Shown: piece after piece, positions 1 to 64,000 of the stretch
Layout: every line of letters begins with the position of its first letter
Numbering within the stretch: position 1 is the first letter of the stretch
Assembly: GCA_009886035.1 (NCBI GenBank)
Contig: VFJN01000006.1
Location: 2,263-66,262, forward strand
Source of the DNA: Actinomycetota bacterium
Lineage (GTDB): Bacteria > Actinomycetota > Acidimicrobiia > Acidimicrobiales > VFJN01
Direction of reading: 5' to 3'
Length of the DNA stretch: 64,000 nt
Made by a program: the position numbers and the translations under genes
Notes under the pieces: generated by a model
Told to the model about the DNA's origin: nothing
Database searches by the model: none
What the model saw: only the letters and a program-made list of their open reading frames with translations

Positions 1-2
1 TT

Positions 3-275
3 GACGCCCGTGACCCGGATTCCCTCCAATCGGTGCTGGCCCGCTACGTGGTCCTCAGTCGGGGCCACCAGGGCTGTCGCAACATCGATTTGGCGCTGTC
101 GTCGACGGTGCCGGACCGTTTCGTGATCGTGCAGAAATGGGACAGCCCGGATTCTCAGCGCGCCCACTTCGACTCACCCGAAATGGTGGAGATGGCCAGG
201 GCGTGTGCGGGTCTGCTGGTGAACCCTCCGCAGATCGACCTGTTGGAGCCGATCAGCGCCCACGATCTGGGCTAG
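3..275 (+). CDS. ABM (antibiotic biosynthesis monooxygenase-like) domain protein, 5' end cut by window edge
   Basis: The frame is open from nt 3, so the listed GTG at 33 is probably internal. The C-terminal sequence VIVQKWDSPDSQRAHFDSPEMVEM resembles the ABM/quinol monooxygenase fold signature. Confidence 0.45.
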   Translation, partial: DARDPDSLQSVLARYVVLSRGHQGCRNIDLALSSTVPDRFVIVQKWDSPDSQRAHFDSPEMVEMARACAGLLVNPPQIDLLEPISAHDLG

Positions 276-333
276 GACCTGCGGGGCATCCACCGTCGCC
301 CGGCGACGCCTCCTTCCCCCCACCCTGGTTGGG

Positions 334-876
334 TTAGGCGGTGGCTTGGTTGGAGATGGCGCTGATGTCGGCCCAGGTGAGGCCGTCGGCGGTCCACAAC
401 GCATCAAAGGCGGCATCGGCGGCGTCGGTGAAACCGTGGCGGTTACGGAACTGGTAGAGCCGCCGTTGCCGTTGGACCCGGTGGCCCAGCCGACCGAGCC
501 GCCCTACGCAGTAGGTCTCCCAGGCGGCCACTTCCGGGAGAGTGAGGTCAGCATCGGCCGGGGCCTCCCCGAAGGCCGGATCGAGCCGGTCCTTCACCGA
601 CAGCAGGAGTTTGCCCAACACGTCGGTGGCGGCGATGGCGTTGAGGTGCCGGACAACCTTGGGGTCTTCGAAGGCGCCGGATTCCACGGCGATCACGATG
701 GGATCGGTGGAGGTCACCACGGCGTGGGCCAAGGGGGTGGATTCATCTACTTCGATGGTGACCGAGGCGGCGGCGGGGAGGCCGATCAGCACGACGAGTT
801 TCTCTACGATGGCCCTGATCTCGTTGGCGTCGAAGTGCACCAACGAGAACGTCTCGGGCCGGATCTCGACCGGCAT
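334..876 (-). CDS. hypothetical protein (180 aa), last gene of the DUF455 operon
   Basis: Start chosen at the internal ATG (MPVEIRPE...), 7 nt after the stop of the upstream gene (stop 884-886). The longer ORF to 978 would overlap that gene by about 95 nt. No recognisable motif. Confidence 0.5.
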   Translation of the reverse strand: MPVEIRPETFSLVHFDANEIRAIVEKLVVLIGLPAAASVTIEVDESTPLAHAVVTSTDPIVIAVESGAFEDPKVVRHLNAIAATDVLGKLLLSVKDRLDPAFGEAPADADLTLPEVAAWETYCVGRLGRLGHRVQRQRRLYQFRNRHGFTDAADAAFDALWTADGLTWADISAISNQATA

Positions 877-883
877 CGTCGTC

Positions 884-1744
884 CTAGTGGGCAATCGCGG
901 GGCGGTTGGCCTCGGCGATGGCTTCCATCTCCTCGCGGGCCTCCTTGGCGATCTGGGCGAGGGTGTCCATTTCGTCATCCTTGAACCCAGCCAACTCGCG
1001 GAAGCGACGGGCCAGACGCACCGGGCTGTCGTCTTCTTCGCCCCGGAAGCCCCCCAGGGAGAAGAGCTTGTCTACGACCCGCTGGAACTCGAGGGCGCGT
1101 TCTTGGCGGGGCTTGTCGTCGGCGGTGAGCTTGCGCAGCCAGTCGGAACCCATCTTCACGTGGGTTACCTCGTCGGCCAGCATCCAGTCTTCGCAGAACT
1201 CGAGCACTGGATCACCGGCGATCTCGCCGAATTCTCGCATCGTGTTGAAGACGTCGATGGCCAGGCCCTCCAAGGCCCGGTTGACGCCGGTGAGGCGCAG
1301 CACCGGATCGGGGTTGCAGGCGGCCTCATAGAGGAAAGTGTTCTCAGAGAACTCGCCAAGATCGGTGCCCATGTGGCCGCTGAGTTTGATGGAAATCTCA
1401 CAATGGCGGGCTTCGTCCCAGCACTGACGGGCCATGTCGAGCTTCAACTCGAAGGGAACCTCGGGAATGCCTTCTCCGTTGCCACTGCCAACCTCGAAGT
1501 CCCAGCAGGTGCGTCCGGCTCCCTCAAGGGCCTGGATTTCGCCCACGAAGATGCCGTGCATCAGGGCACGGGCAGCATCGGGAGCGTCCGGGCGCTCCGG
1601 GGTGAGCCGACCCGCCCCGCGACGGCCACTACTACCGGAATCGGCGGCCTGGGCGTTGCGAGGATCGTTGATGCGATCAGCGAGTGCGACGTGCACAAAC
1701 CGCTCGTCACGGGCTAGATCTTCGACGGGAAAGGACTTTCTCAT
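884..1744 (-). CDS. DUF455-type ferritin-like (putative di-iron) protein
   Basis: Four-helix-bundle carboxylate/His motifs are spaced as in the ferritin-like superfamily: EIQALE, DEARH, EGLAID, DEVTH. The start overlaps the upstream stop as ATGA (1741-1744). Confidence 0.55.
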   Translation of the reverse strand: MRKSFPVEDLARDERFVHVALADRINDPRNAQAADSGSSGRRGAGRLTPERPDAPDAARALMHGIFVGEIQALEGAGRTCWDFEVGSGNGEGIPEVPFELKLDMARQCWDEARHCEISIKLSGHMGTDLGEFSENTFLYEAACNPDPVLRLTGVNRALEGLAIDVFNTMREFGEIAGDPVLEFCEDWMLADEVTHVKMGSDWLRKLTADDKPRQERALEFQRVVDKLFSLGGFRGEEDDSPVRLARRFRELAGFKDDEMDTLAQIAKEAREEMEAIAEANRPAIAH

Positions 1745-2400
1745 GCGTAGGCCTCCTGGGTGGGCTCATAGGAATCGCCGATGGTGCCCGGTCCGGCGAT
1801 ACCGCCAGCGGCCAGCATCAGTTTCTGAAGCGCGGCTTGATGGGCAATAGCGCGGTCGAGTTCGGCCTCGCTTTGGATCAGGGATTGCAGCATCATCTCG
1901 CCGTCTCGCCAGTCGTTGAACTCGTCGGCGAGGGCGAAGTCCAACGAGCGGATGGTGGGCGCATCGGTAATGGTCGAGGTGTTGTTCCGGTGGTAGGTGT
2001 AGGCGGCGATTTTGGCGGGAATGAGCACCCGGTAGGCACCGACCAACTTCTCGATCGTGAGATCGGGACCCTCCGGCTCGGTCATGGCGTCGACAAAGGC
2101 CACCAGTTCGTCATTCGGGGGGGCGGTGAGGCGCTCCGGGTTCATTTCTCGCAGTTCGGGAAGGCGCTTGTGCCACAACTCTGAGTGCCACGCATGGTGG
2201 TAGCAGTGGGTACCGAGGCGCAGTTTCACGTCGAGTTCCGGCACGGTGGCCACCCACCCGCCGAGCACCTCGAAGAGACGCATTTCGATCCATTTGTAGT
2301 GGCCGACCCGGCGCGCCGATTCTTCCACCGAAAAGATCCCGGGCAACTCCCGGCGGTCCCAGGGAGCGAACGGCAATCGCGGCTTTTTCGGATCAGCCAA
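1741..2400 (-). CDS. hypothetical protein with His-rich helix (THCYHHAWHSELWH), first gene of the DUF455 operon
   Basis: 219-aa ORF with a TTG start at 2400, coding-like composition, and translational coupling to the DUF455 gene. Confidence 0.5.
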   Translation of the reverse strand: MADPKKPRLPFAPWDRRELPGIFSVEESARRVGHYKWIEMRLFEVLGGWVATVPELDVKLRLGTHCYHHAWHSELWHKRLPELREMNPERLTAPPNDELVAFVDAMTEPEGPDLTIEKLVGAYRVLIPAKIAAYTYHRNNTSTITDAPTIRSLDFALADEFNDWRDGEMMLQSLIQSEAELDRAIAHQAALQKLMLAAGGIAGPGTIGDSYEPTQEAYA

Positions 2401-2625
2401 CCTCGGCCACCAGTCCTTCTCTCAGCGCCGGTAACGGGGTGACCGGCTAAGAACGATCGTTATCGGCGTTAGCCTCCCGCGTCTTGGCGCGCCGGTCAAG
2501 TAGCGCCGGGATGGTTTCCGAAAGGCCGACGGCGACGAGAATGAGGCCGGCTCCACCGAGGTGGGTCGCCCACCGGACAGCGGCCGCCCGAAGAACGGGA
2601 ACTCTGAGAAAGGGAGTGGCTCCGG

Positions 2626-2724
2626 CTATTTCGCGGCATCCTGAACGATCAGGAAGGTGTTGCCGAGGCAGATGGCAGCGCCCAACCGGGCCAGATCGGC
2701 CAGGCGTGGATGGGTAGTTATCAA
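2626..2724 (-). CDS. candidate 32-aa small ORF (MITTHPRLADLARLGAAICLGNTFLIVQDAAK)
   Basis: TTG start preceded by AGGAAGGGA. An in-frame TGA lies 23 codons upstream with no other start between. Third-position G+C is about 72% (hand count), which is coding-like. Too short for the supplied ORF track. Confidence 0.25.
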   Translation of the reverse strand: MITTHPRLADLARLGAAICLGNTFLIVQDAAK

Positions 2725-2744
2725 TCCCTTCCTACGGAACAGCC

Positions 2745-4685
2745 ATGGTGGACCGAGTGCGTCCGGACGACCGGAGGCCTGAGGGACGCCAAGTCAAGGA
2801 GGGGGTGAGTGGTGACGTGACCGCAATCGAGCGCGACCTGGCGGCACTGGCTTCAGCACCGCCACCCCTGCTGCCCTGTCTGCCTTCCGGTCCGGCGGCG
2901 CCAGTGCCCGCCGCCGCCGTCTCGGCCAACCGCGACCTTGGTTGGGTCCGACGGATGTTGCCGCTGGTGATGGCGCGCCGCTGGCGGCTGCTGGCCGGCT
3001 TGCTGGCCGCCGCGGTGGCGATGCTGGCCCAGGTGATAGCGCCGCTGATGCTCATGCTGGCCATCGATCGGGCCCTGATCCAGCGCACGAGCACGCTGTG
3101 GCCCTTCGTCGTGGCGCTCGCGGCGCTGGCCGTCGTGCGCGGCGGCCTCACGTTCTATTACCGCTCCACGCTCTACAAACTGGCCTTCGCCCTCGAATAC
3201 GACTTACGCACCACGATCTACGAGCATCTCACCACGCTGTCGTTTCCATTTTACGATCGGGTGCAGTCGGGTCAGCTCATCTCGCGAGCCAACAGCGACA
3301 TCCGTTCGGTGCAGATGTTCCTCACGTTCATGCCGATCGTGTCGCTCAGCCTCGGCAGCTTCGTGGTGGCGCTCGCCATCATGCTCACCATCAATGTGCC
3401 GCTCACGGTGGTGGCCGTGCTGCCGATTCCGTTTATCTATGTGGTGGGCGTGAAGATGCGGGAGTTGCTGTTTCCCATCAGCTGGGTCGTGCAGTCCCGC
3501 ACCGCCGATGTGGCCACGATCGTGGAGGAAAACGTCACGGGTGCCCGGGTGGTGAAGTCCTTTGCCGCGGAGGCGCAGCAGATGGATGCTCTGGGCACGG
3601 CCGCTCGCCGGCTCCGATGGGCCTCGATTCTCCAGATCGACGTGCGGGCCCGCTACGCGCCACTGATGGAGGGGCTTCCCCGCCTTGGGCTGGCGGCCGT
3701 CTTGCTCTACGGCGGGATGTTGGCCGTCGACGGCACGGTGTCGGTCGGCACGATCGTGGCCTTCAGCGCCTACGTGGTGCTGCTGCAGGCGCCCTTCCGC
3801 ACGCTGGGTTTCATGCTCTTGCTGAGCCAACGAGCGGCGGCCTCGGCGGCGCGAATCTACGAGATTCTGGATTCCGAACCCGAGATAGCCGACCGCCCCG
3901 GGGCCATTGATCTCCTGGCCCCGGCAGGCTCGGTGCAGTTCGAGGATGTGATGTTCCGCTACGGCGATGGTGGGCCCGTTCTCGAGCATCTCGATCTCTG
4001 CCTGGCTCCGGGTGAGACCGTGGCCATCGTGGGGCGGACGGGGAGCGGTAAGTCCACCGTGGCCCGCCTCCTCCCGCGTTTCTATGACGTCAGCGACGGG
4101 GTAGTGCGCATCGACGGTCACGATGTGCGGGACCTCACTGTCGCGAGTCTGCGGGCCGCGGTGGGGCTGGTCCTCGATGAGCCGTTCCTGTTCTCCGCCA
4201 CGGTCCGAGAAAACATTGCCTATGCCCGCCCCGATGCACCTCTGGCCGATGTTCGAGCGGCGGCCCGCGCGGCGGGGGCGGAGCAGTTCATCGATGCCCT
4301 GCCCGAAGGGTTCGACAGCGAGGTGGGGGAGCGGGGCTACACGCTTTCGGGGGGGCAACGGCAGCGGATTGCGATCGCCCGCACTCTCCTGGCTGATCCG
4401 GCTGTTCTCATCCTCGACGACGCCACCAGCGCCATCGATGTGCAGGTGGAGGAAGAGATCCACGCCGCTCTGCGCATCCTCATGGAGGGACGAACCACTC
4501 TCGTCATTGCGCACCGTGTGTCCACGATCAACCTGGCCGAACGCGTGGTGCTGCTCGAGGGCGGTCGCATCGTGGCCACGGGCACGCACGCCGATCTGAT
4601 GGCCCGCGAGCCTCGTTACGCCGAGGTGCTCGCCCATATCGCCCGCGGTGATGATGGTCCCGACGGTCAGGGAGAGGTGCGCTGA
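2745..4685 (+). CDS. ABC exporter, fused permease/ATPase subunit 1
   Basis: Six-TM N-terminal half followed by Walker A GRTGSGKST, signature LSGGQRQR and Walker B ILILDDATSA. The start is uncertain: ATG 2745, GTG 2805/2817 or ATG 2955. Starting at 2745 leaves only 20 nt to the divergent sORF. Confidence 0.85.
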   Translation: MVDRVRPDDRRPEGRQVKEGVSGDVTAIERDLAALASAPPPLLPCLPSGPAAPVPAAAVSANRDLGWVRRMLPLVMARRWRLLAGLLAAAVAMLAQVIAPLMLMLAIDRALIQRTSTLWPFVVALAALAVVRGGLTFYYRSTLYKLAFALEYDLRTTIYEHLTTLSFPFYDRVQSGQLISRANSDIRSVQMFLTFMPIVSLSLGSFVVALAIMLTINVPLTVVAVLPIPFIYVVGVKMRELLFPISWVVQSRTADVATIVEENVTGARVVKSFAAEAQQMDALGTAARRLRWASILQIDVRARYAPLMEGLPRLGLAAVLLYGGMLAVDGTVSVGTIVAFSAYVVLLQAPFRTLGFMLLLSQRAAASAARIYEILDSEPEIADRPGAIDLLAPAGSVQFEDVMFRYGDGGPVLEHLDLCLAPGETVAIVGRTGSGKSTVARLLPRFYDVSDGVVRIDGHDVRDLTVASLRAAVGLVLDEPFLFSATVRENIAYARPDAPLADVRAAARAAGAEQFIDALPEGFDSEVGERGYTLSGGQRQRIAIARTLLADPAVLILDDATSAIDVQVEEEIHAALRILMEGRTTLVIAHRVSTINLAERVVLLEGGRIVATGTHADLMAREPRYAEVLAHIARGDDGPDGQGEVR

Positions 4686-6613
4686 TGGCGTGGGGTGGTG
4701 GTGCCATGGGCGGGGCGGGAGCACCGTTCGCGGGGAGTGCCGCGGCCGGATCGAGTCTGCCTTTTGCGGGCGTTCCCTCGGAGATGCAGGAGCGGGTGGA
4801 CAAGCTTCTGGCCCACGAGCCCGCCTCCGACCACGAGGTGGTGGTCTACGAGCCGATTGCCTCCGACACCCTCCCGTTTTCGCTGCGTCGACTCGTGCGG
4901 CCGCACCGCCGAGCCCTGGCGGGATCAATGGCTCTGGTGGTCATCGAAACCGTAGCCCTCCAGACCGGGCCACTGCTCACGGCCATCGCCATCGACGACG
5001 GTATTCGCCTGGGAAATCGTGCGGTGATCGCGGCGGTGGCCGGGCTCTATCTGGTGAGTGTGATGGTGGGAGCGGTGACGAGCCGCAGCCGGATTGCCTG
5101 GACCGGTCGAGTGGGAGAGCGCTTGCTCTACGACCTGCGCCTCAAGGTGTTTAGCCAGTTCCAACGGCTGTCGATCGACTTCTTCGCCCGGGAGAAGGCG
5201 GGGCGGCTCATGACGAGGATGACCAGCGATCTCGACAACCTCACGCAGTTACTGCAAGAGGGTTTGGTGCAACTCTTCGTGCAGGGCCTCACGGTGGTGT
5301 TTGTGAGCGGGGTGCTCATCGCGTTGAACCCCCCCTTGGCCGCCATCACGCTGCTGGTGGTGGTGCCGGCGATGCTGGCCGCCACGGTCTGGTATCGAGC
5401 GGCCTCAGACCAGACCTTCGACGTGGTGCGCGACCGCATCGCCGACGTGATGGCCCATCTGCAGGAGAGCCTCTCGGGCGTGAGGATCGTGACGGCGCAC
5501 AATCGGCAGTCGCGCAACGTGGCCGAGCACCGCACCATTGTGGATGCCTACCGCCGGTCCAACGATGCCACCGCCATGGTGGGGGGCACCTACGGCGGCG
5601 TCACCGAAACGGTGGGGATGGCCGGTCAGGTCGTGATCTTGGTGGTGGGGGGTCGGTGGGTTCTGAACGGTTCCCTCGAGATCGGCGAACTGGTGGCCTT
5701 CGTCCTCTACTTGGCGGCCTTTTTCGCCCCGATCCAACAACTGGTGCAGCTCTACAACACCTACCAGCAGGGTCAGGCGTCGGTGCGCAAGCTGCGGGGA
5801 TTGCTGGCCGAGGAGCCCAGTGTGGCTCAGCACCCCCAGGCCGAGCCGTTGCCGTTGCTCCGCGGCGAGGTACGCCTTGAGGGCGTTAGTTTCGCTTACA
5901 CCCCCGGGCGAGATGTGCTCCACAGCATCGACCTCACCATCCCGGTGGGCGAGACCTTTGCCTTCGTGGGCGAAACGGGGGCCGGCAAGTCAACCATCGC
6001 CAAGTTGGTGAATCGTCTCTACGATCCCACCGCCGGGCGGGTGCTCCTCGATGGCATCGACATTCGTGGCGTCACCCTGGCCTCCGTGCATTCTCAGGTG
6101 GGCACGGTGCCCCAAGAGGCATTCCTCTTTGGCGGTTCCATCCGCGACAACGTCACCTTCGCCCGGCCCGACGCATCGGAGGACGAAGTGATCGAGGCCT
6201 GTCGGCTGGTCGGTCTGGGTGATCTTCTGGAGCGGCTCCCCGCCGGACTTGATACCCCGGTGCACGAACGCGGGGTGTCGGTATCTTCCGGGGAACGGCA
6301 ACTGCTCGCTCTCGCTCGCGTCTTCCTGGCCCGCCCGCGAATCTTGGTGCTTGACGAAGCCACCTCTAACCTGGATCTGCGTTCTGAGGGCCGGATCGAG
6401 GAGGCACTCGACACATTGTTGGAGGGCCGCACGGCTATTTTGATCGCCCACCGTCTCGCCACGGCGATGCGAGCCGATCGCATCGCCGTGATCCACGACG
6501 GGGAAGTAGTGGAGTTGGGCTCCCACGAGGCGCTGGTGGCGAACGGCGGTCGCTACGCCGACATGGTGGCGACGTGGCATCGTCACGGTCAGGGATCAGC
6601 GACCGAGGAGTAA
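4685..6613 (+). CDS. ABC exporter, fused permease/ATPase subunit 2 (heterodimer partner)
   Basis: Walker A GETGAGKST, signature VSSGERQ and Walker B ILVLDEATS. Its ATG overlaps the preceding TGA by 1 nt. Confidence 0.85.
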   Translation: MAWGGGAMGGAGAPFAGSAAAGSSLPFAGVPSEMQERVDKLLAHEPASDHEVVVYEPIASDTLPFSLRRLVRPHRRALAGSMALVVIETVALQTGPLLTAIAIDDGIRLGNRAVIAAVAGLYLVSVMVGAVTSRSRIAWTGRVGERLLYDLRLKVFSQFQRLSIDFFAREKAGRLMTRMTSDLDNLTQLLQEGLVQLFVQGLTVVFVSGVLIALNPPLAAITLLVVVPAMLAATVWYRAASDQTFDVVRDRIADVMAHLQESLSGVRIVTAHNRQSRNVAEHRTIVDAYRRSNDATAMVGGTYGGVTETVGMAGQVVILVVGGRWVLNGSLEIGELVAFVLYLAAFFAPIQQLVQLYNTYQQGQASVRKLRGLLAEEPSVAQHPQAEPLPLLRGEVRLEGVSFAYTPGRDVLHSIDLTIPVGETFAFVGETGAGKSTIAKLVNRLYDPTAGRVLLDGIDIRGVTLASVHSQVGTVPQEAFLFGGSIRDNVTFARPDASEDEVIEACRLVGLGDLLERLPAGLDTPVHERGVSVSSGERQLLALARVFLARPRILVLDEATSNLDLRSEGRIEEALDTLLEGRTAILIAHRLATAMRADRIAVIHDGEVVELGSHEALVANGGRYADMVATWHRHGQGSATEE

Positions 6614-7207
6614 GTCGAGTTCTTTCAGCGCCGCGTCCGGGTCCTGCACGAGGATGGCCTGCAAGCCGGCCCGTTGGGCCCCGATCACATTGCCGGAAGA
6701 GTCGTCGAGGAACACAGCCGCCTCCGGTGCGACGCCCCCTAAGAGAGCCAGTGCGTGGTGGAAGATGGCGGGATTGGGCTTCCGCATCCCTACCTCGGAA
6801 CTGTCGACCACGATCTCGAACAGTTCATCGAGGGGGAGCATCGCCCGCCAGGTGGCGCGGCCCTCGCTCACGTTGTTGGTGATGAGCCCCAGCCGGTACC
6901 CCTCGACGCGGAGCGTGCGTACCCGATCGATGACCTGCTCGTGCAAGGTCATCGATCCGAGGAGGGCGGAGAGCGGGGCGAAGTCCACCTCAATGCCCTG
7001 CGCCCGGCCCAGTTCGGTTACCGCCACGGCCCAGTCGGTGATGGCAAGTTCACCCCGTTCGACCTGATGCCAGGGGTGGTCGGTGTCTTGCTCGTAGGAG
7101 CCGATGAGGAGTGACAGATTGCCGCCGCCGGCCTCGGTCATCGCTCCCCACGGCGACGAGGTGAGCACCCCGGCGAAGTCGAAGAGGACGGTCGTGATCT
7201 CCGTCAT
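6596..7207 (-). CDS. HAD-superfamily hydrolase (subfamily IA-like)
   Basis: Motif I VLFDFAGVLT, ITNN, and FLDD near the C-terminus. ATGA overlap with the nadE stop. Confidence 0.7.
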   Translation of the reverse strand: MTEITTVLFDFAGVLTSSPWGAMTEAGGGNLSLLIGSYEQDTDHPWHQVERGELAITDWAVAVTELGRAQGIEVDFAPLSALLGSMTLHEQVIDRVRTLRVEGYRLGLITNNVSEGRATWRAMLPLDELFEIVVDSSEVGMRKPNPAIFHHALALLGGVAPEAAVFLDDSSGNVIGAQRAGLQAILVQDPDAALKELDLLLGR

Positions 7208-8901
7208 CCGCGGTAGGCATTTGTGATGGGCATCCGACGGTCTTTTCCGAACGCCTTGCCGCTGATCCGCGGGCCGGGCGGGTTTTGGCGGCGCTTATAT
7301 TCCGAGAGGTCGACGAGCCGGGTAATGCGTTCCACCAGCGCGGGGTCGAAGCCGTGTTCCACAAGTTGGGTGCGGGTGAGGTCGTGTTCCACGTAGGCCT
7401 CCAGCAGTGGGTCGAGTATCTCGTAGGGGGGCAGCGACTGGTCATCCCGTTGGTCGGGCCGCAGTTCGGCGGAAGGAGGCTTGGTGAGGACAGCCTCCGG
7501 GATGAGCTCTCGGCCGGCGCGTTCGTTACGAAAACGGCACAGGTCGTAGACGAGCAGTTTGGGAACGTCCTTGATCACGGCAAAGCCCCCGGCAGTATCC
7601 CCATAGAGCGTGGAGTAGCCAACGGCGAGTTCGCTTTTGTTCCCCGTGGTGAGGACCAGCCACCCGCGGAACTTGTTTGATAGGGCCATGAGCAGGGTGC
7701 CCCGGATGCGCGGCTGGAGGTTTTCCTCGGTGAGGTCCGGTTCTCGCCCGGCAAAACTGGGTCCGAGCAGTTCGAGGAATGCGGCGTGGGCCGGTTCGAT
7801 GGCGATGGTTCGCAGTTCGATGCCAACGGCGGCGCACAGCGCGGCGGCATCGGTCTGGGATCCGGTGGAGGAAAAGCGACTGGGCATCGAGACGGCGTGA
7901 ACGTGTTCGGGTCCGAGCGCATCAGCGGCGATGACGGCCACCAAGGATGAGTCGATACCACCGGAGAGGCCCAGGACGGCGTCGTGGAAGCCGTTTTTGG
8001 TGATGTAGTCCCGCGTGGCGAGCACAAGGGCGTCGTACACCTCGGCTTCCGGAGACAGCCGGGCGGTGATGGTGGGCGGGTAGTGGGACTCGGGGGCGGC
8101 GGCCGCCGTGGGGGAGATCTGGATGACGGGGAGCGGCGGGCCGTTTCCACTCTCGGGTGAGATCGGATCGATGGTGAGGTCGATGAAGGCCACGGTGTCG
8201 ATCATCTGGGGGAGCCGGGCGAGGAGATCGCCGTGGTCATCGACCACAAAGGAACCCCCGTCAAAAATGAGTTCGTCCTGGCCGCCGACCTGGTTGACAT
8301 AGGCGATGTGGCAGCGAGCATCGGCAGCCCGGATGCTCACCATGTGCTCGCGTTCGCCCTGGCGGCCATCGAAGTAAGGAGATCCATTGGGGATGACCAC
8401 GAGGTCGGCCCCACCGGCGGACTGCGGCGTGACGGTTCCATTGGCATGCCAAGCGTCCTCGCAGATGGCGATGCCAACCTTCACTCCGGCGATCTGGAAG
8501 AGACTGAGGGGGGTGGTCCCCGGAGCGAAGTAGCGGGCCTCGTCAAAAACGGCGTAGTTCGGCAGAAGCCGCTTTCGGTAGATCCCCTGCACCTCCCCGG
8601 CCGCGCAGACGGCGGCGGCGTTGTACAAGGCTGGGCCGGTGTCGACGAAACCCACCACGGCGGCGCAGCGTTGGGTGCCGGCGGCGACCCTGTCCAGGGC
8701 GGTTCGGTTGGCGGCTACGAACCCTGGCTTGAGGATGAGGTCTTCGGGCGGATAGCCCGTGATGGCCAGTTCGGGGAGCACGACGATGTCGCAGTGCGCC
8801 TTCTCAGCGGCTTGGTACGCGTCGAGGATGCGTTCGACGTTGCCATCGAGATCACCGACCACCGTGTTCAGCTGGGCGATTCCCACCCGGATTCGTGCCA
8901 C
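7204..8901 (-). CDS. nadE: glutamine-dependent NAD+ synthetase
   Basis: N-terminal CN-hydrolase (nitrilase-like) domain plus a C-terminal NAD synthetase domain with the SGGIDSS PP-loop. 565 aa, GTG start. Confidence 0.9.
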   Translation of the reverse strand: MARIRVGIAQLNTVVGDLDGNVERILDAYQAAEKAHCDIVVLPELAITGYPPEDLILKPGFVAANRTALDRVAAGTQRCAAVVGFVDTGPALYNAAAVCAAGEVQGIYRKRLLPNYAVFDEARYFAPGTTPLSLFQIAGVKVGIAICEDAWHANGTVTPQSAGGADLVVIPNGSPYFDGRQGEREHMVSIRAADARCHIAYVNQVGGQDELIFDGGSFVVDDHGDLLARLPQMIDTVAFIDLTIDPISPESGNGPPLPVIQISPTAAAAPESHYPPTITARLSPEAEVYDALVLATRDYITKNGFHDAVLGLSGGIDSSLVAVIAADALGPEHVHAVSMPSRFSSTGSQTDAAALCAAVGIELRTIAIEPAHAAFLELLGPSFAGREPDLTEENLQPRIRGTLLMALSNKFRGWLVLTTGNKSELAVGYSTLYGDTAGGFAVIKDVPKLLVYDLCRFRNERAGRELIPEAVLTKPPSAELRPDQRDDQSLPPYEILDPLLEAYVEHDLTRTQLVEHGFDPALVERITRLVDLSEYKRRQNPPGPRISGKAFGKDRRMPITNAYRG

Positions 8902-9031
8902 CCCTCCAGCGTAGGTGCCCGGGGTAACCGGTTCGATTTGGGCGGTTCCACCATCGGTGGGTAGCGGCCGCGGCGATGCGCGAGGATGACAGGCCGATCA
9001 GCCGTGGGGCTGGTGGCCGAAGAGGAGAAGT

Positions 9032-9961
9032 GTGCCGCTCGATCCGCAGGTGAAGTCGTTGCTCGATGGGTTGGCTCAGGCTGGGGGGCCGAAGTTGCAC
9101 GAGTTGTCGCCGCCCGAAGCGCGGGAGGTCTACCGGGGACTGGTCGCGTTCGATCAGCCTGAAGAGGTCGCCCGAGTGGACAACCGGGTGGTTTCGAACG
9201 GGGACCATGATGTGCCGGTGCGGGTGTACACACCGTTAGCCGCGGTGGGCGGTCACGCTCCGTTGCTTCTCTGGCTCCACGGCGGCGGTTGGGTGATCGG
9301 CGATCTGGACACGGCCGACGCCACCGCCCGAGCCCTGGCGAACCGCTCCGGAGCCGTGGTGGTATCGGTTGGCTACCGGTTGGCCCCGGAATACCGCGCG
9401 CCCCATTCCCTGGAGGATTGCCTGGCCGTGCTTATGTGGGCGGTGCAGGAAGCAGAGGTGCTCGGCGTGGATAGCGACCGGGTGGCGGTGGGGGGCGATT
9501 CGGCGGGCGGAAACCTTGCCGCGTTGCTGTGCCATCGGGTGCGCGACGACTGTGGCCCCGAGATCGATTTTCAATTGCTGGTCTACCCGGTTGTGGACCT
9601 CACGCTCTCACACCCGTCGGTGGATGAGAACGCTGAGGGCTACTTGCTCACGAAGGACCTGTTGCGATGGTTCGTGGATTGTTATCTCGGGGACCAGGAT
9701 CCGAAAAGCGGGGCCGTGTCACCATTGTGGGCGGCATCGCTGGCGGATCTTCCCCCGGCGCTGATCATCACGGCGGAGTTCGATCCCTTGCGGGACGAAG
9801 GGGAGGCCTACGCCGAGGCGTTGCGTAAGGCGGGGGTGGAGGTTCAGGTCACCCGCTACGAGGGAGAGATCCATGGCTTCCTGGGGCTGGCGGCCATTCT
9901 TCCCGACGGTGCCCAAGCCCTGGAGCAGGCGGGGGCGGCTTTGCGGGCGGCTCTCCACTGA
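9032..9961 (+). CDS. alpha/beta hydrolase, HSL-family esterase/lipase
   Basis: HGGGW oxyanion motif and GDSAGG nucleophile elbow. AGGAG lies 5 nt upstream of the GTG start. Confidence 0.8.
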   Translation: MPLDPQVKSLLDGLAQAGGPKLHELSPPEAREVYRGLVAFDQPEEVARVDNRVVSNGDHDVPVRVYTPLAAVGGHAPLLLWLHGGGWVIGDLDTADATARALANRSGAVVVSVGYRLAPEYRAPHSLEDCLAVLMWAVQEAEVLGVDSDRVAVGGDSAGGNLAALLCHRVRDDCGPEIDFQLLVYPVVDLTLSHPSVDENAEGYLLTKDLLRWFVDCYLGDQDPKSGAVSPLWAASLADLPPALIITAEFDPLRDEGEAYAEALRKAGVEVQVTRYEGEIHGFLGLAAILPDGAQALEQAGAALRAALH

Positions 9962-10031
9962 CGGCTTTCCACTGACGCCGAGGGGGACTCGTCGACGGGT
10001 GTGAATCTCACGGGCCACGGCCGTCACCACG

Positions 10032-10065
10032 CGGCAAGGGCACCCCGGGGGGGGTGCCCTTGCCG
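10032..10065. terminator. strong GC hairpin between convergent genes (putative bidirectional, U-tract-less terminator)
   Basis: CGGCAAGGGCACCCC-GGGG-GGGGTGCCCTTGCCG: a perfect 15-bp stem with a 4-nt loop, between the esterase stop and the glnII stop. Confidence 0.55.
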
Positions 10066-10086
10066 GATCGCTCGGAAGGTAAAGGT

Positions 10087-11088
10087 CTACGCCAGGGCGG
10101 TACACACCGTGTCGATGATGATGTAGGTCACGTCGTAGGGATCGCAGTTGGCATTCGGGCGGCGATCCTCCAGGTAACCCTTCTGATCCACCTCGACCTG
10201 CCAGGGGATGCGCACCGAGGCACCGCGGTCGGACACGCCGTAGCTGTACTCCGAAAAAGGGGCCGTCTCGTGTTGACCGGTGAGCCGGTCCTCGATGCCG
10301 TGGCCGTAGAGAGCCACATGCTCCTTTACCCTCGGGGCCAGGGATTCGGCGGCGGCGATGATGGCGTCGTAGCCCTCTCGCATGGCCTTGGTGGAGAAGT
10401 TGGTGTGGGCGCCCGCACCGTTCCAGTCGCCTTTGACCGGCTTCGGATCCAAGGTGGCGGACACGTTGAAGTTCTCACCGATGCGGTAGAGCAGCCAGCG
10501 GGCGATCCAAAGTTCGTCGGCCACCTGCGGGGCAGCCACCGGACCCACCTGGAACTCCCACTGACCCGGCATCACCTCGGCGTTGATGCCCGAGATGTGC
10601 AGGCCGGCCGCCAGGCACGCATCAAGGTGGGCCTCCACCACGTCTCGGCCGTAGACCTCATCGGCGCCGACGCCGCAGTAGTAACCGCCCTGGGGGGCCG
10701 GGAAGCCACCCAGGGGGAAGCCATAGGGACGCCCCTCCTTGAAGAAGGTGTATTCCTGCTCAATGCCGAACCACATGGCCTGGGCGGCAAACTTTTCCGC
10801 CGCTTCGGCGCAACGGCGACGGGTGTTGGTCTCGTGCGGCCGCATGTCGATGTAGAGAACCTCACACATGACGAGGATGTTTTGGCCGCCGCGAATTGGA
10901 TCGGGGCATTGGAACACCGGCTGGAGAACGCAATCGGATTTGTCGCCGGGGGCCTGGTTCGTCGACGAACCATCGAAGCCCCAGATGGGAAGGTCCGTCT
11001 TTCCGTCCTCCATGATCCTCGTCTTCGAGCGCAGCTTGGCCGTCGGCGCGGTGCCGTCGACCCAGATGTACTCAGCTTTGTACGTCAT
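10087..11088 (-). CDS. glnII: glutamine synthetase type II (eukaryote-like GSII)
   Basis: 333 aa starting MTYKAEYIWVDG, a typical GSII N-terminus and length. The longer ORF to 11160 is probably an over-extension. Confidence 0.85.
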   Translation of the reverse strand: MTYKAEYIWVDGTAPTAKLRSKTRIMEDGKTDLPIWGFDGSSTNQAPGDKSDCVLQPVFQCPDPIRGGQNILVMCEVLYIDMRPHETNTRRRCAEAAEKFAAQAMWFGIEQEYTFFKEGRPYGFPLGGFPAPQGGYYCGVGADEVYGRDVVEAHLDACLAAGLHISGINAEVMPGQWEFQVGPVAAPQVADELWIARWLLYRIGENFNVSATLDPKPVKGDWNGAGAHTNFSTKAMREGYDAIIAAAESLAPRVKEHVALYGHGIEDRLTGQHETAPFSEYSYGVSDRGASVRIPWQVEVDQKGYLEDRRPNANCDPYDVTYIIIDTVCTALA

Positions 11089-11200
11089 CTGGGTTCCTTT
11101 CCTCGACAATTCGGGGTGATGCGGGATGAGTTGAGCCGCCCGGAAACCGGGGGAAGCCAATGGATGCTGCCATGAGTCAGTTTCCCGGCTCTTTCCCGAG

Positions 11201-11261
11201 TGTGAACGCTATGTGAACCAGACCGCAAGCCGAGTGTCATCAGCCGCGCGTCCCTGTCATC
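11201..11261. promoter_or_regulatory. candidate operator repeats in the glnII/glnA divergent promoter region
   Basis: TGTGAAC at 11201 and 11212 (11-bp phase). TGTCATC at 11235 and 11255 (20-bp phase). All four share a GTnA core. Confidence 0.3.
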
Positions 11262-11272
11262 ATTGACGCACC

Positions 11273-12607
11273 ATGGAACGCCAGCGTGACTACGTATTGC
11301 GCACGGTGGAGGAGCGAGGGGTCCGGCTGATCCGGCTCTGGTTCACCGACGTGCTCGGCCAACTCAAATCTTTTGCCATTTCCCCCGCCGAACTGGAGGG
11401 AGCGTTCGACGAGGGCATGCGTTTCGACGGCTCCGCCATTGACGGCTTCAGTCGGGTACAGGAGAGTGATGTCCTGGCCCGACCTGATCCGAACAGTTTC
11501 GAGTTGCTGCCCTGGGCTGATTCATACGGCACGTCGGCCCGAATGTTCTGCGACATCACCAACATTGACGGCACCCCCTTCGAGGGTGATCCCCGCCAGG
11601 TACTGCGCCGCAACCTCGACAAGGCCCGCGCCCGTGGTTTTACATTTTACGCCGCGCCCGAAATGGAGTTCTTCTACTTCGAGAGCGCCGACGCCGCCAC
11701 CGCCCCCAAGCCCCTCGATCAGGCCTCGTACTTCGACCTCACCACCGCCGATGTGGCATCGGACCTTCGTCAGCGCACGATCCACACCCTCGAGGCGATG
11801 GGGATACCGGTGGAGTACAGCCACCACGAGGATGCCCCCAGCCAACACGAGATCGATCTTCGCTACACCGATGCCCTCACCATGGCCGACAACGTGATGA
11901 CATTCCGGCTGGTGGTGCGGGAAGTGGCCTTCGAGGCCGGCGTGCACGCCACCTTCATGCCCAAGCCGCTCGCCGCCGTCCAGGGTTCGGGAATGCACAC
12001 CCATTTCTCGCTTTTCGAGGGGGATACGAACGCGTTTTACGATGTGGACGACGCCCGCAACCTCTCCAAGGTTGCTCGTGGTTTCATCGCCGGGGTGCTC
12101 ACCCACGCCCGGGAAATCGCGGCGGTGACGAACCAATGGGTGAACTCATACAAGCGTCTCGTGGTGGGGTTTGAAGCGCCGGTGTACGTGAGTTGGGCTC
12201 GCAACAACCGCTCGGTGGTTGTGAATGTGCCGCCCATCAAGGCCGGCAAAGCCGACTCGACACGGATCGAGTTCCGCGCCCCCGACCCGTCCTGCAACCC
12301 CTACCTGGCCTTTTCGGTGGTGCTAGCGGCTGGGTTACGAGGCATTGAGGAGGGCTACGACCTGCCGCCGGAGACGCTGGCCAACCTCTATCAGATGAGC
12401 GAGGACGAACGACGAGCCGAGGGGATCTCGATCCTGCCGGACTCACTCTCGGAAGCCCTCGATGAGATGGAGCGATCCGAACTCGTGGCGGAGGCACTCG
12501 GCGAGCACGTTTTCGAATGGTTCATCCGCAACAAGCGGGCCGAATGGCTCGAGTACAAGACCCAAGTGTCCCAGTTCGAGTTGGATCGCTACCTGCACCG
12601 GCTCTAA
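11273..12607 (+). CDS. glnA: glutamine synthetase type I family (GlnA/GlnA2-like, 444 aa)
   Basis: GSI N-terminal beta-grasp (RLWFTDVLG, FDGSAIDGF) and catalytic-domain motifs (NPYLAF). Confidence 0.85.
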   Translation: MERQRDYVLRTVEERGVRLIRLWFTDVLGQLKSFAISPAELEGAFDEGMRFDGSAIDGFSRVQESDVLARPDPNSFELLPWADSYGTSARMFCDITNIDGTPFEGDPRQVLRRNLDKARARGFTFYAAPEMEFFYFESADAATAPKPLDQASYFDLTTADVASDLRQRTIHTLEAMGIPVEYSHHEDAPSQHEIDLRYTDALTMADNVMTFRLVVREVAFEAGVHATFMPKPLAAVQGSGMHTHFSLFEGDTNAFYDVDDARNLSKVARGFIAGVLTHAREIAAVTNQWVNSYKRLVVGFEAPVYVSWARNNRSVVVNVPPIKAGKADSTRIEFRAPDPSCNPYLAFSVVLAAGLRGIEEGYDLPPETLANLYQMSEDERRAEGISILPDSLSEALDEMERSELVAEALGEHVFEWFIRNKRAEWLEYKTQVSQFELDRYLHRL

Positions 12608-12619
12608 GCCGCTCCCATC

Positions 12620-13297
12620 ATGGAACCGCTCCTTGTTTTTCCTGATCCGGCCGCCGACCTCGCTCAAGCGCTCGATCAGGCCGGCTACCCGTGGAACGGG
12701 GTTTCGGCGGCGTTTGGCCCGGTTCAGACGGAGCCGAGCGACGGTTGGTCGGGGGCGGTCATCGTGGCCGTCGAGGACCCGGAGGGCGCCTTTTCGGTGT
12801 GTCGGTCGCTGCGGCAGCGAGACGTGCCGTTGGAGCCGATCCTTTTGTTGATCTCCCCCACCCAGGCGGCGGATCTCGAGTTGCGGGACGACCTCTTCGA
12901 TGACTTCTGCTTCTACCCGTTCCAGGGCGATGAGTTCGCCGCCCGGATGAAGCACCTGTTCTGGCGCACCGGTGGCGGCACCCGCCCCGAACTGGTGGAA
13001 TACGGCGAGCTTCGACTCAACCTGGAGACCTACCAAGCCGCCATTGCCGGTAAGCCACTCGACCTCACCTACATGGAATACGAGCTACTCAAGTTCCTCG
13101 TCTCCCACCCGGGCAAGGTCTTCACCCGAGAGACGCTCCTCTCTCGGGTGTGGGGATACGAGTATTACGGCGGGGCGCGCACGGTGGATGTTCACATTCG
13201 TCGCCTCCGGGCCAAACTCGGCGAGGAACACGCCAACCTGATCCAGACGGTGCGATCCGTGGGTTACCGGTTCGGCCAGTCGCGCTGGGGTCTGTAG
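12620..13297 (+). CDS. OmpR/PhoB-family winged-helix regulator with degenerate receiver domain (GlnR-like candidate)
   Basis: The C-terminal trans_reg_C motifs are intact (LTYMEYELLKFL, RTVDVHIRRLRAKL, VRSVGYRF). The N-terminal receiver lacks the acidic pair and the conserved Lys. Confidence 0.75.
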   Translation: MEPLLVFPDPAADLAQALDQAGYPWNGVSAAFGPVQTEPSDGWSGAVIVAVEDPEGAFSVCRSLRQRDVPLEPILLLISPTQAADLELRDDLFDDFCFYPFQGDEFAARMKHLFWRTGGGTRPELVEYGELRLNLETYQAAIAGKPLDLTYMEYELLKFLVSHPGKVFTRETLLSRVWGYEYYGGARTVDVHIRRLRAKLGEEHANLIQTVRSVGYRFGQSRWGL

Positions 13298-13333
13298 GCC
13301 CCGGTGCGGCTGCCCCCGACGGGGGCGAGCGAG

Positions 13334-13492
13334 TTAGGTGTTGAGCTCGATGAGTTCTGAGCCCTCGTGGGTGGCCTCGCCGTTGTCCTTCAGGGCCCAG
13401 CCCAGCCCGGCCGCCACGATCCCGCCGGTGATGCAGACGCTGACCGGAATGAGGACGAGCAGGACCACGATGATGATGATGGGACCGATCAT
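13334..13492 (-). CDS. small hydrophobic membrane protein (52 aa)
   Basis: MIGPIIIIVVLLVLIPVSVCITGGIVAAGLGW is hydrophobic. It begins 4 nt after the RidA stop. There is no well-spaced SD, so the call is tentative. Confidence 0.35.
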   Translation of the reverse strand: MIGPIIIIVVLLVLIPVSVCITGGIVAAGLGWALKDNGEATHEGSELIELNT

Positions 13493-13496
13493 CTCC

Positions 13497-13853
13497 TCAT
13501 CCTGCCCCGACGTGGGCCCAGGCTTCCACCTCAACGAGGGCACCCAGGGGTAGTTCAGCGACGCCGATGGTGGATCGGGCCGGCCGATGGTCGCCAAAGA
13601 TCTCCGCGTACACCACGTTCATCCGAGGGAAGTCGCTCGCCATGTGGCGCAAAAAGACAGTGGTCTTGGTGATGTCGCGCAGCGAGGCGCCGTTGGCTTC
13701 CAGGAGCGCAGCCAGGTTGGCGAGGGCCTGACGAAGTTCGTCCTCAAACCCCCCCCGGACCAACCGGCCCCCGACCGCGCCCACCTGCCCCGACACCACG
13801 AGCCACTCGCCCGCTCGCACAATGGGGGTGTAGGGACCTACCGGGGCTGCCAT
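13497..13853 (-). CDS. RidA/YjgF family reactive-intermediate deaminase
   Basis: 118 aa from the internal ATG (MAAPVGPYTPIVRAGEWLVVSGQ...). This is typical YjgF/RidA sequence. The remainder of the 258-aa ORF overlaps the upstream gene. Confidence 0.8.
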   Translation of the reverse strand: MAAPVGPYTPIVRAGEWLVVSGQVGAVGGRLVRGGFEDELRQALANLAALLEANGASLRDITKTTVFLRHMASDFPRMNVVYAEIFGDHRPARSTIGVAELPLGALVEVEAWAHVGAG

Positions 13854-13866
13854 TTCCCCACCGTAG

Positions 13867-15432
13867 TCAGCGCCAGCGGGCCCCGGTGGGCCAGTCGGCC
13901 GGGCAGCCGAGGTGCAGCCAGGCGGCGGCGGCCACCGCCGCGAACACGGCGTCGCCACCCCGCACTGCCGGACCGGAGCCACGGGCCAGCTCCACGTGAA
14001 TCGGTGGGGTGTCCACCGCCCGCAACACACCGAAAGAACGAATGGTGAGGTCATGCACCGTGCCCGAAGCATCCACCGCGATGCCCTCCGCACTGAGCCA
14101 AGACAACGCCATGTGAGCGGCCCCGGTGGCGTAGGACCGCAGGACCACGTCGTCGAGTATCTCGCCGGCATCAAGGTGCACGACCAGCGTGCCGTTGGCA
14201 TCGATTTCCGCCTCGGCGATGGCCCCGGTGACCGGGTCGACCACTGGTTGAAGCGAGCGGCGGGCCCCGGCACACAACACGAGCGCTTCCGCCCAGCCCG
14301 CCGCCCGCAACCCGGAGGCGGTAGGGGGGCCAGCGAGGTCGACTTCCTCCACCCGCAGGGCGGGTGCCACCGACGCCACCGCGGCGGCGATCCCCGGCGT
14401 GCGGACCACCCTCAACACGCCCGCCCCGTGGGCATCGGCACCGCCGGCGACGGGAGGTCGCTTGGGGCCAAGACGCACCGTCGCTTCCCGGTTCAACAGC
14501 ACCCGCACCGCCCGGCCGTGCTTATCGGCCAATTGTCGGGCGACGGCGGCCACGATGCTGGCCTGCTTGCCTCCGAACGCCCCACCGTTAGCCAGTGGGG
14601 TGGCGGGCTCACCCCCGGGTTCGCACCACGAGGCATCGGGCTCCAGGTAGGCCGGCTCCACCCACGAGGTGCGCAGCGTCGCCGACCACACGCCGGGCGG
14701 CAGCGCCAGCGGGGGGGTAGCGGCCACCGTGGTGCGGCGGCCTTGCACGTTGCCCGCCGTGGCGCGTGCCTCCGCCAGGGTCTCGCCCACCACCCAACCG
14801 CCGGCCCCGTCGGGTACCGCCACGAGGGCACCGGCGGGGGCCGTATCGTCGGCGAAGCCGCCATCCCCGAAGGCCACCGCCGCCTCCACCTTTTGGGGTC
14901 CCCCCCCTTCGATGGCGGCGCGAGTGGACGCGGCGCGGAGATCGCGGGCAGGTCCTGGGGTGCCACTCTGCGCCATGTCCCATGCGTCAAGCACCGTGCG
15001 CCACCCGGTGCAGCGGCAAAGGTGGGCCAGCAGCGCCTGTTCAACCGGAGCATGGTCGCCGGCCTCGACCCCCTTGGCCGCTAGGCCCTCGAGGCGGCAG
15101 ATGATCCCCGGAGTGCAAAAGCCACATTGGCTGGCGCCGCTGGCGCAAAAGGCGTCGCCCCAGCGTTGGCGCCGGGCGGGGTCAAGACCCTCGAGGGTGG
15201 TGATGGCTCGTCCGGCCACCCGCCGAGTGGGGGTGACGCACGCCACCCGCGGCTGTCCATCGATGAGGACCGTGCAGCACCCGCACTGGCCCTGTGGGCT
15301 GCAGCCGTCCTTCACGCTGCGCAGGCCGAGGTGCTCTCGCAGCACGTCGAGCAACGTGCCACCGTCGTCGGGCACCTCCACCTGCTGGCCGTTGACCTCG
15401 AGTTGCAGAATGGGGTGAAGGCTTTCGACCAT
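13867..15432 (-). CDS. xanthine dehydrogenase-family protein: two [2Fe-2S] domains fused to a shortened molybdopterin-subunit-like domain
   Basis: Fe-S motifs CSPQGQCGCCTV, QCGFCTPG and CRCTGW in the first ~165 aa. About 355 aa follow, carrying vestiges of the Mo subunit (EPAYLEPDA, GGAFGGK). Confidence 0.65.
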   Translation of the reverse strand: MVESLHPILQLEVNGQQVEVPDDGGTLLDVLREHLGLRSVKDGCSPQGQCGCCTVLIDGQPRVACVTPTRRVAGRAITTLEGLDPARRQRWGDAFCASGASQCGFCTPGIICRLEGLAAKGVEAGDHAPVEQALLAHLCRCTGWRTVLDAWDMAQSGTPGPARDLRAASTRAAIEGGGPQKVEAAVAFGDGGFADDTAPAGALVAVPDGAGGWVVGETLAEARATAGNVQGRRTTVAATPPLALPPGVWSATLRTSWVEPAYLEPDASWCEPGGEPATPLANGGAFGGKQASIVAAVARQLADKHGRAVRVLLNREATVRLGPKRPPVAGGADAHGAGVLRVVRTPGIAAAVASVAPALRVEEVDLAGPPTASGLRAAGWAEALVLCAGARRSLQPVVDPVTGAIAEAEIDANGTLVVHLDAGEILDDVVLRSYATGAAHMALSWLSAEGIAVDASGTVHDLTIRSFGVLRAVDTPPIHVELARGSGPAVRGGDAVFAAVAAAAWLHLGCPADWPTGARWR

Positions 15433-15455
15433 GCGGTCGAGGATAGGTTCAGAGG

Positions 15456-16367
15456 ATGACCAAGCCGATCCGGCCCACCCCGATGAGTCGCCGCCGGTTC
15501 CTCGCCGCCGGGGGTGCAGGCGCGGGGGCCCTCCTGCTGGGGGCGTGCGGCGGGGGGCGAGAATCCGCCAACGGTGGCGCCTCCGACGCCCCGGCCACCG
15601 CGGGTGACCTCAGTCTGATCCAGTTCTTCGGCGGACCGGTCTTGGTGGCGGGCCGCCCGTCCCGGGCCCCGTTTGGCGTGGCCGACGCCGATGGTTTACT
15701 TCCGCTGTCGGCTACTCCCGCCCGGCTCTCGGTGGTCATCCTCGATGCCGCCGGTACCCCGGTGGGATCCCCCCTTACGGTGGAACGCCATGCGGCGGGT
15801 CTTCCCAAGGCCTACTTCCCCTTGCGCTTCAGCGTGCCCGAGCCCGGTGTCTATACCGCTCGGGCCGAGTTCGACCGCGGGCTAGGCGAGATGGCGATGC
15901 AGGTTGACGCGGCGGGCGCGGTGAAGGTGATCCAACCCGGCGCCCCGCTGCCGGGCTTGGCCACCCCCACCGAGCGCAACGCCGAGGGGGTTGATCCGAT
16001 CTGCACTAGCGACCCGCGCTGCCCCCTTCATGCCGTGTCGGTGGCGGAGGCCCTAGGTGCCGGCGCACCGATCGCGCTGCTGGTCTCCACCCCGGCGTTC
16101 TGCCAGGTGACCATCTGCGGCCCCGTACTCGATGTGTTGCTCGGCCAAGTGGCGGCGCACCCCCGAGTGCAGTTCATCCATGCGGAGGTGTACGCCCACC
16201 CCGGATCGGACCCGGACCTCGCCGACTACGCCCCCACGGTGGACGCGTTGGGGCTGCACTTTGAACCGTCTTTGGTCTTGGCAGGGTCCAACGGTCAGGT
16301 GAGTGAACGACTCGACAACATCTTCGACGAAACCGAACTCGCCGCCGCTCTCGCACAACTGCGCTGA
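15456..16367 (+). CDS. Tat-signal lipoprotein, unknown function, C-terminal thioredoxin-like segment
   Basis: Twin-arginine motif SRRRFLAAG followed by lipobox LLGAC. C-terminal FCQVTICGP. Confidence 0.6.
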   Translation: MTKPIRPTPMSRRRFLAAGGAGAGALLLGACGGGRESANGGASDAPATAGDLSLIQFFGGPVLVAGRPSRAPFGVADADGLLPLSATPARLSVVILDAAGTPVGSPLTVERHAAGLPKAYFPLRFSVPEPGVYTARAEFDRGLGEMAMQVDAAGAVKVIQPGAPLPGLATPTERNAEGVDPICTSDPRCPLHAVSVAEALGAGAPIALLVSTPAFCQVTICGPVLDVLLGQVAAHPRVQFIHAEVYAHPGSDPDLADYAPTVDALGLHFEPSLVLAGSNGQVSERLDNIFDETELAAALAQLR

Positions 16368-16404
16368 GGCCCGGGTGGCCAGCGCCGCCCGGAGCGGCGG
16401 GGGG

Positions 16405-16725
16405 CTAGCTAAAGGACTTGCCGCACCCGCAACTGCGCTGGGCGTTGGGGTTCTCGATGGCGAAACCGGCCCCTTGGAGACCGTCCTTGTAATCGAGCGT
16501 GGCCCCCTCCAGAAGCTCGGCGCTGGAGGCATCGACCACCACGCGTACCCCCGAGTAGTCCACGAGGTTGTCGTCTTCGGCCACGTCGGTGTCGAAGAAC
16601 ATCTCGTAACTGAACCCCGAACAACCCCCAGGCCTCACGGCCACGCGCAGGGCGAGGTTCGGCTCGCCTTCGGCTTCGATGAGGTCTTTGACCTTGGTGG
16701 CAGCGGTATCGGTGAGGGTTATCAC
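16405..16725 (-). CDS. erpA: HesB/IscA/ErpA-family iron-sulfur cluster insertion protein
   Basis: 106 aa with GGCSGF and a C-terminal CGCGKSF. AGGAGG lies 8 nt upstream of the GTG start. Confidence 0.85.
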   Translation of the reverse strand: MITLTDTAATKVKDLIEAEGEPNLALRVAVRPGGCSGFSYEMFFDTDVAEDDNLVDYSGVRVVVDASSAELLEGATLDYKDGLQGAGFAIENPNAQRSCGCGKSFS

Positions 16726-16930
16726 GTCAAGGTCCTCCTAAAGGGACGAAGCGACTTCCATTGATGCTACCGGGGTGGGCACGCGATCTCGACTCCGGTG
16801 GGTGGATCGTCCCGCCGGAGCGGCTAGGCGGCCGCCGGGGTGGGCGTCGGAGCCCCTTCGAGGGGCAGGGTGAAGCCGGGCGGGATCGGGCCGAGAGATG
16901 TTGTCTCGCCGGCGCCGGTAGAATCCGGGG

Positions 16931-18124
16931 GTGCCTCATCCCCCTCTTCCGAGCGACGTCGAGGTGATGGCGGTTTTGCGGGGCGTGATCGATCCCGAGT
17001 TGGGCAGCGACATCGTGGAGTTGGGGATGGCGAAGCGGGCGCGGGTGGAAGAGGACGGCAATGTGGTGGTGACCATTGCCCTCACCACCGCCGGTTGCCC
17101 CCTGCGCGCCCAGATCCAACGAGATGTGCGCGCTCGGGTGTCGTCGCTGCCCGGCGTCACCCACGTGAAGCTCGACTGGACCGAGATGACCCAGGAGGAG
17201 AAGTCCTCGGCCATGGCCAAAGCGCGCTGGAACGTGGCTCAGCGGCCGGAGGACACCGCCTTGGCCCCCACCACCAAGGTGGTACTGGTGGCCTCCGGGA
17301 AGGGCGGTGTTGGCAAGTCGTCGGTCACGGTGAACCTGGCGGCGGCCCTGGCGGCAACCGGTCTCACCGTGGGCGTACTCGACGCCGACATCTGGGGTTT
17401 CTCGGTGCCGAGGATGCTGGGGGTTCAGGGGCGGTTGGCTGGCCGGGAAGACGCCGGCAAAAAGGTGATGGTTCCCCATGAGCGCGCCGTGGGCGCTGGC
17501 TTGCTGCGCATCATTTCGATGGGCTTCCTGGTGGAAGACGAGGAGCAGGCGCTCATGTGGCGTGGCCTGATGCTGAACCGCGGCGTCACCCACTTCCTGC
17601 AAGACGTCGCCTGGGGAGATGACCTCGACTACCTCTTCATCGACATGCCGCCGGGCACCGGTGATGTGCAGATGGGGGTGGCCAAGTTGTTGCCGCGAGC
17701 CGAGGTGCTGGTGATCACTACGCCAGCCCAGGCGGCGCAGAAGGTGGCCATCAGGGCGGTATCCATGGCCCGTAAGAGCTTCCTACGGGTGGCCGGGGTG
17801 ATCGAGAACATGAGTAGTTTCACCTGCGATCACGGCGAGTCCTATGCGCTATTCGGTGAGGGCGGGGGGGCGCAACTGGCCGAGGACGCCGGCGTGCCTC
17901 TGCTCGGCCAGATCCCGCTGGAGGCCGCCGTCTCTCGAGGCGGCGACATCGGCGAACCCGTGGTGCTTGGCGACGGCCCGGCGGCCGACGCTTTTCGGGC
18001 CATCGCAGAAATCATCCTCACCGAGGCGATTCCGCCCGCCGAGATGGCCGGGTGCAGCGCTCGGATGCTCGATGCCGCGGTGGCTGCCCTCGACGCGTTG
18101 GATGAGGTAGCCGTTCAGCCCTGA
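16931..18124 (+). CDS. apbC: Mrp/ApbC Fe-S cluster carrier ATPase with N-terminal DUF59 domain
   Basis: DUF59 motif VIDPELG and deviant Walker A SGKGGVGKSS. Confidence 0.85.
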   Translation: MPHPPLPSDVEVMAVLRGVIDPELGSDIVELGMAKRARVEEDGNVVVTIALTTAGCPLRAQIQRDVRARVSSLPGVTHVKLDWTEMTQEEKSSAMAKARWNVAQRPEDTALAPTTKVVLVASGKGGVGKSSVTVNLAAALAATGLTVGVLDADIWGFSVPRMLGVQGRLAGREDAGKKVMVPHERAVGAGLLRIISMGFLVEDEEQALMWRGLMLNRGVTHFLQDVAWGDDLDYLFIDMPPGTGDVQMGVAKLLPRAEVLVITTPAQAAQKVAIRAVSMARKSFLRVAGVIENMSSFTCDHGESYALFGEGGGAQLAEDAGVPLLGQIPLEAAVSRGGDIGEPVVLGDGPAADAFRAIAEIILTEAIPPAEMAGCSARMLDAAVAALDALDEVAVQP

Positions 18125-18981
18125 GCAGCGGCCGCCCAGGGACCGTCTTGTTCCCCGCCCCGGGCTCGGCCCTCGTGCTCGAGTTTGCGAAGGTGAGCCC
18201 ACACGGTGGCGGCCGCCATCGGACGTAACTCTTCGACGATGTGGGTATAGAGCGCTGCCACGATGGCATCCACCGTGGTGGGTGTGCTCCGCTCGAGCAC
18301 CGCGAGAATCTGCGACTCCCGCTCGAGCCGGTGGTGAAGGTACTCGTCGATCTTGGCGAGCGGCTCCCGAATGAGGTGGCCGTGCCCCGGGGCGATCGCG
18401 TGGAGCCGAGGCCGATGGTCCTTGAGCCGCTCAAGGTGCTGGAGATAGACCGCCATGTCGCCATCGGGGGGGCGGATCACCACCGTGGAACCGTTCATGA
18501 TGTGATCGCCGGAGAAGAGCAGGCGTTCCTGCTCGAGGAGGAAGCACAGGTGGTTCGAGGCATGGCCGGGGGTGTGCAGCGCCCGCACCACGAAATCGGC
18601 GGTCTTGATGCGATCGCCGTCGGCGAGGGGCCGGTCGATGGTAAGGCCGTCCCGGCTATCGAACGCCAGTACCTCCGCTCCGGTGCGGTCCTTCAGACCG
18701 GCCACGCCCGGGGCATGGTCCTCGTGGGTGTGGGTGCACACGATCCAACGGATCCGGTCGCCACCGCAGCCAACGATGGCATCGAGATGGGGGTCGTTGG
18801 CGGGGCCAGGGTCGATCACCACGATCTCGTCGATCCCGACGAGGTACGTGTTGGTGCCCGGCCCCGTCATCATCCCGGGGTTGGGGGCCACGATCCGGCG
18901 CACCCGAGGGCTGAGGGTGGTTGGCACCCCAGGCACGAGCGGCGGGTAAACCGGGGGATCGGCCGCGGTGGTATCGGTCAC
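18115..18981 (-). CDS. MBL-fold metallo-hydrolase
   Basis: THTHEDH metal-binding motif. GTGA overlap with the downstream gene's... upstream NUDIX gene stop. Confidence 0.75.
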   Translation of the reverse strand: MTDTTAADPPVYPPLVPGVPTTLSPRVRRIVAPNPGMMTGPGTNTYLVGIDEIVVIDPGPANDPHLDAIVGCGGDRIRWIVCTHTHEDHAPGVAGLKDRTGAEVLAFDSRDGLTIDRPLADGDRIKTADFVVRALHTPGHASNHLCFLLEQERLLFSGDHIMNGSTVVIRPPDGDMAVYLQHLERLKDHRPRLHAIAPGHGHLIREPLAKIDEYLHHRLERESQILAVLERSTPTTVDAIVAALYTHIVEELRPMAAATVWAHLRKLEHEGRARGGEQDGPWAAAAQG

Positions 18982-19715
18982 GCCACGCCTAGGTTCGCCC
19001 GGGTCGGCGGGATGGGTGGCCTAGCCATCAAGTCGTCGGTGGTGGCGAATCGGCCGATGTCTTCGAGGCAACTGATGGTTGGGAAAATCATGGCGAAGCC
19101 GCCCGCCTCGTGGCGGGCAAGGGCATCAGGGGGGCGCACCCATTCGCTGCTGATGAGCTCCTCGTTGTCGTGCGCGTAGACCTGACCGAGGGGCGCACGG
19201 GCCAGGAAGAACCGGGTGTCGTAACGCTTGGGCGCCCCCTCGGGGGTGATCCAGTGGGCCACGTAGTGCATGTCGCCCAGGTCGAGCACCAGGTCTTCCT
19301 GGTCGAGGATGGCCAGGAGCGACCGCTGCCCGGCGTGCAGAGCCACCCGATGTTCGGCCAACCGCGTCGCCAGGCCAGAGTGGAGGCGCAACCCGGCGCC
19401 GTCGGGATGGCAGGCCAGGAGCACCCCGGCTTCCTCGAAACTCTCGCGCACGGCGGCAATGCAAGAGGCCAGTCCCCCCTGGTGGAGGCCGAGCCGCTCC
19501 GAGGCTCCCTCACCCGACAGGCCTTGAACGCGCGCCGCCAGGGCAGGGTCGTGATCGGCGGCGTCGAGGACCCCCCCGGGAAAGACGTGCACGCTGCCGA
19601 AGGCCGTGCGCGGGTGGCGGCGCAGCATGAAGACCTCCAGGGGGCGCTCGGCGTGGTGACCGTCTCGCACGAGCATCACCGTGGCGCCATCGCGCGTGGG
19701 GACCGGCGGTGTCAT
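18978..19715 (-). CDS. NUDIX hydrolase
   Basis: Nudix-box-like FPGGVL...RESFEEAGVLL. Start taken at ATG 19715, which overlaps the fxsA stop as ATGA. Confidence 0.65.
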   Translation of the reverse strand: MTPPVPTRDGATVMLVRDGHHAERPLEVFMLRRHPRTAFGSVHVFPGGVLDAADHDPALAARVQGLSGEGASERLGLHQGGLASCIAAVRESFEEAGVLLACHPDGAGLRLHSGLATRLAEHRVALHAGQRSLLAILDQEDLVLDLGDMHYVAHWITPEGAPKRYDTRFFLARAPLGQVYAHDNEELISSEWVRPPDALARHEAGGFAMIFPTISCLEDIGRFATTDDLMARPPIPPTRANLGVA

Positions 19716-20185
19716 GGGGTGAGCCGCGGCTGCTCGGGCGGGTCTTCCCAACCCTCCGCATCCATGACGGTGCCAGTGGCGGCATTGGGTTGCCGGCGTC
19801 CATCCACCAACCGGCTCAGGACGCTGTCGCCGGCGGCGATTTGTCGGAGCACAAGGGTGCGCACGGCGGCCCGAGTGGGGGGGAGCAACAGGAGGATAGC
19901 CAGGCCGTCGGAGATGAAGCCCGGGGCGATCAGCAAGGCGCAGGCCAGCAGCACGAGGGCGCCGTCAATGATCTCGACGGAGGGCACACCACCGGATCGC
20001 ACCCGGGTCCTCAGACGGGCCAGCGTGCCGAGACCGGCCATCTTGGCGAACCAGACGCCCAAGAAAGAGATGGCGAGCAACAGCAGGAAGGTTTCGGAGA
20101 TGCCGATGCCTTCGGCCACCCGCACGATCACATACAACTCAATGATGGGTGCCACGAGAAACACCAGCACCAGCACCAGAACCAT
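19712..20185 (-). CDS. fxsA: FxsA family membrane protein
   Basis: N-terminus MVLVLVLVFLVAPIIELYVIVRVAEGIG and overall architecture are typical of FxsA. Confidence 0.75.
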   Translation of the reverse strand: MVLVLVLVFLVAPIIELYVIVRVAEGIGISETFLLLLAISFLGVWFAKMAGLGTLARLRTRVRSGGVPSVEIIDGALVLLACALLIAPGFISDGLAILLLLPPTRAAVRTLVLRQIAAGDSVLSRLVDGRRQPNAATGTVMDAEGWEDPPEQPRLTP

Positions 20186-20243
20186 CTGCTCACCCTACCG
20201 GCGAGGATTTCAGGGGCCCGCCGTTCGGTGCGGCTCGTCAGCG

Positions 20244-20504
20244 CTAGTTCAAGCGGTTGACGGCGTGCTTGCGCTCGGTCTCGCTCAAGCCACCCCAGAT
20301 CCCGTGCGGCTCGCGGATGCGGATGGCGTAATTCAGACACGCCCGCTGCACTGAGCAGGTGGTGCAGATGCCCTTGGCCCGGTTCTCTCGCTCGAGCTTT
20401 TCTTCCTTGCGCTCGAAATGAGGCGGCGGGAAGAAAATTTCGGCTTGCGGCCCCCGACAGGCGGCTTTCATCTGCCACGTATTCTCAACGCTCTGGATGC
20501 TCAC
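20244..20504 (-). CDS. whiB: WhiB-family (Wbl) Fe-S transcription factor
   Basis: Four Cys (C-Xn-C-X2-C-X5-C) and the GIWGG turn. GAGGGGGA SD upstream of GTG 20504; ATG 20471 is an alternative start. Confidence 0.85.
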   Translation of the reverse strand: MSIQSVENTWQMKAACRGPQAEIFFPPPHFERKEEKLERENRAKGICTTCSVQRACLNYAIRIREPHGIWGGLSETERKHAVNRLN

Positions 20505-20526
20505 GTTTCCCCCTCGTCCTTCATCG

Positions 20527-20601
20527 ACCCTATCCCTGGGGTATTTGGGCCATCAAGGGGAAATCTTCGCGAGCATTTCGCCACCTTTCGCGAGCAATTC
20601 G
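20527..20601 (-). promoter_or_regulatory. candidate whiB promoter plus tandem upstream repeat
   Basis: On the minus strand: TTGATG (20551-20556), an 18-nt spacer, then TAGGGT (20527-20532). Just upstream is TTCGCGAGCAwTTCG in two copies 21 bp apart (20566 and 20587). Confidence 0.4.
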
Positions 20602-20698
20602 GTTGGAGGCCGGCGCCGTCAAGCCCGGCCGCCCCGCCCTGTGATCAGGGGGGGCCCGGAACAGCCGAGTCCCCGGCCCAGAAACCTGGTCGCTCCGG

Positions 20699-21994
20699 TT
20701 AGCGCGATCGGTCTGGGTGGGGTTGGTCGTCGGCGCTGAAAGGTTCAACTTCCAGGATCAGACCAGCGATAGCGACCACTCGAATCTCTTGGTTGAGCTC
20801 AATGGGGGTGGCCCGATTCGTGCGCGCCCGCCACGGCGCACTGCGGACCATCACAATCCCATCGGGAGCTATTCGGCTGGCGGCGGCGCCGAGTTCGCCC
20901 ACCATCCACTCCCGACCGATGGTGGGGGTGGAGAACCGGGTGCGAATCATGGCGGGCATGCCGCCAATCATCGCGATGGATACTCCCACCACGGCCACCG
21001 CCATCGTGATCCACGACAGCGAGAGCCCGTCGTAGAGCAGCAGCGAACCGGCGGTGAGACACACCACGCCGATACCACTCCAGAAGCGGGGGACTCCCGT
21101 CTGCACGTCGATCGCGAAGCCGATCATGGCGAAGAGCAGCAATCCGATCCCGACGGGGTTGGTGGGGAGAGCGGCGAGGCCGTAGCAGCCGAGCAAGAGG
21201 CAGCCAGCCCCCACCATGCCGGCCACGCCAACTCCGGCGGTGAACAGTTCGAAGACGATGAGGGCGAGCCCGATCAAAAACAGCAGGTAGGCCACGGGGG
21301 GGCTCGCCACCGTATGGAGGAGTTGGCTCGTGAGGGGCAACTGCGCGAAGCGGGCCTGGGTGACGGGTTCGCGACGTCGGTCGCGTCCCTCACCCACGAC
21401 CTTGGTCTCGAAGCCATCGAGGTCCAAGAGGAAGGCACCGATGGTGGGGGCGGCGTTGTCGGCCACCCCGACGTCGACGGCATCCCCGGCGCTGACCGTG
21501 TCCCCGACGGCCGCCTCTCCCCCAAGACCATCGGGACCGATGAGGGCGGCGGTGATCTCAACCCGGCTGCCGGGGGCTACTCCCACGGTGCGCGCCGCCG
21601 CCAGCAGGGCAGTGGACCCGCCGCGCGCCTCACTCCCCGAGGGGCCAACCCACACATCTACCGGGATGGTGGCGTCCCGGAGGCGAGCCACCAACTGGTC
21701 CAGTTGCGCATCGGACACCACGGCGCCGCCGCTGGTGAGTTGGAGGACGAGGGCGAGGTTGCCGTCGCGCTCGGCTTGGTCGATCTCAGTCGTGATGAAG
21801 TCGACCAGGATTTTGTCGAGGAGGCCACTCACCTCGATGACGGTGACAACACCACGATCAGCCCCCGCCGGTTCGGCATCCTGGGCGCTCGCCGGTTGGG
21901 CAACGAGGCCGATGAGCACCGCAACTTGCACCAGCAAGGCGGCGACCCTGGGTAGCGTCTTCGATCGTGGATCCACTGCGGTTCTTTCAAGCAT
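20699..21994 (-). CDS. nfeD: NfeD-family membrane-bound ClpP-class serine protease
   Basis: Signal peptide, ClpP-like N-terminal domain, multi-TM block and C-terminal OB-like NfeD domain. The start overlaps the divergent gene by 28 nt, so it is uncertain. Confidence 0.75.
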   Translation of the reverse strand: MLERTAVDPRSKTLPRVAALLVQVAVLIGLVAQPASAQDAEPAGADRGVVTVIEVSGLLDKILVDFITTEIDQAERDGNLALVLQLTSGGAVVSDAQLDQLVARLRDATIPVDVWVGPSGSEARGGSTALLAAARTVGVAPGSRVEITAALIGPDGLGGEAAVGDTVSAGDAVDVGVADNAAPTIGAFLLDLDGFETKVVGEGRDRRREPVTQARFAQLPLTSQLLHTVASPPVAYLLFLIGLALIVFELFTAGVGVAGMVGAGCLLLGCYGLAALPTNPVGIGLLLFAMIGFAIDVQTGVPRFWSGIGVVCLTAGSLLLYDGLSLSWITMAVAVVGVSIAMIGGMPAMIRTRFSTPTIGREWMVGELGAAASRIAPDGIVMVRSAPWRARTNRATPIELNQEIRVVAIAGLILEVEPFSADDQPHPDRSR

Positions 21995-22932
21995 CTCGGC
22001 TCATCATCGTGGCCGGGAAGGGCGGCGTGGGCAAAACGGTGGTCAGCGCCGTCCTGGCAAAAGCGGCAGCCCGACTGGGTCTTTCCACGTTGGTGGTGGA
22101 GGTAGAGGGTAAGTCGGGGCTGGCCACGATGTTCGGGCAGTCGGCCCTGGGGTACGACGAAGTGGTGCTCTCCGCCGGCGGTGGCCCCGGCGGGGAGGGC
22201 GAGGTACGGGCCCGCACGCTCACCCCCGACGACGCCCTGGTGGACTACCTCCGCGACCATGGGCTCTCCCGACTCTCCAGCCGGTTGGCGTCCTCTGGCG
22301 CCCTCGACGTGGTGGCCACGGCGGCACCAGGCATCAAGGACATCCTCATCCTCGGGAAGGTGAAGCAGTTGGAACGACAGGGGGCGGTGGACTTGCTCGT
22401 GCTCGACGCGCCGGCGGCCGGGCACGCGGTGACCTTCCTCCAGGCCGCCCGGGCTCTGCTGGACACGGTGAGTGTGGGGCCGATCAACGCCCAAGCCAAG
22501 GAGGTGGCCGCCATGCTCACCGACCATGCCCGCTGCCGGGTCGTGCTGGTCACGCTCCCCGAGGAGACACCCGTAAACGAACTGGTGGATACGGCCTTCA
22601 GCCTGGAGGACCGGGTGGGCGTGGGCCTGGCCCCGGTGGTGGTCAATGGGATCTACGACCCCGTGGCGGGCCTCGGCGGGGTACCGGCCGCGGCCGAGGC
22701 GGCCGGTACCACCATGACGAGCGACGAGGCGGCCTCGCTTTGGGCCGCGGCCGCCTTCCGCCAGGATCGGATGCGGCTGCAGGACGAGCAGTTGATTCGG
22801 CTGGCCGAGCGACTGCCGTTGTCGCAACTCCGGCTGCCGTTCGTCTTCAGAACCGACATCGGGCCGGTGGAGGTTGACCATCTCGCCGACCGACTCCTGG
22901 CCGAAATCGCTGCGCTGCCGGAGCCGGTCTGA
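21967..22932 (+). CDS. ArsA/Get3-like P-loop ATPase, subunit 1
   Basis: Deviant Walker A GKGGVGKT. Paired with the next gene. Confidence 0.8.
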   Translation: MDPLRFFQASRLIIVAGKGGVGKTVVSAVLAKAAARLGLSTLVVEVEGKSGLATMFGQSALGYDEVVLSAGGGPGGEGEVRARTLTPDDALVDYLRDHGLSRLSSRLASSGALDVVATAAPGIKDILILGKVKQLERQGAVDLLVLDAPAAGHAVTFLQAARALLDTVSVGPINAQAKEVAAMLTDHARCRVVLVTLPEETPVNELVDTAFSLEDRVGVGLAPVVVNGIYDPVAGLGGVPAAAEAAGTTMTSDEAASLWAAAAFRQDRMRLQDEQLIRLAERLPLSQLRLPFVFRTDIGPVEVDHLADRLLAEIAALPEPV

Positions 22933-24014
22933 TGGCGCCCGCCGTCTCCCTGAGCGAGTTGCTCCAGCAGCGCCGGATTGTGGTGTGCTGCGGCTCGGGC
23001 GGCGTGGGGAAGACCACCACGGCGGCGGTGTTGGCCCTCAGCGCCGCTCGCGTCGGTCGCCGCGCCGTGGTCGTGACCATCGATCCCGCCAAGCGGCTGG
23101 CCGACGCCCTGGGCCTTGATGGCCTCACGGGCACCCCCATGCGCATCGAGGGCGACTGGCCGGGGGAACTCTCCGCCATGATGCTCGACACCAAGAGCAC
23201 CTTCGATGGTCTGGTGGTGGCCAATGCGTCGAGTGCTGAACAGGGCCAGCGCATTCTCGACAACCGCTTCTACAAGAACATCTCCGAGGCGCTGTCGGGC
23301 ACGCAGGAGTACATGGCGATGGAGAAGTTGTACGAACTTCACCAGCGCACCGACTTCGACCTCATCGTGGTGGATACTCCCCCCACCCGCCATGCCCTCG
23401 ATTTCATCGACGCTCCACGGCGGCTGTCCCGCTTCCTCGATCACCGGCTGTTTCGGGTGGTCATCTCTCCGGGCCGCGGCATGATGCGGGCGGTGAACGT
23501 AGCCGCTCAGACGTTCTTGCGGACGGTGGCCAAGGTGGTGGGCGCGGAGGTGATCGACGACGCCGTGGCGTTCTTTCAGGCCTTCGACGGCATGGAGGAA
23601 GGGTTTCGGGAGCGGGCCGCCGCGGTGGCGGAACTGCTCTCCGATGACGACACCGCCTTTGTGCTGGTGGCCTCGCCGCGTCGCGACACGATTGAGGAAG
23701 CCCGCTACTTTGCCGACAAGCTCGCGGAGGCCGGGATCGCCGTGCGAGCACTGGTGGTTAACCGAATGCATCCGCGCTTCGGCAGTGGGGTGGTCGGCCG
23801 TGCCCAGGAGCAGGCCGACGCCCGGAAAGGCACCGACCTCGGGGGCCTCTACCAGAACCTGGCCGACTTCGAATTGGTGGCCTCTCGTGAAGAAGAACAC
23901 CTCGCCGGTCTGGCCGACGCGGTGCACCCCGCCCCGGTGGTGCGGGTTCCTTTCCTCTCCAGCGACGTGCACGACCTCGATGGGCTGAGCAAGGTGGCCG
24001 AGTACCTGCTCTGA
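22932..24014 (+). CDS. ArsA/Get3-like P-loop ATPase, subunit 2
   Basis: GSGGVGKTT P-loop. Its start overlaps the preceding TGA by 1 nt. Confidence 0.8.
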   Translation: MAPAVSLSELLQQRRIVVCCGSGGVGKTTTAAVLALSAARVGRRAVVVTIDPAKRLADALGLDGLTGTPMRIEGDWPGELSAMMLDTKSTFDGLVVANASSAEQGQRILDNRFYKNISEALSGTQEYMAMEKLYELHQRTDFDLIVVDTPPTRHALDFIDAPRRLSRFLDHRLFRVVISPGRGMMRAVNVAAQTFLRTVAKVVGAEVIDDAVAFFQAFDGMEEGFRERAAAVAELLSDDDTAFVLVASPRRDTIEEARYFADKLAEAGIAVRALVVNRMHPRFGSGVVGRAQEQADARKGTDLGGLYQNLADFELVASREEEHLAGLADAVHPAPVVRVPFLSSDVHDLDGLSKVAEYLL

Positions 24015-24027
24015 GGTGAGGGGGTCC

Positions 24028-24381
24028 TCAGGCGGGCGGGGGTTGGGCTTCGGCGAGGGCATCGGCGGCCTCGCTCACCGTCTCGGTCACCGACACGACG
24101 CGATCGAATCCCGTGGTGTGAAGCAGACGCGTGAGGGTGGGGCGGCTGCAGGCCACCGCCACATCGCCGCCGGCCTCCCGGGCGCGGCGGATGCCACCAA
24201 TGAGCGCGCCGAGGCCGGCGGAATCCATGAAGGGCACCTTCGAGAGGTCGATGAGAAGGTATTTCTCTTCAGCGAGGGATCCGAGGGCTTCCCGAAAGGC
24301 GCTCACCGTGTAGGCGTCGAGCTCTCCGAAGGGGCGACAAAGCGCGTAGCCGGGCTCATGTTCCACCTGGACTTCAAGCAC
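24028..24381 (-). CDS. STAS-domain anti-sigma-factor antagonist
   Basis: STAS motif FMDSAGLGAL. Start chosen at GTG 24381, which has GGGAGG 4 nt upstream and gives 117 aa, a typical size. Confidence 0.7.
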   Translation of the reverse strand: MLEVQVEHEPGYALCRPFGELDAYTVSAFREALGSLAEEKYLLIDLSKVPFMDSAGLGALIGGIRRAREAGGDVAVACSRPTLTRLLHTTGFDRVVSVTETVSEAADALAEAQPPPA

Positions 24382-24489
24382 ACAACCTCCCCCAGGATGC
24401 CCGGGGTGATCGTAGCCGAGTTTCTGCTCAGGTTGGCGGGCCGCCGGCGGGGATGGAGCGTGGAGGCGGCGCACAGGTAGGTTGGAGAG

Positions 24490-24873
24490 ATGCCCCTCGT
24501 TCTGATCGCCACTGATGCCGACGCGGTGTATGCCGAGGTGGATGCGGCCCTCGCCGATGAGACCACCACGGTGGCGCGGGTGCGGGCCGGCACGGAGGTG
24601 GGACCAGCGGTGGCTACCGGGACCCCCGATCTGGTGGTGCTGGATCTCCAGATCGGAAACATGGGGGGTATCGCCACCTGCCTGTATCTGCGTCAGGAGG
24701 CGGAGGAGCAGCGCCTGCCCGCCGTCAAGGTCCTCATGCTGCTTGATCGGGAGGCCGACGTCTTCCTGGCGCGGCGTTCGGGAGCCGATGGATGGCTCGT
24801 CAAGCCGCTCGACGCCTTTGCGTTACGAGCGGCGGCCACCGCGATCCTGGCCGCTACGCCGGCCACGGCTTAG
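24490..24873 (+). CDS. stand-alone response-regulator receiver domain (CheY-like)
   Basis: Canonical residues are present: DLVVLDLQ phospho-Asp context and LVKPL Lys. There is no output domain. Confidence 0.75.
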   Translation: MPLVLIATDADAVYAEVDAALADETTTVARVRAGTEVGPAVATGTPDLVVLDLQIGNMGGIATCLYLRQEAEEQRLPAVKVLMLLDREADVFLARRSGADGWLVKPLDAFALRAAATAILAATPATA

Positions 24874-24912
24874 GAGCGTCCGGGGTCATGCACTAGCGTC
24901 ATTTCTCCCCAC

Positions 24913-24986
24913 CGGGTGGTGGCTCAGCTTGGCAGAGCGCTGCGTTCGGGACGCAGAGGTCGGGAGTTCAAATCTCCCCCACCCGA
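24913..24986 (+). tRNA. tRNA-Pro (anticodon CGG)
   Basis: Hand-folded cloverleaf: acceptor CGGGTGG/CCACCCG, D stem GCTC/GAGC, anticodon stem CTGCG/CGCAG with loop TTCGGGA, T arm GGGAG-TTCAAAT-CTCCC. 74 nt; CCA is not encoded. Confidence 0.9.
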
Positions 24987-25079
24987 CTCAAGTATTCTCT
25001 TTTCGGCGGATCGGTGAGTCTTGGCCCGCCTCCGGCCCCCACCGCTTTTTAGGCCTGTTCTCGAGGAGGGTGGTGGATT

Positions 25080-25445
25080 GTGGGGAGGGCCGACGTAACG
25101 TCCAGTGTGATCTTGGTGGTGGCCGCGCTCGTATCAGGACTCTCGTTTCTGTATTACGGATTCAGGGTGTTGTTTCAGGATGCCGCCAAGGGAGAATTCG
25201 AGCGGTACGGCATGCCCGACGTTCGCCAAGTGGTTGGCCTCTTGGAAGTACTCGGCGGGACAGCAGTCATCCTCGGCCTTGCGTTCGCGCCGCTGGGAGC
25301 TTTCGCCGCGGTCGGGCTCACGACGCTGATGGTCCTCGGGCTGATCGTTCGGGTCAGAATCCACGACCCAGTGCGTCTTATGGTCCCCGCCGCGTTACTC
25401 GGCGCGCTGAATGCCGTTCTAGCCGTGCTCTTTCTCTCGGCTTGA
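25080..25445 (+). CDS. DoxX-like small membrane protein (121 aa)
   Basis: Four predicted TM helices. Clearly paralogous to the next gene (EFERYGMPD.../EFEVYGLSE..., ...RIHDPV.../...KVGDPV...). Confidence 0.6.
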   Translation: MGRADVTSSVILVVAALVSGLSFLYYGFRVLFQDAAKGEFERYGMPDVRQVVGLLEVLGGTAVILGLAFAPLGAFAAVGLTTLMVLGLIVRVRIHDPVRLMVPAALLGALNAVLAVLFLSA

Positions 25446-25453
25446 CCCGTCGG

Positions 25454-25831
25454 TCAGCGGCTCTTGCCGTTGAGTACGGCTGAGATCGAGGCGAGGGAGA
25501 AGACCGACAGGGCGGGTAGGTATTGCTTCACGGGGTCCCCGACCTTGATGTGCATACCGATCGCCCCGACCATGAAAGCGGCGAGGCCAAGCGAGGCGGG
25601 TCGGGTGAGCCGTGGCGCGGCATGCCCCACCAGCATCGCCGTGGCCAGGCCCACCTTTGCTGCGCCAACGGCGTGCATCTGCGTCTCGGAGAGCCCGTAC
25701 ACCTCAAACTCTTCCTTCATGTTGGTGGCGTCACCGCCTCGATAGCCGGTGTCCTTATTGAACCGGACGAACCAGACATCCAAAATCCAAAGAGCGGCCG
25801 CCGTCTGGGCGAGTTTGCCAATTACCTGCAT
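25454..25831 (-). CDS. DoxX-like small membrane protein (125 aa), paralogue of 25080-25445
   Basis: Start at the internal ATG (MQVIGKLAQ...). The N-terminal 44 aa of the listed ORF are Arg/Pro-rich and non-coding-like. Confidence 0.6.
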   Translation of the reverse strand: MQVIGKLAQTAAALWILDVWFVRFNKDTGYRGGDATNMKEEFEVYGLSETQMHAVGAAKVGLATAMLVGHAAPRLTRPASLGLAAFMVGAIGMHIKVGDPVKQYLPALSVFSLASISAVLNGKSR

Positions 25832-25955
25832 GGACCAATTCCTTCCACTAGCGATCAATCTCCTAGGATAGGGGTTGCTTGGCCTTTTGCCGCCGGCCGA
25901 GCGATGAGGATCGATTCGGCCGATGACTCGGTAGCGTTGGCGGGAGACACAAGGA

Positions 25956-26786
25956 ATGTCCAAAACGAAGGAGACCTTAATGCGGGACGCATTCGAGTTA
26001 ACCGCGGGCCAGTTTGACCTTGTCTACAACTCGTTTTCACTCACAATCGCCGCCATGGGCGCATCGCTGTTGTTCTTCCTTCTGGTGCGGGATCGGGTGC
26101 GCCCCGAGCACCGCATGGCCGTCACCATCTCGACGGTTGTGGTGGCGATCGCCCTTTACCATTACCTGCGTATCTTCTCCTCGTGGTCGGACGCCTTCGT
26201 CTACGAAGATGGCACCTTTGTCCAGCGAGGTCGGCCGTTCAACGAGGGGTATCGCTACGTTGACTGGCTGTTGACGGTCCCGCTGCTTCTCGCCGAACTG
26301 ATCATCGTCCTGAAGCTGGCCAAGGCCACCACCCGAAGCCTCATCATCAGGCTCGGCATAGCCGCCGTGGCCATGATTGCGCTCGGGTACCCCGGTGAGA
26401 TTGCGGCTCCAGACTCGGCTACCAGGACGCTGTTCGGCGTCCTCGCCACGATCCCGTTCCTCTACATCCTCTATTTGCTGTTCGTGGAACTTGGCCGTTC
26501 GCTTGACCGCCAGAGCCCGGAGGTGAGCAAGATCGTCCACGGTCTCCGCTTCTTGTTGCTGGCGGTGTGGGGTGTCTACCCCCTTGCCTTCATCGCTCCG
26601 TCGGTGATCAACGACCCCGCCGTGGCCGAGGTCGTTCGACAGGTCGGCTATTCGATCGCCGACATCCTCGCCAAACCGCTCTTTGGCCTGTTCATCCTGG
26701 CCATTGCCCTGATCAAGTCAGCGGACGAATCCGCTAGCGAACCCGGTGGTTCTCAGCGCAACTCCGAGGAGCGGGCGCAGGCCTGA
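25956..26786 (+). CDS. type-1 microbial rhodopsin, predicted light-driven outward proton pump (proteorhodopsin/xanthorhodopsin-like, DTE motif)
   Basis: Seven TM helices. Helix C RYVDWLLTVPLLLAE (D103/T107/E114). Helix G YSIADILAKPLFG (D236, Schiff-base K240). WxxYP in helix F and the YHY histidine in helix B. An alternative start at ATG 25980 has a better-spaced AAGGAG. Confidence 0.9.
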   Translation: MSKTKETLMRDAFELTAGQFDLVYNSFSLTIAAMGASLLFFLLVRDRVRPEHRMAVTISTVVVAIALYHYLRIFSSWSDAFVYEDGTFVQRGRPFNEGYRYVDWLLTVPLLLAELIIVLKLAKATTRSLIIRLGIAAVAMIALGYPGEIAAPDSATRTLFGVLATIPFLYILYLLFVELGRSLDRQSPEVSKIVHGLRFLLLAVWGVYPLAFIAPSVINDPAVAEVVRQVGYSIADILAKPLFGLFILAIALIKSADESASEPGGSQRNSEERAQA

Positions 26787-26881
26787 GCCGGGCCGGGGAC
26801 AGCAGCCACCTCCACCGCCGACGGCCTGACCCCGAGGCGGGGGGGTACGGGCATCTCGCGCCGGGGTCAGCCTGAAATGAA

Positions 26882-27988
26882 TCAGCGGAACGAAAATACC
26901 TTGGCCGGGCCGTTGTCGAGCGGAGGCAGGAAGCCGCGTTCACGGAGAATCGGCATCACGCCCTCGCCGAACCAGTAGGCCTCTTCCAGGTGGGGATAGC
27001 CCGACATGATGAACGCATCGAAGCCCAGTTCGTGGTACTCGATGATCCGGTCGGCAACGGTTTCGTAATCTCCCACGAGGGCGGTGCCCACACCGCCGCG
27101 CACCAGGCCCATGCCGGCCCACACGTTGGGGTAGATCTCCAGCCGAGACAGGTCGCCGCCGGTGAGTTCGGCCTGGCGCCGCTGGCCCACCGAAGCGGTG
27201 TTGGCAAAATCAGCCCGTGCCTCGGCGATGGCGGCGGGGGGGATGCCGGCCAGGATGTCGTCGGCGGTCTGCCACGCCGCCGCGCTGGTGGGCCGGGTGA
27301 TGGTGTGGAAGCGAATGCCGAAGCGCAGCGAGCGACCGAAACTGGCCGCTAGCGCTCGCATACGGTCGAGTCGTGGCTTCACCATGGCGGGCGGCTCACC
27401 CCATGTGAGGTAGACGTCTACGTGCTCGGCCGCCACGCGTTCGGCGGCGTCGGAGGCACCGCCGAAGTAAATGGGTGGAACGGGATCTGGAACTTCACGG
27501 GTGGTGGCGTCGGCCACGTCGAAGAACTTGCGATGTTGGGTGAGCGGCGCACCGCTCCAGGCCCCGCGTAGCACCTCAATGAACTCGCCCGTGCGTTCGT
27601 AGCGGGTTTCTTTGTCTTCGGTGATGCCGAAGCGCGCCAGCTCGGCTTGCTCGGCCCCGGTGACGATGTTCACGAGGAGTCGTCCGTCGGACATTCGTTG
27701 GTAACTGGAGGCCATCTGCGCCGCAAGGGTGGGGGTGAGCAGGGCGGGGCGAAAGGCCACGAGAAACTTGAGACGCCGGGTGAGGGGGATGAGCGACGCG
27801 GTGGCCACCCAGGCGTCCTCGCACCCCGTTCCGCACGGCGTGAGCACCGCATCGAAGCCCAACCCGTCGCACGCTTGGGCGACCTGGGCCAAATAGGCGT
27901 GGCTGGGGGCCCGGGCCGGCGAATGGCTGCCGGGAAGGACATCACGCGAGTCGCCCCCGGTGGGGAGGAACCAGTTCATCTCGATCAT
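26882..27988 (-). CDS. LLM-class flavin-dependent oxidoreductase (SsuD-like monooxygenase family)
   Basis: 368 aa. The N-terminus (WFLPTGGD...) and TIM-barrel luciferase-like sequence features fit the family. Confidence 0.7.
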   Translation of the reverse strand: MIEMNWFLPTGGDSRDVLPGSHSPARAPSHAYLAQVAQACDGLGFDAVLTPCGTGCEDAWVATASLIPLTRRLKFLVAFRPALLTPTLAAQMASSYQRMSDGRLLVNIVTGAEQAELARFGITEDKETRYERTGEFIEVLRGAWSGAPLTQHRKFFDVADATTREVPDPVPPIYFGGASDAAERVAAEHVDVYLTWGEPPAMVKPRLDRMRALAASFGRSLRFGIRFHTITRPTSAAAWQTADDILAGIPPAAIAEARADFANTASVGQRRQAELTGGDLSRLEIYPNVWAGMGLVRGGVGTALVGDYETVADRIIEYHELGFDAFIMSGYPHLEEAYWFGEGVMPILRERGFLPPLDNGPAKVFSFR

Positions 27989-28030
27989 CGCCCGCGAGCC
28001 TAAGCAGGTTCGACTCGCCTGCCTAGCGGG

Positions 28031-28426
28031 TCAGCGAGCGGCGACGCGCCGGGCGGTGCGGCGGAGAAGGAGAGCAGGGATGATCACCCCGGCGCCCAGC
28101 GCGGCGAGCCACACGATGACCGTGGCGAGAATCCAGGTGGTGAACCCGGTGATGGCGATGCCATCGGAGATCATCGTGGTGACCAGCAGCCCCAAAAAGG
28201 TAGAGAAGAGGGAGGTCCCGCCCGAGAGCGCCGTGGCCCGGGTGCGCACGGTTCGTTCGAGGAGGGCATGAATGACCGACTCGATCACCGTGAAGATGGC
28301 CACGGCGATGAGAAACGTGCGCCAGCCGATGGTGAGGTCGTCCAGAACCACACTGGCCACAAACAGGCCGATGGTGTTGGCGGCCAGCAGGACGACGACA
28401 CGGACGAGACGAACTCTCATAAGCAA
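28031..28426 (-). CDS. phage-holin-4/DUF360-like membrane protein
   Basis: 131 aa with four hydrophobic helices and a basic C-terminus. Family assignment is by resemblance only. Confidence 0.45.
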   Translation of the reverse strand: MLMRVRLVRVVVLLAANTIGLFVASVVLDDLTIGWRTFLIAVAIFTVIESVIHALLERTVRTRATALSGGTSLFSTFLGLLVTTMISDGIAITGFTTWILATVIVWLAALGAGVIIPALLLRRTARRVAAR

Positions 28427-28587
28427 TGCCTGTCCTCTGCTGATGAAGTGATGGTGGTGTCGCCCGCCGCGGTGCGTTCCGCGGAGCCTTCGAACAATAC
28501 CCGCTGGCCGCCGCCGGACATGGCCCCCCCTCTCGGGACGGCCTCGCCGGCACCCACCGGTGGCTCGCCACCCCCTACGGTGCTCGG

Positions 28588-28878
28588 ATGGAGCTTGGAG
28601 ATCTGCAACGGCTCATGGCCGACACCTATGGCGAGCAGGACCGGGAGCGCGGCATCCCCGCCACCGTGGCCTGGCTCACCGAGGAACTTGGCGAACTGGC
28701 CCAAGCCGTGCGCAAGGGCAGCCCGGCTGAACAACTCCACGAGTTGGGGGATGTGCTGGCCTGGCTGGCCTCGCTGGCCGAGCAATTGGGGCTCTCCTTG
28801 GAGGACGCGATGGCGCGTTACGCCCATGGCTGTCCCACATGCGGGTCGATCCCCTGTCGCTGCTCATCGGGGCCGTGA
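28588..28878 (+). CDS. MazG-like nucleotide pyrophosphohydrolase domain protein with C-terminal Cys cluster
   Basis: EELGELAQAV...ELGDVLAWL metal-binding helices (EExxE...D). C-terminal CPTCGSIPCRC. Confidence 0.65.
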   Translation: MELGDLQRLMADTYGEQDRERGIPATVAWLTEELGELAQAVRKGSPAEQLHELGDVLAWLASLAEQLGLSLEDAMARYAHGCPTCGSIPCRCSSGP

Positions 28879-28900
28879 GGGTTCACAACGCCCGAGAGTA

Positions 28901-29935
<1,035 letters not shown>

Positions 29936-29994
29936 CTATCTCCCTCTCCTGTGCACTCACGCGCCTATTGCGAGCGGGCCGGACCGCCGGTGGG

Positions 29995-30465
29995 CTAGAG
30001 CCCAAAGGCGGTGTGGAGTTCTTGGACGGCCTGCTCAACCTGTGACTGGCGCACGATGCAGGAAATCCGAATCGCCGACGTGGAGATCATCTCGATGTTG
30101 ATGCCGGCGGCGGCGAGAGTCTCGAAGGTGAGGGCGGCCACGCCGGGATTGGACTTCATTCCGGCCCCTATAAGGCTCACCCGAGCAATGCCCGCATCGC
30201 TGCTCACCCCGCTGGCCGAGATCTCCGTCGCCAGGGCCGTGGTGATCGCCTCGCTCTGAGGGAGGTCGTCGTGCGGCACCGTGAAGGAGATATCGGTGAT
30301 CCCGTGCTCCGAGGTGTTCTGCACGATCATGTCGACGTTGACCGCGGCATCGGCGAGGAGCCGGAACAGGCGGGCGGCGATACCAGGCTGATCGGGCACA
30401 CCGCTCACGGTGACCTTGGCTTCTGACGTGTCATGCACGACGGCGGAAACGACGGCTTGTTCCAT
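29995..30465 (-). CDS. lysC: aspartate kinase beta subunit from an in-frame internal start
   Basis: Internal ATG at 30465 (MEQAVVSAV...) is preceded by AGGAGGAG about 6 nt upstream. This is the arrangement known for actinobacterial lysC alpha/beta. Confidence 0.55.
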   Translation of the reverse strand: MEQAVVSAVVHDTSEAKVTVSGVPDQPGIAARLFRLLADAAVNVDMIVQNTSEHGITDISFTVPHDDLPQSEAITTALATEISASGVSSDAGIARVSLIGAGMKSNPGVAALTFETLAAAGINIEMISTSAIRISCIVRQSQVEQAVQELHTAFGL

Positions 30466-31203
30466 GGAGGGCTCCTCCTCTTGCACCCAGGTGCCAGGCT
30501 CCCAGGTGAACGCGGATCGGACGTGCAACTTCACGCCCCAGGTACGGGCAAATTCAACGGAGCGCATCGCCGGCTTCGGGCAGCCTGAGGCGGTCATCTC
30601 CAGCATCTCATCGAAACTGATGGTGCTCATCCGCCGCGCACTCGGCACGAGGCGCGGGTCGGCGGTAAAGACCCCCGGCACATCGGTGTAGAGCTCGCAC
30701 GAATGCGCGCCCAGCGCATGGGCGAGGGCCACCGCAGTGGTGTCGGAACCACCCCGGCCGAGAAAGGTGACGTCTCGATCGCTCGACACGCCCTGGGCCC
30801 CACCCACCACCGGGGTGCGGCCATCGCGCAGGGCGGCCTGGAGCCGCTCGGGCCGCAGTTCGAGAATCTTGGCGTTGGTGTGGGTGTTGTCGGTGATGAA
30901 GCCCGCCTGGCTTCCTGTGAAACTGTCGGCGGGAATACCGAGGTCGTGGAGAGCCATGCAAAGCAAAGCGGTGGCCTTGCGCTCGCCCGCGGTGATGAGC
31001 ATGTCCATTTCCCGGCCGGGTCGCACCTTGGACACCGCTCCGGCGAGGCGGATCAACTCGTCGGTCTCTTTGCCCATGGCGCTCACCACCACCACCACGT
31101 CGTCGCCGTGGCGCCTCGTGCGGGCAACATGGTCCGCCACCTCACGGATGCGCTCGGGATCCGCGACCGACGTCCCGCCGAATTTCTGGACGATCAAGGA
31201 CAC
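29995..31203 (-). CDS. lysC: aspartate kinase (alpha subunit)
   Basis: IVQKFGGTSV kinase N-terminus and two C-terminal ACT domains. Immediately upstream of asd. Confidence 0.92.
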   Translation of the reverse strand: MSLIVQKFGGTSVADPERIREVADHVARTRRHGDDVVVVVSAMGKETDELIRLAGAVSKVRPGREMDMLITAGERKATALLCMALHDLGIPADSFTGSQAGFITDNTHTNAKILELRPERLQAALRDGRTPVVGGAQGVSSDRDVTFLGRGGSDTTAVALAHALGAHSCELYTDVPGVFTADPRLVPSARRMSTISFDEMLEMTASGCPKPAMRSVEFARTWGVKLHVRSAFTWEPGTWVQEEEPSMEQAVVSAVVHDTSEAKVTVSGVPDQPGIAARLFRLLADAAVNVDMIVQNTSEHGITDISFTVPHDDLPQSEAITTALATEISASGVSSDAGIARVSLIGAGMKSNPGVAALTFETLAAAGINIEMISTSAIRISCIVRQSQVEQAVQELHTAFGL

Positions 31204-31235
31204 GAAAAGCGACGTTACCGCTGAGATGCCGGACC

Positions 31236-31745
31236 TTACGAACTAGTTGGCCCTGGATCGGTCTCTTCGATCAACGCGCCCCACGTGCGCAGCAGGTGGA
31301 TGGCATGGTGTTCGGTGACCTTCAGCAGAGCGGACATGGCCCGCAGATCGTCATCGCGGAGCGACAATACCTGGCCGCCGTGATCCCCTCGCTGGGCGAG
31401 GATGGCGCGGAGGAAGCGAAGCATCGGCTCAGCGTCGGGGTCCGCCGGAAGGGCCTGGAGGTTGATCATGATCCGGGCGGGGCCAGGGCTCTCCGGGAGG
31501 GGTGGCGCCCCCAGCAGATCGGCGGTCGACATGCCGTAGAAACTCGCCATGGCATGGAGCTGAGTGAGGTTCAGATTACGGGTGCCCTGCTCGTAGGCCT
31601 GAAGGGTGGCGGCCGTCCAGCGCCCGGAAGACGATTTCTCCACGTCATCAAGGGAAAGGTGGCGGGCATGGCGTATCGCCCGCAACCGCTGCCCGACCTG
31701 CGTCGACAAGTCCGCATCATCAGGGTGGTTGTCGTCGGTCGTCAT
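31236..31745 (-). CDS. XRE-family helix-turn-helix transcriptional regulator
   Basis: HTH_3-like segment LRAIRHARHLSLDDVEKSS...LQAYEQG. Confidence 0.65.
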   Translation of the reverse strand: MTTDDNHPDDADLSTQVGQRLRAIRHARHLSLDDVEKSSSGRWTAATLQAYEQGTRNLNLTQLHAMASFYGMSTADLLGAPPLPESPGPARIMINLQALPADPDAEPMLRFLRAILAQRGDHGGQVLSLRDDDLRAMSALLKVTEHHAIHLLRTWGALIEETDPGPTSS

Positions 31746-31868
31746 GCAGGCACTCCCTGGCCGCCGCCTCCCATGGAGGGGGACTCTACGCGATAACCGC
31801 CGCCCCGGGTTCGCCCGCCGCGCCGCCGAAATCCGAGGGCTGGCGGACTGGCACTAAGGTTTTCTCTT

Positions 31869-32660
31869 ATGCCGAGCGAGAAAAGACAGCGACAAGACGA
31901 GGGGCGCCTCGAGCGCCTAGAGGCCGAGCGGGCCGCCACGAGCCGATCGCACCGCTCCCGCCAGTTGCGAGTGGTGGGTGGGCTCGTGGGGGCCGTGTTG
32001 TTGGCGGCCCTGGCGGTCTCGGTGCTCTCGAAAGATGACCCGCCCACCGCTACCACCGCCACCACCACCCCCCCGAGCGGAGGTGACCCGGCGATCGGCG
32101 ATACCGCCTGTCCGCCGGCTGATGGCAGTGGTGAGCGCACCACCTCCTTCACCTCCGGTCCGGTTTCTTGCATTGATGCCACCAAGACCTACACCGCCCA
32201 GGTGGTCACTTCGGCGGGCGACTTCACCATCGAACTGGATCCGAGCAAGGCGCCGAAAGCCGTGAACAACTTCGTGTTCCTGGCCCGGAACCACTACTAC
32301 GACGGCGTGTCCTTCCACCGGATCATCCCGGGCTTCGTGGTGCAAGGAGGGGATGCCACCGGCGAGCCGCCGGGTACGGGCGGTCCTGGGTACAGCTTTG
32401 CCGACGAACTGCCCACGGACGGTCCGCCGTACTACGAGGTGGGTTCTCTGGCGATGGCGAACTCAGGACCGGACACCAACGGAAGTCAGTTCTACATCGT
32501 CACCGGCGAGCAGGGAGTGAACCTTCCGGCGCAGTACTCCCTGTTTGGGGCGGTCACCGAAGGCCTCGACGTGGTGAAGGCGATTGAAGCGACCGGGACG
32601 GCGGAGGGCACCCCGAGCAGTTCGACCACCATCACCTCGGTCACTATTACTGAGTCCTAG
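31869..32660 (+). CDS. membrane-anchored cyclophilin-type peptidyl-prolyl cis-trans isomerase
   Basis: FHRIIPGFVVQGGD and GSQFYIV motifs, with an N-terminal TM anchor. Confidence 0.88.
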   Translation: MPSEKRQRQDEGRLERLEAERAATSRSHRSRQLRVVGGLVGAVLLAALAVSVLSKDDPPTATTATTTPPSGGDPAIGDTACPPADGSGERTTSFTSGPVSCIDATKTYTAQVVTSAGDFTIELDPSKAPKAVNNFVFLARNHYYDGVSFHRIIPGFVVQGGDATGEPPGTGGPGYSFADELPTDGPPYYEVGSLAMANSGPDTNGSQFYIVTGEQGVNLPAQYSLFGAVTEGLDVVKAIEATGTAEGTPSSSTTITSVTITES

Positions 32661-32688
32661 CCCGCCGCCGAGAGGCCCGGGGGGGGCC

Positions 32689-33351
32689 CTAGGGGAGAAC
32701 GGAGAGGTCGGCGGGCAGTCCGTCCACGAATACCGTCACCCGGCCCGCCCCCGCCGCCTGCCAGGTGCCATCGCCATGGCGCAGCAAGGCCGTGCGACCG
32801 TCGATTCCCACGATCGGCAGGCCCTGGGGGGCGATGTTGAGCGTGCGCTTTTCCTTGTCGTGGCTCCAGGTGTCGTGGTGGGGAATGAGGGCCATGCGCT
32901 CCTGCAGGCCGAGGCCGAGTGTGAGAGCCCCTCCGCGGGGGTCCACCATCGGATCGCAAAGCACCATGGCCCCGGATCCCGAGCCAGCCAGCACCGCTCC
33001 GTCACGCCAGGCGGCCACGATTGCGTCCCATACCGGTGAGTCTTTCAGCACCGACCGGAGGTGCATCGGGGAGCCGTCGGCCAAGTAGATGAACCGGGCC
33101 TCGGCGAGGCGGCCGATATGGGTTGGCGCGAGCGCATCAGGTCGCGTCAGTACCGGCAGTGACCCTACGGTGGCACCCAGCGAAGCGAACCACGCCTCGG
33201 CAGTCTGAATGGCCCGTTCGGGATGTTCATAGGCCGCCGCGGTGGCCAGCACCACCACGTGGGTGCCTCCGCTGGCCACGAGGAGGTCCTGATCGAAACT
33301 GCAGCCCGGACGCCACTCGTCACCACCAACGAGGGCAAGGGTTCCCGGCAT
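32689..33351 (-). CDS. peptidase S51 / cyanophycinase-like (class-I glutamine amidotransferase-like fold)
   Basis: 220 aa from the internal ATG (MPGTLALVGG...). GSGSGAMVL nucleophile-elbow-like motif. Confidence 0.5.
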   Translation of the reverse strand: MPGTLALVGGDEWRPGCSFDQDLLVASGGTHVVVLATAAAYEHPERAIQTAEAWFASLGATVGSLPVLTRPDALAPTHIGRLAEARFIYLADGSPMHLRSVLKDSPVWDAIVAAWRDGAVLAGSGSGAMVLCDPMVDPRGGALTLGLGLQERMALIPHHDTWSHDKEKRTLNIAPQGLPIVGIDGRTALLRHGDGTWQAAGAGRVTVFVDGLPADLSVLP

Positions 33352-33418
33352 AGCGCACAGGCTATGCGGGGCGAGCCTTCTGGACCGCACTCGTGGTCCA
33401 TCGGTAGCGTCGGACTCT

Positions 33419-34276
33419 ATGAGCATCTCCAAGCTAGGGATCGTCGGGTCGGGAATCATGGGGTCGGGAATTGCCGAGGTGGCCGCCAAGGCTGACATCG
33501 AGGTGGTGCTCCGTTCTCGTCAGCGGGCCAGTGCCGATGCCATGGTGGCGGGGCTCGCCAAGTCGCTGGCCAAGCAGGTGGAGCGGGGCAAACTAGACGA
33601 AGCCGTGGCCGCGGAAATCAGTGCCCGCGTGAGCGCCACCGATGACCTCCACGACCTCCAGGACTGCGACCTGGTACTGGAGTCGGTGGTGGAAGATCTC
33701 GCCGTCAAGAAGGACTTGTTCGCCAGCCTCGACAAGATCGTGAAGCCCGGTGCCATCCTGGCCACCAACACCTCCACCCTGCCGGTAGTGGAGTTGGCAA
33801 TGGCCACCGAGCGTCCCGACCTCGTGGTGGGCATCCACTTCTTCAACCCCGCTCCCCTGATGAGCCTCGTGGAGGTCATCGCTCCACTCACCGCCAGTGA
33901 GGCCACCGTGGCCACCGCAAAGGCATTCGCGGCCGGCTGTGGGAAAGACGTCGTGGAGGTGAAGGATCGCGCCGGCTTCATCGTGAACGCGCTGCTTTTC
34001 CCTTATCTGAACAACGCCGTGCGGATGCTGGAGTTGGGTACGGCCAGTCGCGACGACATCGACACCGCCATGAAGGGTGGCTGCAACTTCCCGATGGGTC
34101 CGCTGGCCCTCCTCGACCTCGTCGGCCTCGACACCTCGTTGTCGATTCTCGATGCCCTCTACGATGAGTTTCGCGATCCGAACTATGCGGCTTTGCCGCG
34201 ATTGCGTCGGATGGTGGCGGCGGGCCAACTCGGCCGGAAATCGGGCTCTGGCTTCTACGATTACGCCAAGAAGTAG
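33419..34276 (+). CDS. 3-hydroxybutyryl-CoA / 3-hydroxyacyl-CoA dehydrogenase
   Basis: GSGIMGSGIA NAD-binding motif and the 3HCDH C-terminal domain. Confidence 0.88.
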   Translation: MSISKLGIVGSGIMGSGIAEVAAKADIEVVLRSRQRASADAMVAGLAKSLAKQVERGKLDEAVAAEISARVSATDDLHDLQDCDLVLESVVEDLAVKKDLFASLDKIVKPGAILATNTSTLPVVELAMATERPDLVVGIHFFNPAPLMSLVEVIAPLTASEATVATAKAFAAGCGKDVVEVKDRAGFIVNALLFPYLNNAVRMLELGTASRDDIDTAMKGGCNFPMGPLALLDLVGLDTSLSILDALYDEFRDPNYAALPRLRRMVAAGQLGRKSGSGFYDYAKK

Positions 34277-34290
34277 GAGGACACCACCCC

Positions 34291-35064
34291 ATGACTGCAT
34301 CTGAACTGTTCGACATCGCTGGCAAACGAGCGGTGGTCACCGGTGGTGGCAGTGGCATCGGCACGATGATCGCCTCGGGGTTGGTAGAGGCAGGGGTGAG
34401 CGTGATCATCGCCTCTCGCAAAGAGGATTCCCTCAAAGAGGTCACCGAGGCGCTCGCCGAGCGGGGCGATTGCTCCTACATCGTGGCCGACCTCTCGACC
34501 GAGGGGGGCTGCGAGGGCCTCGGCGCGGCGGTGGCGGAGCGCTGGGACTCGCTCGACATCCTCGTGAACAATGCGGGCGCCAACTGGGGGGCTCCGCTGG
34601 CCGAACAGAACAGCGCCTCCTGGCACCGAGTGCTCGATGTAAACGTGGAAGGCGTATTCCACACCACGAAGTTTCTGCTGCCCCTCCTGCAGGCCGCCGG
34701 CCGTGACGACGATCCGGCCCGGATCATCAACATCGGGTCGATCGACGGCATCCAGGTGCCTGGCTTCGAGACCTACGCCTACTCCGCCTCCAAGGCGGCG
34801 GTGCACCAACTCACCCGGCACTTGGCCAAACATCTGGCCCCCCAGATCACCGTGAACGCCATCGCGCCGGGGCCGTTTCAGTCGCGGATGATGAAGGCCA
34901 CCCTGGCCGCCGCCGGCGATGGCATGGCGAAGATGGTGCCGTTGCGACGGATCGGGCAACCACAGGACATGGCCGGTCCGGCCATTTTCCTCTGCTCGAA
35001 AGCCGGGGCGTATCTCACCGGCGCCATCATCCCGGTAGACGGCGGCATCGCCACCACCAAGTAG
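34291..35064 (+). CDS. SDR-family oxidoreductase
   Basis: TGGGSGIG cofactor motif and YSASK catalytic motif. Confidence 0.85.
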   Translation: MTASELFDIAGKRAVVTGGGSGIGTMIASGLVEAGVSVIIASRKEDSLKEVTEALAERGDCSYIVADLSTEGGCEGLGAAVAERWDSLDILVNNAGANWGAPLAEQNSASWHRVLDVNVEGVFHTTKFLLPLLQAAGRDDDPARIINIGSIDGIQVPGFETYAYSASKAAVHQLTRHLAKHLAPQITVNAIAPGPFQSRMMKATLAAAGDGMAKMVPLRRIGQPQDMAGPAIFLCSKAGAYLTGAIIPVDGGIATTK

Positions 35065-35070
35065 ATAGCG

Positions 35071-35739
35071 GTGCCGCTGGAGCCTGCTCCCACGCCCTGG
35101 AAGTTTCCTCCGGCCACCGATGCCGACGACGACGGTGTGGCCGGAGTGGGGGCCGACCTCGAACCGGGCACGCTGCTGCATGCCTATCGTCATGGGCTCT
35201 TTCCGATGCCGCTCGGCCGTGACGGACCGATGGGATGGTGGTCGCCTGATCCACGCGGGGTGCTGCCTCTCGATGGTCTCGTGGTGAGTCGCTCGCTGGC
35301 GCGTTCACGCGCCCGCTATGAAGTGCGGGTGGATACGGCCTTTGCCGACGTGGTGGAGGCCTGCCGCGATTCGCGACGACCGGGGGGATGGATCAGCCCT
35401 GAGATTCACTCGGCCTACCAACGGCTTCACGATCTGGGCTGGGCCCACAGCATCGAGGCCTGGGACGATGAGGGTCTGGCCGGCGGTCTCTACGGGGTGG
35501 CGGTGAACGGTTTGTTTGCCGGGGAGTCGATGTTTCACCGGCGGGTCGATGCCTCCAAAGTGGCGTTGGTGGGCCTGGTGGATCTCTTGCGCCAGGATGG
35601 CGAACCCGCCCGCCTCCTCGACGTGCAGTGGGCCACCGACCATTTGATGCGGCTGGGGGCGGTGGGAATCCCCCGTTCGGACTACCTCGATCGCCTCCGC
35701 CGCGCCTTGCGGGTAGGGCCGGCCCCGGCCCTGAGGTGA
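35071..35739 (+). CDS. aat: leucyl/phenylalanyl-tRNA--protein transferase
   Basis: YRHGLFPM, WWSPDPR and GGLYGV..GLFAGESMF motifs. Confidence 0.85.
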   Translation: MPLEPAPTPWKFPPATDADDDGVAGVGADLEPGTLLHAYRHGLFPMPLGRDGPMGWWSPDPRGVLPLDGLVVSRSLARSRARYEVRVDTAFADVVEACRDSRRPGGWISPEIHSAYQRLHDLGWAHSIEAWDDEGLAGGLYGVAVNGLFAGESMFHRRVDASKVALVGLVDLLRQDGEPARLLDVQWATDHLMRLGAVGIPRSDYLDRLRRALRVGPAPALR

Positions 35740-35818
35740 GCCCTCGGCCGGGGCATGCCCGCCGGCGATCGGGTCATGGGGTTTGTCGCCCTGATCGGGG
35801 CGGGGGATCATAGAACCC

Positions 35819-37783
35819 ATGACGCCCACCCACCTGGAGCAACCGGATCGTCCCTGGATGATTCGCACGTACTCGGGTCACTCCACCGCCAAGGCCAGCA
35901 ATGAGTTGTATCGCTCCAACCTGGCCAAGGGGCAGACGGGTCTGTCGATCGCATTCGACCTCCCCACCCAGACCGGTTACGACCCCGACCATGTCCTGGC
36001 CAAGGGCGAGGTGGGCAAGGTGGGCGTTCCGGTCGTGCACTTGGGCCACATGGGCGAACTGCTCGACGGCATCCCTCAGGGCGAGATGAACACCTCCATG
36101 ACCATCAACGCGCCGGCGGCGTGGCTGCTGGGGCTGTACGTAGCCAACGCCGAGAATCACGGCGTGGCCAGTGAGGACCTTCGCGGCACGACACAGAACG
36201 ACATCGTCAAGGAATACCTCTCCCGGGGCACCTACATTTTTCCGCCGCTGCCGTCGCGTCGGCTGATCGTGGACATGATCGCGTTCTGTGCCGAGCGGGT
36301 GCCGCGATGGAACCCGATGAACGTGTGCAGCTATCACCTGCAGGAGGCGGGAGCGACTCCAGTGCAGGAACTGGCCTACTCGTTAGCCACTGCCATCGGG
36401 GTGCTCGACGCCGTGCGGGAATCGGGTCAGGTTGAGCCAGAGGCGTTCCCGCAGGTGTTTGCCACCATCAGTTTCTTCGTGAACAGCGGCATCCGCTTCG
36501 TGGAGGAGACGGCCAAGATGCGGGCGTTCACCCAGCTCTGGGATCGCATCGGTCTCGAGCGCTACGGCGTCACCGATCCCAAGGCCCGACGGTTCCGCTA
36601 TGGGGTGCAGGTGAACAGCCTCGGCCTCACTGAGGCCCAACCCGAGAATAACGTGCAGCGCATCGTCCTCGAAATGTTGGGAGTGACCTTGTCGCGCGGG
36701 GCGCGGGCGCGTTCGGTGCAGTTGCCGGCCTGGAACGAAGCCCTCGGTCTGCCCCGGCCGTGGGACCAGCAGTGGGCGTTGCGTATGCAGCAGGTCCTCG
36801 CCTACGAGACCGACCTCCTCGAGTATCCGGATCTGTTCGAGGGGTCGGTGGTGGTCGAGGCTCTCACCGCGGAATTAGCCGAAGCCGCCTGGGCCGAGTT
36901 GCAGGAGGTACTCGATCTGGGGGGCGCGTTCGGAGCGATCGAACAACTCAAGGGGCGGCTGGTCACCAGCCATGCCGAGCGCTTGCGCAAGATCGAGTCG
37001 GGTGATCTCACCGTGGTGGGCGTCAACCGCTTCACCGAAGCCATGCCGTCTCCGCTGGCCGGGGAGGGGTCCATTCTCAGGGTCGATCCCGACGTTGAGG
37101 CCCTCACGGTGGCGGGAGTGGTGCAGTGGCGGGCCCAACGAGACCACGATGCGGTGCAGCGGGCGCTCGACGAACTGCGGCGGGTGGCGATGTCGACGGA
37201 GAATGTGATGCCCGCCACCATTGATCTCGCTCACGTTGGGGGCACGACCGGGGAGTGGGCGGGCGTCCTGCGCGAGGTATTCGGAGAGTACCGAGCCCCC
37301 ACCGGAGTGGCCGCCGCCGCCGGGGCGGCGGGAGGCAGCGCCGGTCTTCGGGCCCTGGCCGAACGGGTGAAGGCCCTGCCGGGCGGACCACCCCGGCTTC
37401 TCGTGGCCAAGCCGGGTCTGGATGGACACAGCAACGGTGCCGAACAGATCGCCGTGGCGGCCCGTGACGCCGGGCTCGAGGTGATCTATCAGGGGATTCG
37501 GCTCACCCCCGAGCAGATCGCGTCGGTAGCGCTTGACGAGGATGTGGATGTGATCGGCCTCTCCATCCTCTCGGGCAGTCATCTCGACTTGGTGCCCGAG
37601 GTGGTGCGTCTCTGTCGCCAACGGGGGGTGACGGCGCCCGTGGTGGCCGGCGGGATCATCCCGGAGGAGGATCGGCCGCGCCTGCTGGCGGCGGATCTCG
37701 CGGCGGTCTACACCCCGAAGGATTTCAACCTCACCACCATCATGGGTGAGATCGTGGATCTCGCGGTGGCTCACCGGGGCTGA
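35819..37783 (+). CDS. B12-dependent acyl-CoA mutase, single-chain, ethylmalonyl-CoA mutase (MeaA/Ecm)-like
   Basis: RPWMIRTYSGHSTA...GQTGLSIAFDLPTQTGYD substrate domain fused to a C-terminal B12 domain with the DGHSNG (DxHxxG) motif. 654 aa. ccr is in the same window. Confidence 0.8.
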   Translation: MTPTHLEQPDRPWMIRTYSGHSTAKASNELYRSNLAKGQTGLSIAFDLPTQTGYDPDHVLAKGEVGKVGVPVVHLGHMGELLDGIPQGEMNTSMTINAPAAWLLGLYVANAENHGVASEDLRGTTQNDIVKEYLSRGTYIFPPLPSRRLIVDMIAFCAERVPRWNPMNVCSYHLQEAGATPVQELAYSLATAIGVLDAVRESGQVEPEAFPQVFATISFFVNSGIRFVEETAKMRAFTQLWDRIGLERYGVTDPKARRFRYGVQVNSLGLTEAQPENNVQRIVLEMLGVTLSRGARARSVQLPAWNEALGLPRPWDQQWALRMQQVLAYETDLLEYPDLFEGSVVVEALTAELAEAAWAELQEVLDLGGAFGAIEQLKGRLVTSHAERLRKIESGDLTVVGVNRFTEAMPSPLAGEGSILRVDPDVEALTVAGVVQWRAQRDHDAVQRALDELRRVAMSTENVMPATIDLAHVGGTTGEWAGVLREVFGEYRAPTGVAAAAGAAGGSAGLRALAERVKALPGGPPRLLVAKPGLDGHSNGAEQIAVAARDAGLEVIYQGIRLTPEQIASVALDEDVDVIGLSILSGSHLDLVPEVVRLCRQRGVTAPVVAGGIIPEEDRPRLLAADLAAVYTPKDFNLTTIMGEIVDLAVAHRG

Positions 37784-38915
37784 CCGAGCCGCCCGTTTCC
37801 TGGGGTTCGGGGGGAAGGGCCCACTCAGGTTCGTCGGCCCCGAGGGCGCGACCGGGCCAGCGGATGTGCCCGGGGGTGGCGGAGAGATGGGCCACGAGGC
37901 CCTGCATGGGTACGCCGTCGACCGTGACAATGGATTGGCGCGCCGCGAAGTGCGGGTCGTTGGCGATGTCGGCCATGTCATGGACGGGGGCGGCGGCGGC
38001 CTCGGCATCGTCGAAGGCGGCCAGTACCTCGTGGCGGGGACGGGTGGCACAGAACGCGCTCAGGCAGGCATCGATCTCCTCGCGGGCAGCAATCCGTCCG
38101 TTGAAGGTCTGCAGGTCGGTGCGGTCGCCCAAGCCGATGAGGGCCATGACCCGCGCCGCCACCGACTCGGCCGAGGTGGACACCGCGATCCAATGTCCAT
38201 CACCACAACGCCATGTGCCGCGGGGAACCGAGTACGGGATACCCGAGCCCAATCGGGGCTGCAGATAGCCCGAGGTGGCATAGGCGCCCGGCAGGGGGCC
38301 CATGCACTGGAACAGCGACTCCAGCAGGTTCACATCAACCACCTGGCCCACCCCGGACCACAGCGCGGTCATGGTGGCAAAGGCGCCCACCAGGGCGGTG
38401 ATCTCGTCGGTGAGGGCGATGGGGGGCAGCAGGGGGCCTCCGTCGGGTTCCCCGTTGAGGGCGGCGAAGCCCGACAGGGCCTCGGCGATGGTGGCGAAGC
38501 CGGCTCGGCGGGCGTAGGGACCGTCCTGTCCAAATCCGGTGACTCGTAGGATCACCAAGGCAGGGTTGCGGGCGAGGAGTACGTCGGGGCCGAGCCCGAG
38601 TCGTTCGAGCGTGCCCGGCCGAAAGTTTTCCACGAGGACATGGCCGTCTTCGACCAGGCGCAGGATGGTGGCCCGGCCTTCCGCCGTTTTGATATCCACC
38701 ACCGCGCAGCGTTTGTTGCGGGACACCATCTTCCAATACAACGAGGTGCCATCGGCGGGGTGCGGGAGCCCCATGTTGCGAGTGGTGTCGCCGCTCCCAG
38801 GGCGTTCGATCTTGAGGACGTCAGCCCCATAGTCGGCGAGGTAGCGGGCGGCACCGGGTGCGGCAATCACCGTGGCGAGATCGAGCACGCGGATCCCCGC
38901 GAGGGGACCGCTCAT
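37740..38915 (-). CDS. CaiB/BaiF family (class III) CoA-transferase
   Basis: MSGPLAGIRVLDLATVIAAPGA N-terminus. The 3' end overlaps the convergent mutase gene by 44 nt. Confidence 0.8.
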   Translation of the reverse strand: MSGPLAGIRVLDLATVIAAPGAARYLADYGADVLKIERPGSGDTTRNMGLPHPADGTSLYWKMVSRNKRCAVVDIKTAEGRATILRLVEDGHVLVENFRPGTLERLGLGPDVLLARNPALVILRVTGFGQDGPYARRAGFATIAEALSGFAALNGEPDGGPLLPPIALTDEITALVGAFATMTALWSGVGQVVDVNLLESLFQCMGPLPGAYATSGYLQPRLGSGIPYSVPRGTWRCGDGHWIAVSTSAESVAARVMALIGLGDRTDLQTFNGRIAAREEIDACLSAFCATRPRHEVLAAFDDAEAAAAPVHDMADIANDPHFAARQSIVTVDGVPMQGLVAHLSATPGHIRWPGRALGADEPEWALPPEPQETGGSVSPGEPPRDPRSHP

Positions 38916-38922
38916 CCCGGCA

Positions 38923-39930
38923 TCATCGGGTGGTAACGGCCATGGCAAAACAGCGATCCCGGAGGTGGCCGAGGGCGTAGTCGGCGTAGGCCCCGCCGTA
39001 CATGTGCCGAGTTTGCTCGGTCCACGCCAGGGCCTCAGGGCTGGAGATCCGGCGGTGCACCTGAAGGATGCCGCCCTCGAACACGCGATATTCGGCCCAG
39101 GTGCCGGGGTAGTCCTTTACGCAGGCCACCTCGGCCCAGGGCCGGTCGCCGGTGGTGGATATTCGGCGCACCCGATTTCGATGGGTGTGGCCGGCGAAGT
39201 AGCCGAGGATGCCGGGATGGCGAGCCACGGTGGCCACGAATTGTTCGGAGGGGTCGGGGAGGATTCCAAAATAGCTTTCCGGTCGCGCCGCGCTATCGGG
39301 GTTCCACACGTGGTGGTGGCCGAACACGAGCACCGGTCGGTCGGCGCTACCGGCGAGATCGTCTAGCCAGGCCAGTTGCGACGACGTGACCCGTCCCGGG
39401 GTGTGGCCGGGATCGGTGGTGTCGAGGACAGCGACGGTGACGCCCGGCAGGTCGACCCGCTGGGTGGCGGTGGCGGCGTACTGGCCGCCGTAGTAGCCGT
39501 CGTGGTTGCCGCGGACGTGCACCAGTCTTTCGCCGAAGGCCGGCTCGTAGGCCGCCCGGAAGGCGGCGTATTCCTCCAGCGTGCCCCGGGCGGTGAGGTC
39601 GCCCTTCACGATCACGAGATCGGGGTCGAGGCCCTTCATCTCCGCTATGGCGGCGCGATTCATCACCTCGGGATACGGATCAGCCCCCGGTTCAGAACTG
39701 AAGACCGGTCCCATGTCGAATCCCTCGATCACCCCGCAGGTGGTCTCCCCGAAGTGAACATCGTTGACGGTGGTAATGGTGGCGAGGCGCTCGCCAAGGC
39801 GGGGCAGGGTACGAAAGGCGAACCCGTCGATCTGATGATCGGTATCAGGAGCGAGGCCGTCGAATACCCGCGTCTCGGTGCCGTCGTGGATCACGGCCTC
39901 GTCGTCGGCCACGGTGGTGAGTTCGGCCAT
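38923..39930 (-). CDS. calcineurin-like metallophosphoesterase
   Basis: DVHFGE, GDL, GNHD, GHHH and GHTH motifs in the canonical order. Confidence 0.8.
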   Translation of the reverse strand: MAELTTVADDEAVIHDGTETRVFDGLAPDTDHQIDGFAFRTLPRLGERLATITTVNDVHFGETTCGVIEGFDMGPVFSSEPGADPYPEVMNRAAIAEMKGLDPDLVIVKGDLTARGTLEEYAAFRAAYEPAFGERLVHVRGNHDGYYGGQYAATATQRVDLPGVTVAVLDTTDPGHTPGRVTSSQLAWLDDLAGSADRPVLVFGHHHVWNPDSAARPESYFGILPDPSEQFVATVARHPGILGYFAGHTHRNRVRRISTTGDRPWAEVACVKDYPGTWAEYRVFEGGILQVHRRISSPEALAWTEQTRHMYGGAYADYALGHLRDRCFAMAVTTR

Positions 39931-40077
39931 CAGCGGGGGCGGCGTTGGTGGCCCGCTAGGCCTTAGTCACGACCGCCGTGGCGGTCTGGTCGTACCCGCA
40001 CTGGCTCCGAGGAGCCGGCGGCATGGAGAGGGAACTCACCGTCGCGAGGATAGGCAACTTCCTGGCCCGGAGGAGGA

Positions 40078-40254
40078 TCACCAGGGCCGAGCGCGGCGGA
40101 CGGGGATTGGCTTGGACCACCACCGGCCGGCGAAGCGCCAACGAGGCGACTCGATCCCGGGGGCCTGCGCCACCGCGGGTGGCGTCCACAAGACCTCCAT
40201 GGCCGCCGCGATGGCGGCCGCCTCTTCGTCGCTGGGGAGGGGAGTGATGTCCAT
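40078..40254 (-). CDS. acyl-CoA carboxylase epsilon subunit-like small protein (58 aa)
   Basis: ATG lies 8 nt after the carboxyltransferase stop. The sequence MDITPLPSDEEAAAIAAAMEVLW...PRWRFAGRWWSKP resembles AccE/PccE. Below the ORF-track length cut-off. Confidence 0.6.
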   Translation of the reverse strand: MDITPLPSDEEAAAIAAAMEVLWTPPAVAQAPGIESPRWRFAGRWWSKPIPVRRARPW

Positions 40255-40264
40255 CAGCGGGCCA

Positions 40265-41821
40265 TCACAGGGGAACGTTGCCGTGCTTGCGTTTAGGAAG
40301 TTCTTCGCGCTTGGAGCGCAGCAGTTCCAGGCCGGCGATGAGCTTGATGCGAGTGTGGGCGGGGTCGATCACGTCGTCGACAAACCCACGTTCCGCCGCC
40401 ACGTACGGGTTGCAGAACCGTTCGGTGTACTCCTCCACGAGTTCGGCCCGCTTGGCCACGGGATCCTCGGCGGCGGCGAGTTCCTTGCGGTACACAATCT
40501 CCACGGCGCCCTGCGGACCCATCACGGCCAACTCGGCACTCGGCCAGGCGAAGGCGAGGTCGGCGCCGATGGACTTCGAGTTCATCACCACATAGGCGCC
40601 CCCATAGGCCTTGCGGGTGATGACCTGGATGCGCGGCACGGTGGCTTCGCAGTACGCATAGAGGAGTTTGGCGCCGTGACGAATGATGCCGCCGTACTCC
40701 TGGTCGACCCCGGGGAGGAATCCGGGCACATCCACGAAGGTGATGAGGGGGATGTTGAAGGCATCGCAGGTGCGCACGAAGCGGGCCGCTTTCTCAGCGC
40801 TGTTGATGTCCAGTACGCCGGCTAGCACCATCGGCTGGTTGCCCACGATGCCTACGGGGTGGCCGTCGAGACGGGCGAAGCCACAGGTGATCGAACCCGC
40901 CCAGTGGGGGAAATACTCCACATAGTCGGCATCGTCCATCACGGCGCCGATCACGGATTTCATGTCGTAGGGGATGTTGGGACTCGCCGGCATCAGGTCG
41001 CGGAGTTCGGGAGTCTCCCGGTGCGGGTCGTCGGAGGGTGTGATCGCCGGCGGCACTTCGAGGTTGTTGGACGGGAGGAAACTGAGGAGGTAGCGCACCT
41101 CGTCGAGGACGATCTGTTCGGTGTCGCCGACGAAGGTGGCGACCCCCGATTTCGAGGCGTGTGACATGGCACCCCCGAGTTCCTCGAGAGTCACTTCTTC
41201 GCCGGTCACCGTCTTCACCACCTCCGGGCCGGTGATGAACATGTGCGAGTGCTCTTTCACCATGAAGATGAAGTCGGTCATGGCCGGGGAGTACACCGCA
41301 CCGCCGGCGCAGGGACCGAGGATCACACTGATCTGAGGGATCACTCCCGACGCCTGCACGTTGCGGTGGAAGATGCCGCCGTAACTCGCCAGGGAGACGG
41401 GACCTTCCTGGATGCGGGCCCCGGCGCCGTCGTTCAATCCGATGAGGGGGGCACCCACCTTGATGGCGAGGTCCATGACTTTGTGGATCTTTTCAGCGAA
41501 CACTTCACCTAGCGCGCCACCGAAGACGGTGAAGTCTTGGCTGAAGAGAAACACTTTGCGGCCGTGGATCGTGCCCCAACCAGTGACCACGCCGTCGGTG
41601 TAGGGACGCTCCAGCAGACCGCTGTCGTGAGCGCGGTGCCGGGCCAGCATGTCGAGTTCATGGAACGAGCCGGGGTCGAGCAGGAACTCGATCCGCTCTC
41701 GGGCGAGCATCTTGCCCTTGCTGTGCTGGCGGTCGATGGAGCGATCGGATCCGGCGTGCAACGCCTGCTCCTTGCGCTCGGCCAAATCGGAAAGACGCTC
41801 GCTCATCGTGTGCTCGGTCAC
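40265..41821 (-). CDS. acyl-CoA carboxylase carboxyltransferase (beta) subunit, propionyl-CoA carboxylase-type
   Basis: 518 aa with typical AccD5/PccB sequence throughout (GGARIQEG, two crotonase-like halves). Confidence 0.9.
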   Translation of the reverse strand: MTEHTMSERLSDLAERKEQALHAGSDRSIDRQHSKGKMLARERIEFLLDPGSFHELDMLARHRAHDSGLLERPYTDGVVTGWGTIHGRKVFLFSQDFTVFGGALGEVFAEKIHKVMDLAIKVGAPLIGLNDGAGARIQEGPVSLASYGGIFHRNVQASGVIPQISVILGPCAGGAVYSPAMTDFIFMVKEHSHMFITGPEVVKTVTGEEVTLEELGGAMSHASKSGVATFVGDTEQIVLDEVRYLLSFLPSNNLEVPPAITPSDDPHRETPELRDLMPASPNIPYDMKSVIGAVMDDADYVEYFPHWAGSITCGFARLDGHPVGIVGNQPMVLAGVLDINSAEKAARFVRTCDAFNIPLITFVDVPGFLPGVDQEYGGIIRHGAKLLYAYCEATVPRIQVITRKAYGGAYVVMNSKSIGADLAFAWPSAELAVMGPQGAVEIVYRKELAAAEDPVAKRAELVEEYTERFCNPYVAAERGFVDDVIDPAHTRIKLIAGLELLRSKREELPKRKHGNVPL

Positions 41822-41945
41822 CCCTGCACGGTAGCGGCGGGCCAGCGGCGGCGGAAACTATGTCGTTGATCCGAGCCTTCTAACGATTGATGATTAGATT
41901 TCGGCACGAGATATTTCCGGACGCGCCGAACGAGGAGACGCGGAA

Positions 41946-43637
41946 ATGCATGAACTGGTGATCCGGGGGGGAAGCGTCGTGGATGGCACCGGTGCTCCGG
42001 CCATCACGGCCGATATCGCGGTGACGGATGGCCTCATCACCGAGATTGGGCGGGTGGATGGTGGCGGCCAGCGCGAATTGGCCGCCGATGGCCTCGTCGT
42101 GGCGCCGGGGTGGGTGGACATCCATACGCATTACGACGGTCAGGTGACCTGGGATCCCGAGCTCACTCCGAGCAGCTGGCACGGAGTGACCACCGTGGTG
42201 ATGGGCAACTGTGGGGTGGGGTTCGCTCCCGTGCGGCCAGACGGAAAAGGTTTCCTTATCGAAGTGATGGAAGGGGTGGAGGACATCCCGGGTACGGCCC
42301 TGCACGAGGGCATCGACTGGGACTGGGAGAGTTTCCCCGAATACCTCGACGCGCTGGAGAAGACGCCCCGCACCGTCGACGTGGCCGCCCAGGTCCCCCA
42401 TGCGGCCCTGCGGGCCTACGTCATGGGGGAGCGGGCCCACGAGCAGGACGCCACGGCCGAGGACATCGTGGCCATGGCCGAGCTTGCCGAACAGGGCCTG
42501 CGGGCCGGGGCGTGCGGCGTGAGTACCAGTCGCACCATCCTGCATCGCTCGAAGCACGGCCTTGTGCCCGGCACCGAGGCTCTGCCCGTCGAACTGTTGG
42601 GGCTAGCCGAAGCGATTGCCCGCGCTGGCCACGGCGTGTTCCAACTGGTGTCGGATCACCAGGGCGGTGCCGGTGACCGGGACTGGCTGGTGGATCTGGT
42701 GGATCGCACCGGGGTGAAGGCCACCTACACCCTGGCTCAGGCGCCCTACGCCCCGGATCGCTGGCGCGACGCCCTGGCCGCTACCGATGTGGATCTGCGG
42801 GCCGGTCGGCGAATCACCCCGCAGGTGGCCTGTCGCCCCACCGGGATGCTTTTCGGTCTCCAATCCTCGCTCCACCCCTTCTCCACTCATCCCAGCTACC
42901 GGGCGGTGCAACGCCTCTCCCTGGCCGAGCGGGTGGCGTACCTCGCCCGGCCTGAGGTGCGAGCCGCGCTGGTGGCCGAGGAGCCCGCCACCGATAACGT
43001 CATCGCCCTCGCCCTAATGCAGCGCTGGGACCAGATCTTCCCGTTGGGTGACCCGCCGGACTACGAGCCGCCCCGTTCGGCCAGTGTGGCCGGGGTGGCG
43101 GAACGGGAGCGTCGTGACCCCCAGGAGGTCGCGCTCGACTGGCTCTTGGAGCGTGAGGGCACCGCTTTGCTGTTCGCTCCGCTGGCCACCTACATGGACC
43201 ACGACCACGAGGTGGTGCGGGAGATGATGACCCACCCCAATACCGTGCTTGGCCTCTCCGACGGAGGCGCCCACTGCGGGCTCATCTGCGACGTAAGTAT
43301 GCCCACCTATCTCCTCACCCATTGGGTGAACGGGCGTGAGCGCGGACCCCGCATCGGGTTGGAGCACGCCATCAGCCTCCAGACGTCGCGTACCGCCGCC
43401 GCCTATGGCTTCACCGACCGGGGGGTACTCAGTCCGGGGATGCGGGCCGATATCAACTTGATCGATCTGGAGGGCATGCACTTGCGGGCCCCGGAAATGG
43501 TGTTCGACCTGCCGGCGGGCGGCCGGCGCCTCATTCAGAAAGCCGACGGCTACGTGGCCACCTTGCTGGCTGGGCAGGTCACGATGGAACACGGCGAAAT
43601 GACCGGCACGCGCTCGGGGGGCCTCGTTCGCCTCTGA
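41946..43637 (+). CDS. N-acyl-D-amino-acid deacylase family amidohydrolase
   Basis: [16 protein letters not shown]...[11 protein letters not shown] metal-binding N-terminus. 563 aa. Confidence 0.75.
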
Positions 43638-43708
43638 GCGAGCGGTGGCGCCGACGGGGGGCAACCCCCGGCGACGGGTGGCGACGATCGGGGGGCCGGG
43701 CGGCTCCG

Positions 43709-44932
43709 TCAGCTCTTGGGCAGGTCGCGCCAGGGCTGTCCTTTGAGGGGGTCGGGCTCTCGCGGCAAGCCCAGCACCCGCTCACCGAGGATGTTGCGCT
43801 GGATATTCTCGGTGCCGCCGCCGATCCGACTCGACCACTGGAAGAGGAAGACGTCCTGCCAGAAGCCGGCGTCGGGGGCATCGTCGTGCCACAGGGTCCC
43901 GGTGGCTCCCATGATCGACATCACCACTGAGCCGGTCTGTTCCACCTGATAACTGTTCAGGAGTTTCAGGACCGAAGCCTCCGGCCCGGGCGGTACTCCC
44001 TGGGCCACCGCGGTGCGGACGCGGTAGACGAGCCACCGCTGAATCATTTCCCGCGTGGCGAGGCGGGCGAGTTCCTGGCGCAGCACCAGGTCGTCGTTCA
44101 CGGCAAAGAGGCGGGCCAACGCCACGATGTCGCGCCATCCCGTCTGGCCACCGCCGCCGATGGAGGTACGTTCGGCGGTGAGGGTGGTCATGGCCACCCG
44201 CCACCCGTCGCCCACATCGCCCACCACGTTGGCCTGGGGCACCCGCACGGCGTCGAGGAACACCTCATTGAAGTGGATGGCCCCGTCGATCTGGCGCAAT
44301 GGACGCACCGTCACCCCCGGCGCGTGCATGTCCACCACGAAGTAGGTGATGCCTGCGTGTTTGGAGACGTCAGGGTCGGTGCGGGCGAGACAGATGCCCC
44401 AATCGGAACTATGGGCGGAGGATGTCCACACCTTCTGGCCCGTGATGACCCACTCGTCGCCGTCGCGCTCCGCTCTGGTGCTGAGCGAGGCCAGATCGGA
44501 CCCCGACCCGGGTTCGCTGAAGAGTTGGCACCACACTTCCTCGCCCCGCAGCATCGGTGGGAGGAACCGCTGCTGCTGCTCGGCGCTGCCGTGGGTCATG
44601 AGGGTGGGCCCGGCCATGTCGATACCTACGACAAAGAAGTTGGCGGCCACGTCGAAGCGGGCCTCCTCCTCGGATACAACGCCCGCCTCGATGCCCGACC
44701 GCCCTTGCCCGCCGTAGTGGCGTGGCCAATGGGGTGCTGCCCACCCGGCGTCGAACTTTTGTCGTTGCCAGGCCTTGGCCATCTGGAGTTGCGCAATGTC
44801 GGCGTCGTCGGTCTTGGCCCGAAAGGCTTTCCAGTGGCCGTCGCCCTCGCCCCGGATCTTGGCCACCGATTCGAACCAGGCGCGGGCCTCGGCTCGAACG
44901 GCCGCTTCGGCCGGGGTGTCGTCAACGTCCAC
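43709..44932 (-). CDS. acyl-CoA dehydrogenase
   Basis: ACAD N-terminal, middle and C-terminal domain pattern. C-terminal GGTENIQRNILGERVLGLP. Confidence 0.85.
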   Translation of the reverse strand: MDVDDTPAEAAVRAEARAWFESVAKIRGEGDGHWKAFRAKTDDADIAQLQMAKAWQRQKFDAGWAAPHWPRHYGGQGRSGIEAGVVSEEEARFDVAANFFVVGIDMAGPTLMTHGSAEQQQRFLPPMLRGEEVWCQLFSEPGSGSDLASLSTRAERDGDEWVITGQKVWTSSAHSSDWGICLARTDPDVSKHAGITYFVVDMHAPGVTVRPLRQIDGAIHFNEVFLDAVRVPQANVVGDVGDGWRVAMTTLTAERTSIGGGGQTGWRDIVALARLFAVNDDLVLRQELARLATREMIQRWLVYRVRTAVAQGVPPGPEASVLKLLNSYQVEQTGSVVMSIMGATGTLWHDDAPDAGFWQDVFLFQWSSRIGGGTENIQRNILGERVLGLPREPDPLKGQPWRDLPKS

Positions 44933-44995
44933 TAGAACAGGTTCTAGTTCGGGGGAGAGCCCATCGTCGATCTGGCCCCGCCCGGGCGAGCGGCC

Positions 44996-46768
44996 TCAGG
45001 GTGCGATGGGATCGAGGGCCCCGGCGGTGTAGCGCACCCTCGGGTTCCACAGCAGGAACCCCTCTACGCCAAGGGCCGCGGCGCTGTCGATCTGGGCCCG
45101 CACTTCGGCATCGTTGTACGTCACGCCGTAGAGAGTGAAGTCCTGCAGCCACGGCAGCAAGCGCACGCCGGTGCCCTCGGTTATCCGCTGGAAGTCGGCG
45201 AGGGACGCCGCCACGATCTCGCCGGGTTGCTTGATTGGGTTGGCCACCCGATACATGCCCGCCCCCCAGTGGGATGGGTAGAGCATGGGGGCGAGGTAGT
45301 CCACTGCGGTGGCCATCTTCGGCACGTCCTGGGCAATGCTGTCGCCGGAGGCCGCCGCGATGCCGAACACCGAGGCTCCCTGGTAGGCACCCTGCTCACG
45401 CAGCGACCCATGGGCTTCGGCGAGGAAACTGGCCACCGAATCCGAACTGGGTCCAACGAGGCCGGGCACCACCATGCTGACAGGGTCGCCCTCCGGTCGG
45501 CGGATGTAGTCCCAGAGGATGTCTTTCACACCGAGCGACACCGCTTCGAGGGCGATATCGAGGTTGTAGTTACGAACATTGACGTGGGCGTAGTTGGTGA
45601 AGCCGCCGTACGCGTCCAGCATCTCGCCCTCGGGGGTTTGGAGGACCTCTTCCTGGCGGTCTTCAGACCAGGCGGCCTCGGCATAGACCGGATCGCGGAA
45701 CGCCACGAGGCGACCTACGACGCGCACGTCCTTGGCGGCGAGGGTTCGCACCACTTCGGCCAGGTCATAGTCGCCGGAGACAGCCCCGATGCGTATGGCC
45801 TCGGGGTTCTTCGAGCGGTAGCCGACCATCCCGGACTCGTCTTTGATGTCGAGCTCTACGGTGTCGATGAGACCGTCGTCGATGAGGGCGAACACGCCAG
45901 CCCGCAGCTCGTCGTTGGCCCACGCCGCCGCGCTCATGTGCACGCCGCGCGAGGCCTCCGGGTAGGTCACTGGTACCACCGTGGCGGCGGCGGTCTGGTT
46001 GCCCGCCTTATCGGTGGCCTCGAAGCGCAGGACCCCGACGGGGGGGCGATCGAAGGTCACCGTGAAGCGGCCGTTTTTGGTTGCCAGCGGTTTACCGGCG
46101 AAGGTGAGCGAAGAACCTTCTTCTACGGTGCCCTGCACGGTCACCTGCTTGTCGATGGGCACCGGTTTGAGGCTGGGCGGCAGGTCGATGACCGGGGCGA
46201 TGCTGTCTACCGAGTAACGCCAACTGAAGTTCGAGTTGCCGAGGAGGAACCGTCCGACGGACACCTTGATCTCGTGGTCACCCTCGTCGAGGGCATGGGC
46301 GACGAGTTCCGAAGTAACGAGTTGTTGCGGGCTGATCCGTACGGTCGCACTGGCATCGTCGGCTGTCGTGAGATCTGGCTTCACGTCGACACCATCGAGG
46401 GTGAGGGTGCCGCGGAAGAGCTCGTCGGGCGAGGCGAAGGCCAGGGCGATGTCTAGGGCGGCGGCGTTGGCGGGGGTGAGAGCCTGGCCGTTTTCCACCC
46501 CGGTGACGGTGACGTCGATGCGGGTGGAACTCCAGAACGTGTGCCCGATCCAGGCCGCCACTGCGACCGCCGCCAGTCCCAATGCCCACACGAACAGATC
46601 GACCGGGCGGCGCGATCGTTGGAGGCGACGGCGCTGGGGGCGCCGGTCCGGCAGTGGCCCCGGCGTGAAGTCGAGCGAGGGGCGGCGCGCCGGTTTGCGC
46701 AGGCCGCGAGGGGCCTGACGGCGGCGGGGCTGGTGGGCCCCGGGGATGTCGCGAAGAGAAGAGACCAT
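44996..46768 (-). CDS. membrane-anchored putative glycoside hydrolase (DUF4015-like TIM barrel) with N-terminal Ig-like region
   Basis: Start at ATG 46768 (MVSSLRD...). Basic tail, one TM helix, then RGVHMSAAAW...VELDIKDESGMVGY and a C-terminal barrel. The rest of the 1046-aa ORF is antisense to the next gene. Confidence 0.6.
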   Translation of the reverse strand: MVSSLRDIPGAHQPRRRQAPRGLRKPARRPSLDFTPGPLPDRRPQRRRLQRSRRPVDLFVWALGLAAVAVAAWIGHTFWSSTRIDVTVTGVENGQALTPANAAALDIALAFASPDELFRGTLTLDGVDVKPDLTTADDASATVRISPQQLVTSELVAHALDEGDHEIKVSVGRFLLGNSNFSWRYSVDSIAPVIDLPPSLKPVPIDKQVTVQGTVEEGSSLTFAGKPLATKNGRFTVTFDRPPVGVLRFEATDKAGNQTAAATVVPVTYPEASRGVHMSAAAWANDELRAGVFALIDDGLIDTVELDIKDESGMVGYRSKNPEAIRIGAVSGDYDLAEVVRTLAAKDVRVVGRLVAFRDPVYAEAAWSEDRQEEVLQTPEGEMLDAYGGFTNYAHVNVRNYNLDIALEAVSLGVKDILWDYIRRPEGDPVSMVVPGLVGPSSDSVASFLAEAHGSLREQGAYQGASVFGIAAASGDSIAQDVPKMATAVDYLAPMLYPSHWGAGMYRVANPIKQPGEIVAASLADFQRITEGTGVRLLPWLQDFTLYGVTYNDAEVRAQIDSAAALGVEGFLLWNPRVRYTAGALDPIAP

Positions 46769-46949
46769 CAGAAGGTGGCCACACAGGGCGGGCCGGGGAA
46801 GATTCTGCCCTCTCCACTCCCCTCGGGGCCATCGCGACGACGGCCATGAGGCCAATCGAGGCGGTGCTCGGGGGCGAGCGGATCGGGTGGGGCGGTCCAT
46901 TCGGCCCCGCCACCGGCGGCCGCCGCGCGCGCTGTCCGATCGTTCCCGG

Positions 46950-46975
46950 GCCAACTTGACCCGCCGGTCAAGTTG
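46950..46975. promoter_or_regulatory. 26-bp near-perfect palindrome (candidate operator)
   Basis: CCAACTTGACC-CGCC-GGTCAAGTTGG: 11-bp perfect arms, in the 258-bp divergent intergenic region, 52 nt upstream of the ACAD ATG. Confidence 0.4.
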
Positions 46976-47026
46976 GGTTTCTACTGGACACATACGCCCA
47001 CCACCCACGCTGTTCCAGGGGGACCG

Positions 47027-48355
47027 ATGACCGACACCACAGAGCGCCCGATCCACGCCAACGAGGCCGTTGAGGCCGTAAACGCATGGTTGACAGAGAA
47101 CTGGGACCCCGACCTCACCGTCGCCGAATGGTGGAACCGCCTCGGCCTGTCGGGCTGGGCGGCCCCCGGGCTTCCGGCGAACGCTTACGGCAAGGGCCTC
47201 AACCGCAACGACAGCGTGGCGGTGCAAAACGCCATCGTGGAATTCGGCGCCCTCGGAGCCCCGGGTGGGCTCGGGCTGCTCCTCGCCGCTCCGACCATCG
47301 CCAGTCATGGCACCCAGGAGCAGATCGACCTGTACGTGCGAGACATCGTCACCGGTCAGAAAGCATGGTGTCAGCTCTTTAGCGAGCCCGGGGCCGGCTC
47401 CGACCTCGCTGGTCTGCAGAGCCGGGCGATTCGGGACGGCGACGAGTGGATCGTGACCGGTCAGAAGGTGTGGACCTCCGGTGGCCAGGTATCCGACCTG
47501 GGCATGCTCATCGCTCGCACCGATCCTGATGTGCCGAAGCATCAGGGCATCACGTACTTCGCTATCGACATGCACCAGAAGGGGATCGACATTCGGCCTC
47601 TCGTGGAGATGACCGGCCACGCCCTGTTCAACGAGGTCTTCATGGAAGAGGCGGTGGTGCCCGAGGGCGCCGTCGTGGGTGGTCTGAACAACGGGTGGGC
47701 GGTAGCCAACACCACTTTGATGAACGAGCGCGCCGGGCTGGGTTCCGGCGGCGGACACGCCGCCGGAGGTGCGGCCACCCCCGGGACGGTCGTGAACGAT
47801 CTTGTGCGCCGCGCCGGCGACTTCGTGCCCACCGGGGGCGGTCGCCGGAAGCGCGGCGGCGGCGGTGGCGGGATGTTTGGTGGGTCCTACAACCTCTTGG
47901 TAGATCTGGCGAAGGGCAACGGCAAGATCAACGATCCCAGTATTCGGCAGGATCTGATGAAACTGCACACCCTGAACGAACTGGGCCGCATGCACAGCAT
48001 GCGAGCCAAGGCGGCGAAGGCCATCGGGCAGGACGTGCCGGGGCTTCCCAACATTTCCAAGCTCTCGATGAGCGAGATCGTGCGCCAACAGCGCGATCTC
48101 GGCCTGCGGATCCTCGGCCCCCTCGGCATGCTGCACGGCTACACGCCCGACCAGCAGGCAGCACTGAACGAAGCCACCGGCAACCCTTTCACCGGAATGA
48201 TTACCGGGATTGCCCTTTTCGCCCAGGCCCCGCCCATCTACGGCGGCACCGACCAGGTGCAGAAGAACATCATCGGCGAGCGCGTGCTCGGCCTCCCCAA
48301 GGAGCCCAACAACGACAAGACGGCGGCTTTCCGGGATCTTCCCAAGAACGCCTGA
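47027..48355 (+). CDS. acyl-CoA dehydrogenase (paralogue of 43709-44932)
   Basis: ACAD domains with C-terminal GGTDQVQKNIIGERVLGLP. Start taken at ATG 47027 (GGGGGA upstream) rather than TTG 46973. Confidence 0.85.
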   Translation: MTDTTERPIHANEAVEAVNAWLTENWDPDLTVAEWWNRLGLSGWAAPGLPANAYGKGLNRNDSVAVQNAIVEFGALGAPGGLGLLLAAPTIASHGTQEQIDLYVRDIVTGQKAWCQLFSEPGAGSDLAGLQSRAIRDGDEWIVTGQKVWTSGGQVSDLGMLIARTDPDVPKHQGITYFAIDMHQKGIDIRPLVEMTGHALFNEVFMEEAVVPEGAVVGGLNNGWAVANTTLMNERAGLGSGGGHAAGGAATPGTVVNDLVRRAGDFVPTGGGRRKRGGGGGGMFGGSYNLLVDLAKGNGKINDPSIRQDLMKLHTLNELGRMHSMRAKAAKAIGQDVPGLPNISKLSMSEIVRQQRDLGLRILGPLGMLHGYTPDQQAALNEATGNPFTGMITGIALFAQAPPIYGGTDQVQKNIIGERVLGLPKEPNNDKTAAFRDLPKNA

Positions 48356-48376
48356 CTCCCATCCGGGGTGGGCGGC

Positions 48377-49231
48377 TCAGGGCTCGGCGAGTCGTTGAGC
48401 GCGTTCGGCGAGTCGGCTGTCGCCGAGGTCTCGGGCCACGGTGGTGAAGTCTTCCTGTGGGCCTGTCCAGCGCCATTGGTCAACGGTGCCCACCGCCGCA
48501 GTGGTCACCACCGTGGCGATGCGCCGGAAGAGCACAGCCAAGTCGAATTGCTCCCGCAGAGTGGCGCTGAGTCGGGTGGCGCCGCGCACGTTGGCGTCCC
48601 AGTGGGCGGGATCGTGGGGAATGTCCTCCAGGTGACCCCAGCGGTCGAGGATGGCGGCGGCCGATTTGGCTCCCCACCCCGGGAGGCCGGGAAAGCCATC
48701 GGCGCTATCCCCCATGAGGGCGAGGAGGTCCGGCACCGACGCCGGTAGCACCCCTAGCCGGGCGCGCACGCCCTGCGCATCAAACCACTTGTCCTGGCGA
48801 CGGTCCCACTGCCACACCTTGCCTCCCACGCACTGCCCCAGATCCTTGTCGGGGGTACAGATCACCACGCGCTCCACGCGCTGGTCAGCGGCGGCCACCG
48901 CCGCCCCCGCCGCCAGGGCATCGTCGGCCTCTTGGTCCACCATGGGCCACACCGTGAAGCCCGCGGAGCGCAGGGCGTCTTCCACAAGAGGGAACTGGGC
49001 CTGCAGGGCCGGTTCTATGTCGGACCCATTCTTGTACCCGGCCCACAGGGCATTGCGGAAGGATTCGACAACGTGATCGGTGGCGACGGCCACGTGGGTG
49101 GCCCCCTGCTCAATCAGGGAGAGGCACGACCCCACCACCCCCCGGGCCGCGCCGTTGGCATGGTCGGTATTGCCCGGTGAGTAGTGGTAGCGGAATAACT
49201 CGTAGGTGCCATCGACGAGGTGAACCTGCAT
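48377..49231 (-). CDS. 5'-3' exonuclease (FEN/Pol I 5'-nuclease family)
   Basis: MQVHLVDGTYELFRYHY N-terminus (PIN-like) and an H3TH segment FPGLPGWGAKSAA. Confidence 0.75.
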   Translation of the reverse strand: MQVHLVDGTYELFRYHYSPGNTDHANGAARGVVGSCLSLIEQGATHVAVATDHVVESFRNALWAGYKNGSDIEPALQAQFPLVEDALRSAGFTVWPMVDQEADDALAAGAAVAAADQRVERVVICTPDKDLGQCVGGKVWQWDRRQDKWFDAQGVRARLGVLPASVPDLLALMGDSADGFPGLPGWGAKSAAAILDRWGHLEDIPHDPAHWDANVRGATRLSATLREQFDLAVLFRRIATVVTTAAVGTVDQWRWTGPQEDFTTVARDLGDSRLAERAQRLAEP

Positions 49232-49256
49232 CGTGTCACCCAGACCAGGGTTCGGG

Positions 49257-49505
49257 TCAGAGGCCCATGGCGCTGAGGGCATCGGCCGCCCGGCCAATGG
49301 TGGCGGCGAGGGATGGATGCGACACCTCGAAGCGCTGCACATGATCGCGAAGTTCGTCGACCACGCCCTCGGGGTCTTGTTCGCCGAGGCGGCGTTCGAC
49401 CTCGCGGGTGAGGGCGGCGATCTCCGCCTGGTTGTCGGCGCCCTCCTCGGCGGCGGCGGTGGCTTCCTTGAGGTGGGTGAGTAGCTCTTCTAGGGGCTCG
49501 TGCAT
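49257..49505 (-). CDS. small acidic helical protein (DUF4404-like)
   Basis: 82 aa from the internal ATG (MHEPLEELLTHLKEA...). The rest of the 255-aa ORF is antisense to the neighbouring lipoprotein gene. Confidence 0.4.
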   Translation of the reverse strand: MHEPLEELLTHLKEATAAAEEGADNQAEIAALTREVERRLGEQDPEGVVDELRDHVQRFEVSHPSLAATIGRAADALSAMGL

Positions 49506-49544
49506 ACCTCTACAGCGTAGACCGACGGTAGGTTCATCTTTACC

Positions 49545-50636
49545 GTGCTGACGAATACCCCCTCTTCCCGGGCACCGATCCGTCGCGGGAGGAGCGCCCT
49601 CGCGTTGGGTCTTTTGCTCGTCCTCGGGGCGTGTGGGAGCGACAACTCGGCCCGGGGTCCCGCCGACGGGCCGGGGGAGCGCGGTGATCGGTCGAATCGG
49701 GGGGTTTTGCCCACCATCGCCGGCGGTATCGAACTGACGGCGGTGGATCCCGCGGCGGTGCTGGTGGCCGATGGCCTCACCTTCGGGCAACCCTTGCCCA
49801 GCGAGCAGGCCGCCGCCGACGCGTTTGCGGAGGGACCAGAGGTAACGGCGGCGGCGGCCCGCCGAGTGCTGAGCGCGGCGACGACCCGGCTCGTGGCGCG
49901 GGTCATAGTGCTCACCCTGGACGGATCCGAGTTTTTTGATGCGGGGTCGCTCGACGGCTTTGTGAGCGGGTTGATCGAGTCCTACGGCGGGGGCCCCATC
50001 GAGGAGGTAGTGGTGGGCCGGCAACGTACGTTCCGATCAGTGGGCGTGGATACCACCGCTCAGGGATTCGTGCTGGGAAACCTCTTGGTGCTGGTCACCG
50101 CTCCGGTCGGTGCCGACGCCGCCCTGGTGGTGGAGCGACAACTGGCGGCGCGGGCGGCGGGGATCGTGGGCACCACGGTGCCGGTCACGCCGATGCTCCC
50201 CTTACCGATCGAGGCGCCGTTCGTCGCCGTGCCGAGTGTGTCGTTTCAGGCCATTGCGCCGCCCGAGATCGAAGTGCCGCCGACTCCTCCGGCGGTGGTC
50301 GGGGCGACGGGCGTGCTGGGTCGCTACGGAGTGGTGGCGGGGGAGCGGCGCACGGTGGTTTGGTCCGTCACCGTAGATCCGGTGCGGTACCCCACGGCCG
50401 AGGCACTGGATCCGGTCATGGCGGCCCTGGCTGCCACCCGGGCGGGCGGCGCCGCCGCCGCCGTCACCGAAGTGATGGACCGCGTGGTGTGGGCCGCCGA
50501 TGCCGCCCCGGGGGTAAAGGGTGCGTGGGCGGCCCGGGTGTTCCGTTACGGATCGCTGGTGGTGCTGGTGGAGGGCACCGATCCTGTGCAGGTAGATGCC
50601 GTGGTGGGCGATTGGATCTCGACGCTGGCGGGCTGA
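49545..50636 (+). CDS. lipoprotein of unknown function
   Basis: Signal peptide with lipobox LVLGAC. No recognisable domain. Confidence 0.55.
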   Translation: MLTNTPSSRAPIRRGRSALALGLLLVLGACGSDNSARGPADGPGERGDRSNRGVLPTIAGGIELTAVDPAAVLVADGLTFGQPLPSEQAAADAFAEGPEVTAAAARRVLSAATTRLVARVIVLTLDGSEFFDAGSLDGFVSGLIESYGGGPIEEVVVGRQRTFRSVGVDTTAQGFVLGNLLVLVTAPVGADAALVVERQLAARAAGIVGTTVPVTPMLPLPIEAPFVAVPSVSFQAIAPPEIEVPPTPPAVVGATGVLGRYGVVAGERRTVVWSVTVDPVRYPTAEALDPVMAALAATRAGGAAAAVTEVMDRVVWAADAAPGVKGAWAARVFRYGSLVVLVEGTDPVQVDAVVGDWISTLAG

Positions 50637-50639
50637 GTC

Positions 50640-51050
50640 CTATTCCTGCACGAGTTCGATGAGGGTGCCGAAACTGCCCTTGGGATGCACAAACGCCACC
50701 GTGGTGCCCCTGCTTCCCGGGCGGGGCACTGTGTCGATGGCGGTGGCCCCGGCGGCGATCATGGCGGCGAGAGCCGCCGCGCAATCGTCGACCCGATAGC
50801 CAACATGGTGGAGGCCTTCGCCCCGCTTCTCGATCGATTTCGCGATAGGCGAGTCGGGGCGGGTGGCGGCGGTGAGTTGAATGAAGGAGTCGGCCACTTT
50901 GATGAGGGCTTCCTCCACCCCGTCGCTCTCTACGATCTCGCGATGGTGGACCTCGGCCCCGAAGGCCTGCTGGTAATAGGCAATGGCCGCCTCAAGGTCG
51001 CGCACGGCGATGGCGATGTGGTCGATTTCGGTGAGCAGTCCTGAGGTCAT
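50640..51050 (-). CDS. methylmalonyl-/ethylmalonyl-CoA epimerase (VOC family)
   Basis: 136 aa with IDHIAIAV and HHVGY metal-ligand motifs. Its start overlaps the ccr stop by 1 nt. Confidence 0.8.
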   Translation of the reverse strand: MTSGLLTEIDHIAIAVRDLEAAIAYYQQAFGAEVHHREIVESDGVEEALIKVADSFIQLTAATRPDSPIAKSIEKRGEGLHHVGYRVDDCAAALAAMIAAGATAIDTVPRPGSRGTTVAFVHPKGSFGTLIELVQE

Positions 51051-52399
51051 CAGAGTTCTCCGCCGGCGTGGCGCTGGAACAAGGTGATCTTGTCTTCACC
51101 GATCTGCTCCCGCTTTTCCGGGTCCTGGATGCCGAGACCGGCCGTCGGCGCGAGGCAACGCACGGCCAGTTTTCCTTCGGCCTCGTTTCGATGGACGGCG
51201 CGGGCGGCCTCGCCGACCTCGGGGAGGTCGTAGGCGGCCGACATCACCGGCTGGATCTTGCCGGCCATGATGAGGCGGTTCATGTCCCATGCTTCTTGAT
51301 AGTTGGCGAAGTGGGAGGAGACGATCCGCTTCAGTTTCATCCAGAGGTGGCGGTTGTCGTATTCGAGCATGAACCCGGAGGTGGCGGCACAGGTCACGAC
51401 GGTGCCCCCCCGCTTGGCGATAAATACCGAGGCCCCGAAGGTGGAGCGGCCAGGATGCTCAAACACGATGCTCGGGTCCTCACCGATGAGGCTGCGCACC
51501 TTCTTGCCGAGTCGCCGCCACTCGCCCTCGTCTTGGGTGTGTTCGTCCTTCCAGAACTGGTAGCCCTCGGCAGCCCGGTCGATGGTGGCCTCGCAGCCCA
51601 TCGCCTCGAGCAACTTGGCCCGCTCGGGGCTCGACACCACCCCCACGGGGGTACCGCCACCGTTGAGGATGAGTTGAATGGCGTAGGCACCGATGCCGCC
51701 GGTGGCGCCCCACACGAATACGGAGTCGCCCTGACGCATCTGGGCGGCATGGCGGCCCACCAACATGCGGTAGCTGGTGGAGGCACAGAGGCCGTTCACG
51801 GCACTCTCCTCCCAGGTGAGGTGCTCGGGCTTGGGCATGATCTGGTTGGCCTTCACCACGGCGAGATCGGCGAGTCCGCCGAAGTTCGACTCGAAGCCCC
51901 AGATGCGCTGGTTGCTGGCGAGCATGGAATCGTCGTGGGCGGAGGGGTCTTGGTCATCGAGGTAGTTGCAGTGCACCACCACCCGGTCGCCGGGCTTCCA
52001 ATTCCGCACCGCCGATCCCACCCGGAGCACCACGCCCGAGGCGTCGGAGCCCACGACGTGATGATCAAGGGCGTGGCGTTTGCCCCACGCCGACTCCTTG
52101 CCGAGTCGGTCGAGGAAACCGAACGTGGACATGGGCTCAAAGATCGAGGTCCACACGGTGTTGAAGTTGATCGAACTGGCCATGACCCCGAGGTACACCT
52201 CGTCGGGGGCCAGTTCGGGGGTAGCCACCTCGCCCACATGGAGCGATTGGCGCGGGTCCTTGTCGGCGGACGCCACTCCCTCCCACATTGTCTGCTCACT
52301 GCGCAGCACGTGGGCGCCGCGGTAGCTGTCGGGGATCGGGATGGCGGCGATGTCCTCTCCGGACGCGCCGCCTTCGATGGCTTCGAGGAAGTTCTGCAT
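51050..52399 (-). CDS. ccr: crotonyl-CoA carboxylase/reductase
   Basis: 449-aa MDR-family enzyme with the Ccr-type N-terminal extension, IWGFESNFGGLA and GATGGIG motifs. Confidence 0.8.
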   Translation of the reverse strand: MQNFLEAIEGGASGEDIAAIPIPDSYRGAHVLRSEQTMWEGVASADKDPRQSLHVGEVATPELAPDEVYLGVMASSINFNTVWTSIFEPMSTFGFLDRLGKESAWGKRHALDHHVVGSDASGVVLRVGSAVRNWKPGDRVVVHCNYLDDQDPSAHDDSMLASNQRIWGFESNFGGLADLAVVKANQIMPKPEHLTWEESAVNGLCASTSYRMLVGRHAAQMRQGDSVFVWGATGGIGAYAIQLILNGGGTPVGVVSSPERAKLLEAMGCEATIDRAAEGYQFWKDEHTQDEGEWRRLGKKVRSLIGEDPSIVFEHPGRSTFGASVFIAKRGGTVVTCAATSGFMLEYDNRHLWMKLKRIVSSHFANYQEAWDMNRLIMAGKIQPVMSAAYDLPEVGEAARAVHRNEAEGKLAVRCLAPTAGLGIQDPEKREQIGEDKITLFQRHAGGEL

Positions 52400-52464
52400 G
52401 GCGGAAACCTAGCGATCCGGCACCGACAGCGGCGAGCCGTGTCGTTCCGGCTCTCGCGGGGGCC

Positions 52465-53313
52465 TCAGGCCATCAGGAACGACCGGAGGATCTTTTCGGT
52501 CGTGGCGGGTTCATCGCGATGGGTGCCGTGGCCCGCACCGTCCACGATCTCGAGCCGACCTACGCCCTCTGGGAGCAGAGAGAGGATCTCGATCGAGCAC
52601 TCCGGTGGGGTCATCGGGTCGTCGCGCCCGGCGAGCACCAGCGTGGGGGCCTCGATGAGGGCGACGTCCGAGCGGAGGTCCATGGTGAAGAAGTCCCGGT
52701 GGAAATGTTGGAGTACTCGGTGATTTTCCCACGCCCGGCGGGGCCCAAAGCCGCTGGGGTGATTGTTGTAGAGCGGCAGGTTCAGCCGGGCGTAGTCGGC
52801 CCAGGCTTCCGGGCTGGTGTCGCCGTCGCGGTAGACCCGCAGGTAACTAGCGGCGGCGGTCTCCCCGCCCCGCTCGGCGAAGCGCGCCGCGCTGAGTGCG
52901 GTATCGCGCCGAGCGAGCGTGCTCGAGAGGACCACCTGGGAAGGGTGCTGAGGGTGACGGGCGGCGTAGTGAATGGCCACGAACCCGCCGAAGGAAAGCC
53001 CGAGCACGGCGGGGCGGTTGATCTCGAGTGCGTCACATAGCCGCACCACATCGTCGGCCCAGGTGTCGAGGTCCCATCCCGACGAGTCGCGGCGTCCGTC
53101 GCTGCGTCCCTGCCCGCGATGATCCACGTAGAGCACGTGGTGACTGTCAGCGAAGCGGTCGAAATACGGCCGGAAGGATGCGTGGTCAGAACCGGGGCCG
53201 CCGTGGAGGCACAAAAGGGTGGGCTTGGGCACCATGGCATCGGCGGTGGGGCGCAGAGCCGATCCGACGCTGTCCACAAAGAGGCGAACACCGCCGCCGA
53301 TGTCTACGCGCAT
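52465..53313 (-). CDS. alpha/beta hydrolase (proline iminopeptidase-like)
   Basis: HGGPG oxyanion motif and GLSFGG nucleophile elbow. Confidence 0.75.
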   Translation of the reverse strand: MRVDIGGGVRLFVDSVGSALRPTADAMVPKPTLLCLHGGPGSDHASFRPYFDRFADSHHVLYVDHRGQGRSDGRRDSSGWDLDTWADDVVRLCDALEINRPAVLGLSFGGFVAIHYAARHPQHPSQVVLSSTLARRDTALSAARFAERGGETAAASYLRVYRDGDTSPEAWADYARLNLPLYNNHPSGFGPRRAWENHRVLQHFHRDFFTMDLRSDVALIEAPTLVLAGRDDPMTPPECSIEILSLLPEGVGRLEIVDGAGHGTHRDEPATTEKILRSFLMA

Positions 53314-53344
53314 GGCGCCAGGTTACCGGCGTCCCGCCGGTGGG

Positions 53345-54802
<1,458 letters not shown>

Positions 54803-54912
54803 GGGACTGATACCTCGTAACGAAGGAGCGGGCCGGGGGCGGGGATGGCTGCCGGCGAGAGGGCGCCGGGCCGCGGCCCGGGTCGACCGGTGACCGGGTG
54901 GGTGCCGGATGC

Positions 54913-57900
54913 CTAGCCATGAGCCGCCGCCATGATCGCCGTGTCCACGTCGAGCCCGGATTCTTCGGCGATCCGGGCCGCTTCGAGGACCCGCTTGTAG
55001 TCGCGCGGCATCACCTTTTTGAAGCGACGGACCTCGCTATGCCAGCGCTCGAGCATCTGGTGGGCCCGGGCCGACCCGGTGGCCTCCTCGTGGGCCCGCA
55101 GGGTCGTCCGAAGCCACTCGCTGTCATCGGGGTCGAGGGGCTCAAGTTCCACCAACTCGGCGTTCAGGCGCCGGAAAAAGGTGTCGTCGGGATCGTGCAC
55201 GAAGGCCACCCCACCCGACATGCCCGCGCCGAAGTTCCGACCGGTGGGACCGATCACTACGGCTCGTCCCCCGGTCATGTACTCGCAGGCATGGTCACCC
55301 ACGCCTTCCACCACTGCGGTGGCGCCGGAGTTGCGCACGCAGAACCGCTCACCCACGATGCCACGGGCAAACAGCTGGCCTCCCGTGGCTCCGTAGAGCA
55401 TCACGTTGCCAGCGATGATGTTGTCTTCGGCCACGAAGGAGGGGTGCGAATTTTCCGGTGGTCGGATGATGATGCGGCCCCCCGAAAGGCCCTTGCCGAC
55501 GTAGTCGTTGGCGTCACCTTCGAGCCGGAGGGTGATGCCGCGCGGCATGAAGGCCCCGAGGCTTTGGCCGGCTGAGCCAGTGAGGTTGATGGTGATGGTG
55601 TCGTCGGGGAGGCCTTCGCCTCGGTAGCGCTTGGTCAACTCATGGCCCAGCATCGTGCCGACGGTGCGATGGATGTTGCGGATCGCCATGGTGATCTCTA
55701 CGGGCTCGCCCTGTTCGAGAGCGGGGGCGGCTTGGCGGATGAGTTCGTTGTCGAGCGCATGCTCGAGGCCGTGATCCTGGGTGCCGGTGCAGTGGCGGTC
55801 CTGGTCGAACGCGGATTGGGGCTGGTGGAGGATCGGCGACAAGTCGAGCCCGCTCGCCTTCCAATGGTCCAGCGCCGCGCGCGTGTTGATGCACTCAACG
55901 TGACCGATGGCCTCAGCCAGGGAACGGAAGCCGAGGGCGGCGAGGTGCTCTCGCACTTCCTCGGCGATGAACTGGAAGAACGTCTCCACGAACTCAGGCT
56001 CTCCGGTGAAGCGGGCTCGTAACTCGGGATTTTGGGTGGCGATGCCCACCGGACAGGTGTCGAGATGACAGACGCGCATCATGATGCAGCCCGAGACCAC
56101 CAGGGGTGCGCTGGCGAAGCCGTACTCCTCGGCACCGAGGAGGGCCGCCACGATCACATCACGGCCTGTTTTCATCTGGCCGTCGGTCTGCACCACGATC
56201 CGGTCGCGCAGGCCGTTGAGGAGCAGGGTTTGTTGGGTCTCGGCCAAACCGAGTTCCCAGGGGGCCCCGGCGTGCTTGAGCGAGTTGAGAGGGCTGGCCC
56301 CGGTGCCGCCGTCGTGACCGGAGATGAGCACGACATCGGCTTTAGCCTTGGACACTCCCGCCGCCACGGTGCCCACGCCCACCTCGGCCACCAGTTTCAC
56401 GTGCACCCGAGCGCTGGGGTTGGCGTTTTTGAGATCGTGGATGAGTTGCTTCAGGTCCTCGATCGAATAGATGTCGTGGTGGGGGGGCGGGGAGATCAGG
56501 CCAACGCCGGGGGTGGAATACCGCGTCCGGGCGATCCAGGGGTACACCTTGCCGCCCGGCAGTTGGCCGCCCTCGCCCGGCTTGGCGCCTTGCGCCATCT
56601 TGATCTGGATGTCGTCGGCGGTGCTGAGGTACTCCGATGTCACCCCGAAGCGGCCGGAGGCCACCTGTTTGATGGCACTCCGGCGAGCCGGGTCGTAGAG
56701 ACGCTCCGGATCTTCGCCGCCCTCGCCGGTGTTGGATTTACCGCCGATGCGGTTCATGGCGATGGCCAGAGTCTGGTGGGCCTCCATGGAGATAGACCCG
56801 TAGCTCATGGCTCCGGTGGAAAAGCGCTTGATGATGGCGCTGGCGGGTTCAACTTCGCTGAGCGGGATGGCCGGGCGACCCTGCCCATGCAGTTCGAACA
56901 AGCCCCGCAGCGTGGCGAGTTGGCGGGCTTGATCATCCACGAGGCGGGTGTATTCCTTGAACACGTCGTAGCGCTTGGTGCGGGTGGCGTGTTGAAGCTT
57001 GAACACCGTCTTCGGGTTGAACAGGTGCACTTCGCCCTCGCGCCGCCACTGGTACTCGCCGCCGGCCCACAGTTCGCGATGGGCGGCTTCGGTGGGGCGG
57101 CTGAGATGGGCGAAGCGGTGCCGTCGGGCCACTTCCTCCGCCAGCACATCAAGGCCCACTCCGCTGATGCGACTGGCGGTGCCGGTGAAGTATTTCTCCA
57201 CGAGGTCCTCGGAGAGTCCGATGGCCTCGAAGGTCTGCGCCCCGGTGTAGGAGGCCAAGGTGGAGATGCCCATCTTGGACATGATCTTGAGCACACCCTT
57301 GGTGCTCGCCTTGGCGAAGTTTTTCACGGCTTGGCGCTTGGTGATCCCGGTAATCACGCCGTTATCGATCAGATCTTCGATGGTCTCGAAAGCCAGGTAG
57401 GGGTTGATAGCGGCGGCGCCGTAGCCGACCAACAGCGCCATGTGATGCACTTCGCGGGCGTCGCCACACTCCACGACGAGGCCAACTTGGGTGCGGGTTC
57501 GCTCCCGGATCAGGTGGTGGTGCACCGCCGAGGTGAGTAACAGCGACGGGATCGGGGCCAGTTCTGTGGAGGAGTAGCGGTCGGACAGCACAATGAGGGT
57601 GGCCCCATCAGCGATGGCTGCGCTCACCTTGGCCCGCACCTCCTCCAGGGCCCGCCGCAGGCCCTCGCCGCCTTCGGCCACGCGGTACAGGCCGTCGATG
57701 GCGAACGTTTTGAATCCGGGCATGTTGTCGTCGTCGTTGATGTAGAGCAGTTTCGCCAACTGCTCGTTGGAGATGATCGGGTGGGGGAGCACCACCTGGC
57801 GGCACGAGCCGGGGCCGGGACGGAGCAGATTGGATTCGGGACCGATGGTGCCGCCCATCGAGGTCACCAGTTCCTCGCGGATGGCATCGAGGGGTGGGTT

Positions 57901-59457
57901 GGTGACCTGGGCAAAGAGTTGCTGGAAGTAGTCGAACAGCAGGCGGGGACGATCGGAGAGCACGGCGACCGGGGTGTCGGTGCCCATCGAGCCGATCGGC
58001 TCGGCGCCGGTGCGGGCCATGGGCGCGATGAGGATCTTGAGCTCCTCGGAGGTGTAGCCAAACTCTCGCTGGTGGGTTACGACCGAGGCGTGTTGGGGCG
58101 TGAGGAAGGCGCGGCCGGGAAGGTCATCGAGGTGCACGAGCCCGGCGTGGAGCCACTCGCTGTAGGGCTGCTGGGCGGCGAGGGCTTCTTTGATCTCGTC
58201 ATCGCCCACGATGCGTCCGATCTTCGTGTCGATGAGGAACATGCGCCCCGGCTGGAGCCGTCCCTTTTGCACCACGGTGGCGGGGTCGATTGGCAAGACA
58301 CCAACTTCCGATGCCATCACCACGAGGCCGTCTTCGGTTACCCAGTAGCGCGACGGCCGCAAGCCGTTGCGGTCGAGCACGGCGCCGATCACCGTGCCGT
58401 CGGTGAAGGCGATCGATGCCGGGCCGTCCCACGGCTCCATCACCGAGGCATGGAAGCGGTAAAAATCGCGCTTCCAGTCGGGCATGGATTCGTGGTTTTC
58501 CCAAGCCTCGGGGATCATCATCAGCACGGCATGGGGGAGCGAGTACCCGCCGAGGTGCAGGAGTTCGAGCACCTCGTCGAAGCGGGCGGTGTCGGAACTG
58601 CCCGGCGTGCAGATCGGGAACGCCCGGTCTAGGCCCTCGATGAGATCAGATTCGAGCAGGGCCTCACGAGCCCGCATCCAGTTCTCATTTCCCATCACGG
58701 TGTTGATCTCGCCGTTGTGGGCGACGAAGCGATAGGGATGGGCAAGAGGCCACGACGGAAAGGTGTTGGTGGAGAAGCGGCTGTGAACGAGAGCGAGGGC
58801 CGACTCGACCCGCTCGTCGGCGAGGTCGGTGAAGAAGGCCCCGACCTGGTACGAGATGAGCATTCCCTTGTACACCATCGTGCGCGCCGAGAGGCTGGGG
58901 AAATACACCGGCCCACCCTCGAGGGCGAGTTCGTGTTCCACCCGCTTGCGCACCACGAAACACTTGCGATCCAGCGCGATGTCCGCCAGCGGACGATGAC
59001 CTTCGGCCACCGCCAGGAACACCTGGCGGAACGATGGCTCCACCTCGGCCGCCTGCTGGCCGATCATGCTGTCGTCGGTGGGCACGTCGCGCCATCCCAA
59101 GACCTGTAACCCCTCGGCTACGGCGATCTTTTCGATGCCGGCCATCGCCGCCGCTTCCACCTCGGGGTCCTGGGGGAGGAACGCCATTCCCGTGGCGTAC
59201 GACCCGGCCGGGGGTAGCTCAAAGTCCACGACGTCGCGCAAGAAGCGATCAGGGATCTGGATGAGGATGCCCGCCCCATCACCGACGTTGGGCTCGGCAT
59301 TGGTGGCCCCTCGGTGATCAAGGTTGCAGAGGGAAGCCAGGCCGAGGCGCACCATTTCGTGGCTGGGACGGCCGTGAAGGTCGGCCACGAAGGACACTCC
59401 GCACGCGTCATGCTCGAAACGCGGGTCGTACAAGCCTTGTTTGGTGGGCAACATCAA
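54913..59457 (-). CDS. gltB: glutamate synthase large subunit
   Basis: 1514 aa. N-terminal Ntn amidotransferase Cys in EHDACGVSF, then central, FMN and GXGXG domains. Confidence 0.95.
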
Positions 59458-59711
59458 GTTCGATTCCCCCGGGGAGCGGTGGATCAGCGATCAGGTCCAG
59501 AGCTCTGCGGTGGGACGACGATGGCCCGCTGCAGCTGTGGTCACCTTATCGTCAGGTGGGGGCTTCGGGCCAGCCGTTTCAACTCCGGGGGTGGATCCGG
59601 GCCGAGCCGAGGGGTGGGGACGGGGCCGAGACGACGTCGTCTGGCCGTCGCGGTCGGGTGATCGGTACGCTGACGTGTTCGTATCTCGATATCTCTATGG
59701 GGGGAAGTTGT

Positions 59712-60893
59712 ATGGCTGGTTCCGTGATTCTCGCAGGTGCTCGCACACCCATCGGCAAGTTGTCGGGTGCTCTGGCGGGGTTCTCGGCGGCCGAACTTGG
59801 CGGCTTCGCCATCAAGGAGGCCCTCATCCGGGCGGGTCTCACCGGCGAGCAGGTGGATTACGTTTTTATGGGCCAGGTGCTCCAGGCCGGGGCCGGTCAG
59901 ATCGCGTCACGTCAGGCCGCCGTGCATGGCGGTATCCCGCTGTCGGTGCCGGCGAGCACCATCAATAAGGTGTGCCTCTCGGGCCTCAACACCATCCATC
60001 TCGCCGATCAGATGATTCGCTCGGGTGAGGCCGACATCGTGGTGGCCGGTGGCATGGAATCCATGACCCAGGCTCCCTATCTGCTCCCCGGTGCCCGCGC
60101 TGGTTTCCGCATCGGTGATCAGAAGGTGGTCGACTCGATGATGTTCGATGGTCTTTTCTGCGCCTTCGATCAGGTGGCGATGGGGGCCGGTACGGAGAAG
60201 TACGCCGCGTCAGCGGGCCTGGCTCGGGAGCCACAGGATGCGCTGGCGGCGATGTCCCACGAGCGCGCCGCCCGGGCAGCCAAGGACGGCCTCTTCGACA
60301 ACGAGATCGTGAAGGTAGAGGTTCCCCAGCGCAAGGGTGATCCGGTGATCTTTGATACGGACGAAGGGGTGCGGGGAGATACCACCGCCGAGTCGCTTGG
60401 CAAACTGCGCCCGGCGTTCGACAAGGCCGGCAACATCACGGCGGGCAACGCTTCGCAGATCTCCGACGGCGGTGCTGCGGTCATCGTCACCTCCATGGCG
60501 ATGGCTGAGAAACTCGGGAGGCAGCCCCTGGGTGAGATCGTGGGCTACGGCCAGGTGGCCGGCCCGGACCCGTCGCTCCTCACCCAGCCCGCCCGCGCCA
60601 TCAAACAGGCGGTGGAGCGGGCCGGGAAGTCGGTGAGCGACATTTCGTTGTTCGAACTCAACGAGGCGTTCGCGGCGGTGGGTCTAGCCTCGATGGCTGA
60701 TCTCGGCATCAGCGACGACATCGTGAACGTGAACGGCGGGGCTATTGCCCTCGGTCACCCCGTGGGCATGTCGGGCACGCGCGTGGCTCTCACGATTTTG
60801 TTGGAACTCGCCCGCCGGGGTGGTGGCCTCGGGGCCGCCGCGCTGTGCGGCGGAGGCGGTCAAGGCGACGCCATTCTTCTCCAAACCCTGTAG
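59712..60893 (+). CDS. acetyl-CoA C-acetyltransferase (thiolase II)
   Basis: Start at ATG 59712 (MAGSVILAGARTPIGK). Active-site NKVCLSG, with GHPVGMSG and CGGGGQG near the C-terminus. Confidence 0.9.
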   Translation: MAGSVILAGARTPIGKLSGALAGFSAAELGGFAIKEALIRAGLTGEQVDYVFMGQVLQAGAGQIASRQAAVHGGIPLSVPASTINKVCLSGLNTIHLADQMIRSGEADIVVAGGMESMTQAPYLLPGARAGFRIGDQKVVDSMMFDGLFCAFDQVAMGAGTEKYAASAGLAREPQDALAAMSHERAARAAKDGLFDNEIVKVEVPQRKGDPVIFDTDEGVRGDTTAESLGKLRPAFDKAGNITAGNASQISDGGAAVIVTSMAMAEKLGRQPLGEIVGYGQVAGPDPSLLTQPARAIKQAVERAGKSVSDISLFELNEAFAAVGLASMADLGISDDIVNVNGGAIALGHPVGMSGTRVALTILLELARRGGGLGAAALCGGGGQGDAILLQTL

Positions 60894-61003
60894 TCCTCAG
60901 CGCATCCTGCGGGGGGTTGGTACCGGCCCCTAAGTGGCCGAAACCACCCGGGAACCGGGGGGTTGTTTGACAAGGTGGCAGGGGTTGGGGCCAATGTTGC
61001 GCC

Positions 61004-63691
61004 GTGGCAAAGCCGCTCGTGATCGTCGAATCCCCAGCCAAAGCGCGAACCATCGAGGGTTTCCTCGGCGGTGAGTTCACCGTTTTGGCGTCGATGGGAC
61101 ACATCCGCGACCTATCCCCCAAGGGCCTTAGCGTCGACGTCGACAACGACTTCGCCGTGGAATATCTGGTGCACGCCAGCAAGAAGGACGTGATCGCCAA
61201 GTTGCGGAAAGCGCTGAAGGGCGCCGACCAGCTCTATCTCGCCACTGATGAGGATCGTGAGGGCGAAGCGATCTCATGGCATCTGCTCGAGGTGCTCAAG
61301 CCGACGGTGCCGGTGAAGCGCATGGTGTTTCACGAGATCACCAAGGCGGCGATCGAGCAGGCCATCGCTGAGTCCCGTGACATCGACTACGGCCTCGTCG
61401 ACGCCCAAGAGAGTCGTCGTATTGTGGATCGCCTCTATGGCTATCCGCTGTCAGAGGTGTGCTGGCGCAAGATCCGCCAGGGGCTTTCCGCCGGTCGGGT
61501 GCAGTCGCCCAGCGTCCGCCTTGTGGTGGAGCGGGAACGAGAGCGGATGGCGTTTGTGGCGGCCAGTTATTGGGATCTCAGCGCCGCTTTCCCCACTGAT
61601 CCAGCCTTCACGGCGTCGCTCGCCACCATCGACGGCCACCGCGTGGCCGGCAGCCGCGACTTCAACGCCCAGGGCGGCACGAAGCGCGACGACATCGCCA
61701 TCCTCGACGAGGTGAGCGCGGCGCGTCTCCAGGGCGGGTTGGCGGACCAGGCCTTTGCCGTGGCGAGCACCGACACGAAGCCGTACAGCTCTCGCCCCAA
61801 GCCGCCCTTCATCACCTCAACCCTTCAGCAGGTGGGCGGTTCCCGTCTGCGGATGAGTAGCCGCCAGGTTATGAGCCTGGCCCAGGGACTCTACGAAGAC
61901 GGCTACATCACCTACATGCGAACCGACAGCACCACGTTGTCCGGTACCGCTATTGCGGCCGCCCGAAAGGTGATCGGGAGTCAGTTCGGACCCGACTACC
62001 TCACCGACACGCCTCGCACCTACGCCAAGAAGAGTAAAAACGCGCAAGAGGCCCACGAGGCCATTCGCCCGGCGGGGGACACGTTCCGGACCCCCGATCA
62101 GTTGCGGGGGGAACTCCGTGGCGATCAACTGCGGCTCTACGAACTCATCTACCAGCGCACGGTGGCGAGCCAGATGCCCGACGCCCGGGGCAACACCGTC
62201 ACCGTTCGCATCGGTGCCAGCACGGCCGATGGCGTGGCGACAGAGTGGACGGCATCGGGCCGCACCATCACCTTCCCCGGGTGGCAGGCGGTGTACGGAT
62301 TCAAAGGCGAAGACGATGCCGAGGAGAGTGGCGACGACACCGCCAGACTTCCGAATCTGGAGCAGGGCCAGGCGTTGCCAAACCCCTTGGTGGAGGCTGC
62401 CGGTCACGCCACCCAGCCCCCGTTCCGCTACACGGAGGCCACTCTGGTGAAGATGCTGGAGGAAAAAGGCATCGGCCGTCCCTCCACGTACGCCTCGACG
62501 ATGGACACCATTCAGGCTCGGGGCTACGTGTGGAAAAAAGGTCAGGCTCTCGTGCCCACCACCGATGCCTTTGCGGTGGTGAAACTGCTGGAGGACCACT
62601 TCAGTCATCTGGTGGACTACGAATTCACCGCCCGTATGGAAGACGATCTCGATGAAATCGCCGGCGGTCGGCAGGCTCGCCTTCCGTGGTTGACGCACTT
62701 CTGGTTTGGCGACGACGGCCAGGGCGTGAAGGGCCTCAAGGACAAGGCTCTCGAGGAGGCCGATGCGGAGGCCATCAACACGATTCCGCTGGGGGTCGAC
62801 GACGACGGTGTCCCGATCGTTCTGCGTAATGGTCGCTACGGCCCGTACCTCCGGCGCGGTGAGGAAACCGCCTCAATTCCTGATGATCTGCCGCTGGATG
62901 AAGTAACGATTGCTCGCGCGGTGGAGATCCTCTCCGCCCCCAAGGGTGGCGAACCGCTCGGCGAGGACCCCGATACAGGCCTGCCGGTGTTCGCCAAGAG
63001 CGGGCGGTTTGGGCCGTACGTGCAACTGGGCGACGCCGACACCCTGCCTCCCGACACCAAGCCCAAGATGTCGTCGCTTTTCCAGACCATGTCGCTGTCC
63101 ACCCTCACCCTCAGCGACGCGCTTCAGGTACTGCGATTGCCGCGGCTGGTGGGCGCTCATCCCGCCGACGGGGGCGAGATCATCGCCGCCAACGGCCGTT
63201 TTGGGCCGTTCGTGAAGTGGGGTGAGGAAACTCGCAGCGTGGACAGCGAGGAGCAACTCCTCGCCATCACCGTGGACGATGCGGTCAAGGTGCTGGCTGA
63301 GCCAAAGAAGTTTGGGCGTCGAAAGACGGCGCCCGCCCCGCCGCTGAAGGAACTCGGGAACGACCCCGTGTCGGAGAAACCCGTCGTAGTGAAGGACGGG
63401 CGCTTCGGACCGTATGTCACCGATGGCGAGACCAACGCCAGCCTGCGCAAGGGCGACTCGGTGGAGAACGTGACGATTGAGCGGGCCGCTGAACTCCTGC
63501 AGATTCGTCGCGATGCCGGCCCCGTGAAGAAGACGGCCCGGCGTGGAGCCACCAAGAAGAAGGCCACCAAGGCCACCAAGGCCACCAAGAAAGTCACCAA
63601 GAAGAAGGCCACCAAGGCCACGAAGAAGGTCACCAAGAAGGCGGCGGTCACCAAGGCGGCCCCCGCCATTGCCCCGCCCGTCGACGCCTAA
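61004..63691 (+). CDS. topA: DNA topoisomerase I
   Basis: TOPRIM VIVESPAKA and active-site ITYMRTDS. Four Cys-less C-terminal GR(F/Y)GP(Y/F) repeats and a Lys-rich tail. GTG start. Confidence 0.95.
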   Translation: MAKPLVIVESPAKARTIEGFLGGEFTVLASMGHIRDLSPKGLSVDVDNDFAVEYLVHASKKDVIAKLRKALKGADQLYLATDEDREGEAISWHLLEVLKPTVPVKRMVFHEITKAAIEQAIAESRDIDYGLVDAQESRRIVDRLYGYPLSEVCWRKIRQGLSAGRVQSPSVRLVVERERERMAFVAASYWDLSAAFPTDPAFTASLATIDGHRVAGSRDFNAQGGTKRDDIAILDEVSAARLQGGLADQAFAVASTDTKPYSSRPKPPFITSTLQQVGGSRLRMSSRQVMSLAQGLYEDGYITYMRTDSTTLSGTAIAAARKVIGSQFGPDYLTDTPRTYAKKSKNAQEAHEAIRPAGDTFRTPDQLRGELRGDQLRLYELIYQRTVASQMPDARGNTVTVRIGASTADGVATEWTASGRTITFPGWQAVYGFKGEDDAEESGDDTARLPNLEQGQALPNPLVEAAGHATQPPFRYTEATLVKMLEEKGIGRPSTYASTMDTIQARGYVWKKGQALVPTTDAFAVVKLLEDHFSHLVDYEFTARMEDDLDEIAGGRQARLPWLTHFWFGDDGQGVKGLKDKALEEADAEAINTIPLGVDDDGVPIVLRNGRYGPYLRRGEETASIPDDLPLDEVTIARAVEILSAPKGGEPLGEDPDTGLPVFAKSGRFGPYVQLGDADTLPPDTKPKMSSLFQTMSLSTLTLSDALQVLRLPRLVGAHPADGGEIIAANGRFGPFVKWGEETRSVDSEEQLLAITVDDAVKVLAEPKKFGRRKTAPAPPLKELGNDPVSEKPVVVKDGRFGPYVTDGETNASLRKGDSVENVTIERAAELLQIRRDAGPVKKTARRGATKKKATKATKATKKVTKKKATKATKKVTKKAAVTKAAPAIAPPVDA
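63551..63657 (+). repeat. in-frame tandem repeat encoding the Lys/Thr/Ala-rich TopA tail
   Basis: A perfect 26-nt direct repeat, ACCAAGAAGAAGGCCACCAAGGCCAC, at 63551-63576 and 63596-63621 (45-nt = 15-codon offset), inside a run of AAG/ACC/GCC codons. Confidence 0.7.
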
Positions 63692-63731
63692 TCGCCCGGC
63701 GACGGACGCCTGACCCCCTAACGTGGAGGAA

Positions 63732-64000
63732 ATGGCGGAAGCGCGCCAGGTGCCGTTGCCCGGGCTTGAACCCTCGGGTAACGAGGTGCCCACCGATCCC
63801 AGCCTCGGCACCGGTCCAGGCGCAAAGGCCGGTTTCCGCGTCCGGATATTCGGCTCGCCCCAGTTCTTCCACCTATGGCTCACGCAGGTGGCCTCCGCCA
63901 CCGGCGACTGGCTGGGGTTCCTCGCCATTGCGTCATTGGCTGCCCATATCGGTGGTCAGAAGGGCGCGGCGGCGGCGGTGGGGTTGGTGATGTCGGCGCG
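63732..64000 (+). CDS. MFS transporter, 3' end beyond the window
   Basis: Open frame from ATG 63732 to the window edge. FRVRIFGSPQFFHLWLTQVASATGDWLGFLAI is a typical MFS N-terminal TM1 region. Not in the ORF track because it has no stop. Confidence 0.55.
   Translation, partial: MAEARQVPLPGLEPSGNEVPTDPSLGTGPGAKAGFRVRIFGSPQFFHLWLTQVASATGDWLGFLAIASLAAHIGGQKGAAAAVGLVMSA

Follow-up and report, generated by a model that had tools for sequence, protein, structure and literature searches.

A predicted light-driven proton pump of the xanthorhodopsin family, with a glycine at the carotenoid-antenna position, from a Microthrixaceae-like actinobacterium

Introduction

An opsin-like reading frame in a 64-kb stretch of actinobacterial DNA (the whole stretch analysed, called the window below) raises the question of whether its owner can use light and, if so, whether retinal would do this alone or together with a carotenoid antenna. 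A preliminary description had presented the product as a green-tuned, xanthorhodopsin-type outward proton pump with a glycine at the antenna position.

The Gene and Its Start

The 276-residue reading frame of the preliminary description is present. The two possible starts, the AAGGAG, the quoted motifs (RYVDWLLTVPLLLAE, YSIADILAKPLFG, YHY, WGVYP and TLFGVLATIPFLYILYLLF) and the AAA codon of the Schiff-base lysine are also where that description had put them (Table 1). Comparison with related sequences indicates that ATG 25980 is the likelier start. We prefer it because of the AAGGAG in front of it, the N-termini of the homologues and the public gene calls. For example, public calls of an identical protein begin at this ATG, and in a MAFFT alignment the first residue of 119 of the 120 closest homologues falls in the column of query residue 9, which is the methionine at 25980. 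The reconstructed N-termini of related loci start about 5–8 residues ahead of the GQF.LVYN motif. The AAGGAG is invariant in two related genomes (L087 and L007), and the upstream ATG is replaced by GTG in both.

Table 1. Rhodopsin gene features, with positions in the window and equivalent residues in reference rhodopsins.
Feature	Codon	Position	Strand	Remarks
Type-1 rhodopsin ORF, longest form		25956-26786	+	276 aa
Rhodopsin gene, preferred reading		25980..26786	+	268 aa plus stop; public calls and homologue N-termini
Alternative upstream start	ATG	25956	+	would yield 276 aa
AAGGAG, Shine-Dalgarno-like		25968..25973	+	6-nt spacer to ATG 25980; read directly
His69	CAT	26160..26162	+	GPR H75, XR H62, GR H87; predicted partner of counter-ion Asp; His in 120/120
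Asp103	GAC	26262..26264	+	BR D85, XR D96, GR D121; predicted Schiff-base counter-ion and proton acceptor
Thr107	ACG	26274..26276	+	BR T89; middle residue of DTE
Leu111		26286..26288	+	GPR L105, BR L93; green/blue tuning position; Leu in 120/120
Glu114	GAA	26295..26297	+	BR D96, XR E107, GR E132; predicted cytoplasmic proton donor
Gly161	GGC	26436..26438	+	BR W138, XR G156, GR G178, Kin4B8 G153, psXR G172; fenestration/antenna position
Ala164	GCC	26445..26447	+	BR S141 / GR S181 position
Val204		26565-26567	+	lineage-specific hydroxyl loss
Phe212		26589-26591	+	lineage-specific hydroxyl loss
Ser216	TCG	26601..26603	+	Kin4B8 S208 (XR M211, GR M233); fenestration floor
Asp236	GAC	26661..26663	+	BR D212; predicted second counter-ion
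Lys240	AAA	26673..26675	+	BR K216, XR K240, GR K257; predicted retinal Schiff-base lysine

Family Membership and Predicted Fold

In the profile search that had been proposed as a check, the protein matches the Pfam profile PF01036 (Bac_rhodopsin) with E=6.7e-40. The score is 137.4 bits, where the cut-off is 24.6, and the match runs from residue 26 to 251 and from position 6 to 221 of the 224 in the profile. In NCBIfam the rhodopsin protein had no match. More than 7,000 homologues exist, and 164 distinct rhodopsin sequences in the PDB were matched, with Gloeobacter rhodopsin (GR, 6nwd) at the top (E=8e-78), a similarity well outside what chance would give. The best solved relatives are GR, psXR, thermophilic rhodopsin (TR), the actinorhodopsin of Rhodoluna (RlActR), Kin4B8 and the xanthorhodopsin of Salinibacter (XR), all at about E=1e-78 to 1e-68. 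XR, TR and RlActR are outward proton pumps, and TR is also a carotenoid binder. Outside the xanthorhodopsin family the E-values fall off, to 1e-35 for ClR, 1e-28 for proteorhodopsin (PR) and 1e-15 for bacteriorhodopsin (BR).

An AlphaFold2 model of the protein (pLDDT 91.1, pTM 0.86) has the seven helices that had been claimed from the sequence, at residues 9-39, 42-72, 90-111, 115-141, 147-173, 180-209 and 213-253 in the numbering of the 268-residue form. It also has strands at 6-8, 74-76 and 79-81, which correspond to an N-terminal strand and a beta-sheet in the B-C loop. A three-stranded sheet made of the N-terminal strand and a hairpin of the B-C loop has been described for XR and Kin4B8 (10.1101/2022.08.24.505090), and the model of the query shares it. 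In a Foldseek search with the model, psXR, TR, GR, Kin4B8 and XR superimposed with query-normalised TM-scores of 0.85-0.88 and an rmsd of 1.3-2.3 A, and ranks 1-12 belonged to the xanthorhodopsin family without exception. Judged by both sequence and model, the protein is a type-1 rhodopsin of the xanthorhodopsin family.

Functional Residues and Proton Pumping

Positional equivalences were taken from a MAFFT alignment to reference sequences of BR, GPR, XR, GR and Kin4B8, and conservation was counted over the 120 closest homologues. The references were checked against the PDB: the XR sequence agrees with 3ddl at every residue (100% identity), BR agrees from end to end, and GPR differs at a single residue, which belongs to the construct.

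The alignment bears out the positions assigned earlier by hand to the DTE triad, Lys240, Asp236, His69 (the PR H75 position) and Leu111 (the PR-105 tuning site). The counter-ion surroundings, H69, R100 and D236, are all in place, and the D, T, E, H, R, D, K and L of this set are invariant across the 120 homologues. Gly161 also falls where it had been put, at BR W138 and XR G156, and coincides with the equivalent glycines of GR and Kin4B8 as well. Its region aligns locally without gaps to GR and XR. The assignment is unambiguous because, among xanthorhodopsin-family members, no gap interrupts the alignment of helix E from G161 to the end of TIPF.YILY; PR was left out of this assignment, since MAFFT placed proteorhodopsin differently in helix E between runs.

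Sequence, profile, structural model and phylogeny all support a DTE-bearing, Leu green-tuned, xanthorhodopsin-type outward pump with a glycine at the antenna position. We put at roughly 0.9 the probability that the protein binds retinal and, driven by light, pumps protons outward as a member of this family, its source being a Microthrixaceae-like bacterium of the class Acidimicrobiia. The mechanism that we propose is drawn from characterised homologues. All-trans retinal would form a protonated Schiff base with Lys240, and after photo-isomerisation the proton would be handed to Asp103, with His69 as its partner and Arg100 and Asp236 next to it. The Schiff base would then regain a proton from Glu114, which lies towards the cytoplasm. 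We infer that pumping is outward, and Leu111 predicts green absorption; maxima of about 540-565 nm have been reported for GR and ActR-13023. The proton-motive force so gained would add to heterotrophic metabolism.

Host and Phylogeny

The actinobacterial host suggested earlier is supported by a GC content of 66%, by WhiB and BldD-like regulators in the window and by the nearest genomes, which are those of Microthrixaceae/Acidimicrobiales. Many proteins from Ilumatobacteraceae, Microthrixaceae and Acidimicrobiales MAGs are 65-80% identical to the query, and the pN/pS of 0.3-0.4 among close strains indicates purifying selection.

A neighbour-joining tree groups the query with Microthrixaceae sequences (bootstrap 98-100) inside a 44-tip Acidimicrobiia clade (bootstrap 83). 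The actinorhodopsins, including RlActR (9hfk), form a separate clade (bootstrap 91) and the query lies outside it. The preliminary description had called for such a tree and had guessed at the actino- or acidirhodopsin branches; the guess was right in direction, as the protein belongs to the Acidimicrobiia clade and stands apart from the clade with Rhodoluna. An acidirhodopsin clade of the Acidimicrobiales has been named (PMC4337565). With Ilumatobacteraceae (acIV) MAG sequences as proxies for its type sequences, acAcidi and MedAcidi-G1, we infer that the query is a member.

A Carotenoid Antenna?

Gly161 would leave an opening (fenestration) in helix E beside the retinal ring. A carotenoid ring could dock at this opening and pass the energy of blue light to retinal, as in XR, GR, Kin4B8 and psXR. 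The position matters in the characterised proteins: G178W in GR (PMC9151804) and G153F in Kin4B8 (10.1101/2022.08.24.505090) abolish carotenoid binding. However, a glycine at the antenna position is necessary and not sufficient. The preliminary description was correct about the position, with the refinement that the glycine only permits an antenna. It is the majority state of the family, being kept in 113 of the 120 closest homologues with Ala in the other seven. Gly also occupies the fenestration position in about 55% of environmental xanthorhodopsins (10.1101/2022.08.24.505090).

The description had specified a keto-carotenoid site, and this part is dated, because Ser216 aligns with Ser208 of Kin4B8 and not with the methionines of XR (Met211) and GR (Met233). 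Ser216 is kept in 113 of the 120 homologues. In Kin4B8 the polar floor of Ser208 and Tyr209 has been proposed to select hydroxylated carotenoids (10.1101/2022.08.24.505090, a preprint). By analogy, a 3-hydroxylated xanthophyll would be somewhat more likely than a 4-keto carotenoid in the query. The case for such selectivity is weak, since psXR has a less polar floor and still binds lutein. Ile213, at the position of psXR Leu224 and Kin4B8 Ala205, is bulkier than the Kin4B8 residue.

The pump may also use retinal alone, the glycine being a family inheritance and no carotenoid being bound in this organism, either because no suitable xanthophyll is made or because a side chain or the lipid environment blocks binding. 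We give this somewhat less than an even chance. A residue that is the default of its clade tells little about one organism, and the 64-kb window, although only a small fraction of the genome, lacks carotenoid genes (see below). Binding is selective even among xanthorhodopsins with the glycine (PMC12779958, PMC8113403, 10.1101/2022.08.24.505090). For example, psXR does not bind canthaxanthin (PMC12779958), and before 2022 it had not proved possible to demonstrate, for other Gly-bearing members, that they use the carotenoids tried (10.1101/2022.08.24.505090). Three residues near the ring, Ala164, Val204 and Phe212, also depart from the consensus. Against a pump with retinal alone, the glycine and the floor serine are held under purifying selection across the clade, and XR, GR, Kin4B8, psXR and ActR-13023, which all carry the glycine, have each been reported to bind some carotenoid (10.1101/2022.08.24.505090, PMC9151804, PMC12779958, PMC8113403).

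Retinal Supply and Genomic Surroundings

Searches of the 64-kb window with Pfam profiles and tblastn found no blh, crt, ketolase or hydroxylase genes. With seeds from related loci, tblastn found no true homologue of blh, lycopene cyclase, CarH/LitR or SnoaL in the window; the only matches were weak ones to the B12-binding domain of an acyl-CoA mutase gene and an antisense artefact. In relatives from the same clade, blh and lycopene cyclase (crtY) often adjoin the rhodopsin gene, which shows that retinal is in use in this family. A divergent CarH/LitR-like regulator lies upstream of the rhodopsin in 30 related loci and is absent from the query locus. A literature search for links between LitR and rhodopsins brought up no relevant paper.

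The absence of blh would also fit an organism that is unable to make retinal, in which the opsin acts mainly without light, for example in phospholipid scrambling, or depends on scavenged retinal. The gene blh lies within about 2 kb of the rhodopsin in 13 related loci examined and nowhere within the 64 kb of the query, and the 10-kb flanks of the nearest relatives (L007 and L087) are without it too. A preprint reports retinal-independent scramblase activity of an actinorhodopsin and points to genomes that have an opsin and lack blh (PMC12393363). We consider this unlikely all the same. The residues for retinal binding and proton transfer are all intact and invariant in the clade, which would be unexpected were photochemistry dispensable; blh is often unlinked to rhodopsin in bacteria, and the window is a minor part of the genome. 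Moreover, scrambling and pumping can coexist.

Two DoxX_2 genes and a luciferase-like monooxygenase gene flank the rhodopsin, and we rejected them as functional partners and treat them as mere neighbours. DoxX_2 genes are found near the rhodopsin again in the same lineage and otherwise in just three loci, and their distance from it varies; the monooxygenase gene is convergent to the rhodopsin. A scan of 25400-27000 for sigma-70 promoters and intrinsic terminators found none, and the 102-nt region after the stop codon folds no better than shuffled sequences (z=-1.27). Rfam found only a tRNA-Pro in the whole window, and so no riboswitch near the rhodopsin. There is no sign of a recent horizontal transfer beside this tRNA gene, because the GC3 of 0.80 matches the surroundings and the arrangement is common to L007 and L087.

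Finally, it is very improbable that the protein is a sensor, pumps inward or transports another ion, because its DTE motif, with Glu as the donor, differs from NDQ (Na+), NTQ (Cl-) and the inward-pump motifs, no transducer gene adjoins the rhodopsin, the Cl- and Na+ pumps among the PDB matches are far more distant (E=1e-35 to 1e-24, where the top match has 1e-78), and the top solved relatives GR, Kin4B8 and psXR have been described as outward H+ pumps (10.1101/2022.08.24.505090, PMC9151804, PMC12779958).

Substitutions near the Retinal Ring

At the three off-consensus residues near the ring, Ala164, Val204 and Phe212, the family consensus is Ser (116 of 118 sequences), Thr (113 of 118) and Tyr (114 of 118), respectively. 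The three changes could alter the colour or the coupling to an antenna. One speculative scenario, which we regard as a long shot, is that a freshwater Microthrixaceae lineage has retuned its rhodopsin by these three hydroxyl losses round the ring, which would have accumulated step by step among strains with 98-99% identity elsewhere. The CarH/LitR-type regulator and the linked blh and crtY would have been lost as well, which would leave a constitutively expressed, spectrally shifted pump working on scavenged retinal and an external hydroxy-xanthophyll antenna.

Significance

Light-driven proton pumps of this kind form a large family that has been described before from freshwater and marine Acidimicrobiia, and the query is a typical example. 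With it, a clade whose abundance in lakes and oceans is well established gains a further fenestrated pump of the xanthorhodopsin family. Light is probably a supplement to heterotrophy in this Microthrixaceae-like actinobacterium, whose acyl-CoA metabolism is of the ethylmalonyl-CoA type. This supports the prevailing picture of freshwater Actinomycetota, in which antenna-capable rhodopsins are the norm, and opens no new question. Two leads are mildly useful. The natural series of Ser/Thr/Tyr to Ala/Val/Phe changes near the retinal ring is a ready test set for spectral tuning, and the rhodopsins of the clade are often paired with a B12-dependent light regulator, which the query lineage is without.

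Comparison with Known Systems

The acidirhodopsins (Ghai 2014, Mizuno 2015, PMC4337565) share with the query a host in the Acidimicrobiia, the DTE motif and green tuning by Leu. However, the query lies in a Microthrixaceae subclade and not among the Ilumatobacter (acIV) sequences. It also differs from the Acidimicrobiia clade in having no upstream CarH/LitR-like regulator, unlike 30 related loci, and no nearby blh or crtY, unlike some, and in having Ala164, Val204 and Phe212 in place of Ser, Thr and Tyr.

The actinorhodopsins (RlActR of Rhodoluna lacicola, 9hfk, and ActR-13023) also come from actinobacterial hosts and have the DTE motif, the Leu and the fenestration Gly. RlActR is 55% identical to the query and has a shorter B-C loop. 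One actinorhodopsin has been reconstituted with a native carotenoid (PMC8113403).

GR (6nwd) is 53% identical to the query, with the same DTE, His and Lys set and G178 at the position of G161, and the TM-score is 0.88 when normalised to the query and 0.95 when normalised to the target. GR binds 4-keto carotenoids and has Met233 in the floor, where the query has Ser216, and its Thr179, Ser181 and Ser221 are replaced by Val162, Ala164 and Val204.

Kin4B8 (7ytb, 8i2z) and psXR (9wfa) are fenestrated xanthorhodopsins that bind the 3-hydroxy xanthophylls lutein and zeaxanthin, with query-normalised TM-scores of 0.87-0.88. G153, V154 and S208 of Kin4B8 correspond to G161, V162 and S216 of the query. 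However, the two proteins are only 48-49% identical to the query and come from other phyla (Bdellovibrionota and Cyanobacteria). Kin4B8 Tyr209 is Val217 in the query, and Ala205 is the bulkier Ile213, as with Leu224 in psXR.

XR of Salinibacter ruber (3ddl), the founding member of the family, has an identical catalytic set (H62, D96, T100, E107, D236 and K240), and its Gly156 is the counterpart of G161. However, it is 47% identical to the query, its D-E loop is three residues longer and its F-G loop five residues longer, and it has a hydrophobic floor (Met208 and Met211) and binds the keto-carotenoid salinixanthin.

The gene and its start codon

The rhodopsin reading frame and the motifs quoted from it in the preliminary description can be read in the window sequence as they were given there. 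The description had called the product a type-1 rhodopsin, and the protein indeed matches the Pfam bacteriorhodopsin-like family PF01036 (E=6.7e-40; 137 bits, the curated cut-off being 24.6; residues 26-251); a search of the NCBIfam profiles with the same protein gave no matching model. Among all PDB chains, 164 distinct rhodopsin sequences were matched. The closest are Gloeobacter rhodopsin (GR; 6nwd, E=8e-78), psXR (9wfa, E=1.2e-76), thermophilic rhodopsin (TR; 5azd, E=1.7e-69), 9hfk (Rhodoluna lacicola actinorhodopsin, RlActR, according to Foldseek; E=2.7e-69), and Kin4B8 (7ytb) and Salinibacter xanthorhodopsin (XR; 3ddl), both at E=1.5e-68. Chloride pumps (E about 1e-35), proteorhodopsins (about 1e-28), sodium pumps (about 1e-24) and bacteriorhodopsin (BR; about 1e-15) are more distant. 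Judged from its sequence, the gene is real, with a family match far beyond chance.

As first noted, ATG 25980 is better spaced from AAGGAG (6 nt) than ATG 25956, which directly adjoins AAGGA with no spacer. Public assemblies that contain the identical protein place its start at ATG 25980 (268 aa). Of the 120 closest homologues in a MAFFT alignment, 119 start in the column of query residue 9, the Met of 25980. The reconstructed N-termini of related loci have 5-8 residues before the GQF.LVYN motif, like the 268-aa form. In the two closest genomes, GTG stands at the position of ATG 25956, and AAGGAG and ATG 25980 are invariant. ATG 25980 is therefore taken as the start. Residue numbers here follow the 276-aa form; in 268-aa numbering the key residues are H61, D95, T99, L103, E106, G153, D228 and K232.

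Features of the window and of related loci (L numbers denote rhodopsin loci in other genomes)
Feature	Location	Strand	Remark
Rhodopsin ORF	window 25956-26786	+	276 aa
AAGGAG	window 25968-25973	+	ahead of ATG 25980
A164 codon	window 26445-26447		replaces family Ser; BR S141, GR S181
V204 codon	window 26565-26567		replaces family Thr; GR S221
F212 codon	window 26589-26591		replaces family Tyr; BR W189
WhiB gene	window 20244-20504		typical of Actinomycetota
tRNA-Pro (CGG)	window 24913-24987	+	1 kb upstream of rhodopsin, between response regulator and DoxX pair
DoxX_2 membrane protein	window 25080-25445	+	Pfam
DoxX_2 membrane protein	window 25454-25831	-	Pfam
Luciferase-like monooxygenase	window 26882-27988	-	convergent with rhodopsin; Pfam
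BldD-like regulator	window 31236-31745		typical of Actinomycetota
Ethylmalonyl-CoA-like gene set	window 33419-35064, 35819-37783, 40265-41821, 50640-52399, 59556-60893
1046-aa ORF	window 44996-48136	-	DUF4015 at about 45029-45946
Acyl-CoA dehydrogenase	window 46973-48355	+	overlapped by 1046-aa ORF
MerR-type HTH_17 + B12-binding gene	L020 2217-3005	-
MerR-type HTH_17 + B12-binding gene	L089 786-1571	-
MerR-type HTH_17 + B12-binding gene	L090 9131-9904	-
blh (retinal synthesis)	L024 8026-9066	+
Lycopene cyclase	L030 6814-8061	+
Pengzhenrongella rhodopsin	L009, NZ_CP144210.1, 996372-997124		72% identity
In-frame TAG, IMCC26207	L028, LCZK01000003.1, 1416-1418		rhodopsin gene

Residue assignments and structure model

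Residue correspondences were taken from a MAFFT L-INS-i alignment. The XR reference shows 100% identity to 3ddl across 273 residues, that of BR was matched end to end by a 249-residue chain, and that of green proteorhodopsin (GPR) is identical to 8cqc bar one construct residue; the GR, Kin4B8, TR, psXR and 9hfk sequences came from the PDB-search alignments. The alignment pairs H69 with GPR H75, XR H62 and GR H87; R100 with BR R82; D103 with BR D85, XR D96 and GR D121; T107 with BR T89; L111 with GPR L105 and BR L93; E114 with BR D96, XR E107 and GR E132; D236 with BR D212; and K240 with BR K216. G161 falls on BR W138, XR G156, GR G178, Kin4B8 G153 and psXR G172. Among XR-family sequences the alignment of helix E shows no gap from this Gly through TIPF.YILY, the sole indel being in the preceding D-E loop, and pairwise HMMER alignments to GR and XR give the same picture; thus every position assigned earlier, including the hand alignment of helix E, is confirmed. 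MAFFT runs disagreed on where proteorhodopsin falls in helix E, and it was left out of the Gly assignment.

An AlphaFold2 model built with 50 homologues (mean pLDDT 91.1, pTM 0.86) has seven helices and a small N-terminal/B-C loop sheet, as described for XR and Kin4B8 (10.1101/2022.08.24.505090). Foldseek ranks psXR, TR, GR, Kin4B8, XR and RlActR highest in the PDB, with query-normalised TM-scores of 0.85-0.88 (1.3-2.3 A rmsd) for the first five and 0.82 (3.3 A) for RlActR.

Relatives and phylogeny

A word-indexed search found 7,043 homologues at E<=1e-20 among 8,000 candidates scored. The best 120 are 65-100% identical to the window protein, and the named ones among them are bacteriorhodopsin-like proteins from Acidimicrobiales, Ilumatobacter, Ilumatobacteraceae and Microthrixaceae MAGs. 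H69, R100, D103, T107, L111, E114, D236 and K240 do not vary across these 120. The nearest relatives in GTDB species genomes are those of isolate TH-08apr19-254 (93%), a lake MAG filed under the name Candidatus Microthrix parvicella, of the cultured strain IMCC26207 (74%), of a Microthrixaceae MAG from Lake Mendota (73%), of Pengzhenrongella (72%) and of many Ilumatobacteraceae (64-74%). The gene of IMCC26207 has an in-frame TAG at the relatives' conserved Gln codon (TEW*FDLVYN); this TAG marks a pseudogene, comes from a sequencing error or lies ahead of a later start codon.

In a neighbour-joining tree of 86 sequences (loci proteins and solved references; 100 bootstraps), the window protein pairs with the Microthrix MAG sequence (bootstrap 100), is next joined by the Lake Mendota sequence (98), and lies inside a 44-tip Acidimicrobiia clade (83). 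This clade is apart both from the actinorhodopsins holding RlActR (91) and from the group of XR, GR, TR and Kin4B8 (50); the tree does not resolve deeper nodes. Mizuno et al. gave the name acidirhodopsins to an Acidimicrobiales clade distinct from actinorhodopsins (PMC4337565), whose reported share of the opsin coverage of Lake Mendota is about 5% (10.1101/2022.08.01.502354). We infer that the window protein is an acidirhodopsin from its place in this tree, where Ilumatobacteraceae (acIV) MAG sequences stood in for the type sequences.

The cultured Micrococcales strain Pengzhenrongella phosphoraccumulans carries an Acidimicrobiia-clade rhodopsin with a CarH/LitR-like gene upstream, which suggests that the gene pair moved between actinobacterial classes. 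This strain offers a culturable model for the clade.

Differences from close relatives

When each position was compared with 118 other close homologues, six departed from a consensus of at least 85%: I116, A164, L174, H195, V204 and F212. A164, V204 and F212 are isosteric hydroxyl losses near the retinal ring, and GR S181 and S221 have been termed "colour tuning serines" (PMC9151804). The states at 164/204/212 are S/V/Y in L007 and A/V/Y in L087 (98.5% identical), the two loci closest to the window, and A/V/F in the window; the losses arose stepwise across strains and may represent spectral tuning. The rhodopsin changes amino acids faster than the adjacent monooxygenase (pN 0.017-0.036 against 0.002-0.004) at a pN/pS of 0.3-0.4, which could be spectral micro-tuning or mild relaxation.

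Compared with window 16096-36753, the related MAG contig L007 is about 88% identical left of the rhodopsin, 90-93% in the rhodopsin itself and 98-99% to the right, and it has a 122-bp insertion in the intergenic region upstream of the gene. Either recombination with a breakpoint at the rhodopsin or chimeric assembly of the MAG contig accounts for the step in identity.

Gene neighbourhood

The window (GC 66.3%) has the GC3 pattern of a high-GC genome; Microthrixaceae is a family within the Acidimicrobiales. Pfam was run on essentially every plausible gene of the 64 kb. Immediately upstream of the rhodopsin, two DoxX_2 genes lie back to back; such genes also occur 1.3-4.5 kb from the rhodopsin in three related loci (L024, L045, L046), a putative link only. 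No integrase or repeat suggesting an island was seen near tRNA-Pro. Further out are ArsA-like ATPases, a STAS protein, a response regulator and asd/ask, and an acyl-CoA gene set comprising a crotonyl-CoA reductase-like ADH, an epimerase, a B12-dependent acyl-CoA mutase, a carboxyltransferase, a thiolase, a hydroxyacyl-CoA dehydrogenase, an SDR reductase and acyl-CoA dehydrogenases. The set is similar to the ethylmalonyl-CoA pathway, a route reported in marine Acidimicrobiales by Mizuno et al. (PMC4337565). The 1046-aa ORF has a domain match in its C-terminal third only, and the true gene probably covers far less than the ORF.

In related loci, ORFs up to 7 kb from the rhodopsin were clustered and representatives searched with Pfam. 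In 30 Acidimicrobiia-clade loci a divergent gene about 130 bp upstream encodes HTH_17, B12-binding_2 and B12-binding domains, by domain content the architecture of CarH/LitR B12-dependent light regulators. We found no paper describing such a gene beside the clade's rhodopsins. Most relatives of the clade have it; the window and the two loci nearest to it do not. At a distance of up to about 4 kb from the rhodopsin, blh (PF15461) occurs in 13 loci and lycopene cyclase (PF05834) in six, the carriers of one or the other being Ilumatobacter, mycobacteria, Pseudonocardia, Planktophila and Trueperaceae. Together these neighbours indicate that the family is used with retinal and that its expression is probably light-regulated in many lineages.

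In the window lineage (window, L007, L087/88) the DoxX pair takes the place of the regulator, and the flanks contain no blh. Pfam found no retinal or carotenoid synthesis genes in the 64-kb window, and a tblastn search seeded with the blh, lycopene cyclase and CarH/LitR sequences of related loci gave nothing meaningful there.

Predicted function

Retinal binding and outward proton pumping are well established for DTE pumps. By homology with XR, GR, PR and Kin4B8, all-trans retinal would be bound at K240 and protons would be pumped outward, with D103/H69 as the acceptor complex and E114 as the donor. L111, rightly placed earlier at the PR-105 tuning site, predicts green absorption.

The fenestration, an opening in helix E beside the retinal ring, has Gly in 113 of the 120 closest homologues and Ala in seven. 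This Gly is required for carotenoid binding, which is abolished by GR G178W (PMC9151804) and Kin4B8 G153F (10.1101/2022.08.24.505090); about 55% of environmental XRs have it (10.1101/2022.08.24.505090). The preliminary description spoke of a keto-carotenoid antenna site, a wording better broadened to a carotenoid antenna site. Bound ligands vary. XR and GR bind 4-keto carotenoids, Kin4B8 and psXR 3-hydroxy xanthophylls; psXR does not bind canthaxanthin (PMC12779958), and ActR-13023 binds a native actinobacterial carotenoid and gains nothing from salinixanthin (PMC8113403). Chazan et al. suggest that a polar fenestration floor (Kin4B8 Ser208/Tyr209) favours hydroxylated carotenoids and a hydrophobic one (XR) keto carotenoids (10.1101/2022.08.24.505090). 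The floor here is Ser216-Val217, with the Ser kept in 113 of the 120 homologues, and a hydroxy-xanthophyll would therefore be the somewhat likelier ligand. The rule is not strict, since psXR binds lutein despite a less polar floor (PMC12779958). The main alternative, a pump that works with retinal only, is nearly as likely as the antenna.

The lack of blh in the window and a scramblase preprint (PMC12393363) raise a further reading, a light-independent role or reliance on scavenged retinal; the perfect conservation of the photochemical residues argues instead for the importance of photochemistry. The sequence, as far as it can, rules out a sensor, an inward pump and a pump for another ion.

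In conclusion, the preliminary description was correct and well read, and the window rhodopsin is an ordinary, uncharacterised protein with the usual motif set of its family, a large one that already has a name and some characterised members.
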